Below, piece after piece: positions 1 through 64,000 of a stretch of 64,000 nucleotides of DNA (the stretch's first letter is position 1; each line of letters begins with the position of its first letter). Both the position numbers and the translations under genes were made by a program. This DNA comes from Candidatus Saganbacteria bacterium (GTDB lineage: Bacteria; Margulisbacteria; WOR-1; XYC2-FULL-46-14; WPAF01), in contig JACRPM010000010.1 in assembly GCA_016223205.1 (NCBI GenBank), positions 26,441-90,440 of the forward strand, given 5' to 3'. The notes beneath the pieces are model-generated. The model saw nothing but the letters and a program-made list of their open reading frames with translations. It was not told the origin of the DNA and did no database searches.

Positions 1-607
1 AGAGATCTTCGGTCGTTGCCAAAAGACCGCTCAATTTGTTATCGGTTGAATACAATTCAGCCGCAGGCGAGAAGCTCAAACCGCCGTCGGTCGAGGTCAG
101 TCGATATATTTTTGATCCCGAGATAAAATCGATCTCCAACTTATCGGGGATCACCAGCAGGGCGGGGCGGGTTACGATGGGCAAGGTGTCGTTGAGGACC
201 TTTGCCGGGGAAAAGCCGGCGCCCCGGTCGGCGGAGCGCAAGTAAAGCAGCTTCTCTTCTTTGACGGCCAAGATCTGTAATATTCCTTTTTGCGCCTGGA
301 TATCGATAATCTGCGGAGCGTCCTTGAGGGCGGCGATCTTTTCAAAGGTCAATCCGGCATTCCGGGAAAAAGTGATCTTCAGGTCGCCTTTTTCCATCCA
401 CCAGAGGTATAACAGTTTGTCTTGGGGATCTTCCAGGATGGTCGGAGAGGCGGAAGCAGGAAGAGGGGTGGAAAAGCGCTCCCAATTCTGCCCCAGGTCG
501 GTCGATCGCATCAGCCGACCCTGCTCGAAGGAATAAAGAATTCGGGCTTGCGCGGTTAACGGCAGGAACATGAAAAGGAGCAAAATCCAGATTGTTTGCC
601 GCCGCAT
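1..607 (-). CDS. Secreted BNR/Asp-box repeat protein (Ycf48-like beta-propeller family); partial, C-terminus off the left edge
   Basis: Minus-strand ORF open to the window edge, start ATG at 605-607. N-terminal signal peptide MRRQTIWILLLFMFLPLTAQA. Asp-box motifs STDLGQNW and STDGGLSF (S-x-D-x-G-x-x-W). Not in the ORF track because it runs off the edge. It supersedes the + strand ORFs 36..245 and 261..536. Confidence 0.5.
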   Translation of the reverse strand, partial: MRRQTIWILLLFMFLPLTAQARILYSFEQGRLMRSTDLGQNWERFSTPLPASASPTILEDPQDKLLYLWWMEKGDLKITFSRNAGLTFEKIAALKDAPQIIDIQAQKGILQILAVKEEKLLYLRSADRGAGFSPAKVLNDTLPIVTRPALLVIPDKLEIDFISGSKIYRLTSTDGGLSFSPAAELYSTDNKLSGLLATTEDL

Positions 608-631
608 TTGGCCCAATTCTATAACATTATA

Positions 632-670
632 TTGAAAATGCAAGCTACGGCGGGTATAATCGGTAAAATG
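632..670 (+). promoter_or_regulatory. Sigma70-type promoter TTGAAA(632-637)-N17-TATAAT(655-660), apparently giving a leaderless mRNA that starts at the ATG at 668
   Basis: Near-consensus -35 and -10 hexamers with 17-nt spacing. The ATG at 668-670 lies 7 nt downstream of the -10 element and has no Shine-Dalgarno sequence. Confidence 0.4.
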
Positions 671-1414
671 CGCATGCTACCCGAGGTCCGCCTGGCACTG
701 GGGCTAATTGAGAAACGCAAAGCCCGCGAGGACGAAGGGAAATTCGTGGTGGAAGGGGAGCATTTGATCGTGGAAGCGGGGGAGAGGGTGGAATTTATCA
801 TCCACACCCGTACCCTTCCACCCCAGCTGGCCGCGGGGAAAAAAACGATCAAGGTCTCGCAAAAAGAGTTCGCCCACCTGACTTCGGTCGAGACCCCGGC
901 CGGACTTTTGGCGGTGGTCAGAAAGCCGGAGCAAACCCTGGCGGATATCATGCCGGGGCTGGTAGTTTTTTGCGTCGAGATCCAGGACCCGGGCAATCTC
1001 GGCACTATCATCCGCGGGGCGGATGCGGCCGGAGCGAAGGGCGTGATCCTTTCCCGGGGAACGGTCGATCTTTTTAACCCAAAGGTCATCCGCTCCACCC
1101 AGGGATCGCTTTTTCACCTGCCGATCGTCCAGGTAAAGGACACGATAGAGACCATCGGGCAGTTGAAAAAACGGGGGTTTAAGGTCGTGGCGACCGCGGG
1201 CCAGGGAACCCGGCCGCATTTTAAGGCCGATCTTTCGGGCTCGGCCGTAATATTGATCGGCAACGAGGGAGCGGGACTGCCGGACAATATAAAAAAGCTG
1301 GCAGATGAAACAGTGTCCATTCCTATGCCGGGGAAAGCAGAATCGTTGAACGCCGCGATGGCGGCCACGGTTATTTTATATGAGGCGGTAAGACAAAGAT
1401 GGTCGAAAGAATAA
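668..1414 (+). CDS. SpoU/TrmH-family RNA 2'-O-ribose methyltransferase (RlmB-like, with N-terminal substrate-binding domain)
   Basis: Track ORF 596..1414. Motifs GNLGTIIRGADAAGA, IGNEGAGLP and ESLNAAMAATVILYE are SPOUT hallmarks. The start was chosen at MRMLPEV (668) because the ATGs at 596 and 638 overlap the divergent gene start and the promoter. Confidence 0.8.
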   Translation: MRMLPEVRLALGLIEKRKAREDEGKFVVEGEHLIVEAGERVEFIIHTRTLPPQLAAGKKTIKVSQKEFAHLTSVETPAGLLAVVRKPEQTLADIMPGLVVFCVEIQDPGNLGTIIRGADAAGAKGVILSRGTVDLFNPKVIRSTQGSLFHLPIVQVKDTIETIGQLKKRGFKVVATAGQGTRPHFKADLSGSAVILIGNEGAGLPDNIKKLADETVSIPMPGKAESLNAAMAATVILYEAVRQRWSKE

Positions 1415-2415
1415 AGGCGATAGAACAGGAAGCGCTCGGGGCGCTGGGATCGGTCAACGATCTGACGTCTTTGGACCAGGTGCGCGTGCGCTACCTGGGC
1501 AAAAAGGGTTTGCTGACGGAGCTTACCAGATTTTTGGGGAGCTTGCCGGAGCAGGAGCGGCCCCGCTTCGGCGCCGTCCTAAACGAGGTCAAGACCAAAC
1601 TGGAAGGGATCATCAAAGATAAAAAAGCCGCGCTCGAGAATACTGCGCTTGGCCAAAAGCTCAAAGGCGACGCGCTGGATATCACGCTTCCCGGGGCGGG
1701 GGTTAAAAGGGGCAAACTCCATCCCATCACCCAGGTGATGGATGAGCTGATCGATATTTTTCAACGGCTGGGATTTTCGATCGCGGAAGGTCCCGAGATC
1801 GAGTCCGATTATTACAATTTTGAGGCCCTGAACATCCCTCCCCACCATCCCAGCCGCGACATGTGGTCCACGCTCTGGATCGATGCGGATAAATTATTGA
1901 GGACCCACACCTCCCCGGTCCAGATCCGCGTCATGGAAAAGCAAAAGCCGCCGCTCGCGGTGATCATGCCCGGCCGGGTCTATCGTCGGGATGCCGACAT
2001 CACCCATTCGCCGGTCTTCCACCAACTCGAAGGTTTGCTGGTTGACCAAAATGTGACCTTCGGCGATCTTAAAGGCACGCTCACCGCCTTTCTCCATTCG
2101 GTCTTCGGCAAGGACAAAAAGGTCCGCTTCCGGCCAAGCTACTTCCCCTTTACCGAGCCCTCGGCGGAGGTGGATGTGGAATGCGTGATGTGCGAGGGTC
2201 GCGGCTGCCGCACCTGTTCGAACACCGGCTGGCTCGAGATATTGGGCTCGGGCATGGTGGATCCCAATGTTTTTAAATACGTAAAATGCGATCCGGAAAA
2301 ATACACGGGGTTCGCTTTCGGCATGGGAGTGGAGCGCATTGCCATGCTCAAGTTCGGCATCGACGACATTCGCCTGTTCTATGAGAACGATATGCGCTTT
2401 TTGAGGCAATTCTGA
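1399..2415 (+). CDS. pheS: Phenylalanine--tRNA ligase alpha subunit
   Basis: 338 aa. C-terminal FGMGVERIAMLKFGIDDIRLFYENDMRFLRQF and class II aaRS motifs. A 16-nt overlap with the preceding gene. Confidence 0.95.
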   Translation: MVERIKAIEQEALGALGSVNDLTSLDQVRVRYLGKKGLLTELTRFLGSLPEQERPRFGAVLNEVKTKLEGIIKDKKAALENTALGQKLKGDALDITLPGAGVKRGKLHPITQVMDELIDIFQRLGFSIAEGPEIESDYYNFEALNIPPHHPSRDMWSTLWIDADKLLRTHTSPVQIRVMEKQKPPLAVIMPGRVYRRDADITHSPVFHQLEGLLVDQNVTFGDLKGTLTAFLHSVFGKDKKVRFRPSYFPFTEPSAEVDVECVMCEGRGCRTCSNTGWLEILGSGMVDPNVFKYVKCDPEKYTGFAFGMGVERIAMLKFGIDDIRLFYENDMRFLRQF

Positions 2416-2416
2416 C

Positions 2417-4444
2417 ATGAAAATACCGTTAGAGTGGCTGAAAGATCTGGTGGAAGTGAAGATGAGGCCCCAGGAGCTGCAAGCGCGGCTCACCATGGCG
2501 GGACTGGAAGTGGGAGCGCTGGAAGGCGAGGTGCTGGATATTGATGTTCTGCCTAATAGGGGGGATTGTTTAAGCATTTTGGGAGTAGCTAGGGAAGTGA
2601 GCGCGGTTACAAATACGAAACTCAAGAAACCAGCGAATAAATTCGCGGTTAAATCTAAGCGAGACGGCTCGACCGAGCTCGCCGAGGTCTTCAGTCTCGG
2701 CTTACACAAGATGTCAATCGAAGTAAAAGACAAAGAACTTTGTCCGAGATATATGGCGAGAATGATAGAGAAGGTCTCGGTCGGGGAATCGCCGGAATGG
2801 CTGAAGAAGAGATTAGTGCTTGCCGGACTGCGGCCGATCAATAACATCGTGGATGCCACCAATTACGTCCTGATGGAACTCGGCCAACCCCTGCATGCCT
2901 TTGATGCGGGAAAGATTGGCGGCCAAAAGATCGTGGTGCGACGCGCCAAACCCGGCGAGAAGATCATCACTTTGGACGGGATGGAGCATAAACTTGGAAA
3001 AGATACGCTGGCCATCGCCGATGACCAAAGACCGATCGCCCTAGCGGGGGTGATGGGCGGGGCCAACACGGAAGTTTCTGCTTCTACCACTTCGGTATTG
3101 CTGGAATCCGCTTATTTCGATCCCACTTCCATCAACAAAACCTCCAAAGCGGCCAAACTGCGCACCGAGGCTTCCATCCGTTTTGAAAAAGGCGTGGATT
3201 GGGAAAGGGTGGAGCAGGCCCTTGACCGCGCGGCGGCCCTTATCGCCGAGCTTTCGGGAGGGAAGGTCACCGGTTATAAAGTTGATATTAAGTCCAGGGA
3301 CCGGAAACCGAAAATCCTGGAATTAAGGCAAGAACGGCTGAATAGGGTATTGGGGACCACGGTGCCGCTAAGTGAGGCCGCGAAGATATTAGTAAGGCTG
3401 GGATTTACCCGCCTTCGCCAAGGCTCCGGCGGGCAGGGGAAATTGAAAGTAGGGGTTCCGTTGTGGAGAGCGGGAGACATCGAACGGGAAATTGACTTAA
3501 TAGAAGAGGTGGCGCGCCTGCGAGGGTACGATCGCATACCTACAACCCTGCCCCGGCCCGCGGGCGAAGTTAGAGAAGACCGGAAATATGCCTTCCTCAA
3601 GAAAATAAAAGAAATATTGGTCGGCTGCGGATTGTACGAAGCGCAAACCTTTACCCTGGTAGATCCCCAGATGGCCGGAGAAGAAGCGGTTAAGCTGGCC
3701 AACCCCATGGCGCCCGAAGAATCGGTCCTGCGGACCGAAATGCTGCCCAGCCTACTTAGGGCGGTCTCTTATAATTTAAGGCGGCAGGTGGAAGACGTGA
3801 AGCTTTTTGAGATCGGGAAGGTGTTTTTGGAACCGCGGCGTTCAGCCGCAGGTTCCATTCCCGCGGGTAAACCCCGCGGTTCTCTTACCGAGGAAAGGCT
3901 AATTCTCGCCGGAGCATCGACCAACCTTGATTTTCTTGGTCTCAAAGGCATTGTGGAAAATCTATTGAATGAACTTACCTCCGATTGGAAGCTGGAATCC
4001 ACCGCCAAACGGGAGTATCATCCCGGACAATCCGCCGCCGTGATCGGAAAAAGCGGAAAACTGCTGGGTACTTTCGGCCGCCTGCACCCCGAACTAAAAC
4101 CGGAAGGGGTCTTGGTGTTCGAGTTTGATATCGACGCGCTGTTGGGTGAAGCGCAGATCGGCAAGCGTTATAAACCCCTTCCCAAATATCCCAAGGTGGA
4201 GCGGGATCTGGCCATGTTCGTGCCGCCGGGGGTTACCTCCGGGCAGATCATTTTGATCATCCGCCAGGCCGGCGGCAACATTGTGGAAGAAGTTCGACTT
4301 TTTGATATATTCAAGAACAGCCAGGCCTATCGCATTTCTTTCCGCGACCCGGAGCGGACCCTCACCGATGAGGTCGTGAACCGCGCTTTTCTTACCATCC
4401 AGGATGAACTAACCGGCAAACTCAAAGTCCAGATACGCAAATGA
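2417..4444 (+). CDS. pheT: Phenylalanine--tRNA ligase beta subunit (short form lacking the B2 OB-fold tRNA-binding domain)
   Basis: 675 aa. N-terminal MKIPLEWLKDLVEV B1 domain runs directly into the ...PNRGDCLSILGVAREV B3 region. B5 and FDX-ACB-like C-terminus present. Starts 2 nt after the pheS stop. Confidence 0.9.
   Translation: MKIPLEWLKDLVEVKMRPQELQARLTMAGLEVGALEGEVLDIDVLPNRGDCLSILGVAREVSAVTNTKLKKPANKFAVKSKRDGSTELAEVFSLGLHKMSIEVKDKELCPRYMARMIEKVSVGESPEWLKKRLVLAGLRPINNIVDATNYVLMELGQPLHAFDAGKIGGQKIVVRRAKPGEKIITLDGMEHKLGKDTLAIADDQRPIALAGVMGGANTEVSASTTSVLLESAYFDPTSINKTSKAAKLRTEASIRFEKGVDWERVEQALDRAAALIAELSGGKVTGYKVDIKSRDRKPKILELRQERLNRVLGTTVPLSEAAKILVRLGFTRLRQGSGGQGKLKVGVPLWRAGDIEREIDLIEEVARLRGYDRIPTTLPRPAGEVREDRKYAFLKKIKEILVGCGLYEAQTFTLVDPQMAGEEAVKLANPMAPEESVLRTEMLPSLLRAVSYNLRRQVEDVKLFEIGKVFLEPRRSAAGSIPAGKPRGSLTEERLILAGASTNLDFLGLKGIVENLLNELTSDWKLESTAKREYHPGQSAAVIGKSGKLLGTFGRLHPELKPEGVLVFEFDIDALLGEAQIGKRYKPLPKYPKVERDLAMFVPPGVTSGQIILIIRQAGGNIVEEVRLFDIFKNSQAYRISFRDPERTLTDEVVNRAFLTIQDELTGKLKVQIRK
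2633..2683. repeat. Family-3 palindromic mini-repeat (GCGAATAAATTCGCGGTTAAATYTARGCGAGA...), in-frame inside pheT
   Basis: About 34 nt are near-identical to copies at 55087-55131 and 61311-61344. It encodes KKPANKFAVKSKRDGSTELAE within a linker that is about 14 aa longer than in E. coli PheT. Confidence 0.55.
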
Positions 4445-4498
4445 CCTCACCCCGCCCTCGGCAAGCTCGGGCACCCCTCTCCATAAAATGGAGAGGGG
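4445..4498. repeat. Family-1 composite palindromic element (CCTCACCC + GC hairpin + CCCCTCTCCA-N5-TGGAGAGGGG)
   Basis: Perfect 10-bp stem hairpin cccctctccaTAAAAtggagagggg followed by TTATTAC. Fills the pheT-mutS spacer and may also act as a terminator. Confidence 0.6.
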
Positions 4499-4575
4499 TT
4501 ATTACAAACAGATTAACTATTGGCTATTTCAGGGATAACCTATGAAAAATCCCGAAGGTGATAAATCAGTAAGAT

Positions 4576-4632
4576 TCCCTCTCCACAAAGTGGAGAGGGA
4601 TGTCCCCCGGCTTGCCGGGGGACAGGGTGAGG
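4576..4632. repeat. Family-1 composite palindromic element (tccctctccaCAAAGtggagaggga + cccccggcTTGccggggg + GGGTGAGG), inverted orientation
   Basis: Lies just upstream of the likely mutS start, inside the N-terminal extension of track ORF 4542. Confidence 0.6.
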
Positions 4633-4640
4633 TGACCCCC

Positions 4641-6866
4641 ATGGTGGCCCAGTACCGCGAGATAAAAGCCCGCCACCAGGATGCTATCCTCTTTTACCGC
4701 TTGGGGGATTTTTACGAAATGTTCAACGAGGACGCCGAGCTCGCCAGCCGGGAGTTGGACCTGACTTTGACCGGCCGCGGCAAGGATGAGAACCGCATGC
4801 CCATGTGCGGCATTCCTTATCATGCGGCGCAGGGCTACATTGCCCGGCTGATCGAGAAGGGCTACAAGGTAGCTATCTGCGAACAGACCGAAGATCCCAA
4901 CCTGGCCAAGGGATTGGTCAAAAGGGAGGTCGTTCGCATCGTGACCCCGGGGACGGTGCTCGAATCCGATCTATTGTCCGAAAAAAGCAGCAACTATCTG
5001 GCGGCGATCTCTTTGGAGAAGGGGAAATACGGGCTGGCTTATGTCGAGGCCTCGACCGGCGAGTTCAAGACGACCGATTTTACGGATGAAACACAGCTTA
5101 AAGCCGAGATCGACCGCATCGCTCCCGCCGAGACCATCGCCGCAAAAAACGGCTCCGCGGTTGACGCCATACTAGAATATCTCAAGCAAAACCGCAAGAC
5201 CCGCTTAGGGCATATTGGAGAGGCGGTAAGATATTCGGTCGGCGAGTTCATGCTGATCGATCCGCAAACCCGGCGGAATTTGGAGCTTATCCAGACCATC
5301 CGCGACCGGGCTTTTAAAGGAAGCTTGCTTTGGGTTTTAGACCAGTGCCGGACCAGCATGGGCAGCCGCCTGCTTAAAAATTGGCTGCTGGCGCCGCTGC
5401 TCAACCGGGAGGAGATCGAGCGGCGGCTGGAGGCGGTGGCGGAATTACATGGAAACGCCATCCTGCGCGCCGAATTGTCCAGAGAACTCGATCAGGTCTT
5501 TGATATCGAGAGATTGACCGGAAGGGCGGCCTCCGGCGCCGCCAACGCGCGCGACCTTATCTCTTTGGCCGAATCCTTAACGCATTTGCCCCGTATCGCC
5601 GATATTCTGAAAAATTCCAAAACCTTGAAAGTTCCAAATCCCTTGCCCGAAGTAACGGACCTTATCCATAGGGCGATCGTAAATGACCCGCCGTTTGTCT
5701 TGACCGCAGGCGGGATCATCAAGGATGGATATAATGCCGAGCTCGATGAGCTCAAGCAGGCGGCTCGCGGCGGTAAAAGCTGGATCACGGAGCTGGAGAA
5801 TAAAGAACGCCTGCGCACCGGCATCAAATCCCTCAAAGTCGGTTTTACCAAGGTGTTCGGCTACTATATCGAAGTGAGCAACGCCAATCAATCAGCGGTT
5901 CCCGCCGATTATATCCGCAAGCAAACCCTGGTGAACTGCGAGCGCTTTATCACCCCGGAGCTCAAGGATAAAGAATCTTTCATCTTGAACGCCGAAGAAC
6001 GGCTGAAGGACATGGAATATAAGATATTCTGCGAAGTCCGCGAACAGGTCGCGGAGCACACCAAAGAGCTTCAATCCATCGCCCGCCAACTGGCCCGGAT
6101 AGATGTTCTGCTTTCTTTGGCCGAAGTCGCGGTCGCCAACAATTTCTGCCGCCCCCGGATCACCGGATCAGCGGATATCCGGATAACCGAATCGCGTCAC
6201 CCGGTTGTCGAAAAAACTCTCGGAGAACAAAAATTCACCCCAAACAACATTGTGATGGATGCTGAATCGCGATTTCTCATGATTACGGGGCCAAACATGG
6301 CGGGGAAAAGCACGTATATGCGGCAAGTTGCCCTCATCTGCCTTATGGCCCAGATCGGCTCCTTTGTCCCGGCCGCATCCGCCGAGCTTGCGATCATCGA
6401 CCGCATCTTTACCCGCATCGGGGCCATGGACGACATTTTCTCCGGCCAGTCCACCTTTATGCTGGAGATGACCGAGACCGCCAATATCTTAAAGAACGCA
6501 ACCGAGAACAGCTTGATAATTCTCGATGAAATAGGGCGGGGGACGGCGACTTTTGACGGCATGTCGATCGCGGCGGCGGTGGCGGAATATATCCACGAAA
6601 AGATCAAAGCGAAAACCTTATTCGCCACGCATTATCACGAAATAACCCAGCTGGCGGAAAAACACCCCGGCATGAAAAATTTCAATGTTCTGGTCAAAGA
6701 AGTTGGGGAGGAAATCACCTTTTTGCATAAGATCGCGGAGGGCCCGGCGGACAAATCTTACGGCATCGCGGTAGCCAAGCTGGCGGGCTTGCCCGCTGAA
6801 GTGGTTAAGCGCGCGCGCGAGGTCTATAATACGCTCGAAATGGCGGAAACCGACTTACTTGGCTAA
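4641..6866 (+). CDS. mutS: DNA mismatch repair protein MutS (lacks the C-terminal tetramerisation tail)
   Basis: Canonical N-terminus TPMVAQYREIKARHQDAILFYRLGDFYEMFNEDA. Walker A ITGPNMAGKSTYMRQ. Track ORF starts at 4542, but that region is a palindromic repeat. Start placed at ATG 4641 (MVAQY). Confidence 0.85.
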   Translation: MVAQYREIKARHQDAILFYRLGDFYEMFNEDAELASRELDLTLTGRGKDENRMPMCGIPYHAAQGYIARLIEKGYKVAICEQTEDPNLAKGLVKREVVRIVTPGTVLESDLLSEKSSNYLAAISLEKGKYGLAYVEASTGEFKTTDFTDETQLKAEIDRIAPAETIAAKNGSAVDAILEYLKQNRKTRLGHIGEAVRYSVGEFMLIDPQTRRNLELIQTIRDRAFKGSLLWVLDQCRTSMGSRLLKNWLLAPLLNREEIERRLEAVAELHGNAILRAELSRELDQVFDIERLTGRAASGAANARDLISLAESLTHLPRIADILKNSKTLKVPNPLPEVTDLIHRAIVNDPPFVLTAGGIIKDGYNAELDELKQAARGGKSWITELENKERLRTGIKSLKVGFTKVFGYYIEVSNANQSAVPADYIRKQTLVNCERFITPELKDKESFILNAEERLKDMEYKIFCEVREQVAEHTKELQSIARQLARIDVLLSLAEVAVANNFCRPRITGSADIRITESRHPVVEKTLGEQKFTPNNIVMDAESRFLMITGPNMAGKSTYMRQVALICLMAQIGSFVPAASAELAIIDRIFTRIGAMDDIFSGQSTFMLEMTETANILKNATENSLIILDEIGRGTATFDGMSIAAAVAEYIHEKIKAKTLFATHYHEITQLAEKHPGMKNFNVLVKEVGEEITFLHKIAEGPADKSYGIAVAKLAGLPAEVVKRAREVYNTLEMAETDLLG

Positions 6867-9800
6867 AAAAATCGGTTTGATAATATTGTGCCTGATCCTC
6901 CTGGGCACGGTCGCCCAGGCCGCCGACATCTATGTTGACGCGGTGAACGGCGACAACACCCGCACCACCGCCGAAGCCCAGAACCCCGCCACTCCCTGGA
7001 AGTGCATTACTGTGGCGGCCACCGGAGCGGCGGTGGGAGACACGGTGCATGTGGCGCCGGGTTATTATCTAACGGCCACCGGCGAAGCCTTCCCCATAAC
7101 CATCACCGGACGATATTTTATTTCGACCACCACCGGCTTGGCCACGATCGATTCGGGCACCAAGATTGCTGATGCCATCCATCTGGGAGCCGGGGCTACC
7201 CTGGATGGCTTTACCGTTTTAAATGCCGCACCCTCAAATTATTATTACGACATATACGTTCCCGCTGCCAATGCTCATATCCGGAATTGCACTTTAAAGC
7301 AGAACAGTACTGCCGCACAAAACAGGGTGATCTGGGTGGATGCCGGAGGAGACCGGGTAAGTATTGAAGGGAATTCCCTCACTACGAATACCTCCAATAC
7401 TTCTGCTGTGGTTACCTTTACCAGCGGAGCGGATAATCCTATCATCCGCAATAATATCATCTATGGGCCGGGAAGCCAGACCACCGGCATTGATTTTGGC
7501 ACCACCGTCGCGCCTACGGTCGAAGGCAATACCATAACGGTGGGATATTCCGGCATCGTTCAAACCGGGACCAGTACCAACCAAAATATTCTAAATAACA
7601 AGGTCATTGCGGTCGGGACCAACAATAATTATGGATTCTATGTCGGCGGAACTGCGGCGACCTCCATTACCGGCACGATCTCCGGCAATGAATTTAGGAA
7701 CTGGAACAATTCGGCCGGATCTTCCGGTATCAGGATCGAAAATACCAACGCTAATTATACTATCTCTAAAAATACCCTAGTCAAGAATACGAATGGGGTG
7801 AGAGTCGGCGCCGGCACCGCGACCGTCCGTGACAACATCATCTCCGCTGGTCCGCGAGACGGCACTTATCTTTCGGGCAGCACTGGGATCTACCAATCGG
7901 GGGGAACAATAACTTCCACTTACAACAATCTTTTCAACAACATTACGACTTATTACGGAACAGTTGGCAGTCAATCCAATGACAATACTTCCAACCCCAG
8001 GTTCGTAAATCCGGACGGCAATGATTATCGACTATTCTCCGATTCTCCCTGCAAAAATACGGCGAGCGACGGCGGCAATCGGGGGGCATATGCCGCGACC
8101 GATACCACCTCCGGCATCACCACCGAATCTTATGTGGATGATGGCGGAAGCGACGTAACGGGGGATGGCACATTGGGCAATCCCTGGAGAACGATCACCA
8201 AGGGATTGGGCTCGACCGAGGGCACGGTCTATGTGCGGGCAGGGACCTATACTGCCGCCAAGGGCGAAACCTTTCCTTTGGCGATCGGCAGCGGCCAGAA
8301 ACTCATCAATTATTTAACGGAGGCGGCCACCATCGATTCCTCAACCACCGCCATCAATACTGTTAATCTGGCCAATAACGCCACCCTCGAAGGGATGACG
8401 GTGAACAATTCCTCCAATCAATCCGCCGTATATTTGGTCGGCCCCGACTCACAGTTGATAAACAGCACAATTTATCAGGCCGGATCGGGCGGTTCGGGCG
8501 CCGCGGTATATTACGCGTCCGATGCCGATCGCTGCCTGCTGGAGGGGAATACCATTACCGGCGGTTCCAATTCCGTCGCCGCCCTATATTTGTTGACCGG
8601 GGTGGACAATCCGATCGTCCGCAATAACACTATTGTCGAGCAAAAAACCTCCAGCGCCTATGCGATCTATTTTGGCGGGACCAGCAGTTATCCCACCATC
8701 GAAGGCAATACCATTACAACCGGATATAACGGTATCATCCAAGTCGGGATCTGCACGAATCAAAATATATTAAACAATAAGATCATCGGGACGGGAAGCA
8801 ATATTAATGCCGGGATATATTTTCAGACCAATTCCACCGGAACGGTGGCCAGCAATGAAGTTAGGGGCTGGAGTGGGACGAGCGGCGCCGGGATCTATGT
8901 GAGCGGCTCCACCGCCAATTTAACCCTTAACAAGAACACCCTGGTCAAGAACACCTATGGGGTGCAGGTCACCAATGGGACGGTGAACATCCAAAACTGC
9001 ATTATTTCCGCGGCGCCGAGGGGCGGCACATATCTTTCGGCCAGTATCGGGATATATCGGACGGGAGGAACGGTAACCTCCACTTATAATGATCTTTTCA
9101 ATAACGTTGTTAATTATTCCGGGACAGTAGGAAGCCAATCGAACGACATCACCACCAATCCAAGGTTTGTAAATCCGGACGGCAATGATTATCAGCTATT
9201 TTCCGATTCCCCCTGTAAAAATACCGCGAGCGACGGCGGCAACCGGGGGGCCTATGCCGCGACCGGCGTTACCTCCGGCATTACGACCGAATCTTATGTG
9301 GATGACGGGGGCAGTGATGTTACCGGGGATGGGACATTGGGCAACCCCTGGAAAACGGTCACCAAGGGCTTGGGCTCGACGGAAGGCACGGTCTATGTAA
9401 GGGCCGGGACCTACAATACGGCCAACGGCAACACCCTGCCCGTTTCCCTGGCGGCGGGGCAGACCTTAAAAGGATATGCTTCGGAGATAGCCACCGTCGA
9501 AGGGAACGGCAGCAACCATGTGGTCCTGATCGGCTCCAATGCGACGATCGATAATATTTACCTCAAATTGACCGGGAATTATTACGGCGTATATGCCGGC
9601 GCCTCAAATGTAAATATCACCCGCAGCAAGATCATCGGCAACAGCCAGGGAAGCGGGATCTATTTTGACGGTGCTTTGACCGGCGTAACGCCGGGGGGCA
9701 ATATCACCACCTGTGAGGTCGGCGCAGTCGATTACGGCATTAATCTCTACGGCGCCACCTCCTGCGGAAATATTACCATCGAGGGGAACACCATCCGCGA

Positions 9801-12800
9801 TTATGACATTTGGGGAATTTATATTTACTGGGGACAAAGCGGCGCGAGTAATTTGGTCGATATCAAGAGGAATATCCTCAACAACTGCAACAACGCCTCG
9901 GGGACTTCTTACGGCGGCATCTACGCCTGGCTCCATTACACCGGGACCGTCAATATCATAAACAATACCATTGTTAAAAATTCTTTGGGAATCTATGCCT
10001 ATCGCTATTCATCCACCTTAAACATGAACATAAGGAATAACATCATCAGCGACACGCCGCGGCCGGACGGCGGGCCCCGTAACGGCAGTTATGGCCTGTA
10101 TAAAGATCAAGCGCTCTCTTTCATCTCTTCTTACAATAATGTTTGGAATCAGAGAACCAACTTCTATGGGGTGAGTGCGGGCACGGGCGATATTTCCGCC
10201 TATCCGCGATTTGTGGATCCCTGGAACAATAATTTCGACCTATATTCGGATTCGCCTTGCATCGGGACGGGATCGGGAGGTGCAAATATCGGGGCTTATG
10301 AAGGGGCGGGGGCGGCTAACTCGCCTTACCGGACCACCTCTTATGTCAACAACACCACCGGAGTCGACGCGGTGACCTCCGGAGAATCGGTCTCCAATCC
10401 CTATAAGACCGTTACCTTTGCCAATAAATATACGCTTGGCACGATAAATGTGGCGGCCAGCTCCAACAAGTACAATTCCACCAACAGCGAAACTTTTCCC
10501 ATAGATCTGGGCGCGGGCGGAGGAAAGCGGCTTTCCGGCGCCGACAGCGGCTCGGTCACCCTCGAGGGCTACGGCACGGATACTCATTTAGTTCCGGGGT
10601 CTTCCCTGGTTTATGGTTTAGGGGCCTTTACCAGCACGACCATTGAGGGTATCACTCTGCAGGGTATGGGGAACAATACGGGAGTTTATTTTTACGGGTC
10701 TAATCCAATTATCCAAAATTCGATCATCAAGGGGCCGCTCGCGGGAACCGGTTCTTCCGGCAAAGGCGTATATTTTGACGGCACTAATGGGGCATCAACC
10801 GGAGGCACGGTATCCACCTGCGAAATTACCAGTCTGGACTACGGGATTTATTTCACTGGAAGCACAACCTGCGGCAATATCACGATCGAAGGGAATGATA
10901 TCCACGACAATTATCAATGGGGCATCTATCATTATTTTTGGGCGCCGACCTCCAACGCCAATAATTTTATCGATATAAAACGGAACTTGATACGGAACTG
11001 CCTTAATACTTCCACCTCTTACGGCGGCATCTACGCCTGGACCTATTTTGTGACCTTGAACGTCAACCGCAACACGATCGTAAAAAATCCTATCGGGATC
11101 TATGCTTACCGATACGACAGCTATCTTACTCTGATCGCCAAGAACAATATTGTCGCATCGGAGATCGGCGGCTTTTCGGTAACGGGATCCAAAGGGATCT
11201 TGCGGGAGGGGGGGACCCTGACCAATACTTATAACGACGTATATTCGAACGACACCAATTGGTCGGGAGTGGCTTCCGGGGAAGGGAGCATTTCTGCCGA
11301 CGCCCTTTTCGTCAATGCCACCAACAACGATTTCCATCTCCAGCAGGGCTCCCCAGCCATCGATTCCGGCACACCGGCCGGCACCGACATGGGGGCGTAT
11401 GATTATAGTTCAACTACTCCCACCGTTACCCTGGGAAGCCCCAACGGCGGGGAGACCTGGGGTGCGGGCGCCTGGCACAACATTACCTGGGAGACCACCA
11501 ATACCCCTGACTCCATCAATCTCTATTATATTACCAGCGAGGCCACCGGATATCAGACCATTGCGACCGGTATTTCGGATAACGGCTCTTATCCTTGGCT
11601 GGTGCCGAACCGCGCGACCTCCACTGCCAAGGTAAGCGTCGAGGCGGTCAAAGCGGCAGAGACCGCTCGGGATGAATCGGCCGCGTACTTCACCATCACC
11701 GCGGCGACCAATTATTATGTGGATGCGACGAACGGGAATAATGCTTACAGCGGTATCACTTCCGAGGTCTCGGGAACCAACGGACCCTGGAAAACCCTAA
11801 CTTATGCTTCCACCCAAGCCGCGGCCTCGTCCACCACCCATGTAGCGGCGGGGACCTATAATGCGGCTCTGGGGGAAAGCTTCCCCATCGCCATTGCCAA
11901 CCTTAATTTTATCTCCTCGGCTTCGCCCACTACTTTAGCGACCATCGATGCCGGATCCAGCAACTGTATCACCCTGGGAGCGGCCGGTTATTTGGCGGGT
12001 TTCGATCTTAAATCGACTACTACCGATAAGGTGATCTATGTGACCGGAGCTAGCGCTTATATCGTCAGCAATAGGATGGCAACTTCGTATTCTATAACCA
12101 GCAATTACGATATTGATGTGGCCGATGCCGGCGATAATATCTTGATCCAGGGCAATACCATAGATTCGAAAAGAACCAACAATATCCGTTTGGAGACCGG
12201 CGCCGATAATCCGATCGTCAAGGACAACACTTTGACCACCGCCCAAAGTTACCAAACCGGCATCTATGTGAACTGGGTTACCACCCGGGTCACCGTAGAG
12301 GGGAATACCATTGTCGCGGACCAGGGCATATATCTGGGCAACTCTTGCAGCAATATTGATATTCGCACCAATGTGATCTCACCTTACAGCGCCGATTCCA
12401 GCGCTTATAAGGGAATGTTTTTGAGGGGGACCGGTACGGTGGCCAGTAATGAGGTGCGCGGGTATAAAAATTACGACACCTCCAATACCGCCGCCATATA
12501 TATCTATGACGGCACCATCACGGTCAGAAATAACACCCTGGTAAACAATGTAGTGGGGGTGGGCAACAGCTACGGCACTGCTACCATCAAAAACAATATT
12601 ATTTCCGCCGCTCCCAAGTTAAATTCCATTTATACCGATTACGGGGGCGGATTAGTAAACAGTGTGGGGATATGGGGGAGGGCCGGATACACCACCAACG
12701 CCAGTTATAATAACGTTTTCAATAATTACGCCAATTATTCGGGAAGCAGTATCACCCGATCGAACGAGCTCAATACTTGTCCGAGATTCGTCAATCCCGA

Positions 12801-15800
12801 CACGAATGATTTTCGGCTCTACTATGATTCTCCCAGCCGGGCAACGGCCGACGACGGCGGCAACCGGGGCAGGTATAGCGCTATCGGGACCAGCTCCGGA
12901 ATAACGGCCGAGTCCTATGTTTCGACCGCCGGCAATGATTCAACGGGTGACGGCAGTTTGTCTAATCCCTGGAAGACGGTGACCAAGGCGGTTTCTTCGA
13001 CCGAGGGAACGGTTTATGTGCGGGCCGGTAATTTCACCGCCAACGAGACCTTCCCCCTGGTCCTGACCGGCGGCCAAAAGGCGACCCGTTATCTTACCGA
13101 GTCGGCTTCGATCGATGCAACCGGGGCGGGCGCCAAGCATACTTTTATAACCGGATCGGCCGCCACCATAGAGTCGCTCACCCTGACCGCGAACAACACC
13201 AATGCCAGTTATTTCTCGATCTATTCCCTGGGCAATACCCACATCAAGAACAATACGCTTAACGCGGCGGTGAGCGGCGTATATCTCCGCGCAAATTACT
13301 GCACGGTCGAAGGCAACGCCATAACCATGAGCGGCTCCAGCGGTTATGGGGTAACCGTTCATGACAGCGGCGATTATTCGCTTATCCAAAACAACAGCAT
13401 AACCGCGAATGCCAGCGACGGCCGGGGGATCAGATTGGAAAATTATGCGGATAACATTACCGTAAGCGGGAATACCGTTGAAGCCCGGGCCTTTGGGATG
13501 GAGGTGGCCTCTTACAATAATAATTATAATATTACCAACAATATCTTGAGGGGGGCCGGGGTGGCGAGCTCTTACGGAATATATGCCAGTTACGTTTATA
13601 CCGGAAGCATTTCCTCGAATGAAGTGTCGAATTTTTACTACGGGATCCAGGCCGACTGTAATTCCGGCACCAGCACGATCTGGAACAATACCATCGTTAA
13701 TTTCACCACCGGCATTTACTCCTCGAACGGCGCCGCCAAGGTCATTAAAAACAATATCGTGAGCTCGTTGCCTACCTTCCCCTCGCTCCCGACCAGCGGG
13801 ACCAAAGGGATAGATCACATCGGGGGGACTACCACCCTAAAGAATAATGACATCTGGAACAATGAAACCAACTACAGCAACACCTCCGCCGGGACGGGCG
13901 ATATATCTCAAAATCCCAGATTTGTAAGCGCGGCGAGCAGCGATTTTCGCCTTTACAGCGATTCTCCCTGCGCCGCCGGCGGCGAAGGCGGGACCTATAT
14001 CGGGCGTTTCCCGGCGCTGGGAACTACTTCCGGCATAACCACGGAATCTTATGTGAGCGTGAGCGGAAATGATACGACCGGGAGCGGGACCCTAACCAGT
14101 CCCTGGAGGACCGTCACTAAAGGCTTGGGTTCAACGGAGGGGACGGTTTATGTAAGAGCGGGAACTTACACCGCGGGCGAGACCTTCCCCTTGGTCTTAC
14201 CTGCCGGAGAGCAGCTTAAAGGATATTTAACCGAAGCGGCGACCATCGATTGCACCGGGATTTCCGGAAAGAACACGGTGAACCTGGGAAGCAATACCAC
14301 CCTCGAAGGCCTGACGATCATCAACGCAGAAGGATCCGGCGCTTACCACACGATATATGCAGCTTCCTCCGGATCCCATATCAAGAACAATAAGATATAT
14401 CAAAATGGAGCGGCTTCGGGATCCTACGCCCTGTATCTAACGGCCGCCGCCGATCAATGCAGTATCGAAGGGAATACCATTCAGACCGGGAGCTCCAACG
14501 ATATAACGGTCTATCTGAGCAGTGGAGCGAATGATCCCATCATTAGGAACAACAACCTCACCGGAACAAAGTCCTCAAATTATGTCCTTTATTTCGCCGG
14601 CACCAGCAGCTCGCCGATCATTCAGAGCAACACCATAACCGGAACCTATTTCGGCATTTATCAGGGAGGAGCCCTAACCAATCAAGATCTAAGCAGCAAC
14701 AAGATCATCGCGACCGGATCCAATCATGTTTACGGAATATATATGGGATCGAATTCAACCGGCATCGTTTCCACCAATGAAGTGCGGGGCTGGAACGCCT
14801 ATTCTTATTCCTACGGCATCTGGGTGGGCGGCTTTAGCTCCAACCTGACCTTTAACAAGAATACGATCGTCAAATGCCAGACCGCTCTGGCTACCGGCGG
14901 CACCGCGAATATAACCAACAATATCATAGCGGGGGAGATCGGCGGTTTTTCTGGCTCCAATGTCAAGGGGATCGATAATGACAGCAGCGGCACGGTAACC
15001 TCGACTTACAACGACATTTATGCCAACGATATCACTTACGAAGGAACGGTGAGCAATAAAACCGGAGACCTGCAACAAAATCCTTTATTCGTCGACGCTG
15101 CCAATAACGATTACCATCTAACTTCGACTTCCCCCGCCATCGACGCCGGCGACCCGGCATCGCCGCACGATCCCGATGGTACGCGGGCGGACATGGGAGA
15201 ATACTATTTTAACCAGACCAATGACGCGCCCTCGGTTACCCTGCTCACTCCCAGCGGCGGCCAGAGCTTGACCGGCGGGGCCAGCTACAATATTACCTGG
15301 GCCGCCACCCAGCCGGCTTCGGGAGTGGATCATGTCGACATTTATTACTCCACCAACAGCGGATCGACCTATCCCAACCTGATCGTAGCCGGGACCTCCA
15401 ATGACGGCACTCATCCCTGGACCGTTCCCACCATCAATTCCACCACCGATAGGGTAAAAGTAATAGCGGTCTCGGGGGTAGGAGTTCTTGGCACCGGTGA
15501 AAGCAGTTCGGATTTTTCGATCACCACCGATTCCCAGGGTCCCACAGTCGAGGTTACTTCTCCGATCGGTGGGGAGTTGTGGAAGGGAGGGTCAACCCAC
15601 AATATCACCTTTACCGCGACCGATGAAGCCGGCCTTAAGGCCAATTCCCTTTATGCCTGGTATTCGACCAACGGAGGATCCACTTACCCTAATATCATAA
15701 CTAGTGAAGCCATCATTACTTCACCCTTCGTGTGGAATATCCCAGCCACGATCAATTCCCAGACGGTGCGGGTGCGTTTGAATATTTGGGATGCCTACAA

Positions 15801-18800
15801 CAATATCGGCACCGGGGAGAGTTCGGCAAGTTTTACTATCGATTCCACCCCTCCCACCGTTACCGTCCTGTCCCCGACGGGAGGGGATAAGTGGCAGGGT
15901 GGGACCAGCCACGACCTTACCTGGACCGCCACCGACAATTTTACACTGGAAGCTAATCCCATAACTCTCCAGTACTCGATTGATGCCGGAAGCAGCCGCA
16001 CCGACATTGCCACCGGGGAGGCAAATGACGGGAGCTATTCCTGGACAACGCTTTCCACCAACACCGATGAAGCGCGGATCAAGGTTTTGGCGCAGGATGT
16101 GTGCGGCAATATCGGCTCCGCCGAAAGCGCCAATTTCGTCATCGATTCCACGGCTCCAACGGCTCCGACCCTTTTAGCCCCGGCCAACGGATCAGCCACC
16201 GCCGAATCGCGGCCTCAATTAAGCTGGAATGCGGCAGTGGATTCCATCTCGGGGATCTCGAGTTACGAAGTGACCATCGATACCAACGTAGTAACCATCG
16301 ATGCCACCACCAGCTACACCACGCCGGACGCGCTTTCAGCCGCGGCGCACAGCTGGAAGGTGAAGGCCAAGAATGGCGTCGGTCTTTGGGGAGATTATTC
16401 GGAAACCTGGACCTTTACTACGGGTGTCGGCCCCAGTGCGGCGGGCATTGCGCTCAAAGATCGGGTCTATGGCAGTACCCAGTACTCCAACAGCTTGACC
16501 ATCTCGCTCGAAGTCCACGATGCGACCGGCTCGCCGACCCAAAGGCGAACTGCGCAGGATTCGGCATTTAGTGTCAATGACACCGGCTGGCTGACCTATG
16601 CCACCACCTCCGAATATACCTTTACCGCGGGGGAAGGCAGTCGCACGGCTTATTTTAAGATGCGCGACGCGTTCCAGAATGAAAGCGGCGCCTACAACGC
16701 CTCGATCGTAATCGATACCGTGCCGCCTTCACAGGTAACCCTGCTCACCCCGGCCAACAACAGTTATACCAACGACACCACACCGACATTCACTTGGAAT
16801 GCGGCCACGGACGCGACGAGCGGCGTGGCCAGCTATGAGGTGGTGATCGACACCACCCAGATCGCAACGGTCGGCGCGGTCACCACTTACACCACGCCCG
16901 ACGCCGAATCACAAGGACTGCACAACTGGAAGGCGCGCGCCAAGGACAACGCTCAAAATTGGGGGGAATATTCAACCACCTGGAATTTGACCGTTGAAAC
17001 CACCAATCCAACGGTAACTTTGGGCAAACCCAACGGCGGGGAAACCCTGGCTTCGGGCGCAAGCTACAGCATCACCTGGGAAGCGGCGGACAATTTCGGG
17101 TTAAAGACCGATCCCGTCACGCTCAACCTTTCAACCAACGGCGGAAGTTCTTGGTCCACCATCCAGGCCGGGATCTCCTACGTCACCGGCGAGGGGACCT
17201 ATTCCTGGACGGTGCCGTCGGTATCTTCCACCACCTGTCTGGTAAGCATCGAGGTGGAGGATAACGCCGGAAACAAGGGATACGACATCAGCAATTCAAC
17301 CTTTACCATCTCCAATACGCAGCCGACCGCTACGGTCACTTATCCCAACGGCGGGGAATACTTAAAAGGCGCGACCGCTTATAATATTACCTGGATCGCC
17401 ACAGGCGAGCCGGCTCCGGTCGCCATTAATCTGCGTTATTCGACCAACAGCGGATCGAGCTGGACGCTGATCGCCAGCAACGAAAGCAATGACGGAACTT
17501 ATGCCTGGACCACGCCTGCTATCGATTCTATAACCGATCGGGTCAGCGTCGAGGCGGTGGATGGTTTGGGGAGGGTGGGGACCGGGCAAAGCGCCGCGAA
17601 TTTTGCGATCGACAGTACTACTCCGGAAGTTGCGGTGGTCGCTCCAAGTGGCGGAGAACGGCTGGCGGGAGGGTCTTCCTATAATATCCAGTGGACCGCC
17701 ACAGACACAGTGGGCCTGCCGGCTAATCCCATCACGTTGAGATATTCAACCGATAGTGGAAGCAGTTGGACGCCCATCGCCGCTGCCCAACCCAACACGT
17801 CCCCCTATGCCTGGACGGTGCCGACGGTCAACTCCACCACCGTACGGGTAAGCGTCGAAGCGACCGATCGGGTCGGCTTTACCGGAACTGCCCAGAGCGC
17901 GTCGGATTTTATAATCGACAGCACCACTCCTACAGTACTGACGGTATCGCCCACCGACGGGGCGACCTCGGTTTCGATCAGCGCCACAGTGATCATCGTC
18001 TTCAGCAAGGAAATGAGCCGGGAAGCCACTCAAAACGCATTCTCGCTTTCCGCTTCGCCTGCGGTCTCGGGCGGTTTCTCCTGGAGCGGCGATGGTAAAA
18101 CCCTAACCTTCACTCCAGCTGCAGCTCTTGAATATAATACTCTTTATACGGTCGCGGTGGCCGCCGCGGCAACGGACCTGGCGGGCAACCATCTTACGGC
18201 TTTCTCCTCGAGCTTCACCACTGCGCCAAGAGGGGATTCCGAAGCGCCCCATATCATAATCCAAAGAGTAGATGCCCAAGGTGTGGCCAATACCCTGAAG
18301 GACGGGGATTATATTCCTAAACAGCCCAGGTTCAAAGGGGTCATAACCGATAATCTGGGAGTGAGCCGCGCCACCATCAAGTTCTACCTGGACGATGTGG
18401 AAACGGCGGCAACGATAACCGAGGTCTCTGTCACCAGATATGAAGTGGCTTACACGGTAACCTCCAATCTCGAAGGGGAGACAGTGAGGACTCATAGCGT
18501 TAAACTGGTCGCCAGCGATACTGCCGGTAATTCTACGACCCAGGAGATCACGGGACTTAAAGTTTCCTACGAATCAGGGAAAGTGATCGGCCCCGTGCTT
18601 ACTTATCCCACCACCTATAATCCGTTGACCGGCCAGCCGGCCCGCCTGGCTTACAATCTCACCGCCGACCAAGATGTGATGCTTTATATGCTGGATATCT
18701 CCGGACAAGTTGTCTGGACGGGCAAATATCCTTCGGGCGCCGAGGGCGGCAAGGCCGGCTATAACGAAATTCTCTTCTACGGCCGCTCCGAGATCTCCGG

Positions 18801-18885
18801 AACATTCCTCGGCAACGGCATCTATATCTACAAACTGGTGGCAGGCAATCGGGTCATCGGGACGGGAAGGTTGGCGATATTCTAA
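6859..18885 (+). CDS. Giant secreted surface protein (4008 aa): signal peptide, at least 5 right-handed parallel beta-helix modules, about 14 Ig/Fn3-like domains, T9SS-type (Por_Secre_tail / FlgD-Ig-like) C-terminal sorting domain
   Basis: Signal peptide MAKKIGLIILCLILLGTVAQA. Apparent TTG start overlapping the mutS stop. Repeated module ...NPRFVNPDGNDY(R/Q)LFSDSPCKNTASDGGNRGAYAAT..SGITTESYV..GDGTLGNPWKT(V/I)TKGLGSTEGTVYVRAGTY. PbH1-like NN(I/T)I repeats. Repeated PNGGE.W..G....ITW Ig-like domains. C-terminal ...YPTTYNPLTG...MLYMLDISGQVVWTGKY...GIYIYKLVAGNRVIGTGRLAIF. Confidence 0.85.
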   Translation: MAKKIGLIILCLILLGTVAQAADIYVDAVNGDNTRTTAEAQNPATPWKCITVAATGAAVGDTVHVAPGYYLTATGEAFPITITGRYFISTTTGLATIDSGTKIADAIHLGAGATLDGFTVLNAAPSNYYYDIYVPAANAHIRNCTLKQNSTAAQNRVIWVDAGGDRVSIEGNSLTTNTSNTSAVVTFTSGADNPIIRNNIIYGPGSQTTGIDFGTTVAPTVEGNTITVGYSGIVQTGTSTNQNILNNKVIAVGTNNNYGFYVGGTAATSITGTISGNEFRNWNNSAGSSGIRIENTNANYTISKNTLVKNTNGVRVGAGTATVRDNIISAGPRDGTYLSGSTGIYQSGGTITSTYNNLFNNITTYYGTVGSQSNDNTSNPRFVNPDGNDYRLFSDSPCKNTASDGGNRGAYAATDTTSGITTESYVDDGGSDVTGDGTLGNPWRTITKGLGSTEGTVYVRAGTYTAAKGETFPLAIGSGQKLINYLTEAATIDSSTTAINTVNLANNATLEGMTVNNSSNQSAVYLVGPDSQLINSTIYQAGSGGSGAAVYYASDADRCLLEGNTITGGSNSVAALYLLTGVDNPIVRNNTIVEQKTSSAYAIYFGGTSSYPTIEGNTITTGYNGIIQVGICTNQNILNNKIIGTGSNINAGIYFQTNSTGTVASNEVRGWSGTSGAGIYVSGSTANLTLNKNTLVKNTYGVQVTNGTVNIQNCIISAAPRGGTYLSASIGIYRTGGTVTSTYNDLFNNVVNYSGTVGSQSNDITTNPRFVNPDGNDYQLFSDSPCKNTASDGGNRGAYAATGVTSGITTESYVDDGGSDVTGDGTLGNPWKTVTKGLGSTEGTVYVRAGTYNTANGNTLPVSLAAGQTLKGYASEIATVEGNGSNHVVLIGSNATIDNIYLKLTGNYYGVYAGASNVNITRSKIIGNSQGSGIYFDGALTGVTPGGNITTCEVGAVDYGINLYGATSCGNITIEGNTIRDYDIWGIYIYWGQSGASNLVDIKRNILNNCNNASGTSYGGIYAWLHYTGTVNIINNTIVKNSLGIYAYRYSSTLNMNIRNNIISDTPRPDGGPRNGSYGLYKDQALSFISSYNNVWNQRTNFYGVSAGTGDISAYPRFVDPWNNNFDLYSDSPCIGTGSGGANIGAYEGAGAANSPYRTTSYVNNTTGVDAVTSGESVSNPYKTVTFANKYTLGTINVAASSNKYNSTNSETFPIDLGAGGGKRLSGADSGSVTLEGYGTDTHLVPGSSLVYGLGAFTSTTIEGITLQGMGNNTGVYFYGSNPIIQNSIIKGPLAGTGSSGKGVYFDGTNGASTGGTVSTCEITSLDYGIYFTGSTTCGNITIEGNDIHDNYQWGIYHYFWAPTSNANNFIDIKRNLIRNCLNTSTSYGGIYAWTYFVTLNVNRNTIVKNPIGIYAYRYDSYLTLIAKNNIVASEIGGFSVTGSKGILREGGTLTNTYNDVYSNDTNWSGVASGEGSISADALFVNATNNDFHLQQGSPAIDSGTPAGTDMGAYDYSSTTPTVTLGSPNGGETWGAGAWHNITWETTNTPDSINLYYITSEATGYQTIATGISDNGSYPWLVPNRATSTAKVSVEAVKAAETARDESAAYFTITAATNYYVDATNGNNAYSGITSEVSGTNGPWKTLTYASTQAAASSTTHVAAGTYNAALGESFPIAIANLNFISSASPTTLATIDAGSSNCITLGAAGYLAGFDLKSTTTDKVIYVTGASAYIVSNRMATSYSITSNYDIDVADAGDNILIQGNTIDSKRTNNIRLETGADNPIVKDNTLTTAQSYQTGIYVNWVTTRVTVEGNTIVADQGIYLGNSCSNIDIRTNVISPYSADSSAYKGMFLRGTGTVASNEVRGYKNYDTSNTAAIYIYDGTITVRNNTLVNNVVGVGNSYGTATIKNNIISAAPKLNSIYTDYGGGLVNSVGIWGRAGYTTNASYNNVFNNYANYSGSSITRSNELNTCPRFVNPDTNDFRLYYDSPSRATADDGGNRGRYSAIGTSSGITAESYVSTAGNDSTGDGSLSNPWKTVTKAVSSTEGTVYVRAGNFTANETFPLVLTGGQKATRYLTESASIDATGAGAKHTFITGSAATIESLTLTANNTNASYFSIYSLGNTHIKNNTLNAAVSGVYLRANYCTVEGNAITMSGSSGYGVTVHDSGDYSLIQNNSITANASDGRGIRLENYADNITVSGNTVEARAFGMEVASYNNNYNITNNILRGAGVASSYGIYASYVYTGSISSNEVSNFYYGIQADCNSGTSTIWNNTIVNFTTGIYSSNGAAKVIKNNIVSSLPTFPSLPTSGTKGIDHIGGTTTLKNNDIWNNETNYSNTSAGTGDISQNPRFVSAASSDFRLYSDSPCAAGGEGGTYIGRFPALGTTSGITTESYVSVSGNDTTGSGTLTSPWRTVTKGLGSTEGTVYVRAGTYTAGETFPLVLPAGEQLKGYLTEAATIDCTGISGKNTVNLGSNTTLEGLTIINAEGSGAYHTIYAASSGSHIKNNKIYQNGAASGSYALYLTAAADQCSIEGNTIQTGSSNDITVYLSSGANDPIIRNNNLTGTKSSNYVLYFAGTSSSPIIQSNTITGTYFGIYQGGALTNQDLSSNKIIATGSNHVYGIYMGSNSTGIVSTNEVRGWNAYSYSYGIWVGGFSSNLTFNKNTIVKCQTALATGGTANITNNIIAGEIGGFSGSNVKGIDNDSSGTVTSTYNDIYANDITYEGTVSNKTGDLQQNPLFVDAANNDYHLTSTSPAIDAGDPASPHDPDGTRADMGEYYFNQTNDAPSVTLLTPSGGQSLTGGASYNITWAATQPASGVDHVDIYYSTNSGSTYPNLIVAGTSNDGTHPWTVPTINSTTDRVKVIAVSGVGVLGTGESSSDFSITTDSQGPTVEVTSPIGGELWKGGSTHNITFTATDEAGLKANSLYAWYSTNGGSTYPNIITSEAIITSPFVWNIPATINSQTVRVRLNIWDAYNNIGTGESSASFTIDSTPPTVTVLSPTGGDKWQGGTSHDLTWTATDNFTLEANPITLQYSIDAGSSRTDIATGEANDGSYSWTTLSTNTDEARIKVLAQDVCGNIGSAESANFVIDSTAPTAPTLLAPANGSATAESRPQLSWNAAVDSISGISSYEVTIDTNVVTIDATTSYTTPDALSAAAHSWKVKAKNGVGLWGDYSETWTFTTGVGPSAAGIALKDRVYGSTQYSNSLTISLEVHDATGSPTQRRTAQDSAFSVNDTGWLTYATTSEYTFTAGEGSRTAYFKMRDAFQNESGAYNASIVIDTVPPSQVTLLTPANNSYTNDTTPTFTWNAATDATSGVASYEVVIDTTQIATVGAVTTYTTPDAESQGLHNWKARAKDNAQNWGEYSTTWNLTVETTNPTVTLGKPNGGETLASGASYSITWEAADNFGLKTDPVTLNLSTNGGSSWSTIQAGISYVTGEGTYSWTVPSVSSTTCLVSIEVEDNAGNKGYDISNSTFTISNTQPTATVTYPNGGEYLKGATAYNITWIATGEPAPVAINLRYSTNSGSSWTLIASNESNDGTYAWTTPAIDSITDRVSVEAVDGLGRVGTGQSAANFAIDSTTPEVAVVAPSGGERLAGGSSYNIQWTATDTVGLPANPITLRYSTDSGSSWTPIAAAQPNTSPYAWTVPTVNSTTVRVSVEATDRVGFTGTAQSASDFIIDSTTPTVLTVSPTDGATSVSISATVIIVFSKEMSREATQNAFSLSASPAVSGGFSWSGDGKTLTFTPAAALEYNTLYTVAVAAAATDLAGNHLTAFSSSFTTAPRGDSEAPHIIIQRVDAQGVANTLKDGDYIPKQPRFKGVITDNLGVSRATIKFYLDDVETAATITEVSVTRYEVAYTVTSNLEGETVRTHSVKLVASDTAGNSTTQEITGLKVSYESGKVIGPVLTYPTTYNPLTGQPARLAYNLTADQDVMLYMLDISGQVVWTGKYPSGAEGGKAGYNEILFYGRSEISGTFLGNGIYIYKLVAGNRVIGTGRLAIF

Positions 18886-19013
18886 TTAGGAATTTAATAA
18901 TTGGGATTTCCCTCGTCATTGCGGTTTCATCATTCGGATTTTCCGCGCAAGCGGACACGGTCAAAGTTGCCACAGACCCGACACGTATTTCTGTAGGCGC
19001 CAGGATCCTAGGG

Positions 19014-20654
19014 ATGGGCAAGGCCTATTTGGGCCGGGCGGACGATATCGGCTCGCTGTTCATTAATCCCGCGGGGTTAGCGAACATCAAGGAGTGGCAA
19101 GCTACCTCCATGTCCGGCAAATTCATCAACGAGTTCAATTATCTTAATCTGGGATTTGCTTATCCCACCCGTTTCGGCACTTTCGGGTTTGGGTTCACTG
19201 GTTCCGACATCTCTTTTTCCGGTCCGGCGGCGGTCTTGGAATCGATCGATGGGGTAAGGGTGGTGCCTTCCACCACCGAGACCGTTTCTTATGGGTACAA
19301 CAACAGCGTGATGCTTTTGGGATACGGCGGGAAGGCGCGCGAAGATCTAGCGGTCGGCTTGACCTTAAAGCTTTTCTCTCCCATCCTTACCGGCCCGCAG
19401 ATCACGGGGGGTACGGCGCGGGGATTCGACGCCGACCTGGGTTTTTTATATGAGCCGCGTCCGGCAGTGCGGATGGGCGTTACGGTGCAGAACTTCGTCC
19501 CTTATTCTTTGGGCGGCAAGATACGCTGGGGGAACGGACAGGAAGAATCCTTTCCCTCGACCCTAAAGACCGGATTAAGCTTGATCTTAATGGGAGAAAA
19601 AGGGATCAGGAAGTTCGGTCAACAAGAACTCAAATTTAACTTTGACGGGGATTTTACCCCTCTGCGCCCCACTATCCCCAGCTTGTACCATCTGGGCCTG
19701 GAGTGGTCGCCGGTTTTGATCCTTGATCTGCGATTGGGGATCGACCAGGATATTATCGGGAAGGGCGGGGGACTGCTCGATGTCTCGAACAACTTTACCA
19801 CCGGAGTGGGAATTTACCTTGATGGCTTCCGTTTCGATTATGCCTTCCACCAGTATTATGGGGCGGTAGAGAACGATACCCATTATTTCTCCGTAAGCTA
19901 TGGGATCTTCAGGGAGCCCCCTCCTAAAGTCATAAAAGAACACCTGCATGTGATCGCGCCCGCCGATCGCGCCGTCTTTTACACCGATAAGGTCCCGGTC
20001 CTGGCGCAGGCGCTCGATCCGGAGATCAAACGGATCACCGTTGCCGGCCGAACCTGGAACGCGACCGCTGAAGAGATCGGGCTGGGGGTCGGAAAAAATC
20101 TTATATCGGTCGAGGGCTGGTCCGCTGCCGGTCGAAAAGTTGAGACCATCTACCTGCGGGAGCTGCGCCTGCTTTCTTTCAAAGATGTGGATGAGATCTA
20201 TTGGGCGCGACCCCCCATAGAACGGCTGGCGACATTGGGAATTTTGCGCGGTTATCCGGACGGCGACTTTAAGCCGCAGGAAAGGGTGCGGCGGCAGGAT
20301 CTTGCCGCTCTTTTGGCCCGGCTGATAAGCCCGGAAGCCCAAACCGAAGTTGCCGATCCCAAAAGATATGTCACCCGGGCCGAAGCGGTGACCATGATCT
20401 ATAATTTCGGCGGGGTCGCTCCCGTGCCGGTGCTCGAAAGTCCTTTTCCCGATATTCCCGGAAGATATTGGGCCGCAGGGGCAATATATGCGGCCAAATC
20501 GGCGGGGATCTTGAAATATCTGGAGGGTGGGAACTTTCTTCCGGGTAAGGAGCTCACCCGCGCCGAGATGGCCGAGCTGCTTTCCCGCGTCCCGTCGATA
20601 AAAGCGAGGATCGACTACCTTCTGGACTTTGAGCGGGGTTTTGCGGTAAAATAG
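19014..20654 (+). CDS. FadL/OmpP1-family (PorV-like) outer-membrane beta-barrel fused to two C-terminal SLH domains
   Basis: N-terminal motif VGARILGMGKAYLGRADDIGSLFINPAGLA is the FadL/TodX signature (G.G.A...DDA....NPA). C-terminal SLH repeats FKDVDEIYWARPPIERLATLGILRGYPDGDFKPQERVRRQDLAALLARL and FPDIPGRYWAAGAIYAAKSAGILKYLEGGNFLPGKELTRAEMAELLSRV. The reading frame is open upstream to about 18885 and encodes a signal peptide (IIGISLVIAVSSFGFSAQA) with no canonical start codon, so the true 5' end is uncertain. Confidence 0.6.
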   Translation: MGKAYLGRADDIGSLFINPAGLANIKEWQATSMSGKFINEFNYLNLGFAYPTRFGTFGFGFTGSDISFSGPAAVLESIDGVRVVPSTTETVSYGYNNSVMLLGYGGKAREDLAVGLTLKLFSPILTGPQITGGTARGFDADLGFLYEPRPAVRMGVTVQNFVPYSLGGKIRWGNGQEESFPSTLKTGLSLILMGEKGIRKFGQQELKFNFDGDFTPLRPTIPSLYHLGLEWSPVLILDLRLGIDQDIIGKGGGLLDVSNNFTTGVGIYLDGFRFDYAFHQYYGAVENDTHYFSVSYGIFREPPPKVIKEHLHVIAPADRAVFYTDKVPVLAQALDPEIKRITVAGRTWNATAEEIGLGVGKNLISVEGWSAAGRKVETIYLRELRLLSFKDVDEIYWARPPIERLATLGILRGYPDGDFKPQERVRRQDLAALLARLISPEAQTEVADPKRYVTRAEAVTMIYNFGGVAPVPVLESPFPDIPGRYWAAGAIYAAKSAGILKYLEGGNFLPGKELTRAEMAELLSRVPSIKARIDYLLDFERGFAVK

Positions 20655-20661
20655 AGGCCTC

Positions 20662-21999
20662 ATGTCCGAAGAACGCATCCCACCGCAAAACCTGGCAGCC
20701 GAGCAATCCGTCATCGGCTCACTGCTTATCGACAAGAACGCCATTGTCAAAGCCATAGAGATACTGCGCCCCGACAGCTTTTACCGCGACGCCCACCGTT
20801 TTATCTTTGAAGCGATCTTGGAGCTTTTTGACCGCGGCGAGCCGGTGGACCTGGTGACCGTGACCGAGGTTTTGCGCAAGGGCGGCAAATTGGACGCGGT
20901 GGGCGGATCGGTATATGTGGCGGACCTTATTAATTCCGTTCCCACCGCCGCCAACCTCGAGCATTACGCCAAGATCGTCGAAGAAAAAGCCACTCTCCGC
21001 CGCCTCATCGATGCCGGCACCCGGATAGTGGGCAGCAGCTTTGAAGCCGTCGAAAATGTGGACCAGATACTGGACCGCGCGGAAAAAAGCATCTTTGAGA
21101 TCGCGCTCAAGCGTTCCCGCGAGGGTTTCCACCGCTTAGACGAAGTGCTGAAATCGGTCCTAGACAAGATCGACCGGCTCTACGGCAAAAAAGAAAATAT
21201 CACCGGCATCCCCACGGGATTCGCCGACCTCGACAATCTGACCGCCGGTTTCCAGAACTCGGACCTCATTATCCTGGCGGCCCGCCCGTCGGTCGGCAAA
21301 ACCGCCCTGGCGCTCAACATCGCGCAAAACGCCGCCCTGCGCCACAAGATCCCGGTAGCTATCTTTTCGCTCGAGATGAGCAAGGACCAGCTGGCCCAAC
21401 GGATGCTGTGCTCCGAAGCCGAGATCGACGCCCTGCGGCTTAAGACCGCGAGCTTGCCCGATGCCGGCTGGAAGCGGCTCACCCGGGCGCTTTCCAAGCT
21501 TTCGGAAGCCCCCATCTTTGTCGACGATACCGCGGCCATCACCGTGACCGAGATCCGCGCCAAGTGCCGCCGGCTTAAGCTCGAGAAAGGGCTGGGGCTG
21601 GTGGTGATCGATTATCTCCAGCTCATGCAGGGGAGGGGCCGGATCGAGAACCGCGTGCAGGAGATCTCGGAGATCACCCGGTCGCTCAAGACCTTGGCCC
21701 GGGAGCTCGATATCCCGGTGGTCTCGCTCTCCCAGCTGTCGCGCGCGGTGATGCAAAGGCAGGACCGCACCCCCATGCTCTCGGACCTGCGTGAATCGGG
21801 CGAGATCGAGCAGACCGCGGATGTGGTGATCTTTATCCACCGCGACGATTATTACAATCCGCAATCCGAGAAGGGCAACCTCGCGGAGATCATCATCTCC
21901 AAACAGCGCAACGGCCCCATCGGCACGGTGGAGCTGGTCTTCCGCAAGGATATCGCCAAGTTCGTCAACAAGGAAAGCAGATATGAGGAGGTTGGCTAG
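20662..21999 (+). CDS. dnaB: Replicative DNA helicase DnaB
   Basis: 445 aa. N-terminal PPQNLAAEQSVIGSLLID. Walker A ARPSVGKTALALN. RecA-like C-terminal domain. Confidence 0.95.
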   Translation: MSEERIPPQNLAAEQSVIGSLLIDKNAIVKAIEILRPDSFYRDAHRFIFEAILELFDRGEPVDLVTVTEVLRKGGKLDAVGGSVYVADLINSVPTAANLEHYAKIVEEKATLRRLIDAGTRIVGSSFEAVENVDQILDRAEKSIFEIALKRSREGFHRLDEVLKSVLDKIDRLYGKKENITGIPTGFADLDNLTAGFQNSDLIILAARPSVGKTALALNIAQNAALRHKIPVAIFSLEMSKDQLAQRMLCSEAEIDALRLKTASLPDAGWKRLTRALSKLSEAPIFVDDTAAITVTEIRAKCRRLKLEKGLGLVVIDYLQLMQGRGRIENRVQEISEITRSLKTLARELDIPVVSLSQLSRAVMQRQDRTPMLSDLRESGEIEQTADVVIFIHRDDYYNPQSEKGNLAEIIISKQRNGPIGTVELVFRKDIAKFVNKESRYEEVG

Positions 22000-23479
22000 C
22001 TGTCTTCTGGCTGCGGCGCTGGTGCTCCTGGCGGGCGCCGCCTGGTCGGTTGAAAAAGACCTCAAGATCAATGCCCATTCTGTCGATTATGACAATGTTC
22101 ACAATCTCATCGAAGCCACCGGATCGGTGGAGGCCCTCTATAAGGATTTTTCCGCCTCCGGCGAACATCTGATCTACCACACCGATACCCGGGTCCTGAC
22201 GATGGACCGGGGTTTTAAATTCAAGTACGAGGAGGTCGATCTTAAGGGTGGGCAATTGACCTACGAGGTCCAATCCCGCCGGGGCGAGGCCCAAAAGGTC
22301 AGCGCACTCTACGACCGGCTGACCCTTACCGGCCAAAAGGTGAACTTCGATCCCGAAAAACTCGAACTGCATGATGCCGGTTTCAATAGCTGCGGCCTCG
22401 CGGGCCCGCATTACAATTTTACCGCCTCCGACATCCAGCTTTATCCCAAATCCGGTTGGTTGGTCGCCTATTGGGGATTGTTCTACCTGCAGGGCATTCC
22501 CACTATCCCGGTGCCGGTCTATATCTACGATGTGGAGGCGCAAAGAAGGGGGGAGGGCAATGTCCTGCCTTATCCGGTCTTGGGCAGTAACGCCGAGGAC
22601 GGCAATTTTATATCCGAAAGCTTCGCCTGGACGCGGAGCCGCGAACTTTTCGGCTCGGTGACGCTCGGCTATCTCGAAAAGAAGGGATTGAGCCTGGGAG
22701 TGGCGGCCAACTATCTCAATGACCAAAACAACTCCGGCAAGGTCCGGCTGGCGGGCAATCCCAAAGACGGCATTTGGGGCGGCTGGACCCATCAATATGC
22801 TTTCGGCGACCTGATCATCCCCGGGGAAAAATTCGCCTTTCGCCTGTTTAACCTGCCCTCTTTCCATCGTTACGACCTGGTATCCGACCTTACTTATCGG
22901 GAACGCATCAATTACGAGCGGGTGAGCCAGCTGCCCAACCTCAAGCTCACCGTCCGCCGGATCGACTGGGGAGAAATAAAAGGGGTGGGGGAAGCGCAGG
23001 CGGGCTATATTACCGAAGAATCGACTGGCGTATCCTTGGCCCGATATTCTCTTGCCGCGGACCTGGTGCGGCCGTATCCTTTGGGGGGGTGGGGATATTT
23101 GACCCCGGGAGTGAACCTCAACGGGACCTATTACGGCAACCACACCAATTGGAGAAAGATCCAGGGAAGGTTGGTCTGGGATTCGACCCTGGGGGAAAAC
23201 TTTACCACCAGTTTGGGTTATTACCATTATTTCCTTAACCAGGGGACCAGCCCCTTCAGGTACGAGCTGTACCGATTCACCTCGTCCGACCAGGTGACCG
23301 CCGGTTTCATCTATTCGTGGCAGTTGAGCAAACTGGGAGTGAGCGCGGCCTATAACCTCCCTTCCGGCGCCCCGCAAGATATCGATTATCTCTTTAAAGT
23401 CGGCTTCCATTGTTATAGTATAGGAGCGACCTATCGCGCCATGCGCAACGAGTTCTATATGATATTCAACCTAATATAA
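21983..23479 (+). CDS. OstA/LptD-like outer-membrane protein (short LPS-assembly LptD homologue, tentative)
   Basis: Signal peptide MRRLASCLLAAALVLLAGAAWS. N-terminal beta-jellyroll-like region with LptA/OstA-style alternating pattern. C-terminal beta-rich region of about 350 aa. A 17-nt overlap with dnaB. Confidence 0.4.
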   Translation: MRRLASCLLAAALVLLAGAAWSVEKDLKINAHSVDYDNVHNLIEATGSVEALYKDFSASGEHLIYHTDTRVLTMDRGFKFKYEEVDLKGGQLTYEVQSRRGEAQKVSALYDRLTLTGQKVNFDPEKLELHDAGFNSCGLAGPHYNFTASDIQLYPKSGWLVAYWGLFYLQGIPTIPVPVYIYDVEAQRRGEGNVLPYPVLGSNAEDGNFISESFAWTRSRELFGSVTLGYLEKKGLSLGVAANYLNDQNNSGKVRLAGNPKDGIWGGWTHQYAFGDLIIPGEKFAFRLFNLPSFHRYDLVSDLTYRERINYERVSQLPNLKLTVRRIDWGEIKGVGEAQAGYITEESTGVSLARYSLAADLVRPYPLGGWGYLTPGVNLNGTYYGNHTNWRKIQGRLVWDSTLGENFTTSLGYYHYFLNQGTSPFRYELYRFTSSDQVTAGFIYSWQLSKLGVSAAYNLPSGAPQDIDYLFKVGFHCYSIGATYRAMRNEFYMIFNLI

Positions 23480-23480
23480 T

Positions 23481-24059
23481 ATGTTCATAACTTTTGAGGG
23501 CGGTGAAGGTTCCGGTAAATCCACCCACGCGCGGCTCCTGTCCGAGCGCCTGTCGGCAGTTTTAACCCACGAGCCGGGAGGGACGGCGGTCGGCAAGCTC
23601 ATCCGCGAGGCCCTGCTCAACCGCGAGTCGGAGCTCGAAGCCATGTCGGAAATATTCCTTTTTGCGGCCGATCGGGTGGAACATATGGAAAAGGTCATCC
23701 TGCCCGCGCTCCACGCCAAAAAGATCGTGATCTCCGACCGTTTCCTCGATTCGACCATTGCCTACCAGCTGGCGGGGAGGGGCCTGCCCGAGGACCTGGT
23801 GAGATACGTTAATTGGGTATCCTGCCGGGGTACTATCCCCGACCTGACTTTTTACCTCGATGTTCCGGTCAAGGAAGGGCTGCTGCGCGCACAAAAGCGC
23901 GGCGCGGCCGACCGCTTTGAGGCGGAGATCTTGGCCTTCCACGAAAGGGTACGCGACAAGTATCTCGAGATCGCGCGGGATAATCCGGAACGCGTTAAAG
24001 TAATTGAGAGCGTGGGTTCGATAGACGAGGTCCAGGCGCGGATCAGAAAGCTGATATGA
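23481..24059 (+). CDS. tmk: Thymidylate kinase
   Basis: MFITFEGGEGSGKSTHARLL P-loop. DRF lid motif. 192 aa. Confidence 0.9.
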   Translation: MFITFEGGEGSGKSTHARLLSERLSAVLTHEPGGTAVGKLIREALLNRESELEAMSEIFLFAADRVEHMEKVILPALHAKKIVISDRFLDSTIAYQLAGRGLPEDLVRYVNWVSCRGTIPDLTFYLDVPVKEGLLRAQKRGAADRFEAEILAFHERVRDKYLEIARDNPERVKVIESVGSIDEVQARIRKLI

Positions 24060-26662
24060 AAAGCGACGAAATTCGAAAGACGTTCTTGAAATATTTTGAG
24101 AGCAAGGGGCATAAGATATTGCCTTCCTCTTCGCTTATCCCCAAAGATCCCACGGTCTTGCTGACCCTGGCGGGGATGCTGCAGTTCAAACCCATCTTTT
24201 TGGGGATCGAGGAGCCGCAGCACAAAAAGGTAGCCACCGTGCAGAAGTGCATCCGCATGAACGACCTGGAAAACGTAGGAAAGACCTCCCGCCATCACAC
24301 TTTTTTTGAGATGCTGGGTAATTTTTCTTTCGGCGATTATTTTAAGACCGAGGCCATCGAGATGGCCTGGGAGCTTTTGACCAAGGTATATGGGCTGCCG
24401 GCGGACCGGCTGGTGGCGGCGGTCTATGAGAAAGATGACGAGGCGGCCGAGATCTGGGCTAAAAAGATCAAACTTCCCATCGACCGCATCTACCGATTAG
24501 ACGAGGAGAATAATTTTTGGTCGGCGGGGCCCACCGGTCCCTGCGGGCCGTGCTCCGAGATCTATTATGATTACGGCACACCTTGCGGCCGGCCCAACTG
24601 CAATCCCGCCTGCGATTGCGAGCGTTTCCTGGAGGTATGGAACCTGGTCTTTATCGAGTTCGACCGCCAGGAATCCGGGCATCTGGTCCCGCTCCCCAAA
24701 AAGAACATCGATACGGGAATGGGGCTCGAGCGGATCGCCCGTCTGCTCCAGAACGTTGAGACCAATTTCGACACCGACCTGTTCGCCCCCATCCTTAAAG
24801 AGCTTCCCGATCCGCAGAACCTTCCGGCCCGGGTGGTGGCCGACCATGTCCGCGCGGCCACTTATCTTTTGGCCGATGGGTTGCGGCCCGGCAACGAGGG
24901 GAGGGGCTATGTCCTGCGCCGTATCATCCGCCGGGCCGTGCTGTTCTTAAAGAAGTTGAAATTGACCGAGGCCTATTTATCCAAATTGGCGGAGATAGTC
25001 ATTTTGATCAACCAGGCCGCCTATCCCGAGCTGGGACGGGAGAGAAAGAACATATTGAGCATCCTCAACTACGAGGAAAAAGCGTTCAGCGCCACGCTGG
25101 AGTCCGGGCTCAAATTGCTCGATAAATATCGGGGCGCAAAGATACTGCCGGGAGAGGAGGCCTTTAAACTCCACGACACCTATGGATTTCCCATCGAGTT
25201 GACCCGGGAGCTTATGGCGGTGGATGAGGCGGGGTTTGCCAAATGCATGGAAGAACAGCGGGGGCGGGCCCGCCAGGCAGGCAGTTTCCGCGAAAAGTTC
25301 GATGCCGCCCAGCTTAAGAACCTGGGCCGGACCAATTTTATCGGCTACGACAAATTCGAAGCCGAAGCCAAGATCACCGGCATGGTTCCCGAAGAGAATA
25401 TTGTGGTGCTCGACAAATCGCCTTTCTATCCTGAAGGCGGCGGGCAGGTGGGAGATACCGGCATTTTGGGGGAGAACCTGGTGCAGGATACTTACGGCGA
25501 GATCGGCGGCCTCATCGGGCACAAACTCGACCACGCCGACAATTTAAAAGTCGGCCAAAAGGTCAAGGTCAAGATCGACCTAAGCAAACGGGCCGCAACT
25601 TCCGCGCACCATACCTCGACCCATCTTTTGCAAGCGGCTTTGCGCCGGGTGCTGGGGCCGGAGGTTAAACAATCCGGATCGCTGGTGGCCCCCGACCGCC
25701 TGCGTTTTGACTACACTTCTACCCGAGCCCTGACCCCGGCAGAGATCGGGCAGGTGGAGAAGATCGTAAATGATTCCATAAAAGCGGCCCTGCCGGTAGA
25801 AATATTCGAGACCACAATGGAGGAAGCGCGGAAACTCGGGGTTTTGGCCTTCTTCGAAGAAAAATATGGGGAAAAGGTGAGGGTCGTGAAGATCGACGAG
25901 GTGAGCCGCGAGCTGTGCGGCGGCTGTCATGTTAAAAATACCAAAGAGATCGCTTTCTTTAAGATAGTTAAAGAAGACGCCCTGCAGGCCGGGGTGAGAC
26001 GCATCGAAGCGACGGCCGGATCCGCCGCTAAAGTATCGACCGTTTTCCGCGGCAAGAACTTAAAGCTGACCATCGACGGACTTATGCAAAAGCACCGCCT
26101 GCTGCAGGCCCAGGCCGGGAAACAGCTGGAAGCGGATATCTTTGAGATCGATGTGGAAGAGATCGAACGCCTGAAAAGGGCGGTGGACGCGCAGGATATC
26201 GAGAACGTCAACAAGTTCCTGGAGCATTTAGAAGGGCGTCGCGAATGGCTGCGCGACCGTAATTTGACATTGGAAAAGGAGATCGGAAAGCTCAAAGAGA
26301 AGCAGGCGCTGGAGAGAGCAGATGACATCGCCAAGGATATCAAGGAGATCAAGGGAGTGCGGGTCTTGGCCGTGGAGCTGGCCGGATTCAATATCGACAA
26401 CCTGCGGTCTTTGTCTGATTCATTGCGGCAAAAGATAGGATCGGGGATATTGCTTCTGGCCGGCACGGCGGAGGGGAAGGTATCGTTTTTGGTCTCGGTT
26501 CCAGACGAGCTAACTTCCAAATATCATGCCGGAAAGCTGGCTAAAATATTGGCGGAAACGTGCGGTGGGGGCGGGGGCGGCAAGGCCAACAAAGCCGAGG
26601 CCGGCGGTAAAGACCCCTCAAAAGTTGGAGAAGCTTTCAACCAGGCGATCGGGTCGCTATGA
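24056..26662 (+). CDS. alaS: Alanine--tRNA ligase
   Basis: 868 aa. N-terminal MKSDEIRKTFLKYFESKGH. HxxxH/CxxxH editing motifs (HHTSTHLL, CGGCH). Gly-rich C-terminus. A 4-nt overlap with tmk. Confidence 0.95.
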   Translation: MKSDEIRKTFLKYFESKGHKILPSSSLIPKDPTVLLTLAGMLQFKPIFLGIEEPQHKKVATVQKCIRMNDLENVGKTSRHHTFFEMLGNFSFGDYFKTEAIEMAWELLTKVYGLPADRLVAAVYEKDDEAAEIWAKKIKLPIDRIYRLDEENNFWSAGPTGPCGPCSEIYYDYGTPCGRPNCNPACDCERFLEVWNLVFIEFDRQESGHLVPLPKKNIDTGMGLERIARLLQNVETNFDTDLFAPILKELPDPQNLPARVVADHVRAATYLLADGLRPGNEGRGYVLRRIIRRAVLFLKKLKLTEAYLSKLAEIVILINQAAYPELGRERKNILSILNYEEKAFSATLESGLKLLDKYRGAKILPGEEAFKLHDTYGFPIELTRELMAVDEAGFAKCMEEQRGRARQAGSFREKFDAAQLKNLGRTNFIGYDKFEAEAKITGMVPEENIVVLDKSPFYPEGGGQVGDTGILGENLVQDTYGEIGGLIGHKLDHADNLKVGQKVKVKIDLSKRAATSAHHTSTHLLQAALRRVLGPEVKQSGSLVAPDRLRFDYTSTRALTPAEIGQVEKIVNDSIKAALPVEIFETTMEEARKLGVLAFFEEKYGEKVRVVKIDEVSRELCGGCHVKNTKEIAFFKIVKEDALQAGVRRIEATAGSAAKVSTVFRGKNLKLTIDGLMQKHRLLQAQAGKQLEADIFEIDVEEIERLKRAVDAQDIENVNKFLEHLEGRREWLRDRNLTLEKEIGKLKEKQALERADDIAKDIKEIKGVRVLAVELAGFNIDNLRSLSDSLRQKIGSGILLLAGTAEGKVSFLVSVPDELTSKYHAGKLAKILAETCGGGGGGKANKAEAGGKDPSKVGEAFNQAIGSL

Positions 26663-26798
26663 CCTCACCCCTTCGCTTCGCTCTTCCCCTCTCCATCAAA
26701 GATGGAGAGGGGCTATCAATAAAAGGAAATCAGTTGACAATCAGAATAACCCCCTCTCTACGAAGTGGAGAGGGGGTGCCCGAAGGGCGGGGGTGAGG
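26663..26798. repeat. Family-1 composite palindromic element (CCTCACCCC ... two CCCCTCTCCA/TGGAGAGGGG-type hairpins ... GGGGTGAGG) filling the alaS-ruvX spacer
   Basis: Outer 9-nt inverted repeat CCTCACCCC/GGGGTGAGG. Hairpins cccctctccaTCAAAGAtggagagggg and ccccctctctaCGAAgtggagaggggg. GC hairpin gcccGAAgggc. An internal TTGACA may serve as the -35 for ruvX. Confidence 0.6.
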
Positions 26799-26799
26799 T

Positions 26800-27222
26800 A
26801 TGAGGATCTTAGGCATTGATTACGGGGACCAGCGCATCGGTATCGCGATGTCGGACCCTCTGGGTTTTACCGCGCAGGCGGTGGCGGTGGTGGGCAAAGG
26901 CCCGACCTTTGAGGAAGACATAAAGGAACTTAAAAAAATAATTAAGAAGTTCGAAGGCATCGACGAGATCGTGGTGGGACTGCCCAAAACCATGTCCGGG
27001 GAGGTCAAGGAGCAGGCCGAAAAGGTGCTGGCCTTTGTCGAAGCCCTGAAAAAGTCATTCAAGATACCCATCCTTACCTGGGATGAGCGTTTGACCACGG
27101 TCTTGGCGGAGCGCGCCCTGCGCGAGGCCGGGGTGCCGGCCAAAAAACGGCGCGGGATCGTGGATAAGACCGCGGCCGGCTATATCCTGCAAAGTTATCT
27201 GGACAACCAAAGCAAGAGATGA
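26800..27222 (+). CDS. ruvX: Putative pre-16S rRNA nuclease / Holliday-junction resolvase-like YqgF
   Basis: MRILGIDYGDQRIGIAMSD catalytic Asp motif. 140 aa. Confidence 0.85.
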   Translation: MRILGIDYGDQRIGIAMSDPLGFTAQAVAVVGKGPTFEEDIKELKKIIKKFEGIDEIVVGLPKTMSGEVKEQAEKVLAFVEALKKSFKIPILTWDERLTTVLAERALREAGVPAKKRRGIVDKTAAGYILQSYLDNQSKR

Positions 27223-28181
27223 AGAACCTAAAGTTGATCGTGATCGTTACCGCCGCGGTGGTTTTAATATTCGGCGCCTATTCGGTATTGTCACTTTTAT
27301 TGAGCATCGGCTCTAACGGCAAATCGGTGAAAGTAGAGATCAAGCCCGGCGCTTCCGCCTCGTCTATAGCTTATGACCTGGCCCAACAAAAAGTCATTAA
27401 AAGCGCCCGGGATTTTAAACTGGTCGCCTTTATTTTGGGGTCGTCAAACAAGTTCCAGGCGGGCCTTTATAAATTCAAGCCCCGTACGCCGCTCTATGAG
27501 GTGATCCTCAAGCTAAAGATGGGATCGATCATGGCGCCCGAGCCGCTCACGGTCACCTTCCCCGAAGGCGCCTCGATCTACAAGATGGGAAGCATTTTGG
27601 AGAAGGCCGGCATGCTGGATTTTAAGGATTTCCGCAAGCTTACCCGGGAAGAGGGCTATTTGTATCCGGATACTTATATTTTCGACAAGGAGATCACCGC
27701 GGAGGCCCTGGCCAATCTAATGCGGAAGAGGTTCAATGAAGTGGTCCTGCCTTACTGGGAGCAGAATAAAAAAGCGACCAAATACGATCTGCGCCAGATC
27801 CTGATCTTGGCTTCGATCATTGAGAAGGAGGCCGCGCAGGAGAAAGAACGCCCGATCATCTCTTCGGTATTTCATAATCGGTTAGACATCAAAATGGCGC
27901 TCGATTCCTGTTCAACCGTAAAGTATGCGCTGGAAAAACCTACCAAAGTCGTCTATTTCGATCAACTGAAATACCCTTCGCCTTACAATACTTATCTGCA
28001 TCGCGGCCTGCCTCCGGGGCCCATCTGTAATCCCGGTTTGGCTTCCATCAAAGCGGCCATCTATCCGGCTAAGACCAATTATTTATATTTTGTGGCCAAC
28101 CAGGACGGCTCGCATACTTTCTCCGCCACCTGGGCCGAGCATCAGAAAGCGAGGTTAAAAGTCCCTACTCCCACTCGATAG
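27219..28181 (+). CDS. mltG: Endolytic murein transglycosylase MltG (YceG family)
   Basis: N-terminal TM helix. YceG motifs YLYPDTYIF and YNTYLHRGLPPGPICNPG. A 4-nt overlap with ruvX. Confidence 0.8.
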   Translation: MKNLKLIVIVTAAVVLIFGAYSVLSLLLSIGSNGKSVKVEIKPGASASSIAYDLAQQKVIKSARDFKLVAFILGSSNKFQAGLYKFKPRTPLYEVILKLKMGSIMAPEPLTVTFPEGASIYKMGSILEKAGMLDFKDFRKLTREEGYLYPDTYIFDKEITAEALANLMRKRFNEVVLPYWEQNKKATKYDLRQILILASIIEKEAAQEKERPIISSVFHNRLDIKMALDSCSTVKYALEKPTKVVYFDQLKYPSPYNTYLHRGLPPGPICNPGLASIKAAIYPAKTNYLYFVANQDGSHTFSATWAEHQKARLKVPTPTR

Positions 28182-29718
28182 TGGAGGGCGGCTTGCTGCT
28201 GATATCGTAGACCACGCGGTTGACGGTGGGCGTTTCATTAACAATTCGATTAGCGATCGTATCCAATAGGTCATAAGGCAATCTGGCCCAATCGGCGGTC
28301 ATGGCGTCGGTTGAGGTCACCGCTCGGATGGCCACCGTATTCAAATAAGTTCTCTTGTCACCCATCACTCCTACGGTCCTGATAGGAAGAAGAACTCCGA
28401 ATGACTGCCAGACCTTCTTGTAAAAGCCGGCTTTCTTGACCTCGGAAACCACGATATCATCCACTTCTTGTAGGATCTTTACACGTTCCGGCGTTACTTC
28501 CCCGATAATGCGGATGGCGAGCCCCGGACCGGGGAACGGCTGGCGGCTGATGATATCTTCCGGAACCCCTAATTCCCTGCCCAACGCTCTAACCTCGTCC
28601 TTGAAAAGTTTTTTAAGCGGCTCCACCAGTTTGAATTTAATATCTTTAGGTAATCCGCCCACATTATGGTGGGTCTTGATGCGCACCGCGGTGGTGGAGG
28701 TGAGGCCCGGCACCGCAGATTCGATCACATCCGGGTAAAGTGTTCCCTGCGCCAGATATGGCATCTTGCCGAGCTTTTTAGCTTCTTCCTCAAAGACCCG
28801 GATGAACTCGTTGCCGATGCGGTGGCGTTTTTCTTCGGGATCGGTAACCCCGCTAAGCTTGTTATAGAACCTTTGGCTGGCGTCGATATGGACGAACTTT
28901 ATCTTGAACCTGGTGGTGAAGATGTCGTTTATCTTTTTGGCCTCGTTCTTGCGCATAAAACCCTGGTCGATGAACATGCAGGTGAGCTGTTTGCCCACGG
29001 CCTTGCTTACCAGAGCGGAGACAGTGGTCGAATCCACCCCGCCCGAAAGCGCGCAGAGGATCTTTTCCTTGCCTACGGTTGCCTTGATCTCTTTGATCGA
29101 TTCCTCAACGAAATTCTTGGTGGTCCAGGTGGGCTTACAGCCGCAGACCACATAAACGAAGTTCTTGATGATCTCAACCCCCGATTCGGTATGCGCCACT
29201 TCGGGATGGAATTGGACGCCGTATAGCTTTTCTTTGGGGTTGCCGATGGCGGCCAGGGGAGTATTTTTGGTGTGGGCCAAGACCTTAAAACCCTTAGGGA
29301 GCTTTACCACGGAATCCCCATGGCTCATCCAGCAGGTCAGATGGTTGGGGAGCCCCGCAAAAAGATTGGTCTCATCATCCACCAAAAGTTCGGTTCGTCC
29401 GTATTCCTTCTTTTTTTCGGGTTTAACCACACCCCCGAGGGCTTTGGCGATCAATTGAGTGCCGTAGCAGATCCCCAAAATGGGTATTCCGGATCTTAAT
29501 AGATTAGGATCGGGGTAGGGGGCGCCTTTGTCGTAAACGGAGGCGGGTCCGCCTGAAATTATGATCCCTTTGACTTTGCGTCGTTTCAGTTCACTTACTG
29601 TGACATTATGAGGCAGGATCTCGCAGTAAACATTGCACTCCCTAACCCGCCGGGCGATGAGCATGGCATACTGCGCCCCAAAATCAAGAACGGCGACCAG
29701 GTCGTGCTTAATGGCCAT
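28165..29718 (-). CDS. guaA: GMP synthase (glutamine-hydrolysing)
   Basis: 517 aa. Class I glutamine amidotransferase domain plus ATP-PPase SGGVDS motif. C-terminal ...PPSTIEWE. Confidence 0.95.
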   Translation of the reverse strand: MAIKHDLVAVLDFGAQYAMLIARRVRECNVYCEILPHNVTVSELKRRKVKGIIISGGPASVYDKGAPYPDPNLLRSGIPILGICYGTQLIAKALGGVVKPEKKKEYGRTELLVDDETNLFAGLPNHLTCWMSHGDSVVKLPKGFKVLAHTKNTPLAAIGNPKEKLYGVQFHPEVAHTESGVEIIKNFVYVVCGCKPTWTTKNFVEESIKEIKATVGKEKILCALSGGVDSTTVSALVSKAVGKQLTCMFIDQGFMRKNEAKKINDIFTTRFKIKFVHIDASQRFYNKLSGVTDPEEKRHRIGNEFIRVFEEEAKKLGKMPYLAQGTLYPDVIESAVPGLTSTTAVRIKTHHNVGGLPKDIKFKLVEPLKKLFKDEVRALGRELGVPEDIISRQPFPGPGLAIRIIGEVTPERVKILQEVDDIVVSEVKKAGFYKKVWQSFGVLLPIRTVGVMGDKRTYLNTVAIRAVTSTDAMTADWARLPYDLLDTIANRIVNETPTVNRVVYDISSKPPSTIEWE

Positions 29719-29724
29719 ATCAAA

Positions 29725-30540
29725 TTATATCATAATAGCGAAATATTTATCGATCGCGCCGACAAAGTAATCTTTCTTGAAATATTCCGCCTCTTCTTTT
29801 TTTTCAAGAAAGAATTGAACGTCGCTCAAGAGACGGGGGAAATTGATCCGGTCGATCCTGCCAAGAAGAAGTTCTTTGGTTTGGGGGCCGTCCAGGTCAA
29901 AATTCTTTCCTTCCGTCTGCGCCGCCGCGTTCGACAATAGCTTGTAATTGATGGGGGTCTTGCGGGTCAAAAACCAGAGCAGATCGTAATAATCCCGGCC
30001 TTTATCATATTTTCTAAACAAGACGGCGTGCAATTTGGAGGCGAACAGGGAATCCGGCTTATAGCAGTTCACTTTGAACAGGAAATTCTTGTTTACCAGC
30101 ACGACTTCGGTTTGATAGCCCCGCGGAGGATTCGAATCTATCTCCAGTTTAATGAACAGTTTTTCGCTCTTTAGTTGAGATAGGCCAAGCTCGTATAACA
30201 GCCCCTTGAAGCGAATGAATTCGCTTAAAACGGTTTTATCCTTGGCTTTCGCCTCCTCCACGGAATAACCGGTTAATTCCAGCTCTTTTTTAGCCGTTTT
30301 GAGAAGCGCGCTAAAATCAAATCCTTTTTTATTAATCAGTGAGAAATCAAGGTCCTCTGAAAATCGCGGCATATCATAAAGAATTCTTAGGGCAGTTCCC
30401 CCGACAAAAGCGAAGTTCTTGAAATAGCCCTTCCTATCCAGGATCTGAAGGATCAGTTCCTGCAGATATTCCCTGGTGAAATTATATTTTTCTTCGTTCG
30501 ATCCCAGGCCTTCAAGTTTTTTCAGCAATATTTCTTTCAT
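29725..30540 (-). CDS. abiEii: AbiEii/AbiGii-family nucleotidyltransferase toxin (type IV toxin-antitoxin / abortive infection)
   Basis: DUF1814 hallmark FVGGTALRILYDMPRFSEDLDFSL. 271 aa. A 4-nt overlap with the upstream AbiEi gene. Confidence 0.75.
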   Translation of the reverse strand: MKEILLKKLEGLGSNEEKYNFTREYLQELILQILDRKGYFKNFAFVGGTALRILYDMPRFSEDLDFSLINKKGFDFSALLKTAKKELELTGYSVEEAKAKDKTVLSEFIRFKGLLYELGLSQLKSEKLFIKLEIDSNPPRGYQTEVVLVNKNFLFKVNCYKPDSLFASKLHAVLFRKYDKGRDYYDLLWFLTRKTPINYKLLSNAAAQTEGKNFDLDGPQTKELLLGRIDRINFPRLLSDVQFFLEKKEEAEYFKKDYFVGAIDKYFAIMI

Positions 30541-31151
30541 TTAAACTGCCCAAGGACTCGATCTAATTTTTTTATATTGAAGCGCCGGGCATATGAAAAA
30601 AGCTTCTTTTTATTCAGGATGGATATATTTTGAAGGCGGAGCGACTGATTGAAATATCCCTTTTTTTTCGGATCGATCTTTCCTAAATTAAGATAGAGAT
30701 AATCAAGCAGGGCTTTTTCCGGCTCGGCAATAAAATAGGGATAGCCCGACTCGTCCTTTTTAGCCATAAAGCCGAAATAGAGCGGGGTTTTTATATGGCG
30801 GTAAACAAAACCGCCTTCCTGGTTGGTGAAGGTCCGGGTCTTGCGGGTCGAAACCGAAGTCACCCTGGTCACTTTTTCCGGGATCATCTTGTAACTGCTT
30901 AAGGCGGATTCGAGGCTGATATAAGAGGGCTGGTAGATGCTGGCGGCCGCCACTTCTTTGGAAAGAGGCGTTTGCATCTCGCTTTTTCCAAGCGTATAAA
31001 GGCCCCTTTTCAATTCCAACAGAAGCCCCTGCTTTTTCCAGCGGGAAAGCTGGTTCCTCATCGTCTTCGGAGAGAGGGAGAAGATCTCCGCAACGTCGCT
31101 TCCGAAGAAGGGCAGCTTTTTGACTTTTTCTTTAAATTCCCTGAAATTCAT
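30537..31151 (-). CDS. abiEi: AbiEi-family antitoxin / transcriptional autoregulator
   Basis: N-terminal winged-HTH region with a conserved RGLY motif (LKRGLYTL). 204 aa. Immediately upstream of the AbiEii gene. Confidence 0.7.
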   Translation of the reverse strand: MNFREFKEKVKKLPFFGSDVAEIFSLSPKTMRNQLSRWKKQGLLLELKRGLYTLGKSEMQTPLSKEVAAASIYQPSYISLESALSSYKMIPEKVTRVTSVSTRKTRTFTNQEGGFVYRHIKTPLYFGFMAKKDESGYPYFIAEPEKALLDYLYLNLGKIDPKKKGYFNQSLRLQNISILNKKKLFSYARRFNIKKLDRVLGQFK

Positions 31152-31164
31152 GTCGTTTCCTTAA

Positions 31165-31225
31165 ATAATCATAAATGATTATATGTGGAAATAATAGCAG
31201 GTAGAGATCGGTTGTCAAGGCCCAA
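31165..31225 (-). promoter_or_regulatory. Promoter (TTGACA-N16-TATTAT on the minus strand) plus perfect palindromic operator ATAATCAT-TT-ATGATTAT (31165-31182) upstream of abiEi
   Basis: -35 and -10 hexamers read on the minus strand. The 8-bp-arm palindrome sits between the -10 element and the AAGGAAA ribosome-binding site. AbiEi proteins are known to autoregulate via inverted repeats. Confidence 0.4.
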
Positions 31226-31237
31226 GGGGGGGATTTA

Positions 31238-32398
31238 TTACTTATACATCCCCAACTGCTGGGCTTTCTGATAAACCTTGCCTTCGGTAAGGAGCGAAGG
31301 GGCGATGACCACTTCCACCTGCTGCATTTCCTTGAGATTAGCAGCGCCCAGGGTGCCCATCGAGGTCCTTAGCGCTCCTGCCAGGTTCATGGAGCCGTCA
31401 TCATATTTAGCCGGGCCTAAAAGTATTTCCTTAAGCGTCCCGATCGTTCCAACTTTGATCCTGGAGCCGCGGGGCAGCAGTGGGGAAGGGGTGGCCATCC
31501 CCCAGTGGAAGCCCTTGCCGGGAGCTTCTTCCGCCTTGGCGATGGGGGAGCCCATCATTACCAGGTCGGCTCCGCAGGCGATGCATTTGCAGACATCTCC
31601 GCCGGTGACCAGCCCCCCATCGGCGATGATGGGGACATATTTACCGTTTTCCTTATAATAAGAATCGCGGGCGGCAGCGCAATCAGAGATAGCGGTTGCC
31701 ATAGGAACGCCGACGCCCAATACTCCGCGAGAAGTACAGGCGGCGCCGGGGCCAATGCCCACCAGCACCCCGGCTACCCCGGTCCCCATCAAGGTCAAAG
31801 CCACTTCATAGGTGACACAGTTGCCCACCAAAACCGGGATCCCCATCATTTGGCAGAATTCAGCCAGGTGCAGGGGCTCGCTGCTCTTGGATTTATGCTT
31901 GGTGGAGATGACGGTGGATTGCAGGACGAACATGTCCACCCCGGCTTTTTTGGTTATCGGGCCCAGCCAGGCGGCATCCTGGGGGATAGAGGAGACCGCG
32001 CATTTGGCTTTGGCGGCTTTGATTTCCTTGATGCGTTTGGTCACCAGCTCTTCCTTAATAGGTTCAAGATAAAGTTTTTGCATCAGCGGCACATATTCGT
32101 CCTTGCTTACTTTAGATATCTGTTCGAGCTGGGCTTCGGCGTTTTCGTACCTGGTCCAAAGGCCCTGCAGGTTCAAGACCCCCAAACCGCCATATTGGCT
32201 CATTAAAATGGCGGTCTGGGGGCTAACCACCCCGTCCATGGCGGAGGCGATGATCGGGATCGCCAGCTTGTAATTGCCCAAATTGGCGCTGATATCGGTA
32301 TCGTCCGGATTGATGGTGATAATGCTGGGACAAAGCGCGATCTCATCCAGTCCGTAAGTCCGGCGGGTCTTTTTACCTTTTCCCAGTTCAATTTCCAT
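31238..32398 (-). CDS. guaB: IMP dehydrogenase family protein (CBS-domain-less form)
   Basis: 386 aa TIM-barrel. Catalytic loop GIGPGAACTSRGVLGVG. No CBS pair. Lies upstream of guaA, with the AbiE pair inserted between them. Confidence 0.7.
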   Translation of the reverse strand: MEIELGKGKKTRRTYGLDEIALCPSIITINPDDTDISANLGNYKLAIPIIASAMDGVVSPQTAILMSQYGGLGVLNLQGLWTRYENAEAQLEQISKVSKDEYVPLMQKLYLEPIKEELVTKRIKEIKAAKAKCAVSSIPQDAAWLGPITKKAGVDMFVLQSTVISTKHKSKSSEPLHLAEFCQMMGIPVLVGNCVTYEVALTLMGTGVAGVLVGIGPGAACTSRGVLGVGVPMATAISDCAAARDSYYKENGKYVPIIADGGLVTGGDVCKCIACGADLVMMGSPIAKAEEAPGKGFHWGMATPSPLLPRGSRIKVGTIGTLKEILLGPAKYDDGSMNLAGALRTSMGTLGAANLKEMQQVEVVIAPSLLTEGKVYQKAQQLGMYK

Positions 32399-32401
32399 TT
32401 T

Positions 32402-33460
32402 TTACTCCTGTGGCCTTTCCCCGATCTTGCCGCCCAGATTCAAGTTTTTCCCATCGCGGTATATCATAAAAGTTATCCGGTCGCCGGGCTTCTTGCCGGC
32501 GACGAGCTTTTGGATATCTTCACTGGCCTTGATCTTTTGGCCGTCGACTTCTTTGACCAGGTCATACTGCTTGATGCCGATCTTTTCAGCCGGGCCGTCT
32601 TTTATGACCTCGGTAATGACCACGCCTTCGGCCAGCGGCAGGTCCAGATAGGCCTTGATCTTTTCGTCCACATTGCGCATATAGATCCCCAGCCAGGGGC
32701 GGATCACTTTACCTTTGTTTATCAGGTCTTCTTTTATCTCGCGGGCTTCATCGATGGGGATGGCAAACCCGATGCCCTGGGCCTGGGCCACGATGGCCAC
32801 ATTGATGCCGATGACCTTCCCGTCCAGGTCGATCAGGGGACCGCCGGAATTGCCGGGATTGATGGCGGCATCGGTCTGGATAAGGTCTTTTTTCCCTAAT
32901 TCTCCCAGTGTCCGGCCGATGGCGCTGACGATGCCGGCCGTCACCGTGTTGCTGAACCCATAAGGATTGCCGATGGCGATCACCCATTCTCCTACTCTTA
33001 TCCGGCTTGAATCCCCCATGGTTAGAACCGGCAGGTTGTGAGCATCGACTTTAACTACCGCAACATCTAAAGTAGAGTCGGAGCCGACCACCTTGCCGTC
33101 AAATGAGCGGCCGTCCTTTAGGGTGACCTTGATCTTATCCGCGCCCTTGACCACATGGGCGTTAGTGAAGATATAGCCCTCTTTATCTATAATGAAACCG
33201 GAGCCCGCTCCCTTAAGCGGGACCATGCGGTCCTCAAAGTAGCGTTTGAACTCCGGGTCCATCTCAAAGCCGAAGCCGAAATCGAAATCCTTGAAAGGAT
33301 TAAAGATGCGCTGGCGCTCCATCTTGACCACATCGATATTGACCACCGCGGGGCCTACCTGCTCCACGATATCGGCTATCATAATCGGCAGCTGGGCGAG
33401 CGAGGGGCAGGCGCACAGAAAATAAAAAAGGGCTCCTAAGATCGCAATTCTTTTTGCCAT
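32402..33460 (-). CDS. htrA: HtrA/DegP-family periplasmic serine protease with one PDZ domain
   Basis: Signal peptide. Catalytic triad context TNAHVV ... D ... GNSGGPLIDLDGKVIGIN. C-terminal PDZ domain. Confidence 0.85.
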   Translation of the reverse strand: MAKRIAILGALFYFLCACPSLAQLPIMIADIVEQVGPAVVNIDVVKMERQRIFNPFKDFDFGFGFEMDPEFKRYFEDRMVPLKGAGSGFIIDKEGYIFTNAHVVKGADKIKVTLKDGRSFDGKVVGSDSTLDVAVVKVDAHNLPVLTMGDSSRIRVGEWVIAIGNPYGFSNTVTAGIVSAIGRTLGELGKKDLIQTDAAINPGNSGGPLIDLDGKVIGINVAIVAQAQGIGFAIPIDEAREIKEDLINKGKVIRPWLGIYMRNVDEKIKAYLDLPLAEGVVITEVIKDGPAEKIGIKQYDLVKEVDGQKIKASEDIQKLVAGKKPGDRITFMIYRDGKNLNLGGKIGERPQE

Positions 33461-33480
33461 AAAATTAGTTGGTCATTCTA

Positions 33481-33729
33481 TCATTTTTTGGGGCGCTTCG
33501 CAAGACGGGACTTGTGGCGCTTGGCGGTCTCCATCATCTTCTCGAATTCTTTTAAGATCGGCTCGGGGACCCAGATCTCGCCGCACTGCTCGCAGACCAT
33601 GGCCGGCACGTTCTCCATGAGATAGAGTTTGCCGCCCTCGAGCTCTTCCAGGTTCACCTTTTCGGGCTTAAGCTCGCCCCCGCAGGCCTCGCACGTCCCC
33701 TCCGCTTCTTCAAATAATTCTTCGCTCAA
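33481..33729 (-). CDS. YgiT-type zinc-ribbon protein (CxxC...CxxC), 82 aa, TTG start
   Basis: CEACGGELKP...(27 aa)...CEQCGEIW. Basic C-terminal tail RHKSRLAKRPKK. Confidence 0.4.
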   Translation of the reverse strand: MSEELFEEAEGTCEACGGELKPEKVNLEELEGGKLYLMENVPAMVCEQCGEIWVPEPILKEFEKMMETAKRHKSRLAKRPKK

Positions 33730-33738
33730 GTTATCTTG

Positions 33739-33788
33739 ATTATACAGGTCGAAATTTGGCTTGACAAGCCTTACCTATATGTTATAGT
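33739..33788. promoter_or_regulatory. Back-to-back divergent promoters sharing the near-palindromic -35 GGCTTGACAAGCC (33758-33770)
   Basis: + strand: TTGACA-N16-TATAGT, then GGGAGG ribosome-binding site, then ATG 33819. Minus strand: TTGTCA-N17-TATAAT, then TTG start 33729. Confidence 0.35.
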
Positions 33789-33818
33789 TCGGCGTTGAAA
33801 GACCCAATAGGGAGGTAA

Positions 33819-34460
33819 TTGATGAAAAAATTCGTGGGCCTCATGATCCTTTCCTGTTTCGTCGTTTCCCTCGCAGTCGCCTCATTTGCCCAGAGCCAGG
33901 AGCGCATCAGCAAACTCGAACGCGAGATCAGCAAGCTGGAATCCACTTTAGCTAAGACCAAGAACCGCACCCAACGCCTGCGTCTGCAAAAAACCATCAA
34001 CGATTATAAGAAGGAGGTCGCCGAGCTGAAGAAGGAAATGTCGCCGGCAGCGGCTTCTTCTATGGCCGCAGGCCCAAGCGGGCCGGCCGCTCCCAAGACC
34101 CTGATGGTAAAAGGCGGTCTGGCGGGAGGAGCGGGACTGATCGCGGGCGAATTCTTTATGCCGATGGGCCCGATGAACGTGGGCGGGGAGCTGGGATATG
34201 CCATCGGCAGCAACTTCGGCATCATCGATGCCGGGGTCAAGGCGACTTACTCGCTGGGCATGCCCTTTGTTGGGTTGGAAATCAGCTACGCGGGCTATTC
34301 TAAGGATGTTACCAATGTCCCAGGACTGTCCGGCACGATCAAGAGCGGGATAGGGTTGGGCTTAGTAGGGGGCACCAACATAGGTCCGGTGCTGGCTCAA
34401 GTGGGTTATAACACCATTTTCGGCCTCCGCGCGGATGCCGGATACCGGATCAAGATATAA
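33819..34460 (+). CDS. Secreted coiled-coil / Gly-rich beta-rich protein (possible small OM protein)
   Basis: Signal peptide MMKKFVGLMILSCFVVSLAVASFA. Heptad-like KLEREISKLESTLAK. Gly-rich C-terminal half ending ...YRIKI. Confidence 0.35.
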   Translation: MMKKFVGLMILSCFVVSLAVASFAQSQERISKLEREISKLESTLAKTKNRTQRLRLQKTINDYKKEVAELKKEMSPAAASSMAAGPSGPAAPKTLMVKGGLAGGAGLIAGEFFMPMGPMNVGGELGYAIGSNFGIIDAGVKATYSLGMPFVGLEISYAGYSKDVTNVPGLSGTIKSGIGLGLVGGTNIGPVLAQVGYNTIFGLRADAGYRIKI

Positions 34461-34475
34461 TAAGGGAGGGAAAAC

Positions 34476-35735
34476 ATGAAAAAAGCGTTAGTATTTAGTT
34501 TGGTCTTATTCGTTGGGGTTACTATATTATTATTTGGTTGCGCTAAAGTGGTGGACACCACTTCTAGTTCCAGACTACCTGCAGGAGTGGCAGTAGGAAG
34601 CCCTATTTCCTCGCCCGAAGCCACAATTACCGGAGCAGTGGCAACTTCAGGTGGGGCAGTAAGACTAAATCTGGGCGGCATTATTCCGACCGGAGCTTCG
34701 AGTTCGGTTTCGATCGACCTTAGTCGTATGTCGGTTTATGCGGCTGCCGGGTCTCATGCTTCCGGGCTTTCGGCTTCAGATACCGCATCCTGGACGGCTC
34801 TTTCAACCGGATTTTATAGTGGTTCGGCCTCACCCATAGATGTTGTTTTTGTTCTGGATAACACCGGCAGTATGGGGGAAGAAATTACCGCGGTCAAAAA
34901 CAGCATTGTGGCTTTTGCCACCACGCTGGAAGCGGCAGGAGTGGATGCCAAATTTGCCCTGGTAACCTATGGCGACAGCGCCCTGCACCCCACACCCGCG
35001 GGCTTCATCACCAGCGAAAGTTTTACTGATGCATCCTTTATCAGACCGATCCTCGATCTAAGCACTGCCGCTAGATTGCAGGCCACGCTGGAAAGCGTAA
35101 CTGCGGACGGTGGAAGCGATACTCCGGAAAATCCGTTTGATTGCACAAAATGGGCTCTTCACACTAATGATACCACTGGAGCGCTTGATAACCTTACCTG
35201 GAGAGCCGGAGCTCAAAAGATATTTGTTATTATTACAGATGCCAGCGCCCATCAAAATATAGCCGCGGATACCAGCTCCGATAACAAATGCACTACTACT
35301 GCCACGCTTGAAGTTGCGCGTATGAGGAACTTCAATGCCAAGGTCTACGCCGTAAGCCCCAATTACACTTCGTCCCTGTCTCCCTACGCGGATGTTCGCA
35401 TGCTGGCGGACGGATTTGGAGAGGGAAGGACCACGGCGGAGGCGGTGACTTATACCAGCGGCGGACAATGGATCAGATTGCCCTCCGATGGCAATGTTGA
35501 CCTGACCGAACTGGGAATTTCAGACACTTTAACCGCCGGGCGTACAATTAACCTGTCAGGATATACCTTTGCCAATGGAACGGTTTATACCTTAATCGTT
35601 TATTACGACGTGACCGGTGACGGCATATTGGATAGCTACGCATATTTTGTGTTCACCTATTCATCTACCGCCGGCGCTTTGGGCATTCAGGGTAAACTGG
35701 TACCGATCGACGATCATCGACCCAGCTACAACTAG
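34476..35735 (+). CDS. Lipoprotein with von Willebrand factor A domain
   Basis: Signal peptide with lipobox-like LLFGC. vWA MIDAS context IDVVFVLDNTGSMGEEI...ALVTYGD. Confidence 0.6.
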   Translation: MKKALVFSLVLFVGVTILLFGCAKVVDTTSSSRLPAGVAVGSPISSPEATITGAVATSGGAVRLNLGGIIPTGASSSVSIDLSRMSVYAAAGSHASGLSASDTASWTALSTGFYSGSASPIDVVFVLDNTGSMGEEITAVKNSIVAFATTLEAAGVDAKFALVTYGDSALHPTPAGFITSESFTDASFIRPILDLSTAARLQATLESVTADGGSDTPENPFDCTKWALHTNDTTGALDNLTWRAGAQKIFVIITDASAHQNIAADTSSDNKCTTTATLEVARMRNFNAKVYAVSPNYTSSLSPYADVRMLADGFGEGRTTAEAVTYTSGGQWIRLPSDGNVDLTELGISDTLTAGRTINLSGYTFANGTVYTLIVYYDVTGDGILDSYAYFVFTYSSTAGALGIQGKLVPIDDHRPSYN

Positions 35736-35749
35736 CCCGCGGATCAAGA

Positions 35750-35785
35750 ACGGCCCCGGCTTGCAAGCCGGGGCCGTTTCATTTA
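35750..35785 (+). terminator. Rho-independent terminator: perfect 14+14 palindrome ACGGCCCCGGCTTG/CAAGCCGGGGCCGT followed by TTTCATTT
   Basis: GC-rich 28-nt perfect palindrome followed by a T-rich tract, 15 nt after the stop of the vWA gene. Confidence 0.6.
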
Positions 35786-35789
35786 ATAT

Positions 35790-35858
35790 ATGACCATGCC
35801 AAAGACCATCGTCATCATGCCCGCCTATAACGCCGAGAAGATATTAAAAAATGAATAA
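35790..35858 (+). pseudogene. Orphan 5' fragment of the GT2 glycosyltransferase gene (MTMPKTIVIMPAYNAEKILKNE*), displaced by insertion of the DUF1016 gene
   Basis: 33 nt TCGTCATCATGCCCGCCTATAACGCCGAGAAGA are identical at 35808-35840 and 36887-36919. The fragment carries the ATG start and first 17 codons of the gene that continues at 36872. Confidence 0.55.
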
Positions 35859-36879
35859 AAAAATCAGCAAAGAGAGCAAGTATCATAAACTGATAGATTC
35901 GATTGGGGCGCTTCTGCAACAGGCGCGACAAAAAGCGTTTCAGCAGATTAATAATTTAATCGTGAAAACCTATTGGGAAATCGGCAGGTATATAGTAGTT
36001 TATGAGCAGGAAAACAAGGTTAAAGCGGAATATGGCTCGAAATTGCTGGACAAAATCGCTTATGATCTGAAAGGGAGATACGGGAAGGGTTTTAGCCGAA
36101 GCAATGTCGTATACATGAGATTGCTGTATCTTAAATACCCCAAAAGTCAGACACTGTCTGACCAATTGAGCTGGAGTCATTACGTTGAGCTGTTGGGGGT
36201 TTCAGATGATCTGGCTCGCTCTTTTTATGAAAAAGAATGTCTTGTTAACCGCTGGAGCGTAAGAGAGCTGGAAAGACAAATTAATTCTATGCTTTTTGAG
36301 CGTCTGGCACTAAGCAAAGACAAGCAAGGCGTGCTGGCGCTGGCTGCCAAGGGCCACAAAATAGAGAAAGCCGAGGACGTAGTCAAAAACCCATATATTC
36401 TGGAATTTCTGGGTATACCGGAAGATTATCGCTATTCCGAAAAAGAGCTCGAACAAAAAGTCATCGATAATATGCAAAACTTCTTGCTTGAGCTGGGTAA
36501 AGGATTTACTTTCGTGGCGCGCCAGTATCGCCTCACATTAAACAATAAGCATTTCCATGTTGACCTGGTTTTTTATCATCGGATTTTGAAATGCTTTGTT
36601 TTGATCGATCTAAAACTGGGAGCGATTACCCATTATGATATAGGGCAAATGAATATGTATCTAAATTATTTCAAGAAAGAAGAAATGGCCGAAGATGATA
36701 ATGAGCCGATAGGTATTGTTTTAGGCGCCGAGAAGAAGCATATTTTGGTTGAATATGCTTTAGGCGGAATTTCCAACAAACTTTTCGCTTCAAAATACCA
36801 GCTATCACTGCCCAACAAATATCTTTTGCAGAAAGCGGTCGAAAATATTATAACTCGCGAGAAAAAACACCGTGCTTAA
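35851..36879 (+). CDS. PDDEXK-nuclease-fold protein, DUF1016 / YhcG family
   Basis: 342 aa. Core FHVDLVFYHRILKCFVLIDLKLG (D...D/ExK-like) typical of YhcG. Lies inside a roughly 1.05 kb insertion bounded by the 33-bp direct repeats. Confidence 0.7.
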   Translation: MNKKISKESKYHKLIDSIGALLQQARQKAFQQINNLIVKTYWEIGRYIVVYEQENKVKAEYGSKLLDKIAYDLKGRYGKGFSRSNVVYMRLLYLKYPKSQTLSDQLSWSHYVELLGVSDDLARSFYEKECLVNRWSVRELERQINSMLFERLALSKDKQGVLALAAKGHKIEKAEDVVKNPYILEFLGIPEDYRYSEKELEQKVIDNMQNFLLELGKGFTFVARQYRLTLNNKHFHVDLVFYHRILKCFVLIDLKLGAITHYDIGQMNMYLNYFKKEEMAEDDNEPIGIVLGAEKKHILVEYALGGISNKLFASKYQLSLPNKYLLQKAVENIITREKKHRA

Positions 36880-37573
36880 AACAGTCGTCATCATGCCCGC
36901 CTATAACGCCGAGAAGACACTGGAAAAGACCTACCGGGATATCCCCAAGGACCAGGTCTCCGAGATCATTTTGGGGGATGATTGTTCACAGGACAAAACA
37001 ATTGAAATCGCCGAAAAGTTGGGCATTCGCGTCCTTAAAACCCCGCACAACCTGGGTTACGGCGGCAACCAGAAAATGCTGTATCGGGAAGCCCTCAAGA
37101 GGGGAGCGGATGTGATCGTGATGGTGCATCCCGACTGGCAGTACGATGCCACTAAAATTCCGGAGATGGTCGCGCCCATTGCGGCCGGAGAAAAAGACGT
37201 TATGATGGGCTCGAGGGTGCTGGGCGGGGGGACGCTGGCGGGGGGCATGCCCATCTGGAAATACATCAGCAACCGCTTCCTCACCTGGTGTGAGAATATG
37301 ACTTTTCGTCTTGATCTTTCCGAATACCACACCGGCTTCCGCGCTTTTTCCCGCAAGGTATTGGAAACCATCCCTTTTGAGAAGAATTCCAACGATTTTG
37401 TCTTTGACACCGAGGTTCTGGCGGAGGCGGCCCGGAAAAAATTCAGGGCCGGGGAGATCGCAGTACCCTGCCGCTATTTTTCCGAGGCCTCGGAGATCAA
37501 TTTTGTCCGCAGTTCGGTCTACGGTCTGCAGACCTTATGGGTATGTCTTAAGTATTGGTTGAATCTCATATGA
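36872..37573 (+). CDS. Family 2 glycosyltransferase (polyprenyl-phosphate sugar transferase-like)
   Basis: VVIMPAYNAEKTL...GDDCSQDKT GT-A DxD context. 233 aa. The current GTG start lies inside the inserted DUF1016 element. Confidence 0.8.
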   Translation: MLKTVVIMPAYNAEKTLEKTYRDIPKDQVSEIILGDDCSQDKTIEIAEKLGIRVLKTPHNLGYGGNQKMLYREALKRGADVIVMVHPDWQYDATKIPEMVAPIAAGEKDVMMGSRVLGGGTLAGGMPIWKYISNRFLTWCENMTFRLDLSEYHTGFRAFSRKVLETIPFEKNSNDFVFDTEVLAEAARKKFRAGEIAVPCRYFSEASEINFVRSSVYGLQTLWVCLKYWLNLI

Positions 37574-38076
37574 AAAACCGCCGCGGATTCACCCTTATCG
37601 AAGCCGCTTCCGTGATCGTCATTCTTATGATACTGGCCGTGGGAAGCTTCGTCTACATCGGTTTTACCAACGGCATCAAGCTTGATGCCGCCGCAAACAA
37701 GCTGGCCGCCGACATCCGCTACGCCCAATCCCGCGCCATGAGCTATACCGTCTGGCACGGCGTGATCTTTAACGTTAATCCGACCAACACCTATTCGGTA
37801 TATTCGACCGACGGATCGACCGATACCGTGGTCGAAGATCCCGCCAAGCTCGCCTCCAACCTCACGGTGAATTTAAATACCGCTTATGGGGCCACCATCA
37901 ACAGCGTCAGCATCCAGGAAGGCGGGAATAAGATAGAATTTTCCCCGTTGGGCGCGCCCTGGACGGACAAGAACGGCATGCTATTAAGCTCCGAGGCCGG
38001 CGTGGTGATCGGCCTGGCCGGGCAGACCAAGACGATTACCATAACCCAGAACACCGGCAAGGTGAACGTGGAATGA
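37555..38076 (+). CDS. Type IV pilin / pseudopilin (prepilin N-terminal cleavage-methylation domain)
   Basis: RRGFTLIEAASVIVILMILAVGSF class III signal. Likely true start MKNRRG at about 37570. Confidence 0.75.
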   Translation: MVESHMKNRRGFTLIEAASVIVILMILAVGSFVYIGFTNGIKLDAAANKLAADIRYAQSRAMSYTVWHGVIFNVNPTNTYSVYSTDGSTDTVVEDPAKLASNLTVNLNTAYGATINSVSIQEGGNKIEFSPLGAPWTDKNGMLLSSEAGVVIGLAGQTKTITITQNTGKVNVE

Positions 38077-38462
38077 GAAAGACGGGATTTTCCCTGGTCG
38101 AACTGATCATTGCCGTAGTGGTGATCGGCATCGCTTTTTATGCTTTGATCTCGGTCTTTATCACGGTGGCGCCGCGCAACGTGAACGTGGAGGATATAAC
38201 CAAGGCCACCCACCTGGCCTTTGAAAAGATGGAAGAGACCACGGTCAAGCCCTTTACCAGCGTGGCCTCCGTTTCGGCCACCAGCTTCACCGGAGATTTT
38301 TCCAATTTCCAGTATCAGGTGATCATGAATTATGTGACCTCCTCCGAGCCGGATGTTTTAGCGCCCGGCGCGACCTCCTATAAAAGGGTTAAAGTCAGGA
38401 CCTGGGGCGGGCTTTCGGGAACGGTGGAGCTAGTGACTTTGGTAACAACTTATGAATTCTAG
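38073..38462 (+). CDS. Minor pilin / pseudopilin
   Basis: MRKTGFSLVELIIAVVVIGIAF prepilin leader plus hydrophobic helix. A 4-nt overlap with the preceding gene. Confidence 0.75.
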   Translation: MRKTGFSLVELIIAVVVIGIAFYALISVFITVAPRNVNVEDITKATHLAFEKMEETTVKPFTSVASVSATSFTGDFSNFQYQVIMNYVTSSEPDVLAPGATSYKRVKVRTWGGLSGTVELVTLVTTYEF

Positions 38463-38934
38463 GGGATACACACTAATAGAGCTGGTTATCGTCATCACCT
38501 TGTTGGGTTTGCTTTCTTTTATTTTCGGGGCCTTTATCACCGAGTCCATGGACGCCTGGGTGTTCGTAAAAGCCCGGGAAAACGCCTTGGGCACCTCACG
38601 GTACGCAATAGAGAGGATGGTGACCGAAATGCGGAGGATACAGAAAGCCAACATGATCATTACCTCCACCACCTCGGAGGTAAGCTTTGTGGATATTGGG
38701 GGAGGGACGGTGACCTTTAGCCAGGAGGCCACCAACTTATGGCGGAATTCTAATATTCTGGCGACCGGGTTGGTAAGCGGGAGCGGCAACGGCTTAAGGT
38801 TCTCTTACCTGGATGCCAACGGCAACCCCACCGCGACCAAACAGAATATCCGCAGTATCCGCGTGTGGCTGAAGCTCAATAAATTCGGCCAGACCATGAT
38901 ATTGGAATCGGCGGCGAGGTTGAGGAACTTATGA
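38452..38934 (+). CDS. Minor pilin / pseudopilin (PulJ/GspJ-like)
   Basis: MNSRGYTLIELVIVITLLGLLSF prepilin-type N-terminus. Confidence 0.7.
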   Translation: MNSRGYTLIELVIVITLLGLLSFIFGAFITESMDAWVFVKARENALGTSRYAIERMVTEMRRIQKANMIITSTTSEVSFVDIGGGTVTFSQEATNLWRNSNILATGLVSGSGNGLRFSYLDANGNPTATKQNIRSIRVWLKLNKFGQTMILESAARLRNL

Positions 38935-40166
38935 AGAAAAACCGGGGTTTTGCGCTGATTGTGGCGATCTTTGTGGTGGTGGTCTTTGCCGTGCTGGGGG
39001 TGGTGGCGGTCTCTTTGCTTTCGGGCGAGAGCATTATGGCCATGCGGGACCTGCACGGCATCCAGGCGCTGGAGCTGGCCGAGGCCGGGCTCAAGCACGC
39101 CCTGGCATATCAATTGTCCGGCGATGACGATTGGTCGGACAACACCGGATATTCCAAGAACCTTTCGCCGGGTTCTTTTACGATCTCCTACACTTATAAT
39201 ACTAAGAACCGGGTGACCTTGCAGGTTACCGGGGTGGTGTCGGGGGTTTCGCGCACCATCCAATCCACGGTCAAAAGGGGAGGCCTGCCGGCGGCGTTCG
39301 GTTACGGCATGTATTCCGCCAACCAAGGCGGCGACCCGCTGGTAATAGAAAATTCCGCCACCATCTTCGGGGATTTCTATTTCAAGGGCGATGTTACCAT
39401 GAAAAACAGCTCACGCTTGCTGAACGGTACCATGTACAGCGATTCCTTGACTTTGTTGAACTCGGCGACCTGCGCCTCCTGGGAGCCCGCCCCCGACGTG
39501 CCTCTGCCGACTCTCGAAACCGGCTATTACGACACCCTGCTGGCGGAGACCACCAGGTCCGCTTCTTCCTCATTAAGAATGAGCAGCGGCACCCTGGCTT
39601 TGGCGGGAACGACCCGGTATTACACCAGCATCAATCTTTCCGGCTCCGCTATCGTGACCGGGCCGGGAATGCTGGTGGCCACTACCGGCAACTTCACTTT
39701 ACAGAACAGCGCGCGATTAGGCGATAACATTATTGTGGTTGCCAAACAACAGGCCTCTTTTCAAAATTCCGCCCAGGTGGGCAACGATGTTAAGATAGTA
39801 GCCAATGATGACATCAATATAAATAATGGACAAAATTTTCTTCCCGAAGCGCTGATCTTTTCTTATGGGAATATTGATTTTGATAACACCTCATATTACT
39901 ACGGCAGTTTCATTTGTCCTAACGGCCAGGTGTCGTCGCTCAACTCCACGAAGTTTAGAGGGTTGATCTACGCGGGGACCATCGATATGCTCAATTCAAC
40001 CAACCTAATTGGGAGTATCGTGCTCCGGGAGGGCATCAGCCATTTCCGCAATAGCTCCACCGTAACTTATGATCCATCTTACTTGCCCACCGAATGGCCG
40101 CCGGGGCTCGAAGGCGGGGTTGGGGCTTCTGAAGAGGGGACTTCCGATTGGCTGGAGGTCTATTAG
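38931..40166 (+). CDS. Large minor pilin (PilX-like) with prepilin-type N-terminus and beta-helix-like repetitive C-terminal region
   Basis: MKKNRGFALIVAIFVVVVFAVLGVVAV. Repetitive NSA/NS-rich segments. Confidence 0.65.
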   Translation: MKKNRGFALIVAIFVVVVFAVLGVVAVSLLSGESIMAMRDLHGIQALELAEAGLKHALAYQLSGDDDWSDNTGYSKNLSPGSFTISYTYNTKNRVTLQVTGVVSGVSRTIQSTVKRGGLPAAFGYGMYSANQGGDPLVIENSATIFGDFYFKGDVTMKNSSRLLNGTMYSDSLTLLNSATCASWEPAPDVPLPTLETGYYDTLLAETTRSASSSLRMSSGTLALAGTTRYYTSINLSGSAIVTGPGMLVATTGNFTLQNSARLGDNIIVVAKQQASFQNSAQVGNDVKIVANDDININNGQNFLPEALIFSYGNIDFDNTSYYYGSFICPNGQVSSLNSTKFRGLIYAGTIDMLNSTNLIGSIVLREGISHFRNSSTVTYDPSYLPTEWPPGLEGGVGASEEGTSDWLEVY

Positions 40167-40378
40167 ATCGGATTCCCTTTTATGATGGGAATTATATATT
40201 CCCTTATATTAGAGGTCAACTTTTCGGCCGCGGCTTGGATCTTAAGCAGCCGGTCTTTTTGAACGTGGCTCAATTCCCCGGAAAGGCCTTCGAGCAGGAT
40301 GCTCACCTGGCCGAGAATGATGGTGGTCGGCTCCAGCAGTTTGTGCTGTAACACCCTCTCATCTATTGGCTGATCCAC
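40163..40378 (-). CDS. Small ORF, possible HisKA-like dimerisation fragment (remnant histidine kinase?)
   Basis: ILGQVSILLEGLSGELSHVQKDRLLKIQAAAEKL resembles a His-phosphotransfer helix. 71 aa. Overlaps the response-regulator gene by 16 nt. No catalytic domain follows. Confidence 0.2.
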   Translation of the reverse strand: MDQPIDERVLQHKLLEPTTIILGQVSILLEGLSGELSHVQKDRLLKIQAAAEKLTSNIREYIIPIIKGNPI

Positions 40379-40725
40379 TTCTTGATCCTTTGCATAAGAT
40401 CCGCGGGATCGAAGGGCTTGGCCACGTAATCGTTCATGCCCACCCCTTCACTGCGTTTGTGATTGGCCTCATCCTTAAGGACGGTCACCGCGATCACCGG
40501 GATATTGTTCCCGTCTTTCCTGATCTTCCGGCAAAATTCAAATCCATCCATACCGGGCAGCATCAAGTCCAGCAGGATCAGATCGGGCTTCTCGTGGGTG
40601 AGTTTGGTTAAGCCCTGCTCCGCGTCCGGGGCGGATATGGCCTGGTAACCATGCGCTTCGACCAGATCTTCGAGCAAGGTTACTATCTCCGGAGCATCAT
40701 CAATGATCAGGACTTTCTTTTTCAT
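40363..40725 (-). CDS. Single-domain response regulator (CheY-like receiver)
   Basis: KVLIIDDAPE...DLILLDLMLPGMDGFEF...K. 120 aa. Confidence 0.85.
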   Translation of the reverse strand: MKKKVLIIDDAPEIVTLLEDLVEAHGYQAISAPDAEQGLTKLTHEKPDLILLDLMLPGMDGFEFCRKIRKDGNNIPVIAVTVLKDEANHKRSEGVGMNDYVAKPFDPADLMQRIKKWISQ

Positions 40726-42191
40726 GTTTTCTTTTCCCCCTCAACTACATTATACCCTTCACCGGCGGTCTCGCCGATCACGTTCAGGTCGTGGCGGATG
40801 GCGTCGGTGATCACCCAATCGCAGACCTTAAGTATCATGCGCGGCACACCCTGGCTCATCTTATAAATATTCTCGACCGATTCCGGGGTGAACGGCTTAA
40901 GGCCGGTTCCTCCCGAGTTCTCGATCCTCTTTTGCATCATCTCTTCGGTCTCCTTAACGGAGAGATGCTCCAAGGTCACTTCCAAAATAATGCGGTCGTA
41001 AAATGGAGCGCTCACGCACTTGATCTTGTCCGAGGTCTCCAGTAATCCTGCCAGCACAAAATTTACCCCATTTAGGTCGCCCAGGGTGCGGAGCGGCCGC
41101 TCGAATTCGGCCGAGAACTCATGGGCTTCGTCGAGAAACAATAGGATGTTCTTCTGGGTGGTGCTGGCCAGGGATTCCAGATCGTAGATGGTGAACCGGC
41201 GGTCCTTGGGCTTTTTCAATTTGAGCGATGCGGCCAAGAATTCCAGCAAGTCGTCGAAATTATCGGTGGGGCGGGGGATATAGATAGTATGATAATCGTC
41301 TTTGAGCTTGTCGGCCAGCCACTTGAGCAGGGTGGTCTTGCCTACGCCCTTATTGCCGCAAACCAGGACATGTCCGCTTTTAAGGCAGATCTTCTCAAGG
41401 ATATTCTGCACCTGGGTCTGGTAACCGGTAAAAAGATTGGGTAGGATATCCAGGGTAAAGGGATTGCGCTTCCAGCCGAACTTGGCGTACCACTTGCGCT
41501 GGGCCGCGGTGACCCCGGTCCAGGGCTTGAGCCGCGCGCCGCACTTGGCGCAAAATTCGGCCGCTCCGGGATTGGACCACTTGCATTCGGTGCAGATCTG
41601 CAGTTTTTTCTTTTCCAGATAATCCCGGATATTGGTGTAAGTTATGCGGATAAGCAGAAGAAGGGTCAGGACCGATACCACTCCCATCCACAAGGATATT
41701 TGCTGGATCAGATTTGCGGTAACGGCGGTTGCGGCGGGTGGTTTCTGCGGCCTAAAAAGCGGCGCCCTGGGCTCCTCTTTTTGGGGTTCTTCCTTTTTGG
41801 GCTTGGGCAGGGTAGGAGGCAGAACCTGTCTTAAGCTGGGGAAGGCGGGTTTTTCCTGTACTTTGGGTGGAGGCGGGGGAGGAGCGGCCGGTCCCATCTC
41901 CTTTTTGATCTCATTTTGCAGTTCCATGGCCCGGGTGTGGTTGGGATCGAGCTTCAGCGCCTCGCCCAGGTCCTTAAGGGCGCCTTCGTTATCGCCCAGG
42001 AAGTATTTATTTACCGCGCGGTCGTAGTGGTCGTCTGCGCTTTGGGCGTATCCGGGAGCTTGAAAGCTAATCATCAAAAAACAAACAACAAAAAACAAAC
42101 AAATACCAATATCCATTATCCAATATTTAAATTGAGATTTGGAATTTTGAAATTGTTTGTTATTTGTCATTTGTAATTTATTATTTTTCAT
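40722..42191 (-). CDS. Membrane-anchored TPR / Pro-rich linker / TM / zinc-ribbon / AAA+ ATPase (ExeA/GspA-like)
   Basis: N-terminal TM helix plus TPR (ALKDLGEALKLDPNHTRAMEL). PPPPPPP linker. Second TM helix. CTECK...CAKCG zinc ribbon. Walker A CGNKGVGKTTLLKW and Walker B LLFLDEAHE. Confidence 0.6.
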   Translation of the reverse strand: MKNNKLQMTNNKQFQNSKSQFKYWIMDIGICLFFVVCFLMISFQAPGYAQSADDHYDRAVNKYFLGDNEGALKDLGEALKLDPNHTRAMELQNEIKKEMGPAAPPPPPPKVQEKPAFPSLRQVLPPTLPKPKKEEPQKEEPRAPLFRPQKPPAATAVTANLIQQISLWMGVVSVLTLLLLIRITYTNIRDYLEKKKLQICTECKWSNPGAAEFCAKCGARLKPWTGVTAAQRKWYAKFGWKRNPFTLDILPNLFTGYQTQVQNILEKICLKSGHVLVCGNKGVGKTTLLKWLADKLKDDYHTIYIPRPTDNFDDLLEFLAASLKLKKPKDRRFTIYDLESLASTTQKNILLFLDEAHEFSAEFERPLRTLGDLNGVNFVLAGLLETSDKIKCVSAPFYDRIILEVTLEHLSVKETEEMMQKRIENSGGTGLKPFTPESVENIYKMSQGVPRMILKVCDWVITDAIRHDLNVIGETAGEGYNVVEGEKKT

Positions 42192-43645
42192 TACTTCTTC
42201 TCCAATTTCATGATCAATTGCAGTTTTTTCTGCAGGGCCTGGGCCTGTTTGTTTTTGGGATCCTTGGAGAGCGAGGCATCCACCTGCTCCAGGGCTTCCT
42301 TGTACTTGCCGGTCACCACCAGCTTCAGGGCTTCGCCCAAAAAGCTGCGGGCCTGCTCCTGGCTCTGCTCGATAAGCTGGCTCTCCATTTTGGTCTGGGC
42401 CTCGCTTTGGAGCCGCAGGGCCTCACGGTTGGTGGGCTCGATCCTCAAGGCCTTGCTGAATTCCGCCAGGGCCTCCAAATACTTGCCCTGGGATAAAAAT
42501 CCCTTGCCGGAAGACATTATATCATTGATATCGCGTTTGATCTCAACCGCCAGTTCTGCGAAGACCTTCTCAAAGGCCTCTCTTTCGAGCTCGGCCTGGG
42601 CTTTTTTCAGGAGTATCAGGCCTTCTTCGTTCTTGGGGTCGAGGGTGTTAACCTTTTCAAATCTTATAACCGCATCGGAATATTTTTTCTTATCAAGATA
42701 GGCCTTGCCCAGCGCCAGGTTATCCAAGATGAGCTTCTTGGACTTATCTTCGGCGCCGAAAAGCAGGCTGATGCTCACCTGGTGCGCGGCTCCCAGATCG
42801 GCGTGGCCCAGGTAAGCGTAGTCGAAGGCGAAGAGATTGGCATACAGGCCCAGCCCGGCGCGCAAAGTCCCGCCCGCCGAACCCACTCTTATGGCCAAGA
42901 AATTGCGGATCAAATATTCGGCCCCCAAATTGATCCGCAGGCCTTCGGGGAAAGACACCAGATCGGAATTAAGATTGATATTTTCATCGAAAAGCCGGGT
43001 GGCGAAGGCCGCCCCCAGGCGGTAAGAAGCGGGGAGAGGCGTGTTTTCGGTGACGAATTTTAAGGGGGAGCCCAGATTAAGCGCCGAAACCCCCAGGCAA
43101 AACTGGGAATTGACGCGGTAAGCCAAGCCGCCGTCCAGGGCGAAGGTGGAAGCGGAGCTCCCTTCCAATTTTTCCGAGATCGATTTTACCCCCAAACCGA
43201 ACGAGAGGTTGGGGGTTATCCTTCTGCCCAGGGAAAGATTGATACTGCTGTGAGCGGTGTTAAAGGTGGAGGTTACCGCTCCGGTATTATCGTATCCTTG
43301 TATATCTCCTGAAGATAAGCCCGAATAGCCGATCCCCAGCACCCCGAAATTAACCGGGTACGCGGCTCCCACGATCATCTGGCTGGCGCCGACGAAGTGG
43401 CTGTTGTACAGGCTCAAGACCTCGGGGAAATTAAGCTGGGCCAGGCCCGCCGGGTTATAATACATGGCTGAAATGTCATCCGCTTGCGCTACATAGGCCT
43501 CGCCCATCCCCAAAGGTCTGGCTCCACCGCCTAAGCGGAGAAAATCAGCGCCGGAACTGGAACCAACGCCCGCCTCCGATGGAATAACCAATGAACAAGC
43601 TACAAAAGACAAACAAATAATAAATATCAATTTCCAATTTCTCAT
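42191..43645 (-). CDS. FadL/OmpP1-family (PorV-like) outer-membrane beta-barrel with C-terminal TPR repeats
   Basis: Signal peptide. Motif GGGARPLGMGEAYVAQADDISAMYYNPAGLA. C-terminal 150 aa TPR-like (YLDKKKYSDAVIRFEKVNTLDPKNEEG...). Start overlaps the stop of the upstream cargo gene by 4 nt. Confidence 0.55.
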   Translation of the reverse strand: MRNWKLIFIICLSFVACSLVIPSEAGVGSSSGADFLRLGGGARPLGMGEAYVAQADDISAMYYNPAGLAQLNFPEVLSLYNSHFVGASQMIVGAAYPVNFGVLGIGYSGLSSGDIQGYDNTGAVTSTFNTAHSSINLSLGRRITPNLSFGLGVKSISEKLEGSSASTFALDGGLAYRVNSQFCLGVSALNLGSPLKFVTENTPLPASYRLGAAFATRLFDENINLNSDLVSFPEGLRINLGAEYLIRNFLAIRVGSAGGTLRAGLGLYANLFAFDYAYLGHADLGAAHQVSISLLFGAEDKSKKLILDNLALGKAYLDKKKYSDAVIRFEKVNTLDPKNEEGLILLKKAQAELEREAFEKVFAELAVEIKRDINDIMSSGKGFLSQGKYLEALAEFSKALRIEPTNREALRLQSEAQTKMESQLIEQSQEQARSFLGEALKLVVTGKYKEALEQVDASLSKDPKNKQAQALQKKLQLIMKLEKK

Positions 43646-46600
43646 CTAATTATCACTAATTTGCCTAATTTTTGATCGGTGGCGCTCTTAATAGCATAAA
43701 AATACAAGCCACTCACCACATTTTCTCCCGCGTCGTTTTTGACGTCCCACGCGTTCTGCCCGTCGCCGTCGGATTCATTGATGGTCTTGACCGCATCTCC
43801 GCTCACGGTGAAGATCTTGATGGTGCACTGGGAAGCCAGGTTGGTGAAAGTTATGGTGGTGTGGCCCAGGCCGGAATTGGGTTTAAAAGGATTGGGATAA
43901 GCGTAAGCGATCGACAGGTCGTTGGCCGGCGTGGCCATGGCGGTGAAAGTCGAAAAGCTTTTAACCGGGGCGGATACCAGCTTGGTGGAGGTGTCTACCA
44001 CGCAGCCTGGGACTCTAACCCAGAGTTGACTGGTTTCATTTAAACGATAATTGAGCAGGGCCGAGACCCTGGCCGGCGGAGTCACGTTATCAACGTAGCC
44101 GTCGTTGTTGTCGTCGCGATAGGGGAGGTAAATGGTCGCGTCGCTTTGGAGTTGATCGGTTATGCGAGTTCCCGAAGTATTGTAAACCACGAATTCCCTC
44201 ACATCGCCGGAGATGGGATGCCGGAAAGTGTTGCCTTCTCCCGCGATCTTGGTGGTGGCCGCGGTGATATTTGCCGGGGTTACCACGATGGGATCGCTTT
44301 CCGGATTGGTGCTGATCCTTACATAAAAATCCTGGTTATAGGCGTTGGCCGGGATCACCACTTTGGTCTTGCCGTCGTCGGCGATAACCGTTAAAGAGGC
44401 GGTATGATCCAATATTGTCTCAAATGATGCGCTGAAAGTCGTAGCCAGATGGTCGCCCACCAGATCGGCGGCTTCGGTGGAAACCGTAGCCTGATAAGTA
44501 TAGTTCTTGGTCAAGTTGGAAGTGGGAGTGAAGGTAACGGTGGTTCCCGACCAGGAATACGTCCCATCGATCTGGGTATTGAGGGTATTGCCGTCTTTGT
44601 CCCGGATAGCTTTAAGCCGCAGGGCATTTTCCACCGACGACTGGTTCATAGTTTCGGAGAAGGTGACCCTAACGGTTTCCGATGTGGCCACGCCCACTGC
44701 CAGGTCGGCAGGGGAGACGCTCGTTATAGTTGGTGTTGCCTCGGCGGTTATATTAAAAGTATTGGAGGTAGCCGAAGTTAAGCCGGTAGCGGAGGCGACC
44801 AGGGTGTAGCCGTTCCCGGCATTGTTGATGCTTAGGTTGGAAAAAGAAGCAACGCCGGATGATACGGTCTTGCTGGTGGTGCCGGAAAGTGTTCCGCTCC
44901 CTGGATTGGTGCCGATGGCAAGCGAAACGCTGGTGGTGTTATCGCTGGCCAGCAAATTGCCGTATTGATCTTGCACCTCAACACTCACCGAAGGCGACAT
45001 CGTCACTCCCGCTTCGGTGGTTGAGGGCTGAACGCTGTACGCGACCTTGCTGGCGGGGGCCGAGGCCCAGGCGGCATATCTATAAGTGATGCCGTTAGCA
45101 TTGGTCGCTAATCCTGCTGCGGCGCCCGAGCCGATCTGAAAACCATCGGATTGCAGGGCCTGGATAAGGTCGGAAGCATTGGCGGTATTGGTAAAATATT
45201 GTGCGTTATCGCCCGAAAGCGAGGAGTTCCGGAAGACGGCGTTGGTATTAGCCGTTCCTTCGGGTCTTTTTATCAATAATAATCCGGGAATAAAGCCCAC
45301 GCCGGTGATGTTGCGGTTATCGGTCGCATTTCCCACATAAGTGCTTTCTTTGAATTGGTCGGTTGTGGCTTTAAATGCGAAATAGTGGTAAAGATTGGCT
45401 GCGGTATTGGCCTGCGCGTTGGTCCCGACTTGAAAGCCGGTGGTTTCGAGGGCCTGAATTACATCCGCCGTGTCAGCAGTGACGGAGAAGTAAGCGGTAT
45501 TATCGCCTGCGATCGAAGCGGTGCGGAAAACACCTAAGCTGGCGCCGTCCCTCTTTATCGCCACAATGTCTGGGGTAAAGTCCAGGGCAGGGATTGAGCG
45601 ATTGTCGCCGACCCCGACACCGGTGCTCGTGCCGGTATAAGAGCCCACCACAAAGTTAGTAGAGCCCGAATTGCCGAAAGCTGTCCAGCGGTAAGTGATA
45701 CCGACGGTATTGACCGCAGCATTAGCTCCTATATTAAAACCAGTGCCGGTCAAAGATGTTATCCCGTCCGAAAAATTAGCGGCGGCATTGGCCAGATAGG
45801 CGGTGGAATCAGGCGTCATCTTGGAGGTTGCGAATACTCCGTAGCCCGCGGCGGTATCGGATTTCACGATCACCAGGTCCGGTCGGAAGCCCACCGAGGT
45901 GATCGACATGCTGGTGCCGTTGCCCAAATAAGATCCACTGGACATAGTGAAAGTGTTGGTAGGCGCAGTAGAAGTAACACCCCGAAAAGCCGCAAAATAA
46001 TAAGTGCTGGCGGCGGCATTTACCCGGGCATTGGTCCCGACTTGGAATCCGGCGGCCTCCAAAGTTTGGATGTGATCGACGGCGTTAGCGGTGGCAGTGA
46101 AGATCTGGCTCTCGTCACCGTAATTCTGGTTGCTGCGCAAAACCGCGGCACTGGCGGCGGCGGATTGCTTGACGAACACGAAATCCGGCTTAAAGGCGGT
46201 CTTGCTGATGGAGCGGTTATCCGTCCCGTCGCCCGTATAGCTTTCAACCGACATGCTTTCGGACGTCTTGAAGGCGACATAATAGTAAGTTGCACCGGTA
46301 GAATTTACTTCTGCATTGGCGCCTACCTGGAATCCATCCGCCTGCAAGGCCTGGATGCGGTCTGCGGCAGGAGCAGTAGCTGAAAAATAATGGCTGTTAT
46401 CCGCTCCCATGGAAGAGGTGTACCAGACCCCCAGGTAAGCCCCGTCCCGCTTGGTCCAAACCAAGTTGGGCTGGAAGCCGACCCCAGTAATATTGCGGTC
46501 ATCACTGCCATTGCCGGTATAAGAACCGATTTTTAGATTAACCCCCGTGCTGCTGCGGAACGCGATCCAGACATAGCGCGTATTGCTGACCGAATTGACA

Positions 46601-46899
46601 TCCGCTCCGGTGCCCAGGGAAAAGCCGTCAGAATCAAGCGAAGTTACCAGTCCCGAAGCATTGGCGGCGGCATTCTCAAAATAAGCGGTGGAATCGCCCG
46701 TCATGGAGGAAGAGCGCCACACCGCGCGCCCGGTAGCAGTGTCGGCCTTGATGATCACCAGGTCGGGCTGGAATCCCACCCCCGTGATCGAGCGCGAAAC
46801 GCCCGAACCCACATAATATCCGGTTTGCATTTGGAAGGCGAGGGCACAACTGCCTAATAGTAAGAGAAAAATCGCGGCCCAAAAAGCTGTCTTCTTCAT
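43642..46899 (-). CDS. Secreted 1085-aa protein with 7 tandem ~95-aa repeats, Big-like Ig domains and T9SS-type C-terminal sorting domain
   Basis: Signal peptide MKKTAFWAAIFLLLLGSCALA. Repeat consensus GSYTGNG..NR.I.GVGFQPDLV.IK....G.V.R.S.M.GD...F...A...D.I..L...GFQVG.NA.VN....Y...AF. C-terminal AYAYPNPFKPNSG..TITF..L...CTIKIFTVSGD.V.T.......G.N.W.W......G..V.SGLYFYAIKSA.DQ..GKLVIIR, which matches the Por_Secre_tail pattern. Confidence 0.75.
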   Translation of the reverse strand: MKKTAFWAAIFLLLLGSCALAFQMQTGYYVGSGVSRSITGVGFQPDLVIIKADTATGRAVWRSSSMTGDSTAYFENAAANASGLVTSLDSDGFSLGTGADVNSVSNTRYVWIAFRSSTGVNLKIGSYTGNGSDDRNITGVGFQPNLVWTKRDGAYLGVWYTSSMGADNSHYFSATAPAADRIQALQADGFQVGANAEVNSTGATYYYVAFKTSESMSVESYTGDGTDNRSISKTAFKPDFVFVKQSAAASAAVLRSNQNYGDESQIFTATANAVDHIQTLEAAGFQVGTNARVNAAASTYYFAAFRGVTSTAPTNTFTMSSGSYLGNGTSMSITSVGFRPDLVIVKSDTAAGYGVFATSKMTPDSTAYLANAAANFSDGITSLTGTGFNIGANAAVNTVGITYRWTAFGNSGSTNFVVGSYTGTSTGVGVGDNRSIPALDFTPDIVAIKRDGASLGVFRTASIAGDNTAYFSVTADTADVIQALETTGFQVGTNAQANTAANLYHYFAFKATTDQFKESTYVGNATDNRNITGVGFIPGLLLIKRPEGTANTNAVFRNSSLSGDNAQYFTNTANASDLIQALQSDGFQIGSGAAAGLATNANGITYRYAAWASAPASKVAYSVQPSTTEAGVTMSPSVSVEVQDQYGNLLASDNTTSVSLAIGTNPGSGTLSGTTSKTVSSGVASFSNLSINNAGNGYTLVASATGLTSATSNTFNITAEATPTITSVSPADLAVGVATSETVRVTFSETMNQSSVENALRLKAIRDKDGNTLNTQIDGTYSWSGTTVTFTPTSNLTKNYTYQATVSTEAADLVGDHLATTFSASFETILDHTASLTVIADDGKTKVVIPANAYNQDFYVRISTNPESDPIVVTPANITAATTKIAGEGNTFRHPISGDVREFVVYNTSGTRITDQLQSDATIYLPYRDDNNDGYVDNVTPPARVSALLNYRLNETSQLWVRVPGCVVDTSTKLVSAPVKSFSTFTAMATPANDLSIAYAYPNPFKPNSGLGHTTITFTNLASQCTIKIFTVSGDAVKTINESDGDGQNAWDVKNDAGENVVSGLYFYAIKSATDQKLGKLVIIR

Positions 46900-46908
46900 T
46901 CAAGGGGT

Positions 46909-46938
46909 ATTATATAGAATAGATATAATGTAAGTCAA
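46909..46938 (-). promoter_or_regulatory. Consensus sigma70 promoter TTGACT-N18-TATAAT (minus strand) giving a near-leaderless transcript for the CTD-cargo operon
   Basis: + strand AGTCAA at 46933-38 and ATTATA at 46909-14. The ATG at 46899-97 lies about 10 nt downstream of the -10 element. Confidence 0.45.
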
Positions 46939-46955
46939 CAACCAACAGGTTCCTC

Positions 46956-47137
46956 AGCAAACAGTGTGCTAAGACGGAACCTGCGACTAAACGTCGCGGT
47001 TCCTTAAATCTATTGATTTTAATCAGGAAACCGCGAAGTTCATTCGCGGGTTTCCTGATTTCTCATGTCATTTTTTCTGTTAACCACTGCAAGGAAAAAT
47101 AATTAATTATCGTTTACTATTTGGCACACTGTTTGCT
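46956..47137. repeat. Structured intergenic element: 14-nt long-range inverted repeat AGCAAACAGTGTGC/GCACACTGTTTGCT enclosing two GC-clamped hairpins (46976-47003 and 47024-47057)
   Basis: Hairpins GGAACCTGCGAC-TAAAC-GTCGCGGTTCC and CAGGAAACCGCGAA-GTTCA-TTCGCGGGTTTCCTG. Lies downstream of the OmpM-like gene and upstream of the cargo-operon promoter. Probably a terminator/insulator or a MITE-like element. Confidence 0.4.
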
Positions 47138-47182
47138 ATAGAGCCCAACCAACATGTATCGGCCAATCGGCTTTCCTCTTAG

Positions 47183-48538
47183 TTAGAAAACTATTCCGAT
47201 TTTAGCGCCGAAAAGTCCGGAAGATTTCGGCACACTAATGGCTAGGGCTGAATCTTTGGAACTCACTCCCGAGGGAACCTGGTAATTGCGATAGAAACCG
47301 TAGCCGCTGATATTATCGGTTAGGTCGTAGGATAACCCGAATTCGGAGGTCAAAGTGGTGCCGGGATATGCTTCGCCAAAGGTCAGGTCGCCATTGGCTA
47401 CCACGTCGGATCTGATCTGCGTGCGAATGCGGGGGAACAATAGCTGGGTCAAGATAAAACCGGCGTCGACCGTGCCGTCCAAAACATATTTATCGAACTG
47501 ATTCAACTCCAACAGCTTAAAGCGGGCGTAAGCGGGGCGATAAGCGCTCCCCACTTTATGGATGGTTATGGCCAGATCGGTGTCCGGCAGGTCTATTTTA
47601 AATTTACCTCGAACATACTGGCTGTGATAGCTGGATAAATTACCGACACCAAAGAGGAGCTCGGCCGAGACCTCTTTTGAATGATCATAACCGGCCGCGA
47701 TCTCGCCCCGGGCGTCATGCTCGTTGATAAACCCCAGCAAGCTGGGACGAGCAGAAAACCTAAACTTACCCAAGCGATAAGAGACCGAAAGGGAAGTTTC
47801 GGATAGGGTGGCTTCTCCGGATAAAGTATTGGCCAACACCGTGTAAGCCAGATCAAGGTCCAGGTTGTTCCATCTGGTCGAGGTCGAAAGGCGCGGGTAT
47901 TTCATACGGAAAACGGTCCCGTCATCGGAATATGAGATCGGATCGCGGTGCAGGATATCTCCCGCGCCAAACGAGACCGACAATCCTCGCGTCCGCCCCT
48001 CAAAATCGATCTGCGCCGGGTCGGTGTACAGGGTGTCCAGGTTGATCTTTAAAGTATCGGTGTAATTGAATTCCTTAAGCAGAGAAACCTTCAGCCGATG
48101 GTCGATGAGCGGGCCGTGAAATGCCCGGTCTTCATACTGCGCTCTGATGCGGTCGGTGTAATTTCCCGATAATTTGAACCCCTCCGGATGGTCCAGCTGA
48201 TATTTTGCCGTGTTCAGCTCGGTCTTAAGCTCCGCCAGGATTTTTTCCGTCCGTGCTTTTTCCGTGGATTTTTCAGACAATTTGGAGAGCAGGGCGGCAG
48301 TCTCATAGCGGGTAAGATTTTTGTCGCCCCGGAAGGTGCCGTCGGGGTAGCCGGAAGTCACTCCCTGTTTTACCAGATCGTAAACCGCCGGAGCGGCCCA
48401 ATGGTCGGCCGGAACGTCCCCAAACTTTATGTCCGCATTGGCGGCGCTACAGATACTTGATAATATCAGCAGCGATATCAAAAGCCGCATGCGGTTTTCT
48501 GGCCCTTTCAATGTTCTTCTGGATCTTTTTATATTCAT
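47183..48538 (-). CDS. OmpM/Slp-like outer-membrane protein: N-terminal SLH domain, coiled-coil, C-terminal beta-barrel
   Basis: SLH FGDVPADHWAAPAVYDLVKQGVTSGYPDGTFRGDKNLTRYETAALLSKL. Heptad region. C-terminal barrel ending ...FGAKIGIVF. Likely true start MRLLISLLILSSICSAANA at about 48490. Confidence 0.65.
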   Translation of the reverse strand: MNIKRSRRTLKGPENRMRLLISLLILSSICSAANADIKFGDVPADHWAAPAVYDLVKQGVTSGYPDGTFRGDKNLTRYETAALLSKLSEKSTEKARTEKILAELKTELNTAKYQLDHPEGFKLSGNYTDRIRAQYEDRAFHGPLIDHRLKVSLLKEFNYTDTLKINLDTLYTDPAQIDFEGRTRGLSVSFGAGDILHRDPISYSDDGTVFRMKYPRLSTSTRWNNLDLDLAYTVLANTLSGEATLSETSLSVSYRLGKFRFSARPSLLGFINEHDARGEIAAGYDHSKEVSAELLFGVGNLSSYHSQYVRGKFKIDLPDTDLAITIHKVGSAYRPAYARFKLLELNQFDKYVLDGTVDAGFILTQLLFPRIRTQIRSDVVANGDLTFGEAYPGTTLTSEFGLSYDLTDNISGYGFYRNYQVPSGVSSKDSALAISVPKSSGLFGAKIGIVF

Positions 48539-49544
48539 TGGGATCTTGCAGGTCCCGGATTATCTCCACCACTTTTTCGGGGTCCTGGGTGACCTGGCCG
48601 ACCTTTGCCGCCTCCACAAAACGCACATTGCCCTCCTCCTGGCCGGGCAGCCAGGAGGTGATGATGATGGGCAGGTTCATGGCCAGGGCTTCGGCGATCG
48701 ATCCCGGCCCGGCCTTGGTGATGATGAGATCCGATTGGGACATGATCTGCGGCACCTGGTCGGTAAAACCGTAGACCTTGAGGGGGAAGCCGAAATTCGG
48801 GGCTTCGGCCTTTAGCTTTTCTTCCAGTTTTTGGTTTCTTCCGCAGATCACGATCAGCTGGACTTTTAGTTTGGCCAGGTCGATGGCCTGGATTATCTCA
48901 TACATGCCGCCCGCGCCTTCGCCTCCGCCCATCAAGAGCACCGTGAACTTATGCGGGGTCTTCTTTTTTTGCGGGCCTTTGGCAAAGCGGGGGTCGATCG
49001 GCATGCCTTCCACTTTTATCTTTTTTACCGGCATACCGTACTTAACAGCCAGCTTTTTGGCTTCTTCCGTAGCTACCAGGCAAAGGTCGACCTTGGGGGT
49101 GATCCAGGCCCGGTGCAGGGTCACCGGGTCCATCACCACCACGATAAAGGGGATCTTAAGGCCGCTGTCGGCAATAGCCTGCGCGGTCAAATGGTTCACC
49201 AGGGGATGGACCGAAACGATCGCATCGGGCTTGGTCTTTTTTATTAACTTGGTCAGGTCTTTGAGGATAAAGGGTCGGGAGATCGCCTCCAGCTGTTCTA
49301 ATTTCTTTTCGTCATCCAGAAAGTAATAAAGCATTCCCCACATCCGGGGAGAGAATTTTATCACCGGCGCGTAAAGCCGGGCGAAGATGTTCAAGAACCC
49401 GCTGCACTCGGCAAAGACATCCACCATTTCCTGCTCGAATTTACCGGGCTTGAGACCTTCGACCGCATTCATCAGGGCCTTGGCCCCGGAGCGGTGCCCC
49501 CCGCCGGTATCCGAGAACAGGTAGAGGATCTTCTTTTTCATCAA
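48447..49544 (-). CDS. GT28-family diacylglycerol glycosyltransferase (MGDG synthase / UgtP-like)
   Basis: N-terminal LYLFSDTGGGHRSGAKAL, characteristic of MGDG/processive DAG glucosyltransferases. 365 aa. Confidence 0.7.
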   Translation of the reverse strand: MMKKKILYLFSDTGGGHRSGAKALMNAVEGLKPGKFEQEMVDVFAECSGFLNIFARLYAPVIKFSPRMWGMLYYFLDDEKKLEQLEAISRPFILKDLTKLIKKTKPDAIVSVHPLVNHLTAQAIADSGLKIPFIVVVMDPVTLHRAWITPKVDLCLVATEEAKKLAVKYGMPVKKIKVEGMPIDPRFAKGPQKKKTPHKFTVLLMGGGEGAGGMYEIIQAIDLAKLKVQLIVICGRNQKLEEKLKAEAPNFGFPLKVYGFTDQVPQIMSQSDLIITKAGPGSIAEALAMNLPIIITSWLPGQEEGNVRFVEAAKVGQVTQDPEKVVEIIRDLQDPNEYKKIQKNIERARKPHAAFDIAADIIKYL

Positions 49545-50455
49545 GTGGTGGCCTTAACGGTGAGCTCGAGGCCCCGGGCCATGTCGACGGTCGGCTGCCA
49601 GCCGAGTTCCTTCTTGATCTTTTCGGCGTTCAGGACACTGCGGAAGAGTTCCCCGGCGCGGGGTGGGGCATAGACCACGGACCCCTTGAATTTCATGATC
49701 TTTTTTAAGTGGTCGAACAATTCGTTGACCGAAGTGCCGATGCCGGTGCCTACATTATATATGCCGTTGTCACCCTTGGTTAAAGCGGTTAGGTTGGCCT
49801 GGCATACGTCCTTAACATAAACATAATCGCGCAATTGCTTGCCATCGCCGAAGATGGTGGGATTTTCTCCCTTGGCTAGCTTTCCAATAAAAATAGCGAT
49901 CACTCCGGCCTCGCCCAGGGGATCCTGCCGCGGGCCGTAGACGTTGCCGTAGCGCAGGACGGTGAACTTTATCCCGTAGGTGACATGATAGAAATACAGG
50001 TACATCTCGGTTGCTTTCTTGGTGACGGCATAGGGGGAAATGGGCTCGAGTTTATGGTCCTCATCGGCGCCTTCCTTTTCGGGGATCTCGCCGTAAAGCG
50101 CGCCGCCGGTCGAAGAAAATACTATCTTTTTAACTTTAGCTTTTACCGCGGCGTCCAAGAGATTTATCGCGCCCAAAACGTTCACCTCTTCGGTAAAAGC
50201 CGGGTCCGCCACGGATTTCCTTACATCTATCTGGGCGGCCAGGTGATTTATGATCTCGGGCTTAAAATCCAACAGGATATCGGCGACCTTTTTATCCCGG
50301 ATATCGATCTGATAGAACTTCGCTATGGGGTTGAGATTTTCTTTTTTCCCGGTTATAAGATTGTCGAGGATGGCGACCTCATGTCCCGCCTCGATATAAG
50401 CATCCACGATGTTACTGCCGATGAATCCCGCGCCGCCGGTCACTAGAATTTTCAA
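49541..50455 (-). CDS. NAD-dependent sugar epimerase/dehydratase (GalE/WcaG-like SDR)
   Basis: MKILVTGGAGFIGSN Rossmann motif. YxxxK catalytic context (YAVTKKATE). 304 aa. A 4-nt overlap with the MGDG synthase gene. Confidence 0.85.
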   Translation of the reverse strand: MKILVTGGAGFIGSNIVDAYIEAGHEVAILDNLITGKKENLNPIAKFYQIDIRDKKVADILLDFKPEIINHLAAQIDVRKSVADPAFTEEVNVLGAINLLDAAVKAKVKKIVFSSTGGALYGEIPEKEGADEDHKLEPISPYAVTKKATEMYLYFYHVTYGIKFTVLRYGNVYGPRQDPLGEAGVIAIFIGKLAKGENPTIFGDGKQLRDYVYVKDVCQANLTALTKGDNGIYNVGTGIGTSVNELFDHLKKIMKFKGSVVYAPPRAGELFRSVLNAEKIKKELGWQPTVDMARGLELTVKATT

Positions 50456-50485
50456 GGTTTACTCCTATTGGGGGGATTATAGCAT

Positions 50486-50639
50486 GGTAAATAGGGGAGA
50501 GGGAATGGGGAAGGGGAGAGCACGGAACTTAGAACATAGGGTAAGATCCCTGTGCTCTGTGTTCAGTGCCTGCCTGCCGGCAGGCAGGTTCCGTGCTCCG
50601 TGTTCATTTTTCCCTCACTCTTCACGATTTACTATTTCC
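50486..50639. repeat. Element A: ~150-nt imperfect palindromic repeat with GAACTTAGAACA submotifs and an internal perfect 20-nt palindrome CCTGCCTGCCGGCAGGCAGG (50569-50588)
   Basis: Left end GGTAAATAGGGGAGAGGGAATGGGGAAGG. Right end TTCCGTGCTCCGTGTTCA...CACGATTTACTATTTCC. 11-nt inverted repeat GAGCACGGAAC/GTTCCGTGCTC. Homologous to element C (52341-52499) and partially to element B (51081-51144). Confidence 0.6.
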
Positions 50640-50729
50640 AGTTTTTCTTATTATTGAGCCAAATACTAATTTTGCAGAAGATTGGCATACTAATTGCTAG
50701 GGTGGTGGTTAGGAAGGGAGGTGAAAGAA

Positions 50730-51080
50730 ATGTTCATATTTGAGAATTTGGAGGCCTACAAAAAGGCGGTTGCCCTTGCCAAGAAAATATTCTCCGCAAA
50801 TCGAAGGATTAAGGACCGAACCATCAAGGATCAACTTTGCCGCGCAGTCCTTTCTGTCCCGCTAAACATTGCGGAGGGGCAAGGGCGATACCACCAAAAA
50901 GAAAAGCGGCAATTTTACTGCACGGCAAAGGGTTCACTATACGAAAGTCTGCCGCTGGTGCAACTGTGTTTCGAGCTACAGTATTTCGATATGGCACAAT
51001 ACGAAGAAATATATGGTCTGATGAATGAGATAGGGCGAGTTTTGTCGGGGCTTATAAGATCAGTGAAGGGGGAGGAGTGA
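50730..51080 (+). CDS. Four-helix-bundle protein (23S rRNA intervening-sequence protein family, TIGR02436; Avd-like)
   Basis: MFIFENLEAYKKAVALAKKIF...LCRAVLSVPLNIAEGQGRYHQKEKRQFYCTAKGSLYESLPLVQLCFELQYF matches the 4HB / IVS-protein pattern. GGAGGTG ribosome-binding site 7 nt upstream. Track ORF starts at 50694. Confidence 0.75.
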   Translation: MFIFENLEAYKKAVALAKKIFSANRRIKDRTIKDQLCRAVLSVPLNIAEGQGRYHQKEKRQFYCTAKGSLYESLPLVQLCFELQYFDMAQYEEIYGLMNEIGRVLSGLIRSVKGEE

Positions 51081-51144
51081 ATAGCGAAGGTTAGAACACA
51101 GAACTTAGAACACGGAACTTGGAGCATAGGGCGGAATCGCTATT
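51081..51144. repeat. Element B: short hairpin repeat with tandem AGAACAC(A/G)GAACTT units, between the convergent 4HB and FHA genes
   Basis: AATAGCGAAGG...GAATCGCTATT stem enclosing TTAGAACACAGAACTTAGAACACGGAACTTGGAGCATAGGG. Probable bidirectional terminator. Shares submotifs with elements A and C. Confidence 0.5.
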
Positions 51145-52248
51145 TTAATCTTCTTTAGGTGTGGCCTCGGGCAAAGCCGGCGCGCTCATGGCCTCAATTA
51201 ATTGATTTCTGACCGCCTGTGCTTTTAAACTATCAGCCTTCTCCAAAAGCCCCAGAAAACGATCTCTTTCCGCGGGATTTCTGACTGCTAATAATCTGGC
51301 AATTTCTCGCACATCAAATTGAAATAATATATGGCAAATACTATCATCTAATTTTCTGTGAGCCGCTTTGTTTGAAGATCGGTAGCTTGCCAATGAGCCA
51401 GCGGCACCGCCAATAAAACCACCAATACAAACTAAAGTCGAAATGGGAAAAAGTAAGCCCATTATTCCCCAGCCTACTCCAGAACCTAATAGAGTTTGAA
51501 TAAACGTATTTCTCCAGTCGCGCCGGATTTTATCTTTTCTTTCTAGATAAATAGTGAGAAGTTCATCTGTCGTTCTTGCTTCCGCAAAATCAGTCCCTTC
51601 GATCAGAGATGGATCGATTCGCTTGGTAACTGTCAACCCTTGTTCGGCAATAAAGGTTTGAACTATCGCCAATTGTTCCTGTCGAGCTTGAGCTACTTCC
51701 GGCGTGACCTCTTCAATGGGCGGACGGGTGGCTAAAAGCAGACGGACATCTTCACCGATTTCTTTGGCGGTTTCTAATTGTATCTCCAGATATCTGCCGT
51801 TTTTACCAGGAATAGCACCGCTTAAGTGCAGAACCAACCGTGCGCCCTCGGGTATTAAGCTGCCTTCGAGATTCTTGTCGGTTGGAACAGTTATGGGCCG
51901 GCCGTTCGGCTTAAGGAGGGTAATCGGCTTGTCGGAATAATTTAGGATGCGGAAACTTTTACCCTGCTGATGAATGATCTGCGCATGGTTTAAGTCAATC
52001 TGCGGATCATTGATCCGGATTTCACAGCTTCGATCGCGACCTATGGAGATCGAACCGCCTACGGGAAGATAAATCTTCTGGCCGCCGATATGCAGGGTGG
52101 CTGCGATATTCGCGTTCATCTGGGGATTTAAAAACTGGTTCCGAACCCTTACCCGCACCTCCCCGCCGCCCCTGGCCTCCGCGTTGAATCCAATGTACCT
52201 TTCTCTGACCGCTGTTCTGACCGCTCTAACCGCTCTAACTATTCCCAT
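51145..52248 (-). CDS. FHA-domain protein with C-terminal glycine-zipper transmembrane region
   Basis: FHA core SISIGRDRSCEIRINDPQIDLNHAQIIHQQGKSFRILNYSD...NGRPI. C-terminal LLGSGVGWGIMGLLFPISTLVCIGGFIGGAAGSLASY. Real start is probably MNANIAATL (52119). The 5' extension is a 9-mer tandem repeat (GTTAGAGCG)x2. Confidence 0.55.
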   Translation of the reverse strand: MGIVRAVRAVRTAVRERYIGFNAEARGGGEVRVRVRNQFLNPQMNANIAATLHIGGQKIYLPVGGSISIGRDRSCEIRINDPQIDLNHAQIIHQQGKSFRILNYSDKPITLLKPNGRPITVPTDKNLEGSLIPEGARLVLHLSGAIPGKNGRYLEIQLETAKEIGEDVRLLLATRPPIEEVTPEVAQARQEQLAIVQTFIAEQGLTVTKRIDPSLIEGTDFAEARTTDELLTIYLERKDKIRRDWRNTFIQTLLGSGVGWGIMGLLFPISTLVCIGGFIGGAAGSLASYRSSNKAAHRKLDDSICHILFQFDVREIARLLAVRNPAERDRFLGLLEKADSLKAQAVRNQLIEAMSAPALPEATPKED

Positions 52249-52340
52249 TGATGTCCCTCCTAGAGGATCTGCTTTCCTATGTATATATCGTTAAAAACGA
52301 GGCCGGATTTCACTTATTAAGGGATATTTTTAGAATTGAT

Positions 52341-52499
52341 TAAATAGGGAGGAGTAAATTGGGAAGGTTAGAACACAGAACTTAGAGCACCGAACTTAGA
52401 ACACAGGGCGGAATCCCTCCCTGTGCTCCGTGCTCCGTGTTCTGTGTTCCGTGCTCCATGTTCTTTCCGTCCCTCTCCACTATTCCCTATTTACTATCC
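52341..52499. repeat. Element C: ~160-nt imperfect palindromic repeat (long hairpin) with tandem GAACTTAGAACAC units
   Basis: Left arm GGAAGGTTAGAACACAGAACTTAGAGCACCGAACTTAGAACACAGGG. Right arm CCCTGTGCTCCGTGCTCCGTGTTCTGTGTTCCGTGCTCCATGTTCTTTCC. Termini TAAATAGGGAGGAG / CCCTCTCCACTATTCCCTATTTACTATCC are homologous to the element A termini. Confidence 0.6.
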
Positions 52500-53954
52500 G
52501 TTAAAACGATATTTTAATATCTCAGTATCGCTCTCATCGACCTCGATCAGGTGATAAGGAAAGAAAACGTGGGTGTCGGATTCGCGGATGGCCAGTTCCT
52601 GGAGCTTGACCTCCAGGTTGATGTCCGCGGGGATCACCTTTAGCAGGTTTTTGGATCCACCGCTGTTCATGGGCTGGGCCCAGTTCTCGATTATCCGGCC
52701 GATGGTCTCGCGCTTTCCCGCCAGCTCCTCGCCGAATTCGGTCAAGATCGCGAGCAGCGGCTTGCCCAGGCGGGCCTCTTTTAAAAGATTGATCGAGCCC
52801 AGCATGCCCAGGTGCTGATTCAATAATTTTCCTTCTTCCTTTTCCACCGAGCCGATATTTAAAAGCAGGACCTGGCACTCGGAATATTCCCGGCCCAATC
52901 CTTCCACAAAGCGCGAATCCCCCGTGATGCCGATGTGGAGCCGTTCACCGTTCTTCAAGACCAGGTTGGTATCGAGCACCAAGCCCACGGAAGATTCCTG
53001 ATTGGTCCAGCGCTCGGTGTGGTAGGCGGGCTTCACATGGATATGAAAGCCGTATTTTTCCATCAGGGACTGGTTCTCGATCTCCGCCACCCGGTTGCCG
53101 GGCACCAGCAGTTTGAAATTTATCTCCTTGTTGCCGAACAGGTCGGTGGCGGAAAGCAGGCCGTGGAATTTCAAAAGCACTCCGGACGAGCCGAAAATAT
53201 CCAGGACTTTGCTCTTTTTTTCCTGGTTGTGATCGTTGTATTTGGCCAAAAGCGAAAGTATCCCCTCCACCGATTCGGTGTGGTCGTCGTGGTCGTGGGT
53301 GATGATGATGGCGTCGATATCGGCGATGCCCAGCCCCAGCCCGCGAAAGATATCGAAAAAATCATAGCCGGGATCGATGGCGATGCCCTTTACTTCCCCT
53401 CTCCCGTTCCGCAAGGTTAAAAAGTACCCTCCGCCCTGGGAGAGCCCGTGGGAGAATAGGGGAGAGGCGGAGTTCCACTTGTGGATGGTGCGCAGGACGT
53501 TGGCTCCCATCTTGTATTCCACCTGGCGGGGAGCGTTCAGCTCCCTGATCAGTTGGGCCTGGTTCTTTTTTATGATTTCCCGCGTGGGGAAAATGGTCTC
53601 GTCCATGTAGTTAATAGCACGGGTGGCGGAGGAGCCGAGGTTCTTCATATGCAGGTCGTACTGGCGCGCCAGCCGGAAATCCTCGTAAGCCTCGCGGAAG
53701 CGCCCCTGCAGAAAGCGACTGATGCCGCGATTGTAGGCCGGCAGCCCCACATTGCCATGCTTTTTCTGCATCAGGCGGAAAAGCGCGTCGAATACCGCCT
53801 CGGCTTCTTTATAAAGATTTCGGTCTATTAAAGCGTGGCCGAGCTGTTCCCACTTCGCCGGATCGTTCTCATTGAGGGATTTGAGAAGTTCTGGAAAGCT
53901 CTTAAAGCCGCCAAGTAAGTCCTGCAATTTGTGTCCTATTAAAATTTCCGCCAA
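52494..53954 (-). CDS. MBL-fold metallo-hydrolase with N-terminal TPR-like region
   Basis: Metal-binding IIITHDHDDHTESVEG (HxHxDH variant). 486 aa. Confidence 0.7.
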   Translation of the reverse strand: MAEILIGHKLQDLLGGFKSFPELLKSLNENDPAKWEQLGHALIDRNLYKEAEAVFDALFRLMQKKHGNVGLPAYNRGISRFLQGRFREAYEDFRLARQYDLHMKNLGSSATRAINYMDETIFPTREIIKKNQAQLIRELNAPRQVEYKMGANVLRTIHKWNSASPLFSHGLSQGGGYFLTLRNGRGEVKGIAIDPGYDFFDIFRGLGLGIADIDAIIITHDHDDHTESVEGILSLLAKYNDHNQEKKSKVLDIFGSSGVLLKFHGLLSATDLFGNKEINFKLLVPGNRVAEIENQSLMEKYGFHIHVKPAYHTERWTNQESSVGLVLDTNLVLKNGERLHIGITGDSRFVEGLGREYSECQVLLLNIGSVEKEEGKLLNQHLGMLGSINLLKEARLGKPLLAILTEFGEELAGKRETIGRIIENWAQPMNSGGSKNLLKVIPADINLEVKLQELAIRESDTHVFFPYHLIEVDESDTEILKYRFNG

Positions 53955-55182
53955 GGTAGGCGTAGTCCAAGATTACCTGGTTGATCATGATCGAGGCGCC
54001 GGCGGTCTTACTGCCGTCGTTTAATCCGGCCCGCAAGGCCAGGCCGGGAAAGGGACGGAATTCAGCGCCATAATGGTTGGTTTGCGGTTTGCCCGACTGG
54101 CGAAAAATATTCTGGATATCCGCGGCCACGGTGAGCTCATCGATAGGGGTGACAGCCAGGCCGCAGTTGATCGACATGCGATAGGTGAGGTTGGTCCCGT
54201 TCTCAAAGTGAATATCGGTGGTCAGTATCTCCTTGGCCACCGCCCCAAAGGCCAGCTGGTCCACCGGCCGCAAAAGCAAGCCCAGGTCGATCCCCGCCCC
54301 ATAACCTTTCAGGTTCACGCTGGGGATCTTGATGTCGTAGAAATTGAGGTTGCTGCCCAGCGCCACCCGCTCCTCATAGCCGGTGGCCAGCGTGAGGGTG
54401 TAATAATTGGTTTTCTGGTCCTGCACGGAATTATTGTCCGTCAACCAGGATAATCCTCCCGCGAACTGTGCCTTGCCCTGGGGGGAATATTCTTCCTCCG
54501 CCGGGCGTTCATCCCAATAGGTAGGGCGGTGATAATCGCGGTAGTAATAGGGATACGCCCAAGGACCCCAGTAGACGTTTACCGAGGTATGGCGGGCCAC
54601 TTCCTTAGCGGTCGAGGCGGTCGAAGAAAGCGCTTGTTCGGTGACCTGCGCGGCCTTTTCTTTTATCTTTTGACCCACCGCCACGGTCTTTTCGGTGCCG
54701 CCTTCCTTTACCTTTTCCGCCGGCGACTCCGTTTGGTCCACCTTTTCAGTGGATCTTCCCCAGTTTTTCTTGAGCACTCCCTGGTCCGAAAGATATTTAG
54801 CGCCTTCGAGCGCCACCAGGGAAACGACGCCGATGCCGGCGACCCAAAGAAAAGGATTAAGCTCGGTCTCGAAGTTCATCTTGAGCGCTAAAAGGTTGTC
54901 GCCGAGGCAGGCGTTGCGGTTTGAAATTACAGTGGTTCCGGTGATATCCACGCCGGGATTGCGCGCTAATCCCGCCGGGTTCCACCAGGCGGCGTTGGCA
55001 TCGTCGGAGATGGCCACAAAAGCCCCGCCCATGCCCAGCGGTCGCGCCCCGAAATTTGCGAATGATTGAGAGGCAAGAGTAAGCACCAACAAGCCGGCGA
55101 ATAAATTCGCGGTTAAATTTAGGCGAGAATTTATTCTCGGCTTCACAAGTGTTATTCTAGCAAAGCCGCCTTGCAGAAGCAA
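53902..55182 (-). CDS. FadL/OmpP1-family (PorV-like) outer-membrane beta-barrel, third paralogue
   Basis: Signal peptide, then FGARPLGMGGAFVAISDDANAAWWNPAGLA. 426 aa. C-terminal ...LTWRL. The 5' end (signal n-region) is encoded by a family-3 palindromic repeat. Confidence 0.55.
   Translation of the reverse strand: MLLQGGFARITLVKPRINSRLNLTANLFAGLLVLTLASQSFANFGARPLGMGGAFVAISDDANAAWWNPAGLARNPGVDITGTTVISNRNACLGDNLLALKMNFETELNPFLWVAGIGVVSLVALEGAKYLSDQGVLKKNWGRSTEKVDQTESPAEKVKEGGTEKTVAVGQKIKEKAAQVTEQALSSTASTAKEVARHTSVNVYWGPWAYPYYYRDYHRPTYWDERPAEEEYSPQGKAQFAGGLSWLTDNNSVQDQKTNYYTLTLATGYEERVALGSNLNFYDIKIPSVNLKGYGAGIDLGLLLRPVDQLAFGAVAKEILTTDIHFENGTNLTYRMSINCGLAVTPIDELTVAADIQNIFRQSGKPQTNHYGAEFRPFPGLALRAGLNDGSKTAGASIMINQVILDYAYLGGNFNRTQIAGLTWRL
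55081..55134. repeat. Family-3 palindromic mini-repeat (AAGCCG-GCGAATAAATTCGC-GGTTAAATTTAG-GCGAGAATTTATTCTCGGC-TT)
   Basis: Near-identical to 2633-2666 and 61311-61344. Forms two adjacent hairpins bounded by AAGCCG/CGGCTT. Confidence 0.55.
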
Positions 55183-55800
55183 GAAAGAGCTGGTAAAATG
55201 GCCGGCATGTGGATTTTTGATCGGGCGCGCGAAATATTATTGTTCCCCAAAGAGGCCTGGGAGAAGATAAAACTCGAGGAGATCAAGGACTGGAAGACGA
55301 TCATCATATATCCGGTGGTGCTGGCCCTATTCTCCGCGGCCGCTTTTTTTATTGGCTACTTCATTGTAGGAGTAAGGATTGGGGTGGTTGGTTATTACCG
55401 GATGTCAGCTATTGATGCTTTCTTTTCAGCGGTAGTTTTTTTCTTTTTAGCTCTGCTGGGTGTGGTGGTCACTGGCTTCATTATTTTATTCCTGGCTAGT
55501 TATTTTTTGGCGGAGGGGGATTTTTTTGCAGCCCTAAAGCTTTCCGTTTATTCGGCGACCGCACCGATTTTAGCGTCAGCTTTTAATATTATTCCCGGGT
55601 TAAAAATTCTTGAGATACTGGGATTGTATGGTGCTTACTTATTGTATGCGGGTATTCCTTTGCTTATGAAGGCCCCGCACGATAAAGAACAACAATTTAT
55701 TTTCACTTCCATAATTTTTGCTGTGGTAATGGTATTACTAATCCATGCTTTAGTAGGTTCTTATGTGTCCCCTATCTTTAGGGAGATGATAGTTTATTAG
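55171..55800 (+). CDS. Yip1-family polytopic membrane protein (tentative)
   Basis: 209 aa. 4-5 predicted TM helices after a soluble N-terminal segment (WIFDRAREILLFPKEAWEKI), resembling Yip1/DUF1282 topology. Confidence 0.35.
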   Translation: MQKQERAGKMAGMWIFDRAREILLFPKEAWEKIKLEEIKDWKTIIIYPVVLALFSAAAFFIGYFIVGVRIGVVGYYRMSAIDAFFSAVVFFFLALLGVVVTGFIILFLASYFLAEGDFFAALKLSVYSATAPILASAFNIIPGLKILEILGLYGAYLLYAGIPLLMKAPHDKEQQFIFTSIIFAVVMVLLIHALVGSYVSPIFREMIVY

Positions 55801-55815
55801 CTCCTTTACCCCGCA

Positions 55816-57252
55816 ATGAAAATCGAACGACATAAAATACCCGAGAGACCGGTTAACGAGCGCATCAAGGACTTTGAGGAAGTGGCGCTCGGCTACACCA
55901 TTGAGACCGCCATCGAAGAGGCCCAGCGCTGCATCCAATGCCAAAATCCCAAGTGTGTGGGAGGCTGTCCGGTGGAGATCGACATTCCCGCCTTTCTAAA
56001 GCTCATCGCCGCCGGCGATATGGAAGGGGCCATTCGTAAGATCAAAGAAAAGAATTCCCTGCCTGCCGTTTGTGGAAGGGTCTGTCCGCAAGAGGACCAG
56101 TGCGAAAAGGTGTGCATACTGGGAATTAAAGGGAAACCGGTGGCGGTAGGAGCATTGGAGAGGTTTGTGGCGGACCAGGCCTCACCCCTTTCTTCTCCTT
56201 CGCCTACGGCTTCGGAGAATTCATTCCCCTCTCCATCGAAGATGGAGAGGGGTGTCCCGATGAATCGGGACGGGGTGAGGATTGCCGTCGTCGGCTCCGG
56301 TCCCGCGGGGCTTACTTGTGCGGGAGATTTAGCCAAACTGGGTTATCAGGTCACGCTGTTTGAGTCGCTTTCGACCCCCGGCGGGGTGTTGGTCTACGGC
56401 ATTCCTGAATTCCGCCTGCCCAAGAAGATCGTGGAGATCGAGATCGATTATGTCAGATCGTTGGGGGTAGAACTGATCACCGATGTTTTGATCGGCAAGA
56501 CCATAACTATCGAGGAGCTGTTCGCCCAAGGGTTCAAGGCCGTCTTTATCGGTTCGGGCGCCGGTCTGCCGCAATTTTTGGGGGTCCCGGGAGAAAATCT
56601 TCTGGGAGTTTATTCCGCCAATGAGTTCTTATCACGGGTAAATTTAATGAAGGCCTATAAATTCCCCGAATATTTAACGCCGGTCAAGGTGGGAAAGAAG
56701 GTGGCGGTGCTGGGGGCGGGGAACGTGGCCATGGACGCGGCGCGGGTCTCGCTTCGCCTGGGAGCAAAAGAAGTTACCATCGTCTATCGCCGCAGCCGTA
56801 AGGAAATGCCTGCCCGGGCGGAGGAGATCGAGAGGGCGGAGGAGGAGGGGATCGTTTTCAAACTGCTCACCGCGCCCACCGAAATACGCGGGGATAAGAA
56901 CGGCTGGGTGCAGGAAATGGAATGCCTGGAGATGGAGCTGGGCGAGCCCGACGCATCGGGCCGCAGAAGGCCGGTCCCCAAGGAAGGATCCGAATTCGTA
57001 TTTCCGGTCGATACCATCATCTCCGCCATCGGCAACAAGCCCAATCCTTTGATCCCCCGCGAAACCTTAGAACTAAAAGTGGAAAAGTGGGGTGGGGTGA
57101 TAATCAATGAAAGCACCCGCATGACCTCTATTCCCGGGGTTTTCGCGGGAGGGGACATCGTGAGGGGAGCGGCCACGGTAATTTCCGCCATGGGGGACGG
57201 CAAAAAGGCTGCCGAGCAGATCAACGCGTATTTATCCAAGCTCGGAACCTGA
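55816..57252 (+). CDS. GltD-family NAD(P)H-dependent oxidoreductase (glutamate synthase small-subunit-like / NfnB/SudA-like)
   Basis: N-terminal Fe-S Cys clusters CIQCQNPKCVGGCP and CGRVCPQEDQCEKVC. FAD motif IAVVGSGPAGLTCAGDLAKLG. NAD(P) motif VAVLGAGNVAMDAAR. Carries an in-frame family-1 repeat in the inter-domain linker. Confidence 0.8.
   Translation: MKIERHKIPERPVNERIKDFEEVALGYTIETAIEEAQRCIQCQNPKCVGGCPVEIDIPAFLKLIAAGDMEGAIRKIKEKNSLPAVCGRVCPQEDQCEKVCILGIKGKPVAVGALERFVADQASPLSSPSPTASENSFPSPSKMERGVPMNRDGVRIAVVGSGPAGLTCAGDLAKLGYQVTLFESLSTPGGVLVYGIPEFRLPKKIVEIEIDYVRSLGVELITDVLIGKTITIEELFAQGFKAVFIGSGAGLPQFLGVPGENLLGVYSANEFLSRVNLMKAYKFPEYLTPVKVGKKVAVLGAGNVAMDAARVSLRLGAKEVTIVYRRSRKEMPARAEEIERAEEEGIVFKLLTAPTEIRGDKNGWVQEMECLEMELGEPDASGRRRPVPKEGSEFVFPVDTIISAIGNKPNPLIPRETLELKVEKWGGVIINESTRMTSIPGVFAGGDIVRGAATVISAMGDGKKAAEQINAYLSKLGT
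56180..56280. repeat. Family-1 composite palindromic element inserted in-frame in the gltD-like CDS (CCTCACCCC ... CCCCTCTCCA-TCGAAGA-TGGAGAGGGG ... GTCCCGAT-GAA-TCGGGAC ... GGGGTGAGG)
   Basis: About 101 nt bounded by the same 9-nt inverted termini as the 26663-26798 copy. It encodes the S/P-rich linker SPLSSPSPTASENSFPSPSKMERGVPMNRDGV, which is absent from typical GltD homologues. Confidence 0.6.
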
Positions 57253-57269
57253 TTGTTTAACCGCGACGT

Positions 57270-58544
57270 TCAGTCGCTGGTTACTAAGATTATCGAATTA
57301 TAGGTTATATCAACCAATTTTCTAAGTTCTGCTTCCGAAATGCTCAAAGGCGGCATAAGCACAATGACATTTCCCAGCGGTCGAAGGATCGCGCCCAATT
57401 TGCGGGCTCTCAATATCACCGGTTGCGCGGGAATATTTAGTTCGATCCCCACCATAAATCCCAATTGCCTGATCTCTTTTACCTGCTTTAATTTGGTGAA
57501 GGGCTTTAACGATTGAGACAGCAATTTTATTTTGGGCTGAAGCTTCTCGATCGTTCTTTCTTTCCTGAAGATCTCCAGATTAGCGAGGGCAGCGGCGCAG
57601 GCCAAAGGATTTCCGGTATAAGTATGGCCGTGGTAAAAGGTGTGATCAAGGAAAGCCCGGTAGATCTTTTCAGATGTTAAGGTAGCAGCCAGGGGCAAGT
57701 ATCCCCCGGTAATTCCTTTGGCGACACACATCAGGTCGGGCGTGATGCCAACGTGCTCGCAGGCGAACATTTTACCGGTTCGTCCAAAGCCGGCGGCCAC
57801 TTCATCCACGATCAAAAGCACATCATATTTTGAGCATAATCTGCGGACCGCTTTGAGATATCCCGGCGGATAAAACAGCATCCCGGCGGCGGCCTGGATA
57901 AGCGGTTCTACGATCATCGCGGCGATCTCTGGATGGCGGGTTTTCAGGATGTTTTCGAGCGCCTGGATATTTCCCGACGGCACTTTCAGCGATTTAAAAA
58001 GCAGGGGTTTATAGGTTTTATGGAAAAGGTCTATGCCCCCGACCGACACCGAGCCGATGGTATCGCCGTGATAGGCGTTGGTCAGGGTGAGGAATTTGGT
58101 TTTACCCCCTCTCTTTCTCCCCCTTAATAAGGGGGAGACGGAGGAGGGGGTGATCTGCCAATAATGGAAAGCCATCTTTAAGGCGATCTCCACCGCCTCC
58201 GAGCCCGAGTCGGAATAAAAGACACGAGTTAAACCCCGGGGAGCGAGCTTTACCAGTTTTTCCGCCAATTCTATCGAAGGGACATTGCCCAGGCCTAAAA
58301 GTGTAGAGTGGGCGATCTTTTTTAATTGGTTTTCGATGGCCCGGTCGAGCTCGGCCTTACGGTGGCCGTGGACCGTGACCCAGAGGGAAGAAACCCCGTC
58401 CAGGTATTTTCTGCCTTTGGTATCAAAGAGATAACTGCCTTTCCCCCTTTCGATGATGAGAGGTTCGCTCTTTTCCCAACCCTTCTGGTCGGTAAAAGGA
58501 TGCCAGAGGTATTGCCGGTCTTTTTTATCTAGCGCTTTTGCCAT
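57270..58544 (-). CDS. bioA: Adenosylmethionine-8-amino-7-oxononanoate aminotransferase
   Basis: 424 aa. N-terminal DRQYLWHPFTDQ. PLP-aminotransferase class III fold. Contains an in-frame family-2 repeat. Confidence 0.9.
   Translation of the reverse strand: MAKALDKKDRQYLWHPFTDQKGWEKSEPLIIERGKGSYLFDTKGRKYLDGVSSLWVTVHGHRKAELDRAIENQLKKIAHSTLLGLGNVPSIELAEKLVKLAPRGLTRVFYSDSGSEAVEIALKMAFHYWQITPSSVSPLLRGRKRGGKTKFLTLTNAYHGDTIGSVSVGGIDLFHKTYKPLLFKSLKVPSGNIQALENILKTRHPEIAAMIVEPLIQAAAGMLFYPPGYLKAVRRLCSKYDVLLIVDEVAAGFGRTGKMFACEHVGITPDLMCVAKGITGGYLPLAATLTSEKIYRAFLDHTFYHGHTYTGNPLACAAALANLEIFRKERTIEKLQPKIKLLSQSLKPFTKLKQVKEIRQLGFMVGIELNIPAQPVILRARKLGAILRPLGNVIVLMPPLSISEAELRKLVDITYNSIILVTSD
58104..58152. repeat. 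Family-2 palindromic element (ACCCCCTCTCTTTCTCCCCCTT-AATA-AGGGGGAGA...GAGGGGGTG), in-frame in bioA, preceded by GGGTGAGG
   Basis: It encodes QITPSSVSPLLRGRKRGGKTK, which is about 12 aa longer than the corresponding E. coli BioA segment YWQARGEARQRF. Near-identical copy at 60275-60343. Confidence 0.6.
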
Positions 58545-59167
58545 TTGAGCTTAGCCATGATCGGGATACCCGTTAGTTCTTCTATCACTTCTGTATTAGT
58601 CCTTTCCGAGAGATCTTTACGTTTAAACCCGTTAAGGACTATTCCCGCGATCCGTATCTTCCTTTTTCTTAAGGCCTCCACCGTAAGCAATGTATGGTTG
58701 ATGGTGCCCAGCCCCGCCCGCGCCACCACAAGGGCGGGCAGGCCCAGATCTTTTATCAGGTCCGCCACCAGATAATCGCGTTTTATGGGTACCATAACCC
58801 CGCCGATCCCCTCCACCAGCAGGCAATCGTGTTTATTTGATAATTTATGAAAAGCGGAAAATATTGGGGATAAAGAAAGCTTTTTCTTTTGCAGTTGGGA
58901 AGCGGGGTAGGGGGCGAGGGGCAAGGAAAGATGGATAGGATTTATCAAGTTGATAGGGTCTTTCAATTTGAGTTTTCTTTTTAGATAAAGAGCGTCATTC
59001 TCTTTCTGCGGGCCGCAGGAGATGGGTTTCATTACGCCAATATCCAGCCCCTCTTTTTTCAAGAGTTCCGCCAGCCAGAGCGTGACGTAGGTCTTGCCTA
59101 CGCCGGTATCAGTTCCCGTAATGAAGAAGCCAGGCAAGCTATATCCTCCTTGGTGTGCTGGGCGCAA
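58529..59167 (-). CDS. bioD: Dethiobiotin synthetase
   Basis: GFFITGTDTGVGKTYVTLWL P-loop. 212 aa. Overlaps bioF by 70 nt and bioA by 16 nt. Confidence 0.85.
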   Translation of the reverse strand: MRPAHQGGYSLPGFFITGTDTGVGKTYVTLWLAELLKKEGLDIGVMKPISCGPQKENDALYLKRKLKLKDPINLINPIHLSLPLAPYPASQLQKKKLSLSPIFSAFHKLSNKHDCLLVEGIGGVMVPIKRDYLVADLIKDLGLPALVVARAGLGTINHTLLTVEALRKRKIRIAGIVLNGFKRKDLSERTNTEVIEELTGIPIMAKLKWQKR

Positions 59168-60273
59168 ATTGTGAGCCGCAGACGGCTTTGACCCGGGGGC
59201 ACGGTCGGCGGGCGGATGGCCGAAAGCAAAATGCCGCGGGTGAAAAGTTGATTGGAGATTTCTAATGTTTTTTCGGGTGGGCCTATGATGATAGGAATGA
59301 TGGGGGATAAGGAACCTGGGGCTGAACGCCCCGGTTCCTTGGAGCCGCGACGTTCAGTCGCAGGCGAAGAATAGTAATCAATATTTTTTCTCAATTTTTC
59401 AAGAAGGGATAAATCCTTCTCGATCAACTCCAGCGCGGCCAGGGCAGCAGCGCAGGAGGCAGGCGGCAGGGCGGTGGTATAAATGAACGAACGCGATTTA
59501 TTGCGCAGGTAATCGATCAAATTCTTTGGACCTGCCACAAAGCCGCCCAGGGAGCCGATGGCCTTGGATAAAGTTCCCATCACGATGTCGGTTCGGCCTT
59601 CGCAATTAAAATGTTCTTCCAGACCTCTTCCTGTCTTCCCGAGCACTCCCGTAGAATGGGCCTCGTCTATCATCACTAAGGCCTTATGATTTTTTGCCAG
59701 CATTAATATATCGAGCAGCGGCGCCAGGTCCCCGTCCATGCTGAAGACCGAATCGGTTACGATAAGCCGCTTGCCGAAGTTTTGCGACTTGCCCAGGAGC
59801 TTTTCCAAAGCATTCATATCCCGATGGGGGAAGACCTGCAGTTTGGCGCGGGATAATTTGCAGGCATCGATTATCGAGGCATGATCCAGGCGGTCGATGA
59901 TCACGGTATCTTTTTCGTCTACCAATGCGGAAACAACGCCCAGGTTAGCCATAAAGCCGGTAGGGAAAACGATCGCCGCTTCTCTTTTTTTGAACTCGGC
60001 TATCTTCCGCTCGAGCTTTTCGTGAAGAACAAGGTTGCCGGAAATTAAACGAGACGCTCCCGCTCCAGTGCCGTACTTTTCTACTGCTTCTTTGGCGGCA
60101 GCCACGACTGCCGGATGATTCGCCAAGCCCAGATAATTGTTAGAGCAGAAATTCAGATAGAGTTTTTCGTCGATGGTTACCGTTCGGCCATCGGTCTTCT
60201 CAATGGTCTTAAGCGAGCGATAAAGGCCGGAATCTTTGATATCCGACAATTCTTTTTCGATGAAGTCCAGCAT
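59098..60273 (-). CDS. bioF: 8-amino-7-oxononanoate synthase
   Basis: 391 aa. PLP-dependent acyl-CoA transferase fold. C-terminal ...AIRPPTVPPGQSRLRLTI. Contains a low-complexity in-frame insertion encoded by two hairpin repeats. Confidence 0.9.
   Translation of the reverse strand: MLDFIEKELSDIKDSGLYRSLKTIEKTDGRTVTIDEKLYLNFCSNNYLGLANHPAVVAAAKEAVEKYGTGAGASRLISGNLVLHEKLERKIAEFKKREAAIVFPTGFMANLGVVSALVDEKDTVIIDRLDHASIIDACKLSRAKLQVFPHRDMNALEKLLGKSQNFGKRLIVTDSVFSMDGDLAPLLDILMLAKNHKALVMIDEAHSTGVLGKTGRGLEEHFNCEGRTDIVMGTLSKAIGSLGGFVAGPKNLIDYLRNKSRSFIYTTALPPASCAAALAALELIEKDLSLLEKLRKNIDYYSSPATERRGSKEPGRSAPGSLSPIIPIIIGPPEKTLEISNQLFTRGILLSAIRPPTVPPGQSRLRLTICAQHTKEDIACLASSLRELIPA
59311..59361. repeat. Two GC-clamped hairpin repeats in-frame in bioF (GGAACCTGGGGC-TGAACG-CCCCGGTTCC and GCCGCGACGTTCAGTCGC)
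   Basis: The second hairpin is 17/17 identical to 57261-57277 (gltD/bioA convergent spacer). The first resembles the GGAACC...GGTTCC hairpin at 46976-47003. They encode SSPATERRGSKEPGRSAPGSL in place of the roughly 14-aa KQRLEEAGF... segment of E. coli BioF. Confidence 0.5.
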
Positions 60274-61278
60274 TTACCCCCTCTCTTTCTCCCCCTTGGC
60301 AAGGGGGAGAGGTCCCGAGCTTTGTCGAGGGACAGAGGGGGTGTCTACTTCTAACCCCAAATCCGCTAACATCCGCAAATCTTTCTCCGGCGCCTGGCCC
60401 TTGGTCGTCAAATAATCCCCGATCAAAGTCACATTCGCTCCTGCCAAAAACATCAAGGGCTGGAGCGTGCCCAACGATAATTCCCTCCCCCCAAAGACGC
60501 CGATATCCTTGTCCTGCAATATCAGTCGATAAACCGCCACCAGACGGAGTACTTCCAAAGGTGGCATAGGCCGATAATTTTTTGCGGCGGGAGTGCCGGG
60601 GATGGGATTTAAGATATTTATCGGTACGGAATCCACCTTGAGTTCCGCCAGAGTGAAGGCCAGCTCCACTCTCTGCTCCGGTGTTTCCCCTAGGCCGAAA
60701 ATGCCGCCCGAACAAACCTCTAAACCCTCTGCTTTTGCCGCTTTGATGGTGGCCAATCTTTCCTGGTAAGTATGCGTGGTGCAAACCTGGTTGAAAAAGC
60801 TTTCCGCGGTCTCGAGATTATGGTGTAATCGCTTCAGCCCGGCGGCCTTGAGTTTTTTGATCTGCTCTTTGGAAAGCGTACCGAGCGAAACACAACGATC
60901 CAGCTTAGTTTGGCTTTTAATGGCGGAAAGGACCCCGGCAATGTCCTCAATTTCCTGGTCGGTTTTGACCGATTTTCCGGCGGTCACTATACTAAAGCAG
61001 GTGGCGTGGAAATTCTTTTCGGAATCGGTAGCGGATTTAAACATCTCATCCTTGGAGAGCAGGGGGTAGATGGGTGTTTTGGTTGAAAAATGGCCGGATT
61101 GGGCGCAGAACGAACAGTTCTCGCTGCAGCGGCCCGATTTGGCGTTAACGATCGCGCAGAGCTTTACTTTATTACCTTTGAATTTCCGGCGGGTCTCGTC
61201 GGCTTTAGCCAAAAGAGAGAAGGTCTCTTCGTCGGAAGAATTAATAAGATTTATTGCTTCTTTGAAAGATAAGGTCAT
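60274..61278 (-). CDS. bioB: Biotin synthase (radical SAM)
   Basis: CSENCSFC Fe-S/SAM motif. 334 aa. The C-terminal tail ...PLPLAKGEKERG is encoded by a family-2 palindromic element. Confidence 0.9.
   Translation of the reverse strand: MTLSFKEAINLINSSDEETFSLLAKADETRRKFKGNKVKLCAIVNAKSGRCSENCSFCAQSGHFSTKTPIYPLLSKDEMFKSATDSEKNFHATCFSIVTAGKSVKTDQEIEDIAGVLSAIKSQTKLDRCVSLGTLSKEQIKKLKAAGLKRLHHNLETAESFFNQVCTTHTYQERLATIKAAKAEGLEVCSGGIFGLGETPEQRVELAFTLAELKVDSVPINILNPIPGTPAAKNYRPMPPLEVLRLVAVYRLILQDKDIGVFGGRELSLGTLQPLMFLAGANVTLIGDYLTTKGQAPEKDLRMLADLGLEVDTPSVPRQSSGPLPLAKGEKERG
60275..60343. repeat. Family-2 palindromic element at the bioB/bioF junction (ACCCCCTCTCTTTCTCCCCCTT-GGC-AAGGGGGAGAG + GTCCC...GGGAC + CAGAGGGGGTG)
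   Basis: 24 of 26 nt identical to the bioA copy. It supplies the last 10 codons and the stop of bioB. The bioF ATG follows the TAA directly. Confidence 0.6.
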
Positions 61279-61291
61279 GATAACTCTAGAA

Positions 61292-61344
61292 ACCGGCCCC
61301 GGTAAACCGGGGCGGTTAAATTTCGGCGAGAATTCATTCTCGCC
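61292..61344. repeat. Hairpin ACCGGCCCCGG-TAAA-CCGGGGCGGT plus family-3 repeat GGTTAAATTTCGGCGAGAATTCATTCTCGCC in the GH94-bioB spacer (terminator-like on the minus strand)
   Basis: Perfect 9-bp stem GGCGAGAAT/ATTCTCGCC immediately after the GH94 stop. Shares GGTTAAATTT-GGCGAGAAT with copies at 2647-2666 and 55101-55131. Confidence 0.5.
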
Positions 61345-63716
61345 TATCCTAACACCGCTTCTACGTGATGATCTTGGTCATCTTTGAAAAGCGGCACCCG
61401 GTTGCCGGAGATCTGGTTGCCGTCCACGATCAAGTGCTTGACCCCTTTATTCACGCCTTTAGGATTTCTTACGGTTATGAAGTAAGTGCAACCCCGGAAG
61501 ACCCTTTTAACTTCAAACCCCTTCCACTTTTTGGGGATGCAGGGATCGATGACGAGACCGTGATAATCCGGACGGATCCCCAGGATATACTGGGAGATCG
61601 CGACCATCGCCCAGGAGGCAGTGCCGGTAAGCCAGCTGTTGCGGCCCAGCCCGAACTGGGGATGTTCCTTGCCTAAGATATTTTGGCAGTAGACGTAGGG
61701 CTCTACTTCGTAAACCTCGGCGATGTCGTTCTTTAAAGAAGGCAGGATCTGGCGGTAATATTGGTAAGCCAGGTCCCCTTCTCCCAGCATGGTTTGGGCG
61801 ATCATCTGCCAGGGATTGGTCTGCAAAAATATCCCACCGTTCTCTTTGGCGCCGGGAGGGTAGGTGGTGGTGCCGCCGATCTTCCAATCAAAGTGATCGT
61901 AAGCCGGCCAGATCAAGACCAGCCCGTATTTGGTGTTGAGATATTTATGAGCCGAAGCCAGCGCGGTCTTGGCCCTGTGGTTGGTCGCAAAACCCGCCAT
62001 CACCGCCCAGCTTTGCATCAAAAGATAGATCTTGGCTTTTTCGTTGAGGTGGCTGCCGACTTTCTTTCCCTCATCCGTATAGGCCCGCAGATACCACTTG
62101 CCGTCCCAGCCGGCCTTGGAGTTTACGATCTTTGAAAAATGCTTATGAAGGTCCGCGTATTTTTTGGCCAGCTCTTCTTTGTTCAGGATGCGGCAAAGGG
62201 CGATCATCTCGAGCAGGGCCACGCCCAAAAGCATGGTGCTCCACACCGACTCCGCCTGGCCCTTGCCGGTGTCCAGATTTAAGGTGTCGTCCCAATCCGC
62301 CCAGCCCGCCAGGGTTAAGCCGTGTTTGCCCACATGGGAGACGGAGAAATCGACGGCTGCTTTTAAATGTTCGAAGACCGGGAACTTGCCGTCCTCTTTG
62401 AAGGTCACCTTTTCATTAAGCAGTTCGTAATCCCCGGTCTCCTTAAGATAAGCGCAGACCGCCAGGATGATCCACAGGTGATCGTCCGAATACCATTTAG
62501 CGGCTTTTTTGGTGCCCTCCGCGGCATCTCCGGATTCCACCTCTCCGGTCAGCGGATAAAATTGATGGGCGGCGTGGCCGTCGCGGTACTGGATCTCCAG
62601 TAATTTGAACAGAGTATGGCGGGCTTCATCCGGGATGGTGTGCATCACGCCCAGGGTGTCTTGCGCGGTATCGCGGAAACCCATACCCCGGTTGACTCCC
62701 AGCTGGTAGAGGGAGACAAAACGCGACCAGTTGAAGGTGCATTTGCATTGGTACTGGTTCCAGATATTCACCATCACGTTGGTCTCGTCGTCGGGGGTTT
62801 TCGCTTCGAATTTGGAAAGGTAGCCGCCCATTTTTTTCTTAAGCTCCGCCAGGGCTACCTGGCAATTCTCGCTTTTGCGGTATTTTTTGATAAGGGGCAG
62901 GGCCCGCTCGGGCTTATCGGTCGTGCCCAAAATAAAGACGACCTCTTTTTCTTCGTGGGGTTTAAGGTCCACTTCCACGCATAATCCTCCCACGCCGTTG
63001 CCCCGCAAAGCCTCCGAGTTGGAGCATTTTCCCGTTTCCACGCAGATCGGGTTGGCCAGGGAGCGGTAGGGGCCGACAAATTTTTCGCGGTCGGTGTCGA
63101 ATCCCGCGATCTTCCCATTGGTCGCAAAATAGGTATAACCCTGGGTCTTCATAAAAGAGGTCCAGAAGATGGTCTGCTGTTTGAATACCGCCTGGTCGAT
63201 CTGCTGGCACCAGTCCACATTGGTCTGGTCCTTCACCGCTTCATAAAAACTGAATTCGGCGTAGCTGAAAAGCTTCAGCCGCCGGGGCTTGCCGTTCATA
63301 TTTTTTACCTTGACCACCCAAACTTCCAGGGCCTGCTGGTTATCCGGCACAAAGTAGGTGACGGAAGATCTGATCTTCTCGTATTCCGAAGTGATGATCG
63401 TATAGCCCAATCCATGCCGGCACTCGTAAGCTTTTAGCTGGTTGTAAGTAGGGGCCCAGGTGGGCGACCAGAACTTTCCGCTCAATTCATCCCGGATATA
63501 AACATAGCGGCCGGGCTGGTCGGTCGGGACGGAATTGTAGCGGTAGCGCAGGATGCGCTTGTTCTTGGGATCGCGGTCGAAAGAATAACCCCCTCCCGTC
63601 TGCGAGACGAATCCCCCGTAATTGCCGGCGCCGATATAGTTGATCCAGGGGGTGGGGGTGTCGGGGCGGTTGATGATATACTCTCGATTTTCGGTGTCAA
63701 ACGATCCGTAACGCAT
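61344..63716 (-). CDS. Glycoside hydrolase family 94 phosphorylase (cellobiose/chitobiose phosphorylase-like)
   Basis: N-terminal MRYGSFDTENREYIINRPDTPTPWINYIGAGNYGGFVSQTGGGYSFDRDPKNKRILRYRYNSVP is closely similar to GH94 cellobiose phosphorylase N-termini. 790 aa. Confidence 0.8.
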   Translation of the reverse strand: MRYGSFDTENREYIINRPDTPTPWINYIGAGNYGGFVSQTGGGYSFDRDPKNKRILRYRYNSVPTDQPGRYVYIRDELSGKFWSPTWAPTYNQLKAYECRHGLGYTIITSEYEKIRSSVTYFVPDNQQALEVWVVKVKNMNGKPRRLKLFSYAEFSFYEAVKDQTNVDWCQQIDQAVFKQQTIFWTSFMKTQGYTYFATNGKIAGFDTDREKFVGPYRSLANPICVETGKCSNSEALRGNGVGGLCVEVDLKPHEEKEVVFILGTTDKPERALPLIKKYRKSENCQVALAELKKKMGGYLSKFEAKTPDDETNVMVNIWNQYQCKCTFNWSRFVSLYQLGVNRGMGFRDTAQDTLGVMHTIPDEARHTLFKLLEIQYRDGHAAHQFYPLTGEVESGDAAEGTKKAAKWYSDDHLWIILAVCAYLKETGDYELLNEKVTFKEDGKFPVFEHLKAAVDFSVSHVGKHGLTLAGWADWDDTLNLDTGKGQAESVWSTMLLGVALLEMIALCRILNKEELAKKYADLHKHFSKIVNSKAGWDGKWYLRAYTDEGKKVGSHLNEKAKIYLLMQSWAVMAGFATNHRAKTALASAHKYLNTKYGLVLIWPAYDHFDWKIGGTTTYPPGAKENGGIFLQTNPWQMIAQTMLGEGDLAYQYYRQILPSLKNDIAEVYEVEPYVYCQNILGKEHPQFGLGRNSWLTGTASWAMVAISQYILGIRPDYHGLVIDPCIPKKWKGFEVKRVFRGCTYFITVRNPKGVNKGVKHLIVDGNQISGNRVPLFKDDQDHHVEAVLG

Positions 63717-64000
63717 TTATATCCTTTCCTTTCCATTTGAGCACACTTCCGAACAAGCTGAAAGTCGCGTAAACGATCTTTCCCTTGCCCAGCTTTTTTC
63801 TGATAATTGCCGGTTTCTCGCAGCCGGCCAAAACATCTTGAAATCCCCAGGCCTCGGCCTTGGTTTTAGGGAGCGGTAGGCGGTTATCCATGATCTGCGT
63901 ATAAAGATGCTTGATATTCAGCAGTTCCTCCAGCAAAGGTTTGGGGTAAAGGTGGGCATTCTCATCCTTTAACCCAAAGCGGGATTCGGTGACCAGGGTC
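63697..64000 (-). CDS. Hypothetical protein, C-terminal part (gene continues past the right edge)
   Basis: Minus-strand frame open from 64000: ...TLVTESRFGLKDENAHLYPKPLLEELLNIKHLYTQIMDNRLPLPKTKAEAWGFQDVLAGCEKPAIIRKKLGKGKIVYATFSLFGSVLKWKGKDINALRIV*. Overlaps the GH94 start by 20 nt. Confidence 0.35.
   Translation of the reverse strand, partial: TLVTESRFGLKDENAHLYPKPLLEELLNIKHLYTQIMDNRLPLPKTKAEAWGFQDVLAGCEKPAIIRKKLGKGKIVYATFSLFGSVLKWKGKDINALRIV

Follow-up and report, generated by a model that had tools for sequence, protein, structure and literature searches.

The window analyzed here, a 64-kb stretch of a Candidatus Saganbacteria genome, contains a biotin operon in the order bioB-bioF-bioD-bioA, as the first-pass annotation had read it. 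All four genes lie on the minus strand, and each of the four products scores above its NCBIfam equivalog cut-off, on which the identities rest:

60274..61278, minus strand: bioB (biotin synthase), 334 aa; TIGR00433, 380 bits versus a cut-off of 225
59098..60273, minus strand: bioF (8-amino-7-oxononanoate synthase), 391 aa; TIGR00858, 475 bits versus a cut-off of 426
58529..59137, minus strand: bioD (dethiobiotin synthase), 202 aa, repeat-free; TIGR00347, 180 bits versus a cut-off of 83
57270..58544, minus strand: bioA (adenosylmethionine-8-amino-7-oxononanoate transaminase), 424 aa; TIGR00508, 516 bits versus a cut-off of 405

The start codon of bioD was taken from the L001 gene call, and the BioF sequence matches NCBI protein P0121, a Candidatus Saganbacteria entry, at 100% identity. 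Hairpin repeats had been claimed in three of the four genes and at both ends of the operon, and the coordinates and in-frame reading bear this out: bioA, bioB, and bioF have repeats inside the gene or forming its end, and both flanking spacers are filled with repeats.

58104..58151: P-family element (ACCCCCTC...GAGGGGGT, a nested hairpin), lying in-frame in bioA; its 48 nt encode 16 residues, TPSSVSPLLRGRKRGG, at positions 132 to 147
60276..60342: P-family element in a 67-nt form with a second inner hairpin, at the bioB 3′ end; BioB residues 313 to 334 plus the T of TAA
59311..59364: inverted doublet of two R-family hairpins (59311-59338 and 59341-59364), in-frame in bioF; 54 nt, or 18 codons, residues 304 to 321
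57259..57282: R-family hairpin at the convergent gltD/bioA junction, carrying the last 4 bioA codons and the stop (57270-57272)
61294..61315: GC-rich hairpin, GCCCCGG...CCGGGGC, in the GH94-bioB spacer
61323..61346: GGCGAGAAT..ATTCTCGCC hairpin in the GH94-bioB spacer, overlapping the GH94 stop codon

Comparison with three syntenic relatives (L002, L004, and L005; 80 to 88% nucleotide identity) revealed both filled and empty repeat sites, in a pattern that fits the phylogeny. Only the window and its nearest relative, L004, have the bioA and bioB elements. Relative to the empty sites in L002 and L005, the bioA element replaces 15 nt for a net gain of 33 nt, and the low-confidence segment in the otherwise confident AlphaFold model of BioA (residues 135 to 145) falls within the element-encoded residues. 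Its in-frame position agrees with the first-pass annotation, which had placed its end one nucleotide further on (58104-58152). The bioB element accounts for 72 extra nt in the window and 63 in L004. The bioB TAA stop directly adjoins the bioF ATG, as had been claimed, but the element is not the proposed "10 codons plus stop"; it spans 22 codons plus the T of TAA. In L002 and L005, from which this element is absent, bioB and bioF overlap by 11 and 8 nt, respectively. The description of the bioB copy as almost identical to the bioA copy holds for the first 22 nt and the AAGGGGGAGA arm, which are identical, but not for the extra inner hairpin, GTCCCGAG...CGAGGGAC. Protein lengths, whose comparison with orthologs had been proposed as a check, agree with these insertions: BioB has 334 aa versus 313 to 315 aa in relatives, with homology to solved BioB stopping at residue 314, and BioA has 424 aa versus 405 to 411 aa in relatives (83 to 89% identity). 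An in-place origin of the bioA hairpin from native purine-rich DNA (empty site AGGAAAAAGGAAAAAG) is thought unlikely, since 22 of 22 nt are shared with the bioB copy and the element matches a family found at 47 metagenomic sites.

The bioF doublet occurs only in the window; its site is empty in L004 and L005 and holds another insert, of 21 nt, in L002. Two in-frame hairpins had been noted here (59311-59361), and both are present, with the insert extending to 59364. The two units (59315-59338 versus 59341-59364) are 79% complementary. In the AlphaFold model of BioF (mean pLDDT, 89.8), the sole segment below 50 is residues 304 to 321, exactly the 18 inserted codons, so that here, as in BioA, the insert coincides with a predicted disordered segment. 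The second unit matches the hairpin at the gltD/bioA junction (57261-57277 versus 59345-59361) at 17 of 17 positions, as claimed. That hairpin, however, cannot be assigned purely to the gltD/bioA spacer, since the last four codons and stop of bioA lie inside it. In relatives, the bioA/gltD junction has a related palindrome within a 21-nt gene overlap; the window is 44 nt longer, and the bioA 3′ extension is found in the window only. The GH94-bioB spacer, likewise expected to hold repeats, contains two hairpins. The one at 61294-61315 is restricted to the window, with a different hairpin at the same place in L005. The other, which overlaps the GH94 stop, is present in the window, L004, and L005 (20/20 identical in L005) and missing in L002; in L004, its loop provides the bioB start codon.

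Assemblers struggle with these sequences: a contig from a second assembly (Logan) stops within repeat copies at both of its ends. It is nonetheless extremely improbable that the repeats are assembly or binning artifacts such as chimeric joins. The Logan contig is identical to window positions 56223 to 60305 (4,083 nt, 0 mismatches), covering the bioA, bioF, and spacer elements, and L004, a different organism from a different sample, carries both the bioA and the bioB element in the same positions. These two observations exclude the artifact that the first-pass annotation had named as a test of its claim. Moreover, the insertions leave the reading frames open and have lengths that are multiples of three.

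The bio genes are under purifying selection, with dN/dS (ω) values of 0.11 to 0.12, compared to 0.03 to 0.09 for most neighboring genes. Relaxed selection or pseudogenization of the operon is ruled out by these values together with the scores of all four proteins above equivalog cut-offs, and, judging from sequence and predicted structure, the inserts would not disable the Bio enzymes. The shared elements have diverged more slowly than their host genes (4/106 versus 13.9%; P = 5e-4). Pure neutrality would not predict such a difference, which is the one hint of constraint.

The same families recur elsewhere in the window:

3829..3856: R-family hairpin in-frame in pheT (TIGR00472, 589 bits), outside the bio operon
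4473..4624: P-type hairpin array 3′ of pheT (units 4473-4499, 4576-4600, and 4601-4624)
26686..26777: two intergenic P-type hairpins (units 26686-26712 and 26749-26777)
46978..47052: intergenic inverted doublet of R-family hairpins (units 46978-47001 and 47028-47052)
55099..55141: composite hairpin element of the GGCGAGAAT type, second copy; inserted (30 nt) when compared with L002
56226..56271: two adjoining hairpins (CCCCTCTCC...GGAGAGGGG and GTCCC...GGGAC), in-frame in gltD (NADPH glutamate synthase), at the linker between its domains

The census relied on degenerate patterns, since exact 12-mers are too strict for divergent repeats. Two family patterns gave 5 matches each in 64 kb versus 0.01 and 0.10 expected, and the R family comprises six units versus 0.1 expected. 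Half of these six lie entirely within coding sequence (one in pheT and two in bioF), and one more overlaps the bioA end. The R1 unit of bioF differs from the copy in pheT by a compensatory stem change; the pheT copy lies in a loop that is variable relative to solved PheT structures. At the gltD linker, four genomes have four different variants. Predicted folding energies of the window hairpins range from -12.7 to -44.3 kcal/mol (z-scores, -3.4 to -6.3), with values of -36.7 kcal/mol for both the bioA element and the bioF doublet and -44.3 kcal/mol for the bioB element. A short core, CTCCCCCTTNNNAAGGGGGAG, was considered as a family marker and set aside for membership, as it matches many unrelated phyla among reference genomes and is not family-specific.

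In metagenomes, a P-family pattern with 31 specified bases (ACCCCCTC...GAGGGGGT) returned 90 exact matches at 47 distinct sites, of which at least 19 are within long open reading frames (ORFs) and 14 are at ORF ends. The ends of the pattern form terminal inverted repeats in the window, the relatives, and all 47 metagenomic sites. Element sizes are modular (47, 56 to 58, and 64 to 67 nt), copies use every frame and both orientations, and the flanks of the 47 sites share no common motif. One arm is all pyrimidine and the other all purine, which keeps stop codons out of both; the resulting peptides are loop-like and rich in Pro, Ser, Gly, Arg, and Lys. Across all elements, 88 of 108 frames are open versus 77 ± 4 expected, a modest depletion of stop codons that lends weak support to strong avoidance as a feature common to all families.

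In-frame insertion of palindromes into genes is a kind of event already known from Rickettsia and from gene-internal repetitive extragenic palindromes (REPs). According to PMC10969869, which summarizes Ogata et al. (2000), Rickettsia palindromic elements (RPEs) measure ~100 to 150 bp and encode a conserved peptide. The repeats described here resemble RPEs as palindromic selfish repeats that often lie in-frame in unrelated housekeeping genes, encode fold-compatible peptides, and have a large intragenic share; they differ in being 24 to 67 nt long, modular and nested, unrelated in sequence, present in all frames and orientations, and found in a free-living candidate phylum. REPs and the REPIN doublets they form are mobilized by RAYT transposases (PMC3116915, PMC3733652), and gene-internal REPs that yield "REP-decorated" proteins offer a precedent (PMC3733652). 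Like REPs, the repeats are imperfect GC-rich palindromes of 20 to 40 nt, found singly, as inverted doublets, and in arrays, and also at convergent gene ends; the bioF insert and 46978-47052 are REPIN-like inverted doublets. Unlike REPs, they are not predominantly extragenic, with a far higher intragenic fraction (at least 19/47 P sites and 3/6 R units) than in Pseudomonas fluorescens SBW25, where 14 of 1,067 REP 16-mers overlap genes (PMC3116915). Classified REPs end on one side in the tetranucleotide GTAG or CGTC (PMC3733652); no inspected unit has either at its ends, and CGTC occurs in R units only at the loop/stem boundary. Bacterial miniature inverted-repeat elements (MITEs) with in-frame insertions include ERIC, Coxiella QMITE1, and Anabaena MITEs (PMC10969869, PMC5896051). 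The P element is MITE-like in its terminal inverted repeats, noncoding origin, and translational fusions, but at 47 to 67 nt it is much smaller, and no target-site duplication was seen in filled/empty comparisons at bioA, bioB, and bioF. The missing GTAG/CGTC ends, the missing duplication, the slower divergence relative to host genes, and the modest stop codon depletion speak against an explanation by mobile, neutrally retained repeats.

The sister phylum Cyanobacteria reportedly has small dispersed hairpin repeats of ~20 to 30 nt that are nested and variable between close relatives. By description, the repeats in the window are similar, being very small nested hairpins that differ among close relatives.

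Could the hairpins have been kept for their action in the bio mRNA? They might shield upstream segments from 3′-to-5′ exonucleases, serve as processing sites, or tune the coupling of translation, and so fix the proportions in which the four enzymes are made. One possibility is that the outer stem of the bioB tail hides a Shine-Dalgarno-like sequence, GAGGGGG, located 4 to 10 nt ahead of the bioF ATG, until ribosomes read through bioB. The folds of the gene-associated elements are very stable (-36.7 to -44.3 kcal/mol), and the bioB element sits exactly at the bioB/bioF junction in place of the ancestral overlap. The convergent-junction hairpin adjoins both 3′ ends, a typical REP position (PMC3733652). 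Conservation points the same way, as the elements are better conserved than host genes and one relative, at 80% overall identity, retains all 20 of 20 positions of the spacer hairpin; however, gene conversion between copies or self-correction of palindromes could also explain this. Furthermore, close relatives have the same operon without these elements, and same-family copies reside in unrelated genes and spacers. None of the hairpins has a U-tract on the mRNA strand, which rules out their identity as intrinsic terminators; no family hairpin was flagged in a terminator search on the minus strand, and the count of 9 terminator-like sites compares to 9.8 ± 3.5 in shuffles. Nor do they belong to a known RNA family, as the best Rfam 15 matches reached 26 bits versus gathering thresholds of 63 to 71 (E ≥ 0.08). 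We consider a role in the mRNA unlikely.

The first-pass annotation had suggested that the operon is a hotspot. Clustering is indeed present, if modest: the 64-kb window has 12 repeat loci, and the 4.1-kb operon holds 5 of them (P = 0.036 by scan statistic), the 6.25-kb gltD-bio stretch 7 (P = 0.0025). Across ~8.5 kb of flanking genes in synteny, together with the GH94 gene, only one indel is associated with a hairpin. Specificity for the bio genes did not hold up, given the insertions in pheT and gltD and the at least 19 of 47 metagenomic P sites that are intragenic. The clustering over 6.25 kb could nevertheless mean that the operon, or sites in it, is a true target, with an enzyme recognizing existing hairpins or single-stranded DNA structures and producing a "hairpin succession" at fixed positions. 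Different palindromes do occupy identical positions (the GH94-bioB spacer in the window versus L005, the gltD linker in four genomes, and bioF in the window versus L002), and units are often adjacent or nested. The same holds across the clade: other lineages have unrelated palindromic DNA at the same BioA and BioF sites, with folds of -18 to -53 kcal/mol, and unrelated palindromes at the GltD site as well. Yet the same pattern is also expected from selection for permissive sites, and the empty ancestral sites in bioA, bioB, and bioF have no obvious palindrome or common target motif. We regard targeting of the operon as decidedly improbable. A broader scenario, in which a structure-specific mechanism repeatedly inserts or swaps palindromes at fixed positions across the Margulisbacteria/Saganbacteria, some of them within essential enzymes, and copies are selected as operon RNA elements for mRNA stability or translational coupling and so diverge more slowly than their host genes, also seems unlikely to us. 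Tolerance of insertions fits the bio clustering better than targeting does, because other genes are hit too, palindromes recur at the same loops elsewhere, and constraint (ω) on the bio genes is somewhat weaker. We note that targeted insertion could also account for the repeated occupation of precisely these protein sites.

Instead, we think it likely that the hairpins belong to several families of tiny, nonautonomous palindromic repeats, REP/REPIN-like and MITE-like, whose in-frame survivors are kept at permissive places. We infer from the comparisons above that the repeats are mobile, that selection filters their insertions, and that the insertions retained are neutral. Such families would spread, or would once have spread, in Saganbacteria/Margulisbacteria genomes, with copies landing widely. 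Intragenic copies would survive where they are in-frame and stop-free, at surface loops, inter-domain linkers, and gene ends, a filter to which the stop-free arms and loop-like peptides of the P family may suit it particularly. In the biotin operon, survivors would have added disordered loops to BioA and BioF and given BioB a new 22-residue tail and stop codon. The TAA-ATG junction would have supplanted the ancestral bioB/bioF overlap, and the convergent bioA/gltD junction would have been rebuilt by a repeat. The concentration of repeats in the operon would then mostly reflect tolerance, through permissive loops and purifying selection that is somewhat weaker than in several neighboring genes.

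Altogether, this one operon shows that tiny palindromes can remodel genes without destroying them. Their effects include disordered loops, a new C terminus with its stop, the separation of overlapping genes, and, in a relative, a start codon. In practical terms, such repeats break assemblies, inflate protein lengths, and yield odd "PLSP…GEG/RGRKRGG" segments in annotated proteins, and recognizing them should lead to better annotation and alignment of proteins from metagenome-assembled genomes.

The gene order bioB-bioF-bioD-bioA stands as first annotated, and all four Bio proteins exceed curated NCBIfam equivalog cut-offs. The window derives from a Candidatus Saganbacteria/Margulisiibacteriota MAG; its closest BioA homologues bear those names, and its BioF matches an NCBI Saganbacteria protein entry at 100% identity.

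Genes of the operon and its surroundings (window coordinates; NCBIfam score and cut-off in bits)
63716..61344, GH94-type gene, upstream of bioB
61278..60274, minus strand, bioB (380; cut-off 225)
60273..59098, minus strand, bioF (475; cut-off 426)
59137..58529, minus strand, bioD (180; cut-off 83)
58544..57270, minus strand, bioA (516; cut-off 405)
55816..57252, plus strand, NADPH-dependent glutamate synthase gene (gltD), convergent, downstream of bioA

Two palindromic families predominate. The P family consists of outer inverted repeats ACCCCCTC…GAGGGGGT around one or two inner hairpins, and the R family has the consensus (GG)AACCGCGrCGTTCAGyCGCrGGTT(CC). Each core pattern matches the window five times, against 0.01 (P) and 0.10 (R) matches expected, and the elements fold as RNA at −12.7 to −44.3 kcal/mol (z-scores −3.4 to −6.3).

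Repeat sites
GH94-bioB spacer, two further hairpins, one overlapping the GH94 stop codon
60276-60342, 67-nt P element, bioB tail, encoding residues 313-334 and contributing the initial T of the TAA stop
59311-59364, 54 nt, two R units in inverted orientation inside bioF, encoding residues 304-321
58104-58151, 48-nt P element inside bioA, encoding residues 132-147
57259-57282, R hairpin at the bioA/gltD junction, including the bioA stop and last four codons
56226-56271, two hairpins in gltD
3829-3856, R unit in frame in pheT, encoding EPRRSAAGS

The first-pass annotation had placed hairpin repeats in three of the four bio genes and at both operon ends, which holds with small corrections. The in-frame elements in bioA and bioF, the spacer repeats, and the 17/17 identity between the junction hairpin and a bioF unit were all recovered. 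The end of bioB is indeed repeat derived, its TAA stop directly adjoining the bioF ATG, but the 10 codons attributed to the repeat were an undercount, since the bioB copy has a second inner hairpin.

These elements are real insertions. Compared with solved orthologues, as the annotation had advised, a BioA loop is longer by ~11 residues, a stretch of BioF is both lengthened and replaced, and BioB has an additional ~20-residue tail. We aligned the whole operon with three syntenic relatives, L004, L002, and L005 (88%, 85%, and 80% nucleotide identity to the window, respectively), for filled and empty sites.

Filled and empty sites in the window and its relatives
bioA internal element: window +33 nt; present in L004; absent in L002 and L005
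bioB-tail element: window +72 nt; L004 +63 nt; absent in L002 and L005
bioF site: window +54-nt doublet; different 21-nt insert in L002; empty in L004 and L005
bioA 3' end: window +44-nt extension; none in L004, L002, or L005
gltD linker: window, L004, and L002 each with its own palindromic variant; L005 with a different, nonpalindromic sequence
GH94-bioB spacer, first hairpin: present in window, L004, and L005; absent in L002

At the position of the second spacer hairpin, the window and L005 carry different hairpins. Where the tail element is absent, bioB and bioF overlap by 11 nt (L002) or 8 nt (L005), and the relatives' bioA ends in a 21-nt convergent overlap with gltD, within which an R-like palindrome is already present. 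The possibility that the repeats are assembly artefacts, raised in the annotation as a refutation, is excluded because the independent Logan assembly matches window positions 56223-60305 with 0 mismatches, both its ends falling within repeat copies, and because L004 originates from another sample.

In L004 (7230-7480), the nearest relative, the bioB start codon lies within the loop of the GGCGAGAATGAATTCTCGCC hairpin (MNSRLNFKEAV...), and a run of six Cs, versus five in the window, shifts the bioB frame after ~80 codons, reflecting either sequencing error or a pseudogene. Among more distant relatives (L218, 1649-3004; L219, 1225-1713), BioB calls reach 451 amino acids with a ~130-residue N-terminal extension lacking a counterpart in the window's BioB, possibly an over-called start, and another relative has an extra 162-amino-acid ORF between bioF and bioD.

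AlphaFold models of BioF and BioA are confident overall (mean pLDDT, 89.8 and 80.7). The sole BioF segment with pLDDT below 50, residues 304-321, matches the 18 inserted codons exactly, and the low-confidence BioA segment 135-145 falls inside the element-encoded residues. Since low pLDDT coincides with inserted residues, the inserts are predicted to form disordered loops between well-folded elements. With dN/dS of 0.11 to 0.12 against L002 (0.03 to 0.12 in neighboring genes), the bio genes appear still functional, as far as sequence can tell.

Insertion extends beyond the operon. The R hairpin in the essential gene pheT occupies a loop that is variable across solved PheT structures; two mutually compensatory stem changes distinguish it from one bioF unit (R1). 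A P-family pattern of 31 specified bases had 90 exact matches in metagenome contigs, representing 47 distinct sites in every frame and both orientations, with modular sizes of 47, 56 to 58, and 64 to 67 nt. Nineteen of these are flanked on each side by at least 80 open codons, seven are at the 3' end of long ORFs, and seven on the 5' side. One P arm is pure pyrimidine and the other pure purine, so the arms cannot encode stops; over all families, stop depletion is modest (88 of 108 frames open versus 77 ± 4 expected). The BioF site and BioA loop are hypervariable clade-wide, with peptides typical of translated palindromes, and the DNA there is palindromic in the three relatives checked (folds of −18 to −53 kcal/mol).

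A ~1,170-amino-acid protein carries an in-frame P element at one fixed position, with 757 codons upstream and 402 downstream, in contigs of more than 12 metagenome samples (L137, L139, L140, L152, L155, L156, and others). The element comes in 47-nt and 56-nt variants, so its form is not constant even within a single intragenic site. Among the matches listed in reference genome contigs (L007-L126), a 21-nt core hairpin, CTCCCCCTTNNNAAGGGGGAG, often occurs in several copies per genome in Patescibacteria, Planctomycetota, Cyanobacteria, Cellvibrio, Poribacteria, and other groups, which may reflect convergence or a single hairpin type spreading horizontally.

Is the operon a hotspot, as the annotation proposed? 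In part: clustering is local and modest, as 5 of the 12 repeat loci counted in 64 kb lie in the 4.1-kb bio operon (scan-statistic P = 0.036) and 7 in the 6.25-kb gltD-bio stretch (P = 0.0025), while the syntenic flanks (~8.5 kb coding plus the 2.4-kb GH94 gene) hold a single hairpin-associated indel (55099-55141). Repeat insertion is not specific to the operon, as other genes also carry repeats. Given these other genes, and the independent colonization of the same protein sites in other lineages, we think, provisionally and within 64 kb of genome, that tolerance accounts for the clustering better than targeting does. Loops of the bio genes are permissive, and constraint on these genes is slightly weaker than on most neighbors.

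Elsewhere in the window, a ~2-kb insertion relative to L002 (50446-52511) holds a "four helix bundle protein" gene (50733-51079; TIGR02436, 87.6 bits), an ORF (51145..52248), bracketing direct repeats (50487-50536, 51063-51141, and 52340-52418), and at 50569 the hairpin CCTGCCTGCCGGCAGGCAGG, a 20-mer also found within BioF of the relative L217. A giant 4008-amino-acid ORF (6859-18885) of ~1.16-kb and ~0.3-kb repeats (families D1-D7) probably encodes a repetitive surface protein. A-rich low-complexity direct repeats (42069-42138 and 43583-43652) lie at the 5' ends of two neighboring ORFs of similar size (40722..42191 and 42191..43645).

The annotation also suggested that the hairpins act as mRNA stabilizers or attenuators, and regulation of the bio operon may be kept as an idea. 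The elements shared with L004 (58104-58151 and 60276-60342) differ at 4 of 106 positions, compared with 13.9% in their host genes (P = 5e-4), and the spacer hairpin at 61325-61344 is 20/20 identical in L005, whose regional identity is 80%. Selection, later arrival, or gene conversion are candidate causes; gene conversion between copies or palindrome self-correction would explain slow divergence equally well. Furthermore, the bioB-tail element replaced the ancestral bioB/bioF overlap, and its outer stem sequesters a Shine-Dalgarno-like GAGGGGG run 4 to 10 nt before the bioF ATG, an arrangement that could enforce translational coupling. Against a regulatory role, every hairpin lacks a U-tract on the mRNA strand, terminator-like sites occur at shuffle expectation, and an Rfam search of the elements returned no match.

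In-frame palindromic selfish DNA is established in Rickettsia RPEs and in some MITEs, e.g., ERIC and Coxiella QMITE1 (PMC10969869, PMC5896051). REPs within genes ("REP-decorated proteins") and REPs adjoining the 3' ends of both genes in a convergent pair are also documented (PMC3733652). In P. fluorescens SBW25, only 14 of 1,067 REP 16-mers have any overlap with genes (PMC3116915), compared with at least 19 of 47 P sites within long ORFs here. The R family resembles REPs/REPINs in occurring as singlets and inverted doublets but has neither a GTAG nor a CGTC tag, and its copies are not mainly extragenic. The P family shares terminal inverted repeats with MITEs but shows no target-site duplication and spans only 47 to 67 nt. 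Since these hallmarks are matched in part, we describe the elements as working in the manner of RPEs and intragenic REPs without placing them in any named family. The nearest analogue is probably the cyanobacterial small dispersed repeats, in the sister phylum, reportedly described by Elhai in 2008. The operon offers a clear, well-documented example of a known phenomenon in a little-studied phylum, its main significance being the dense remodeling of gene boundaries in one operon and the clade-wide reuse of the same protein sites.
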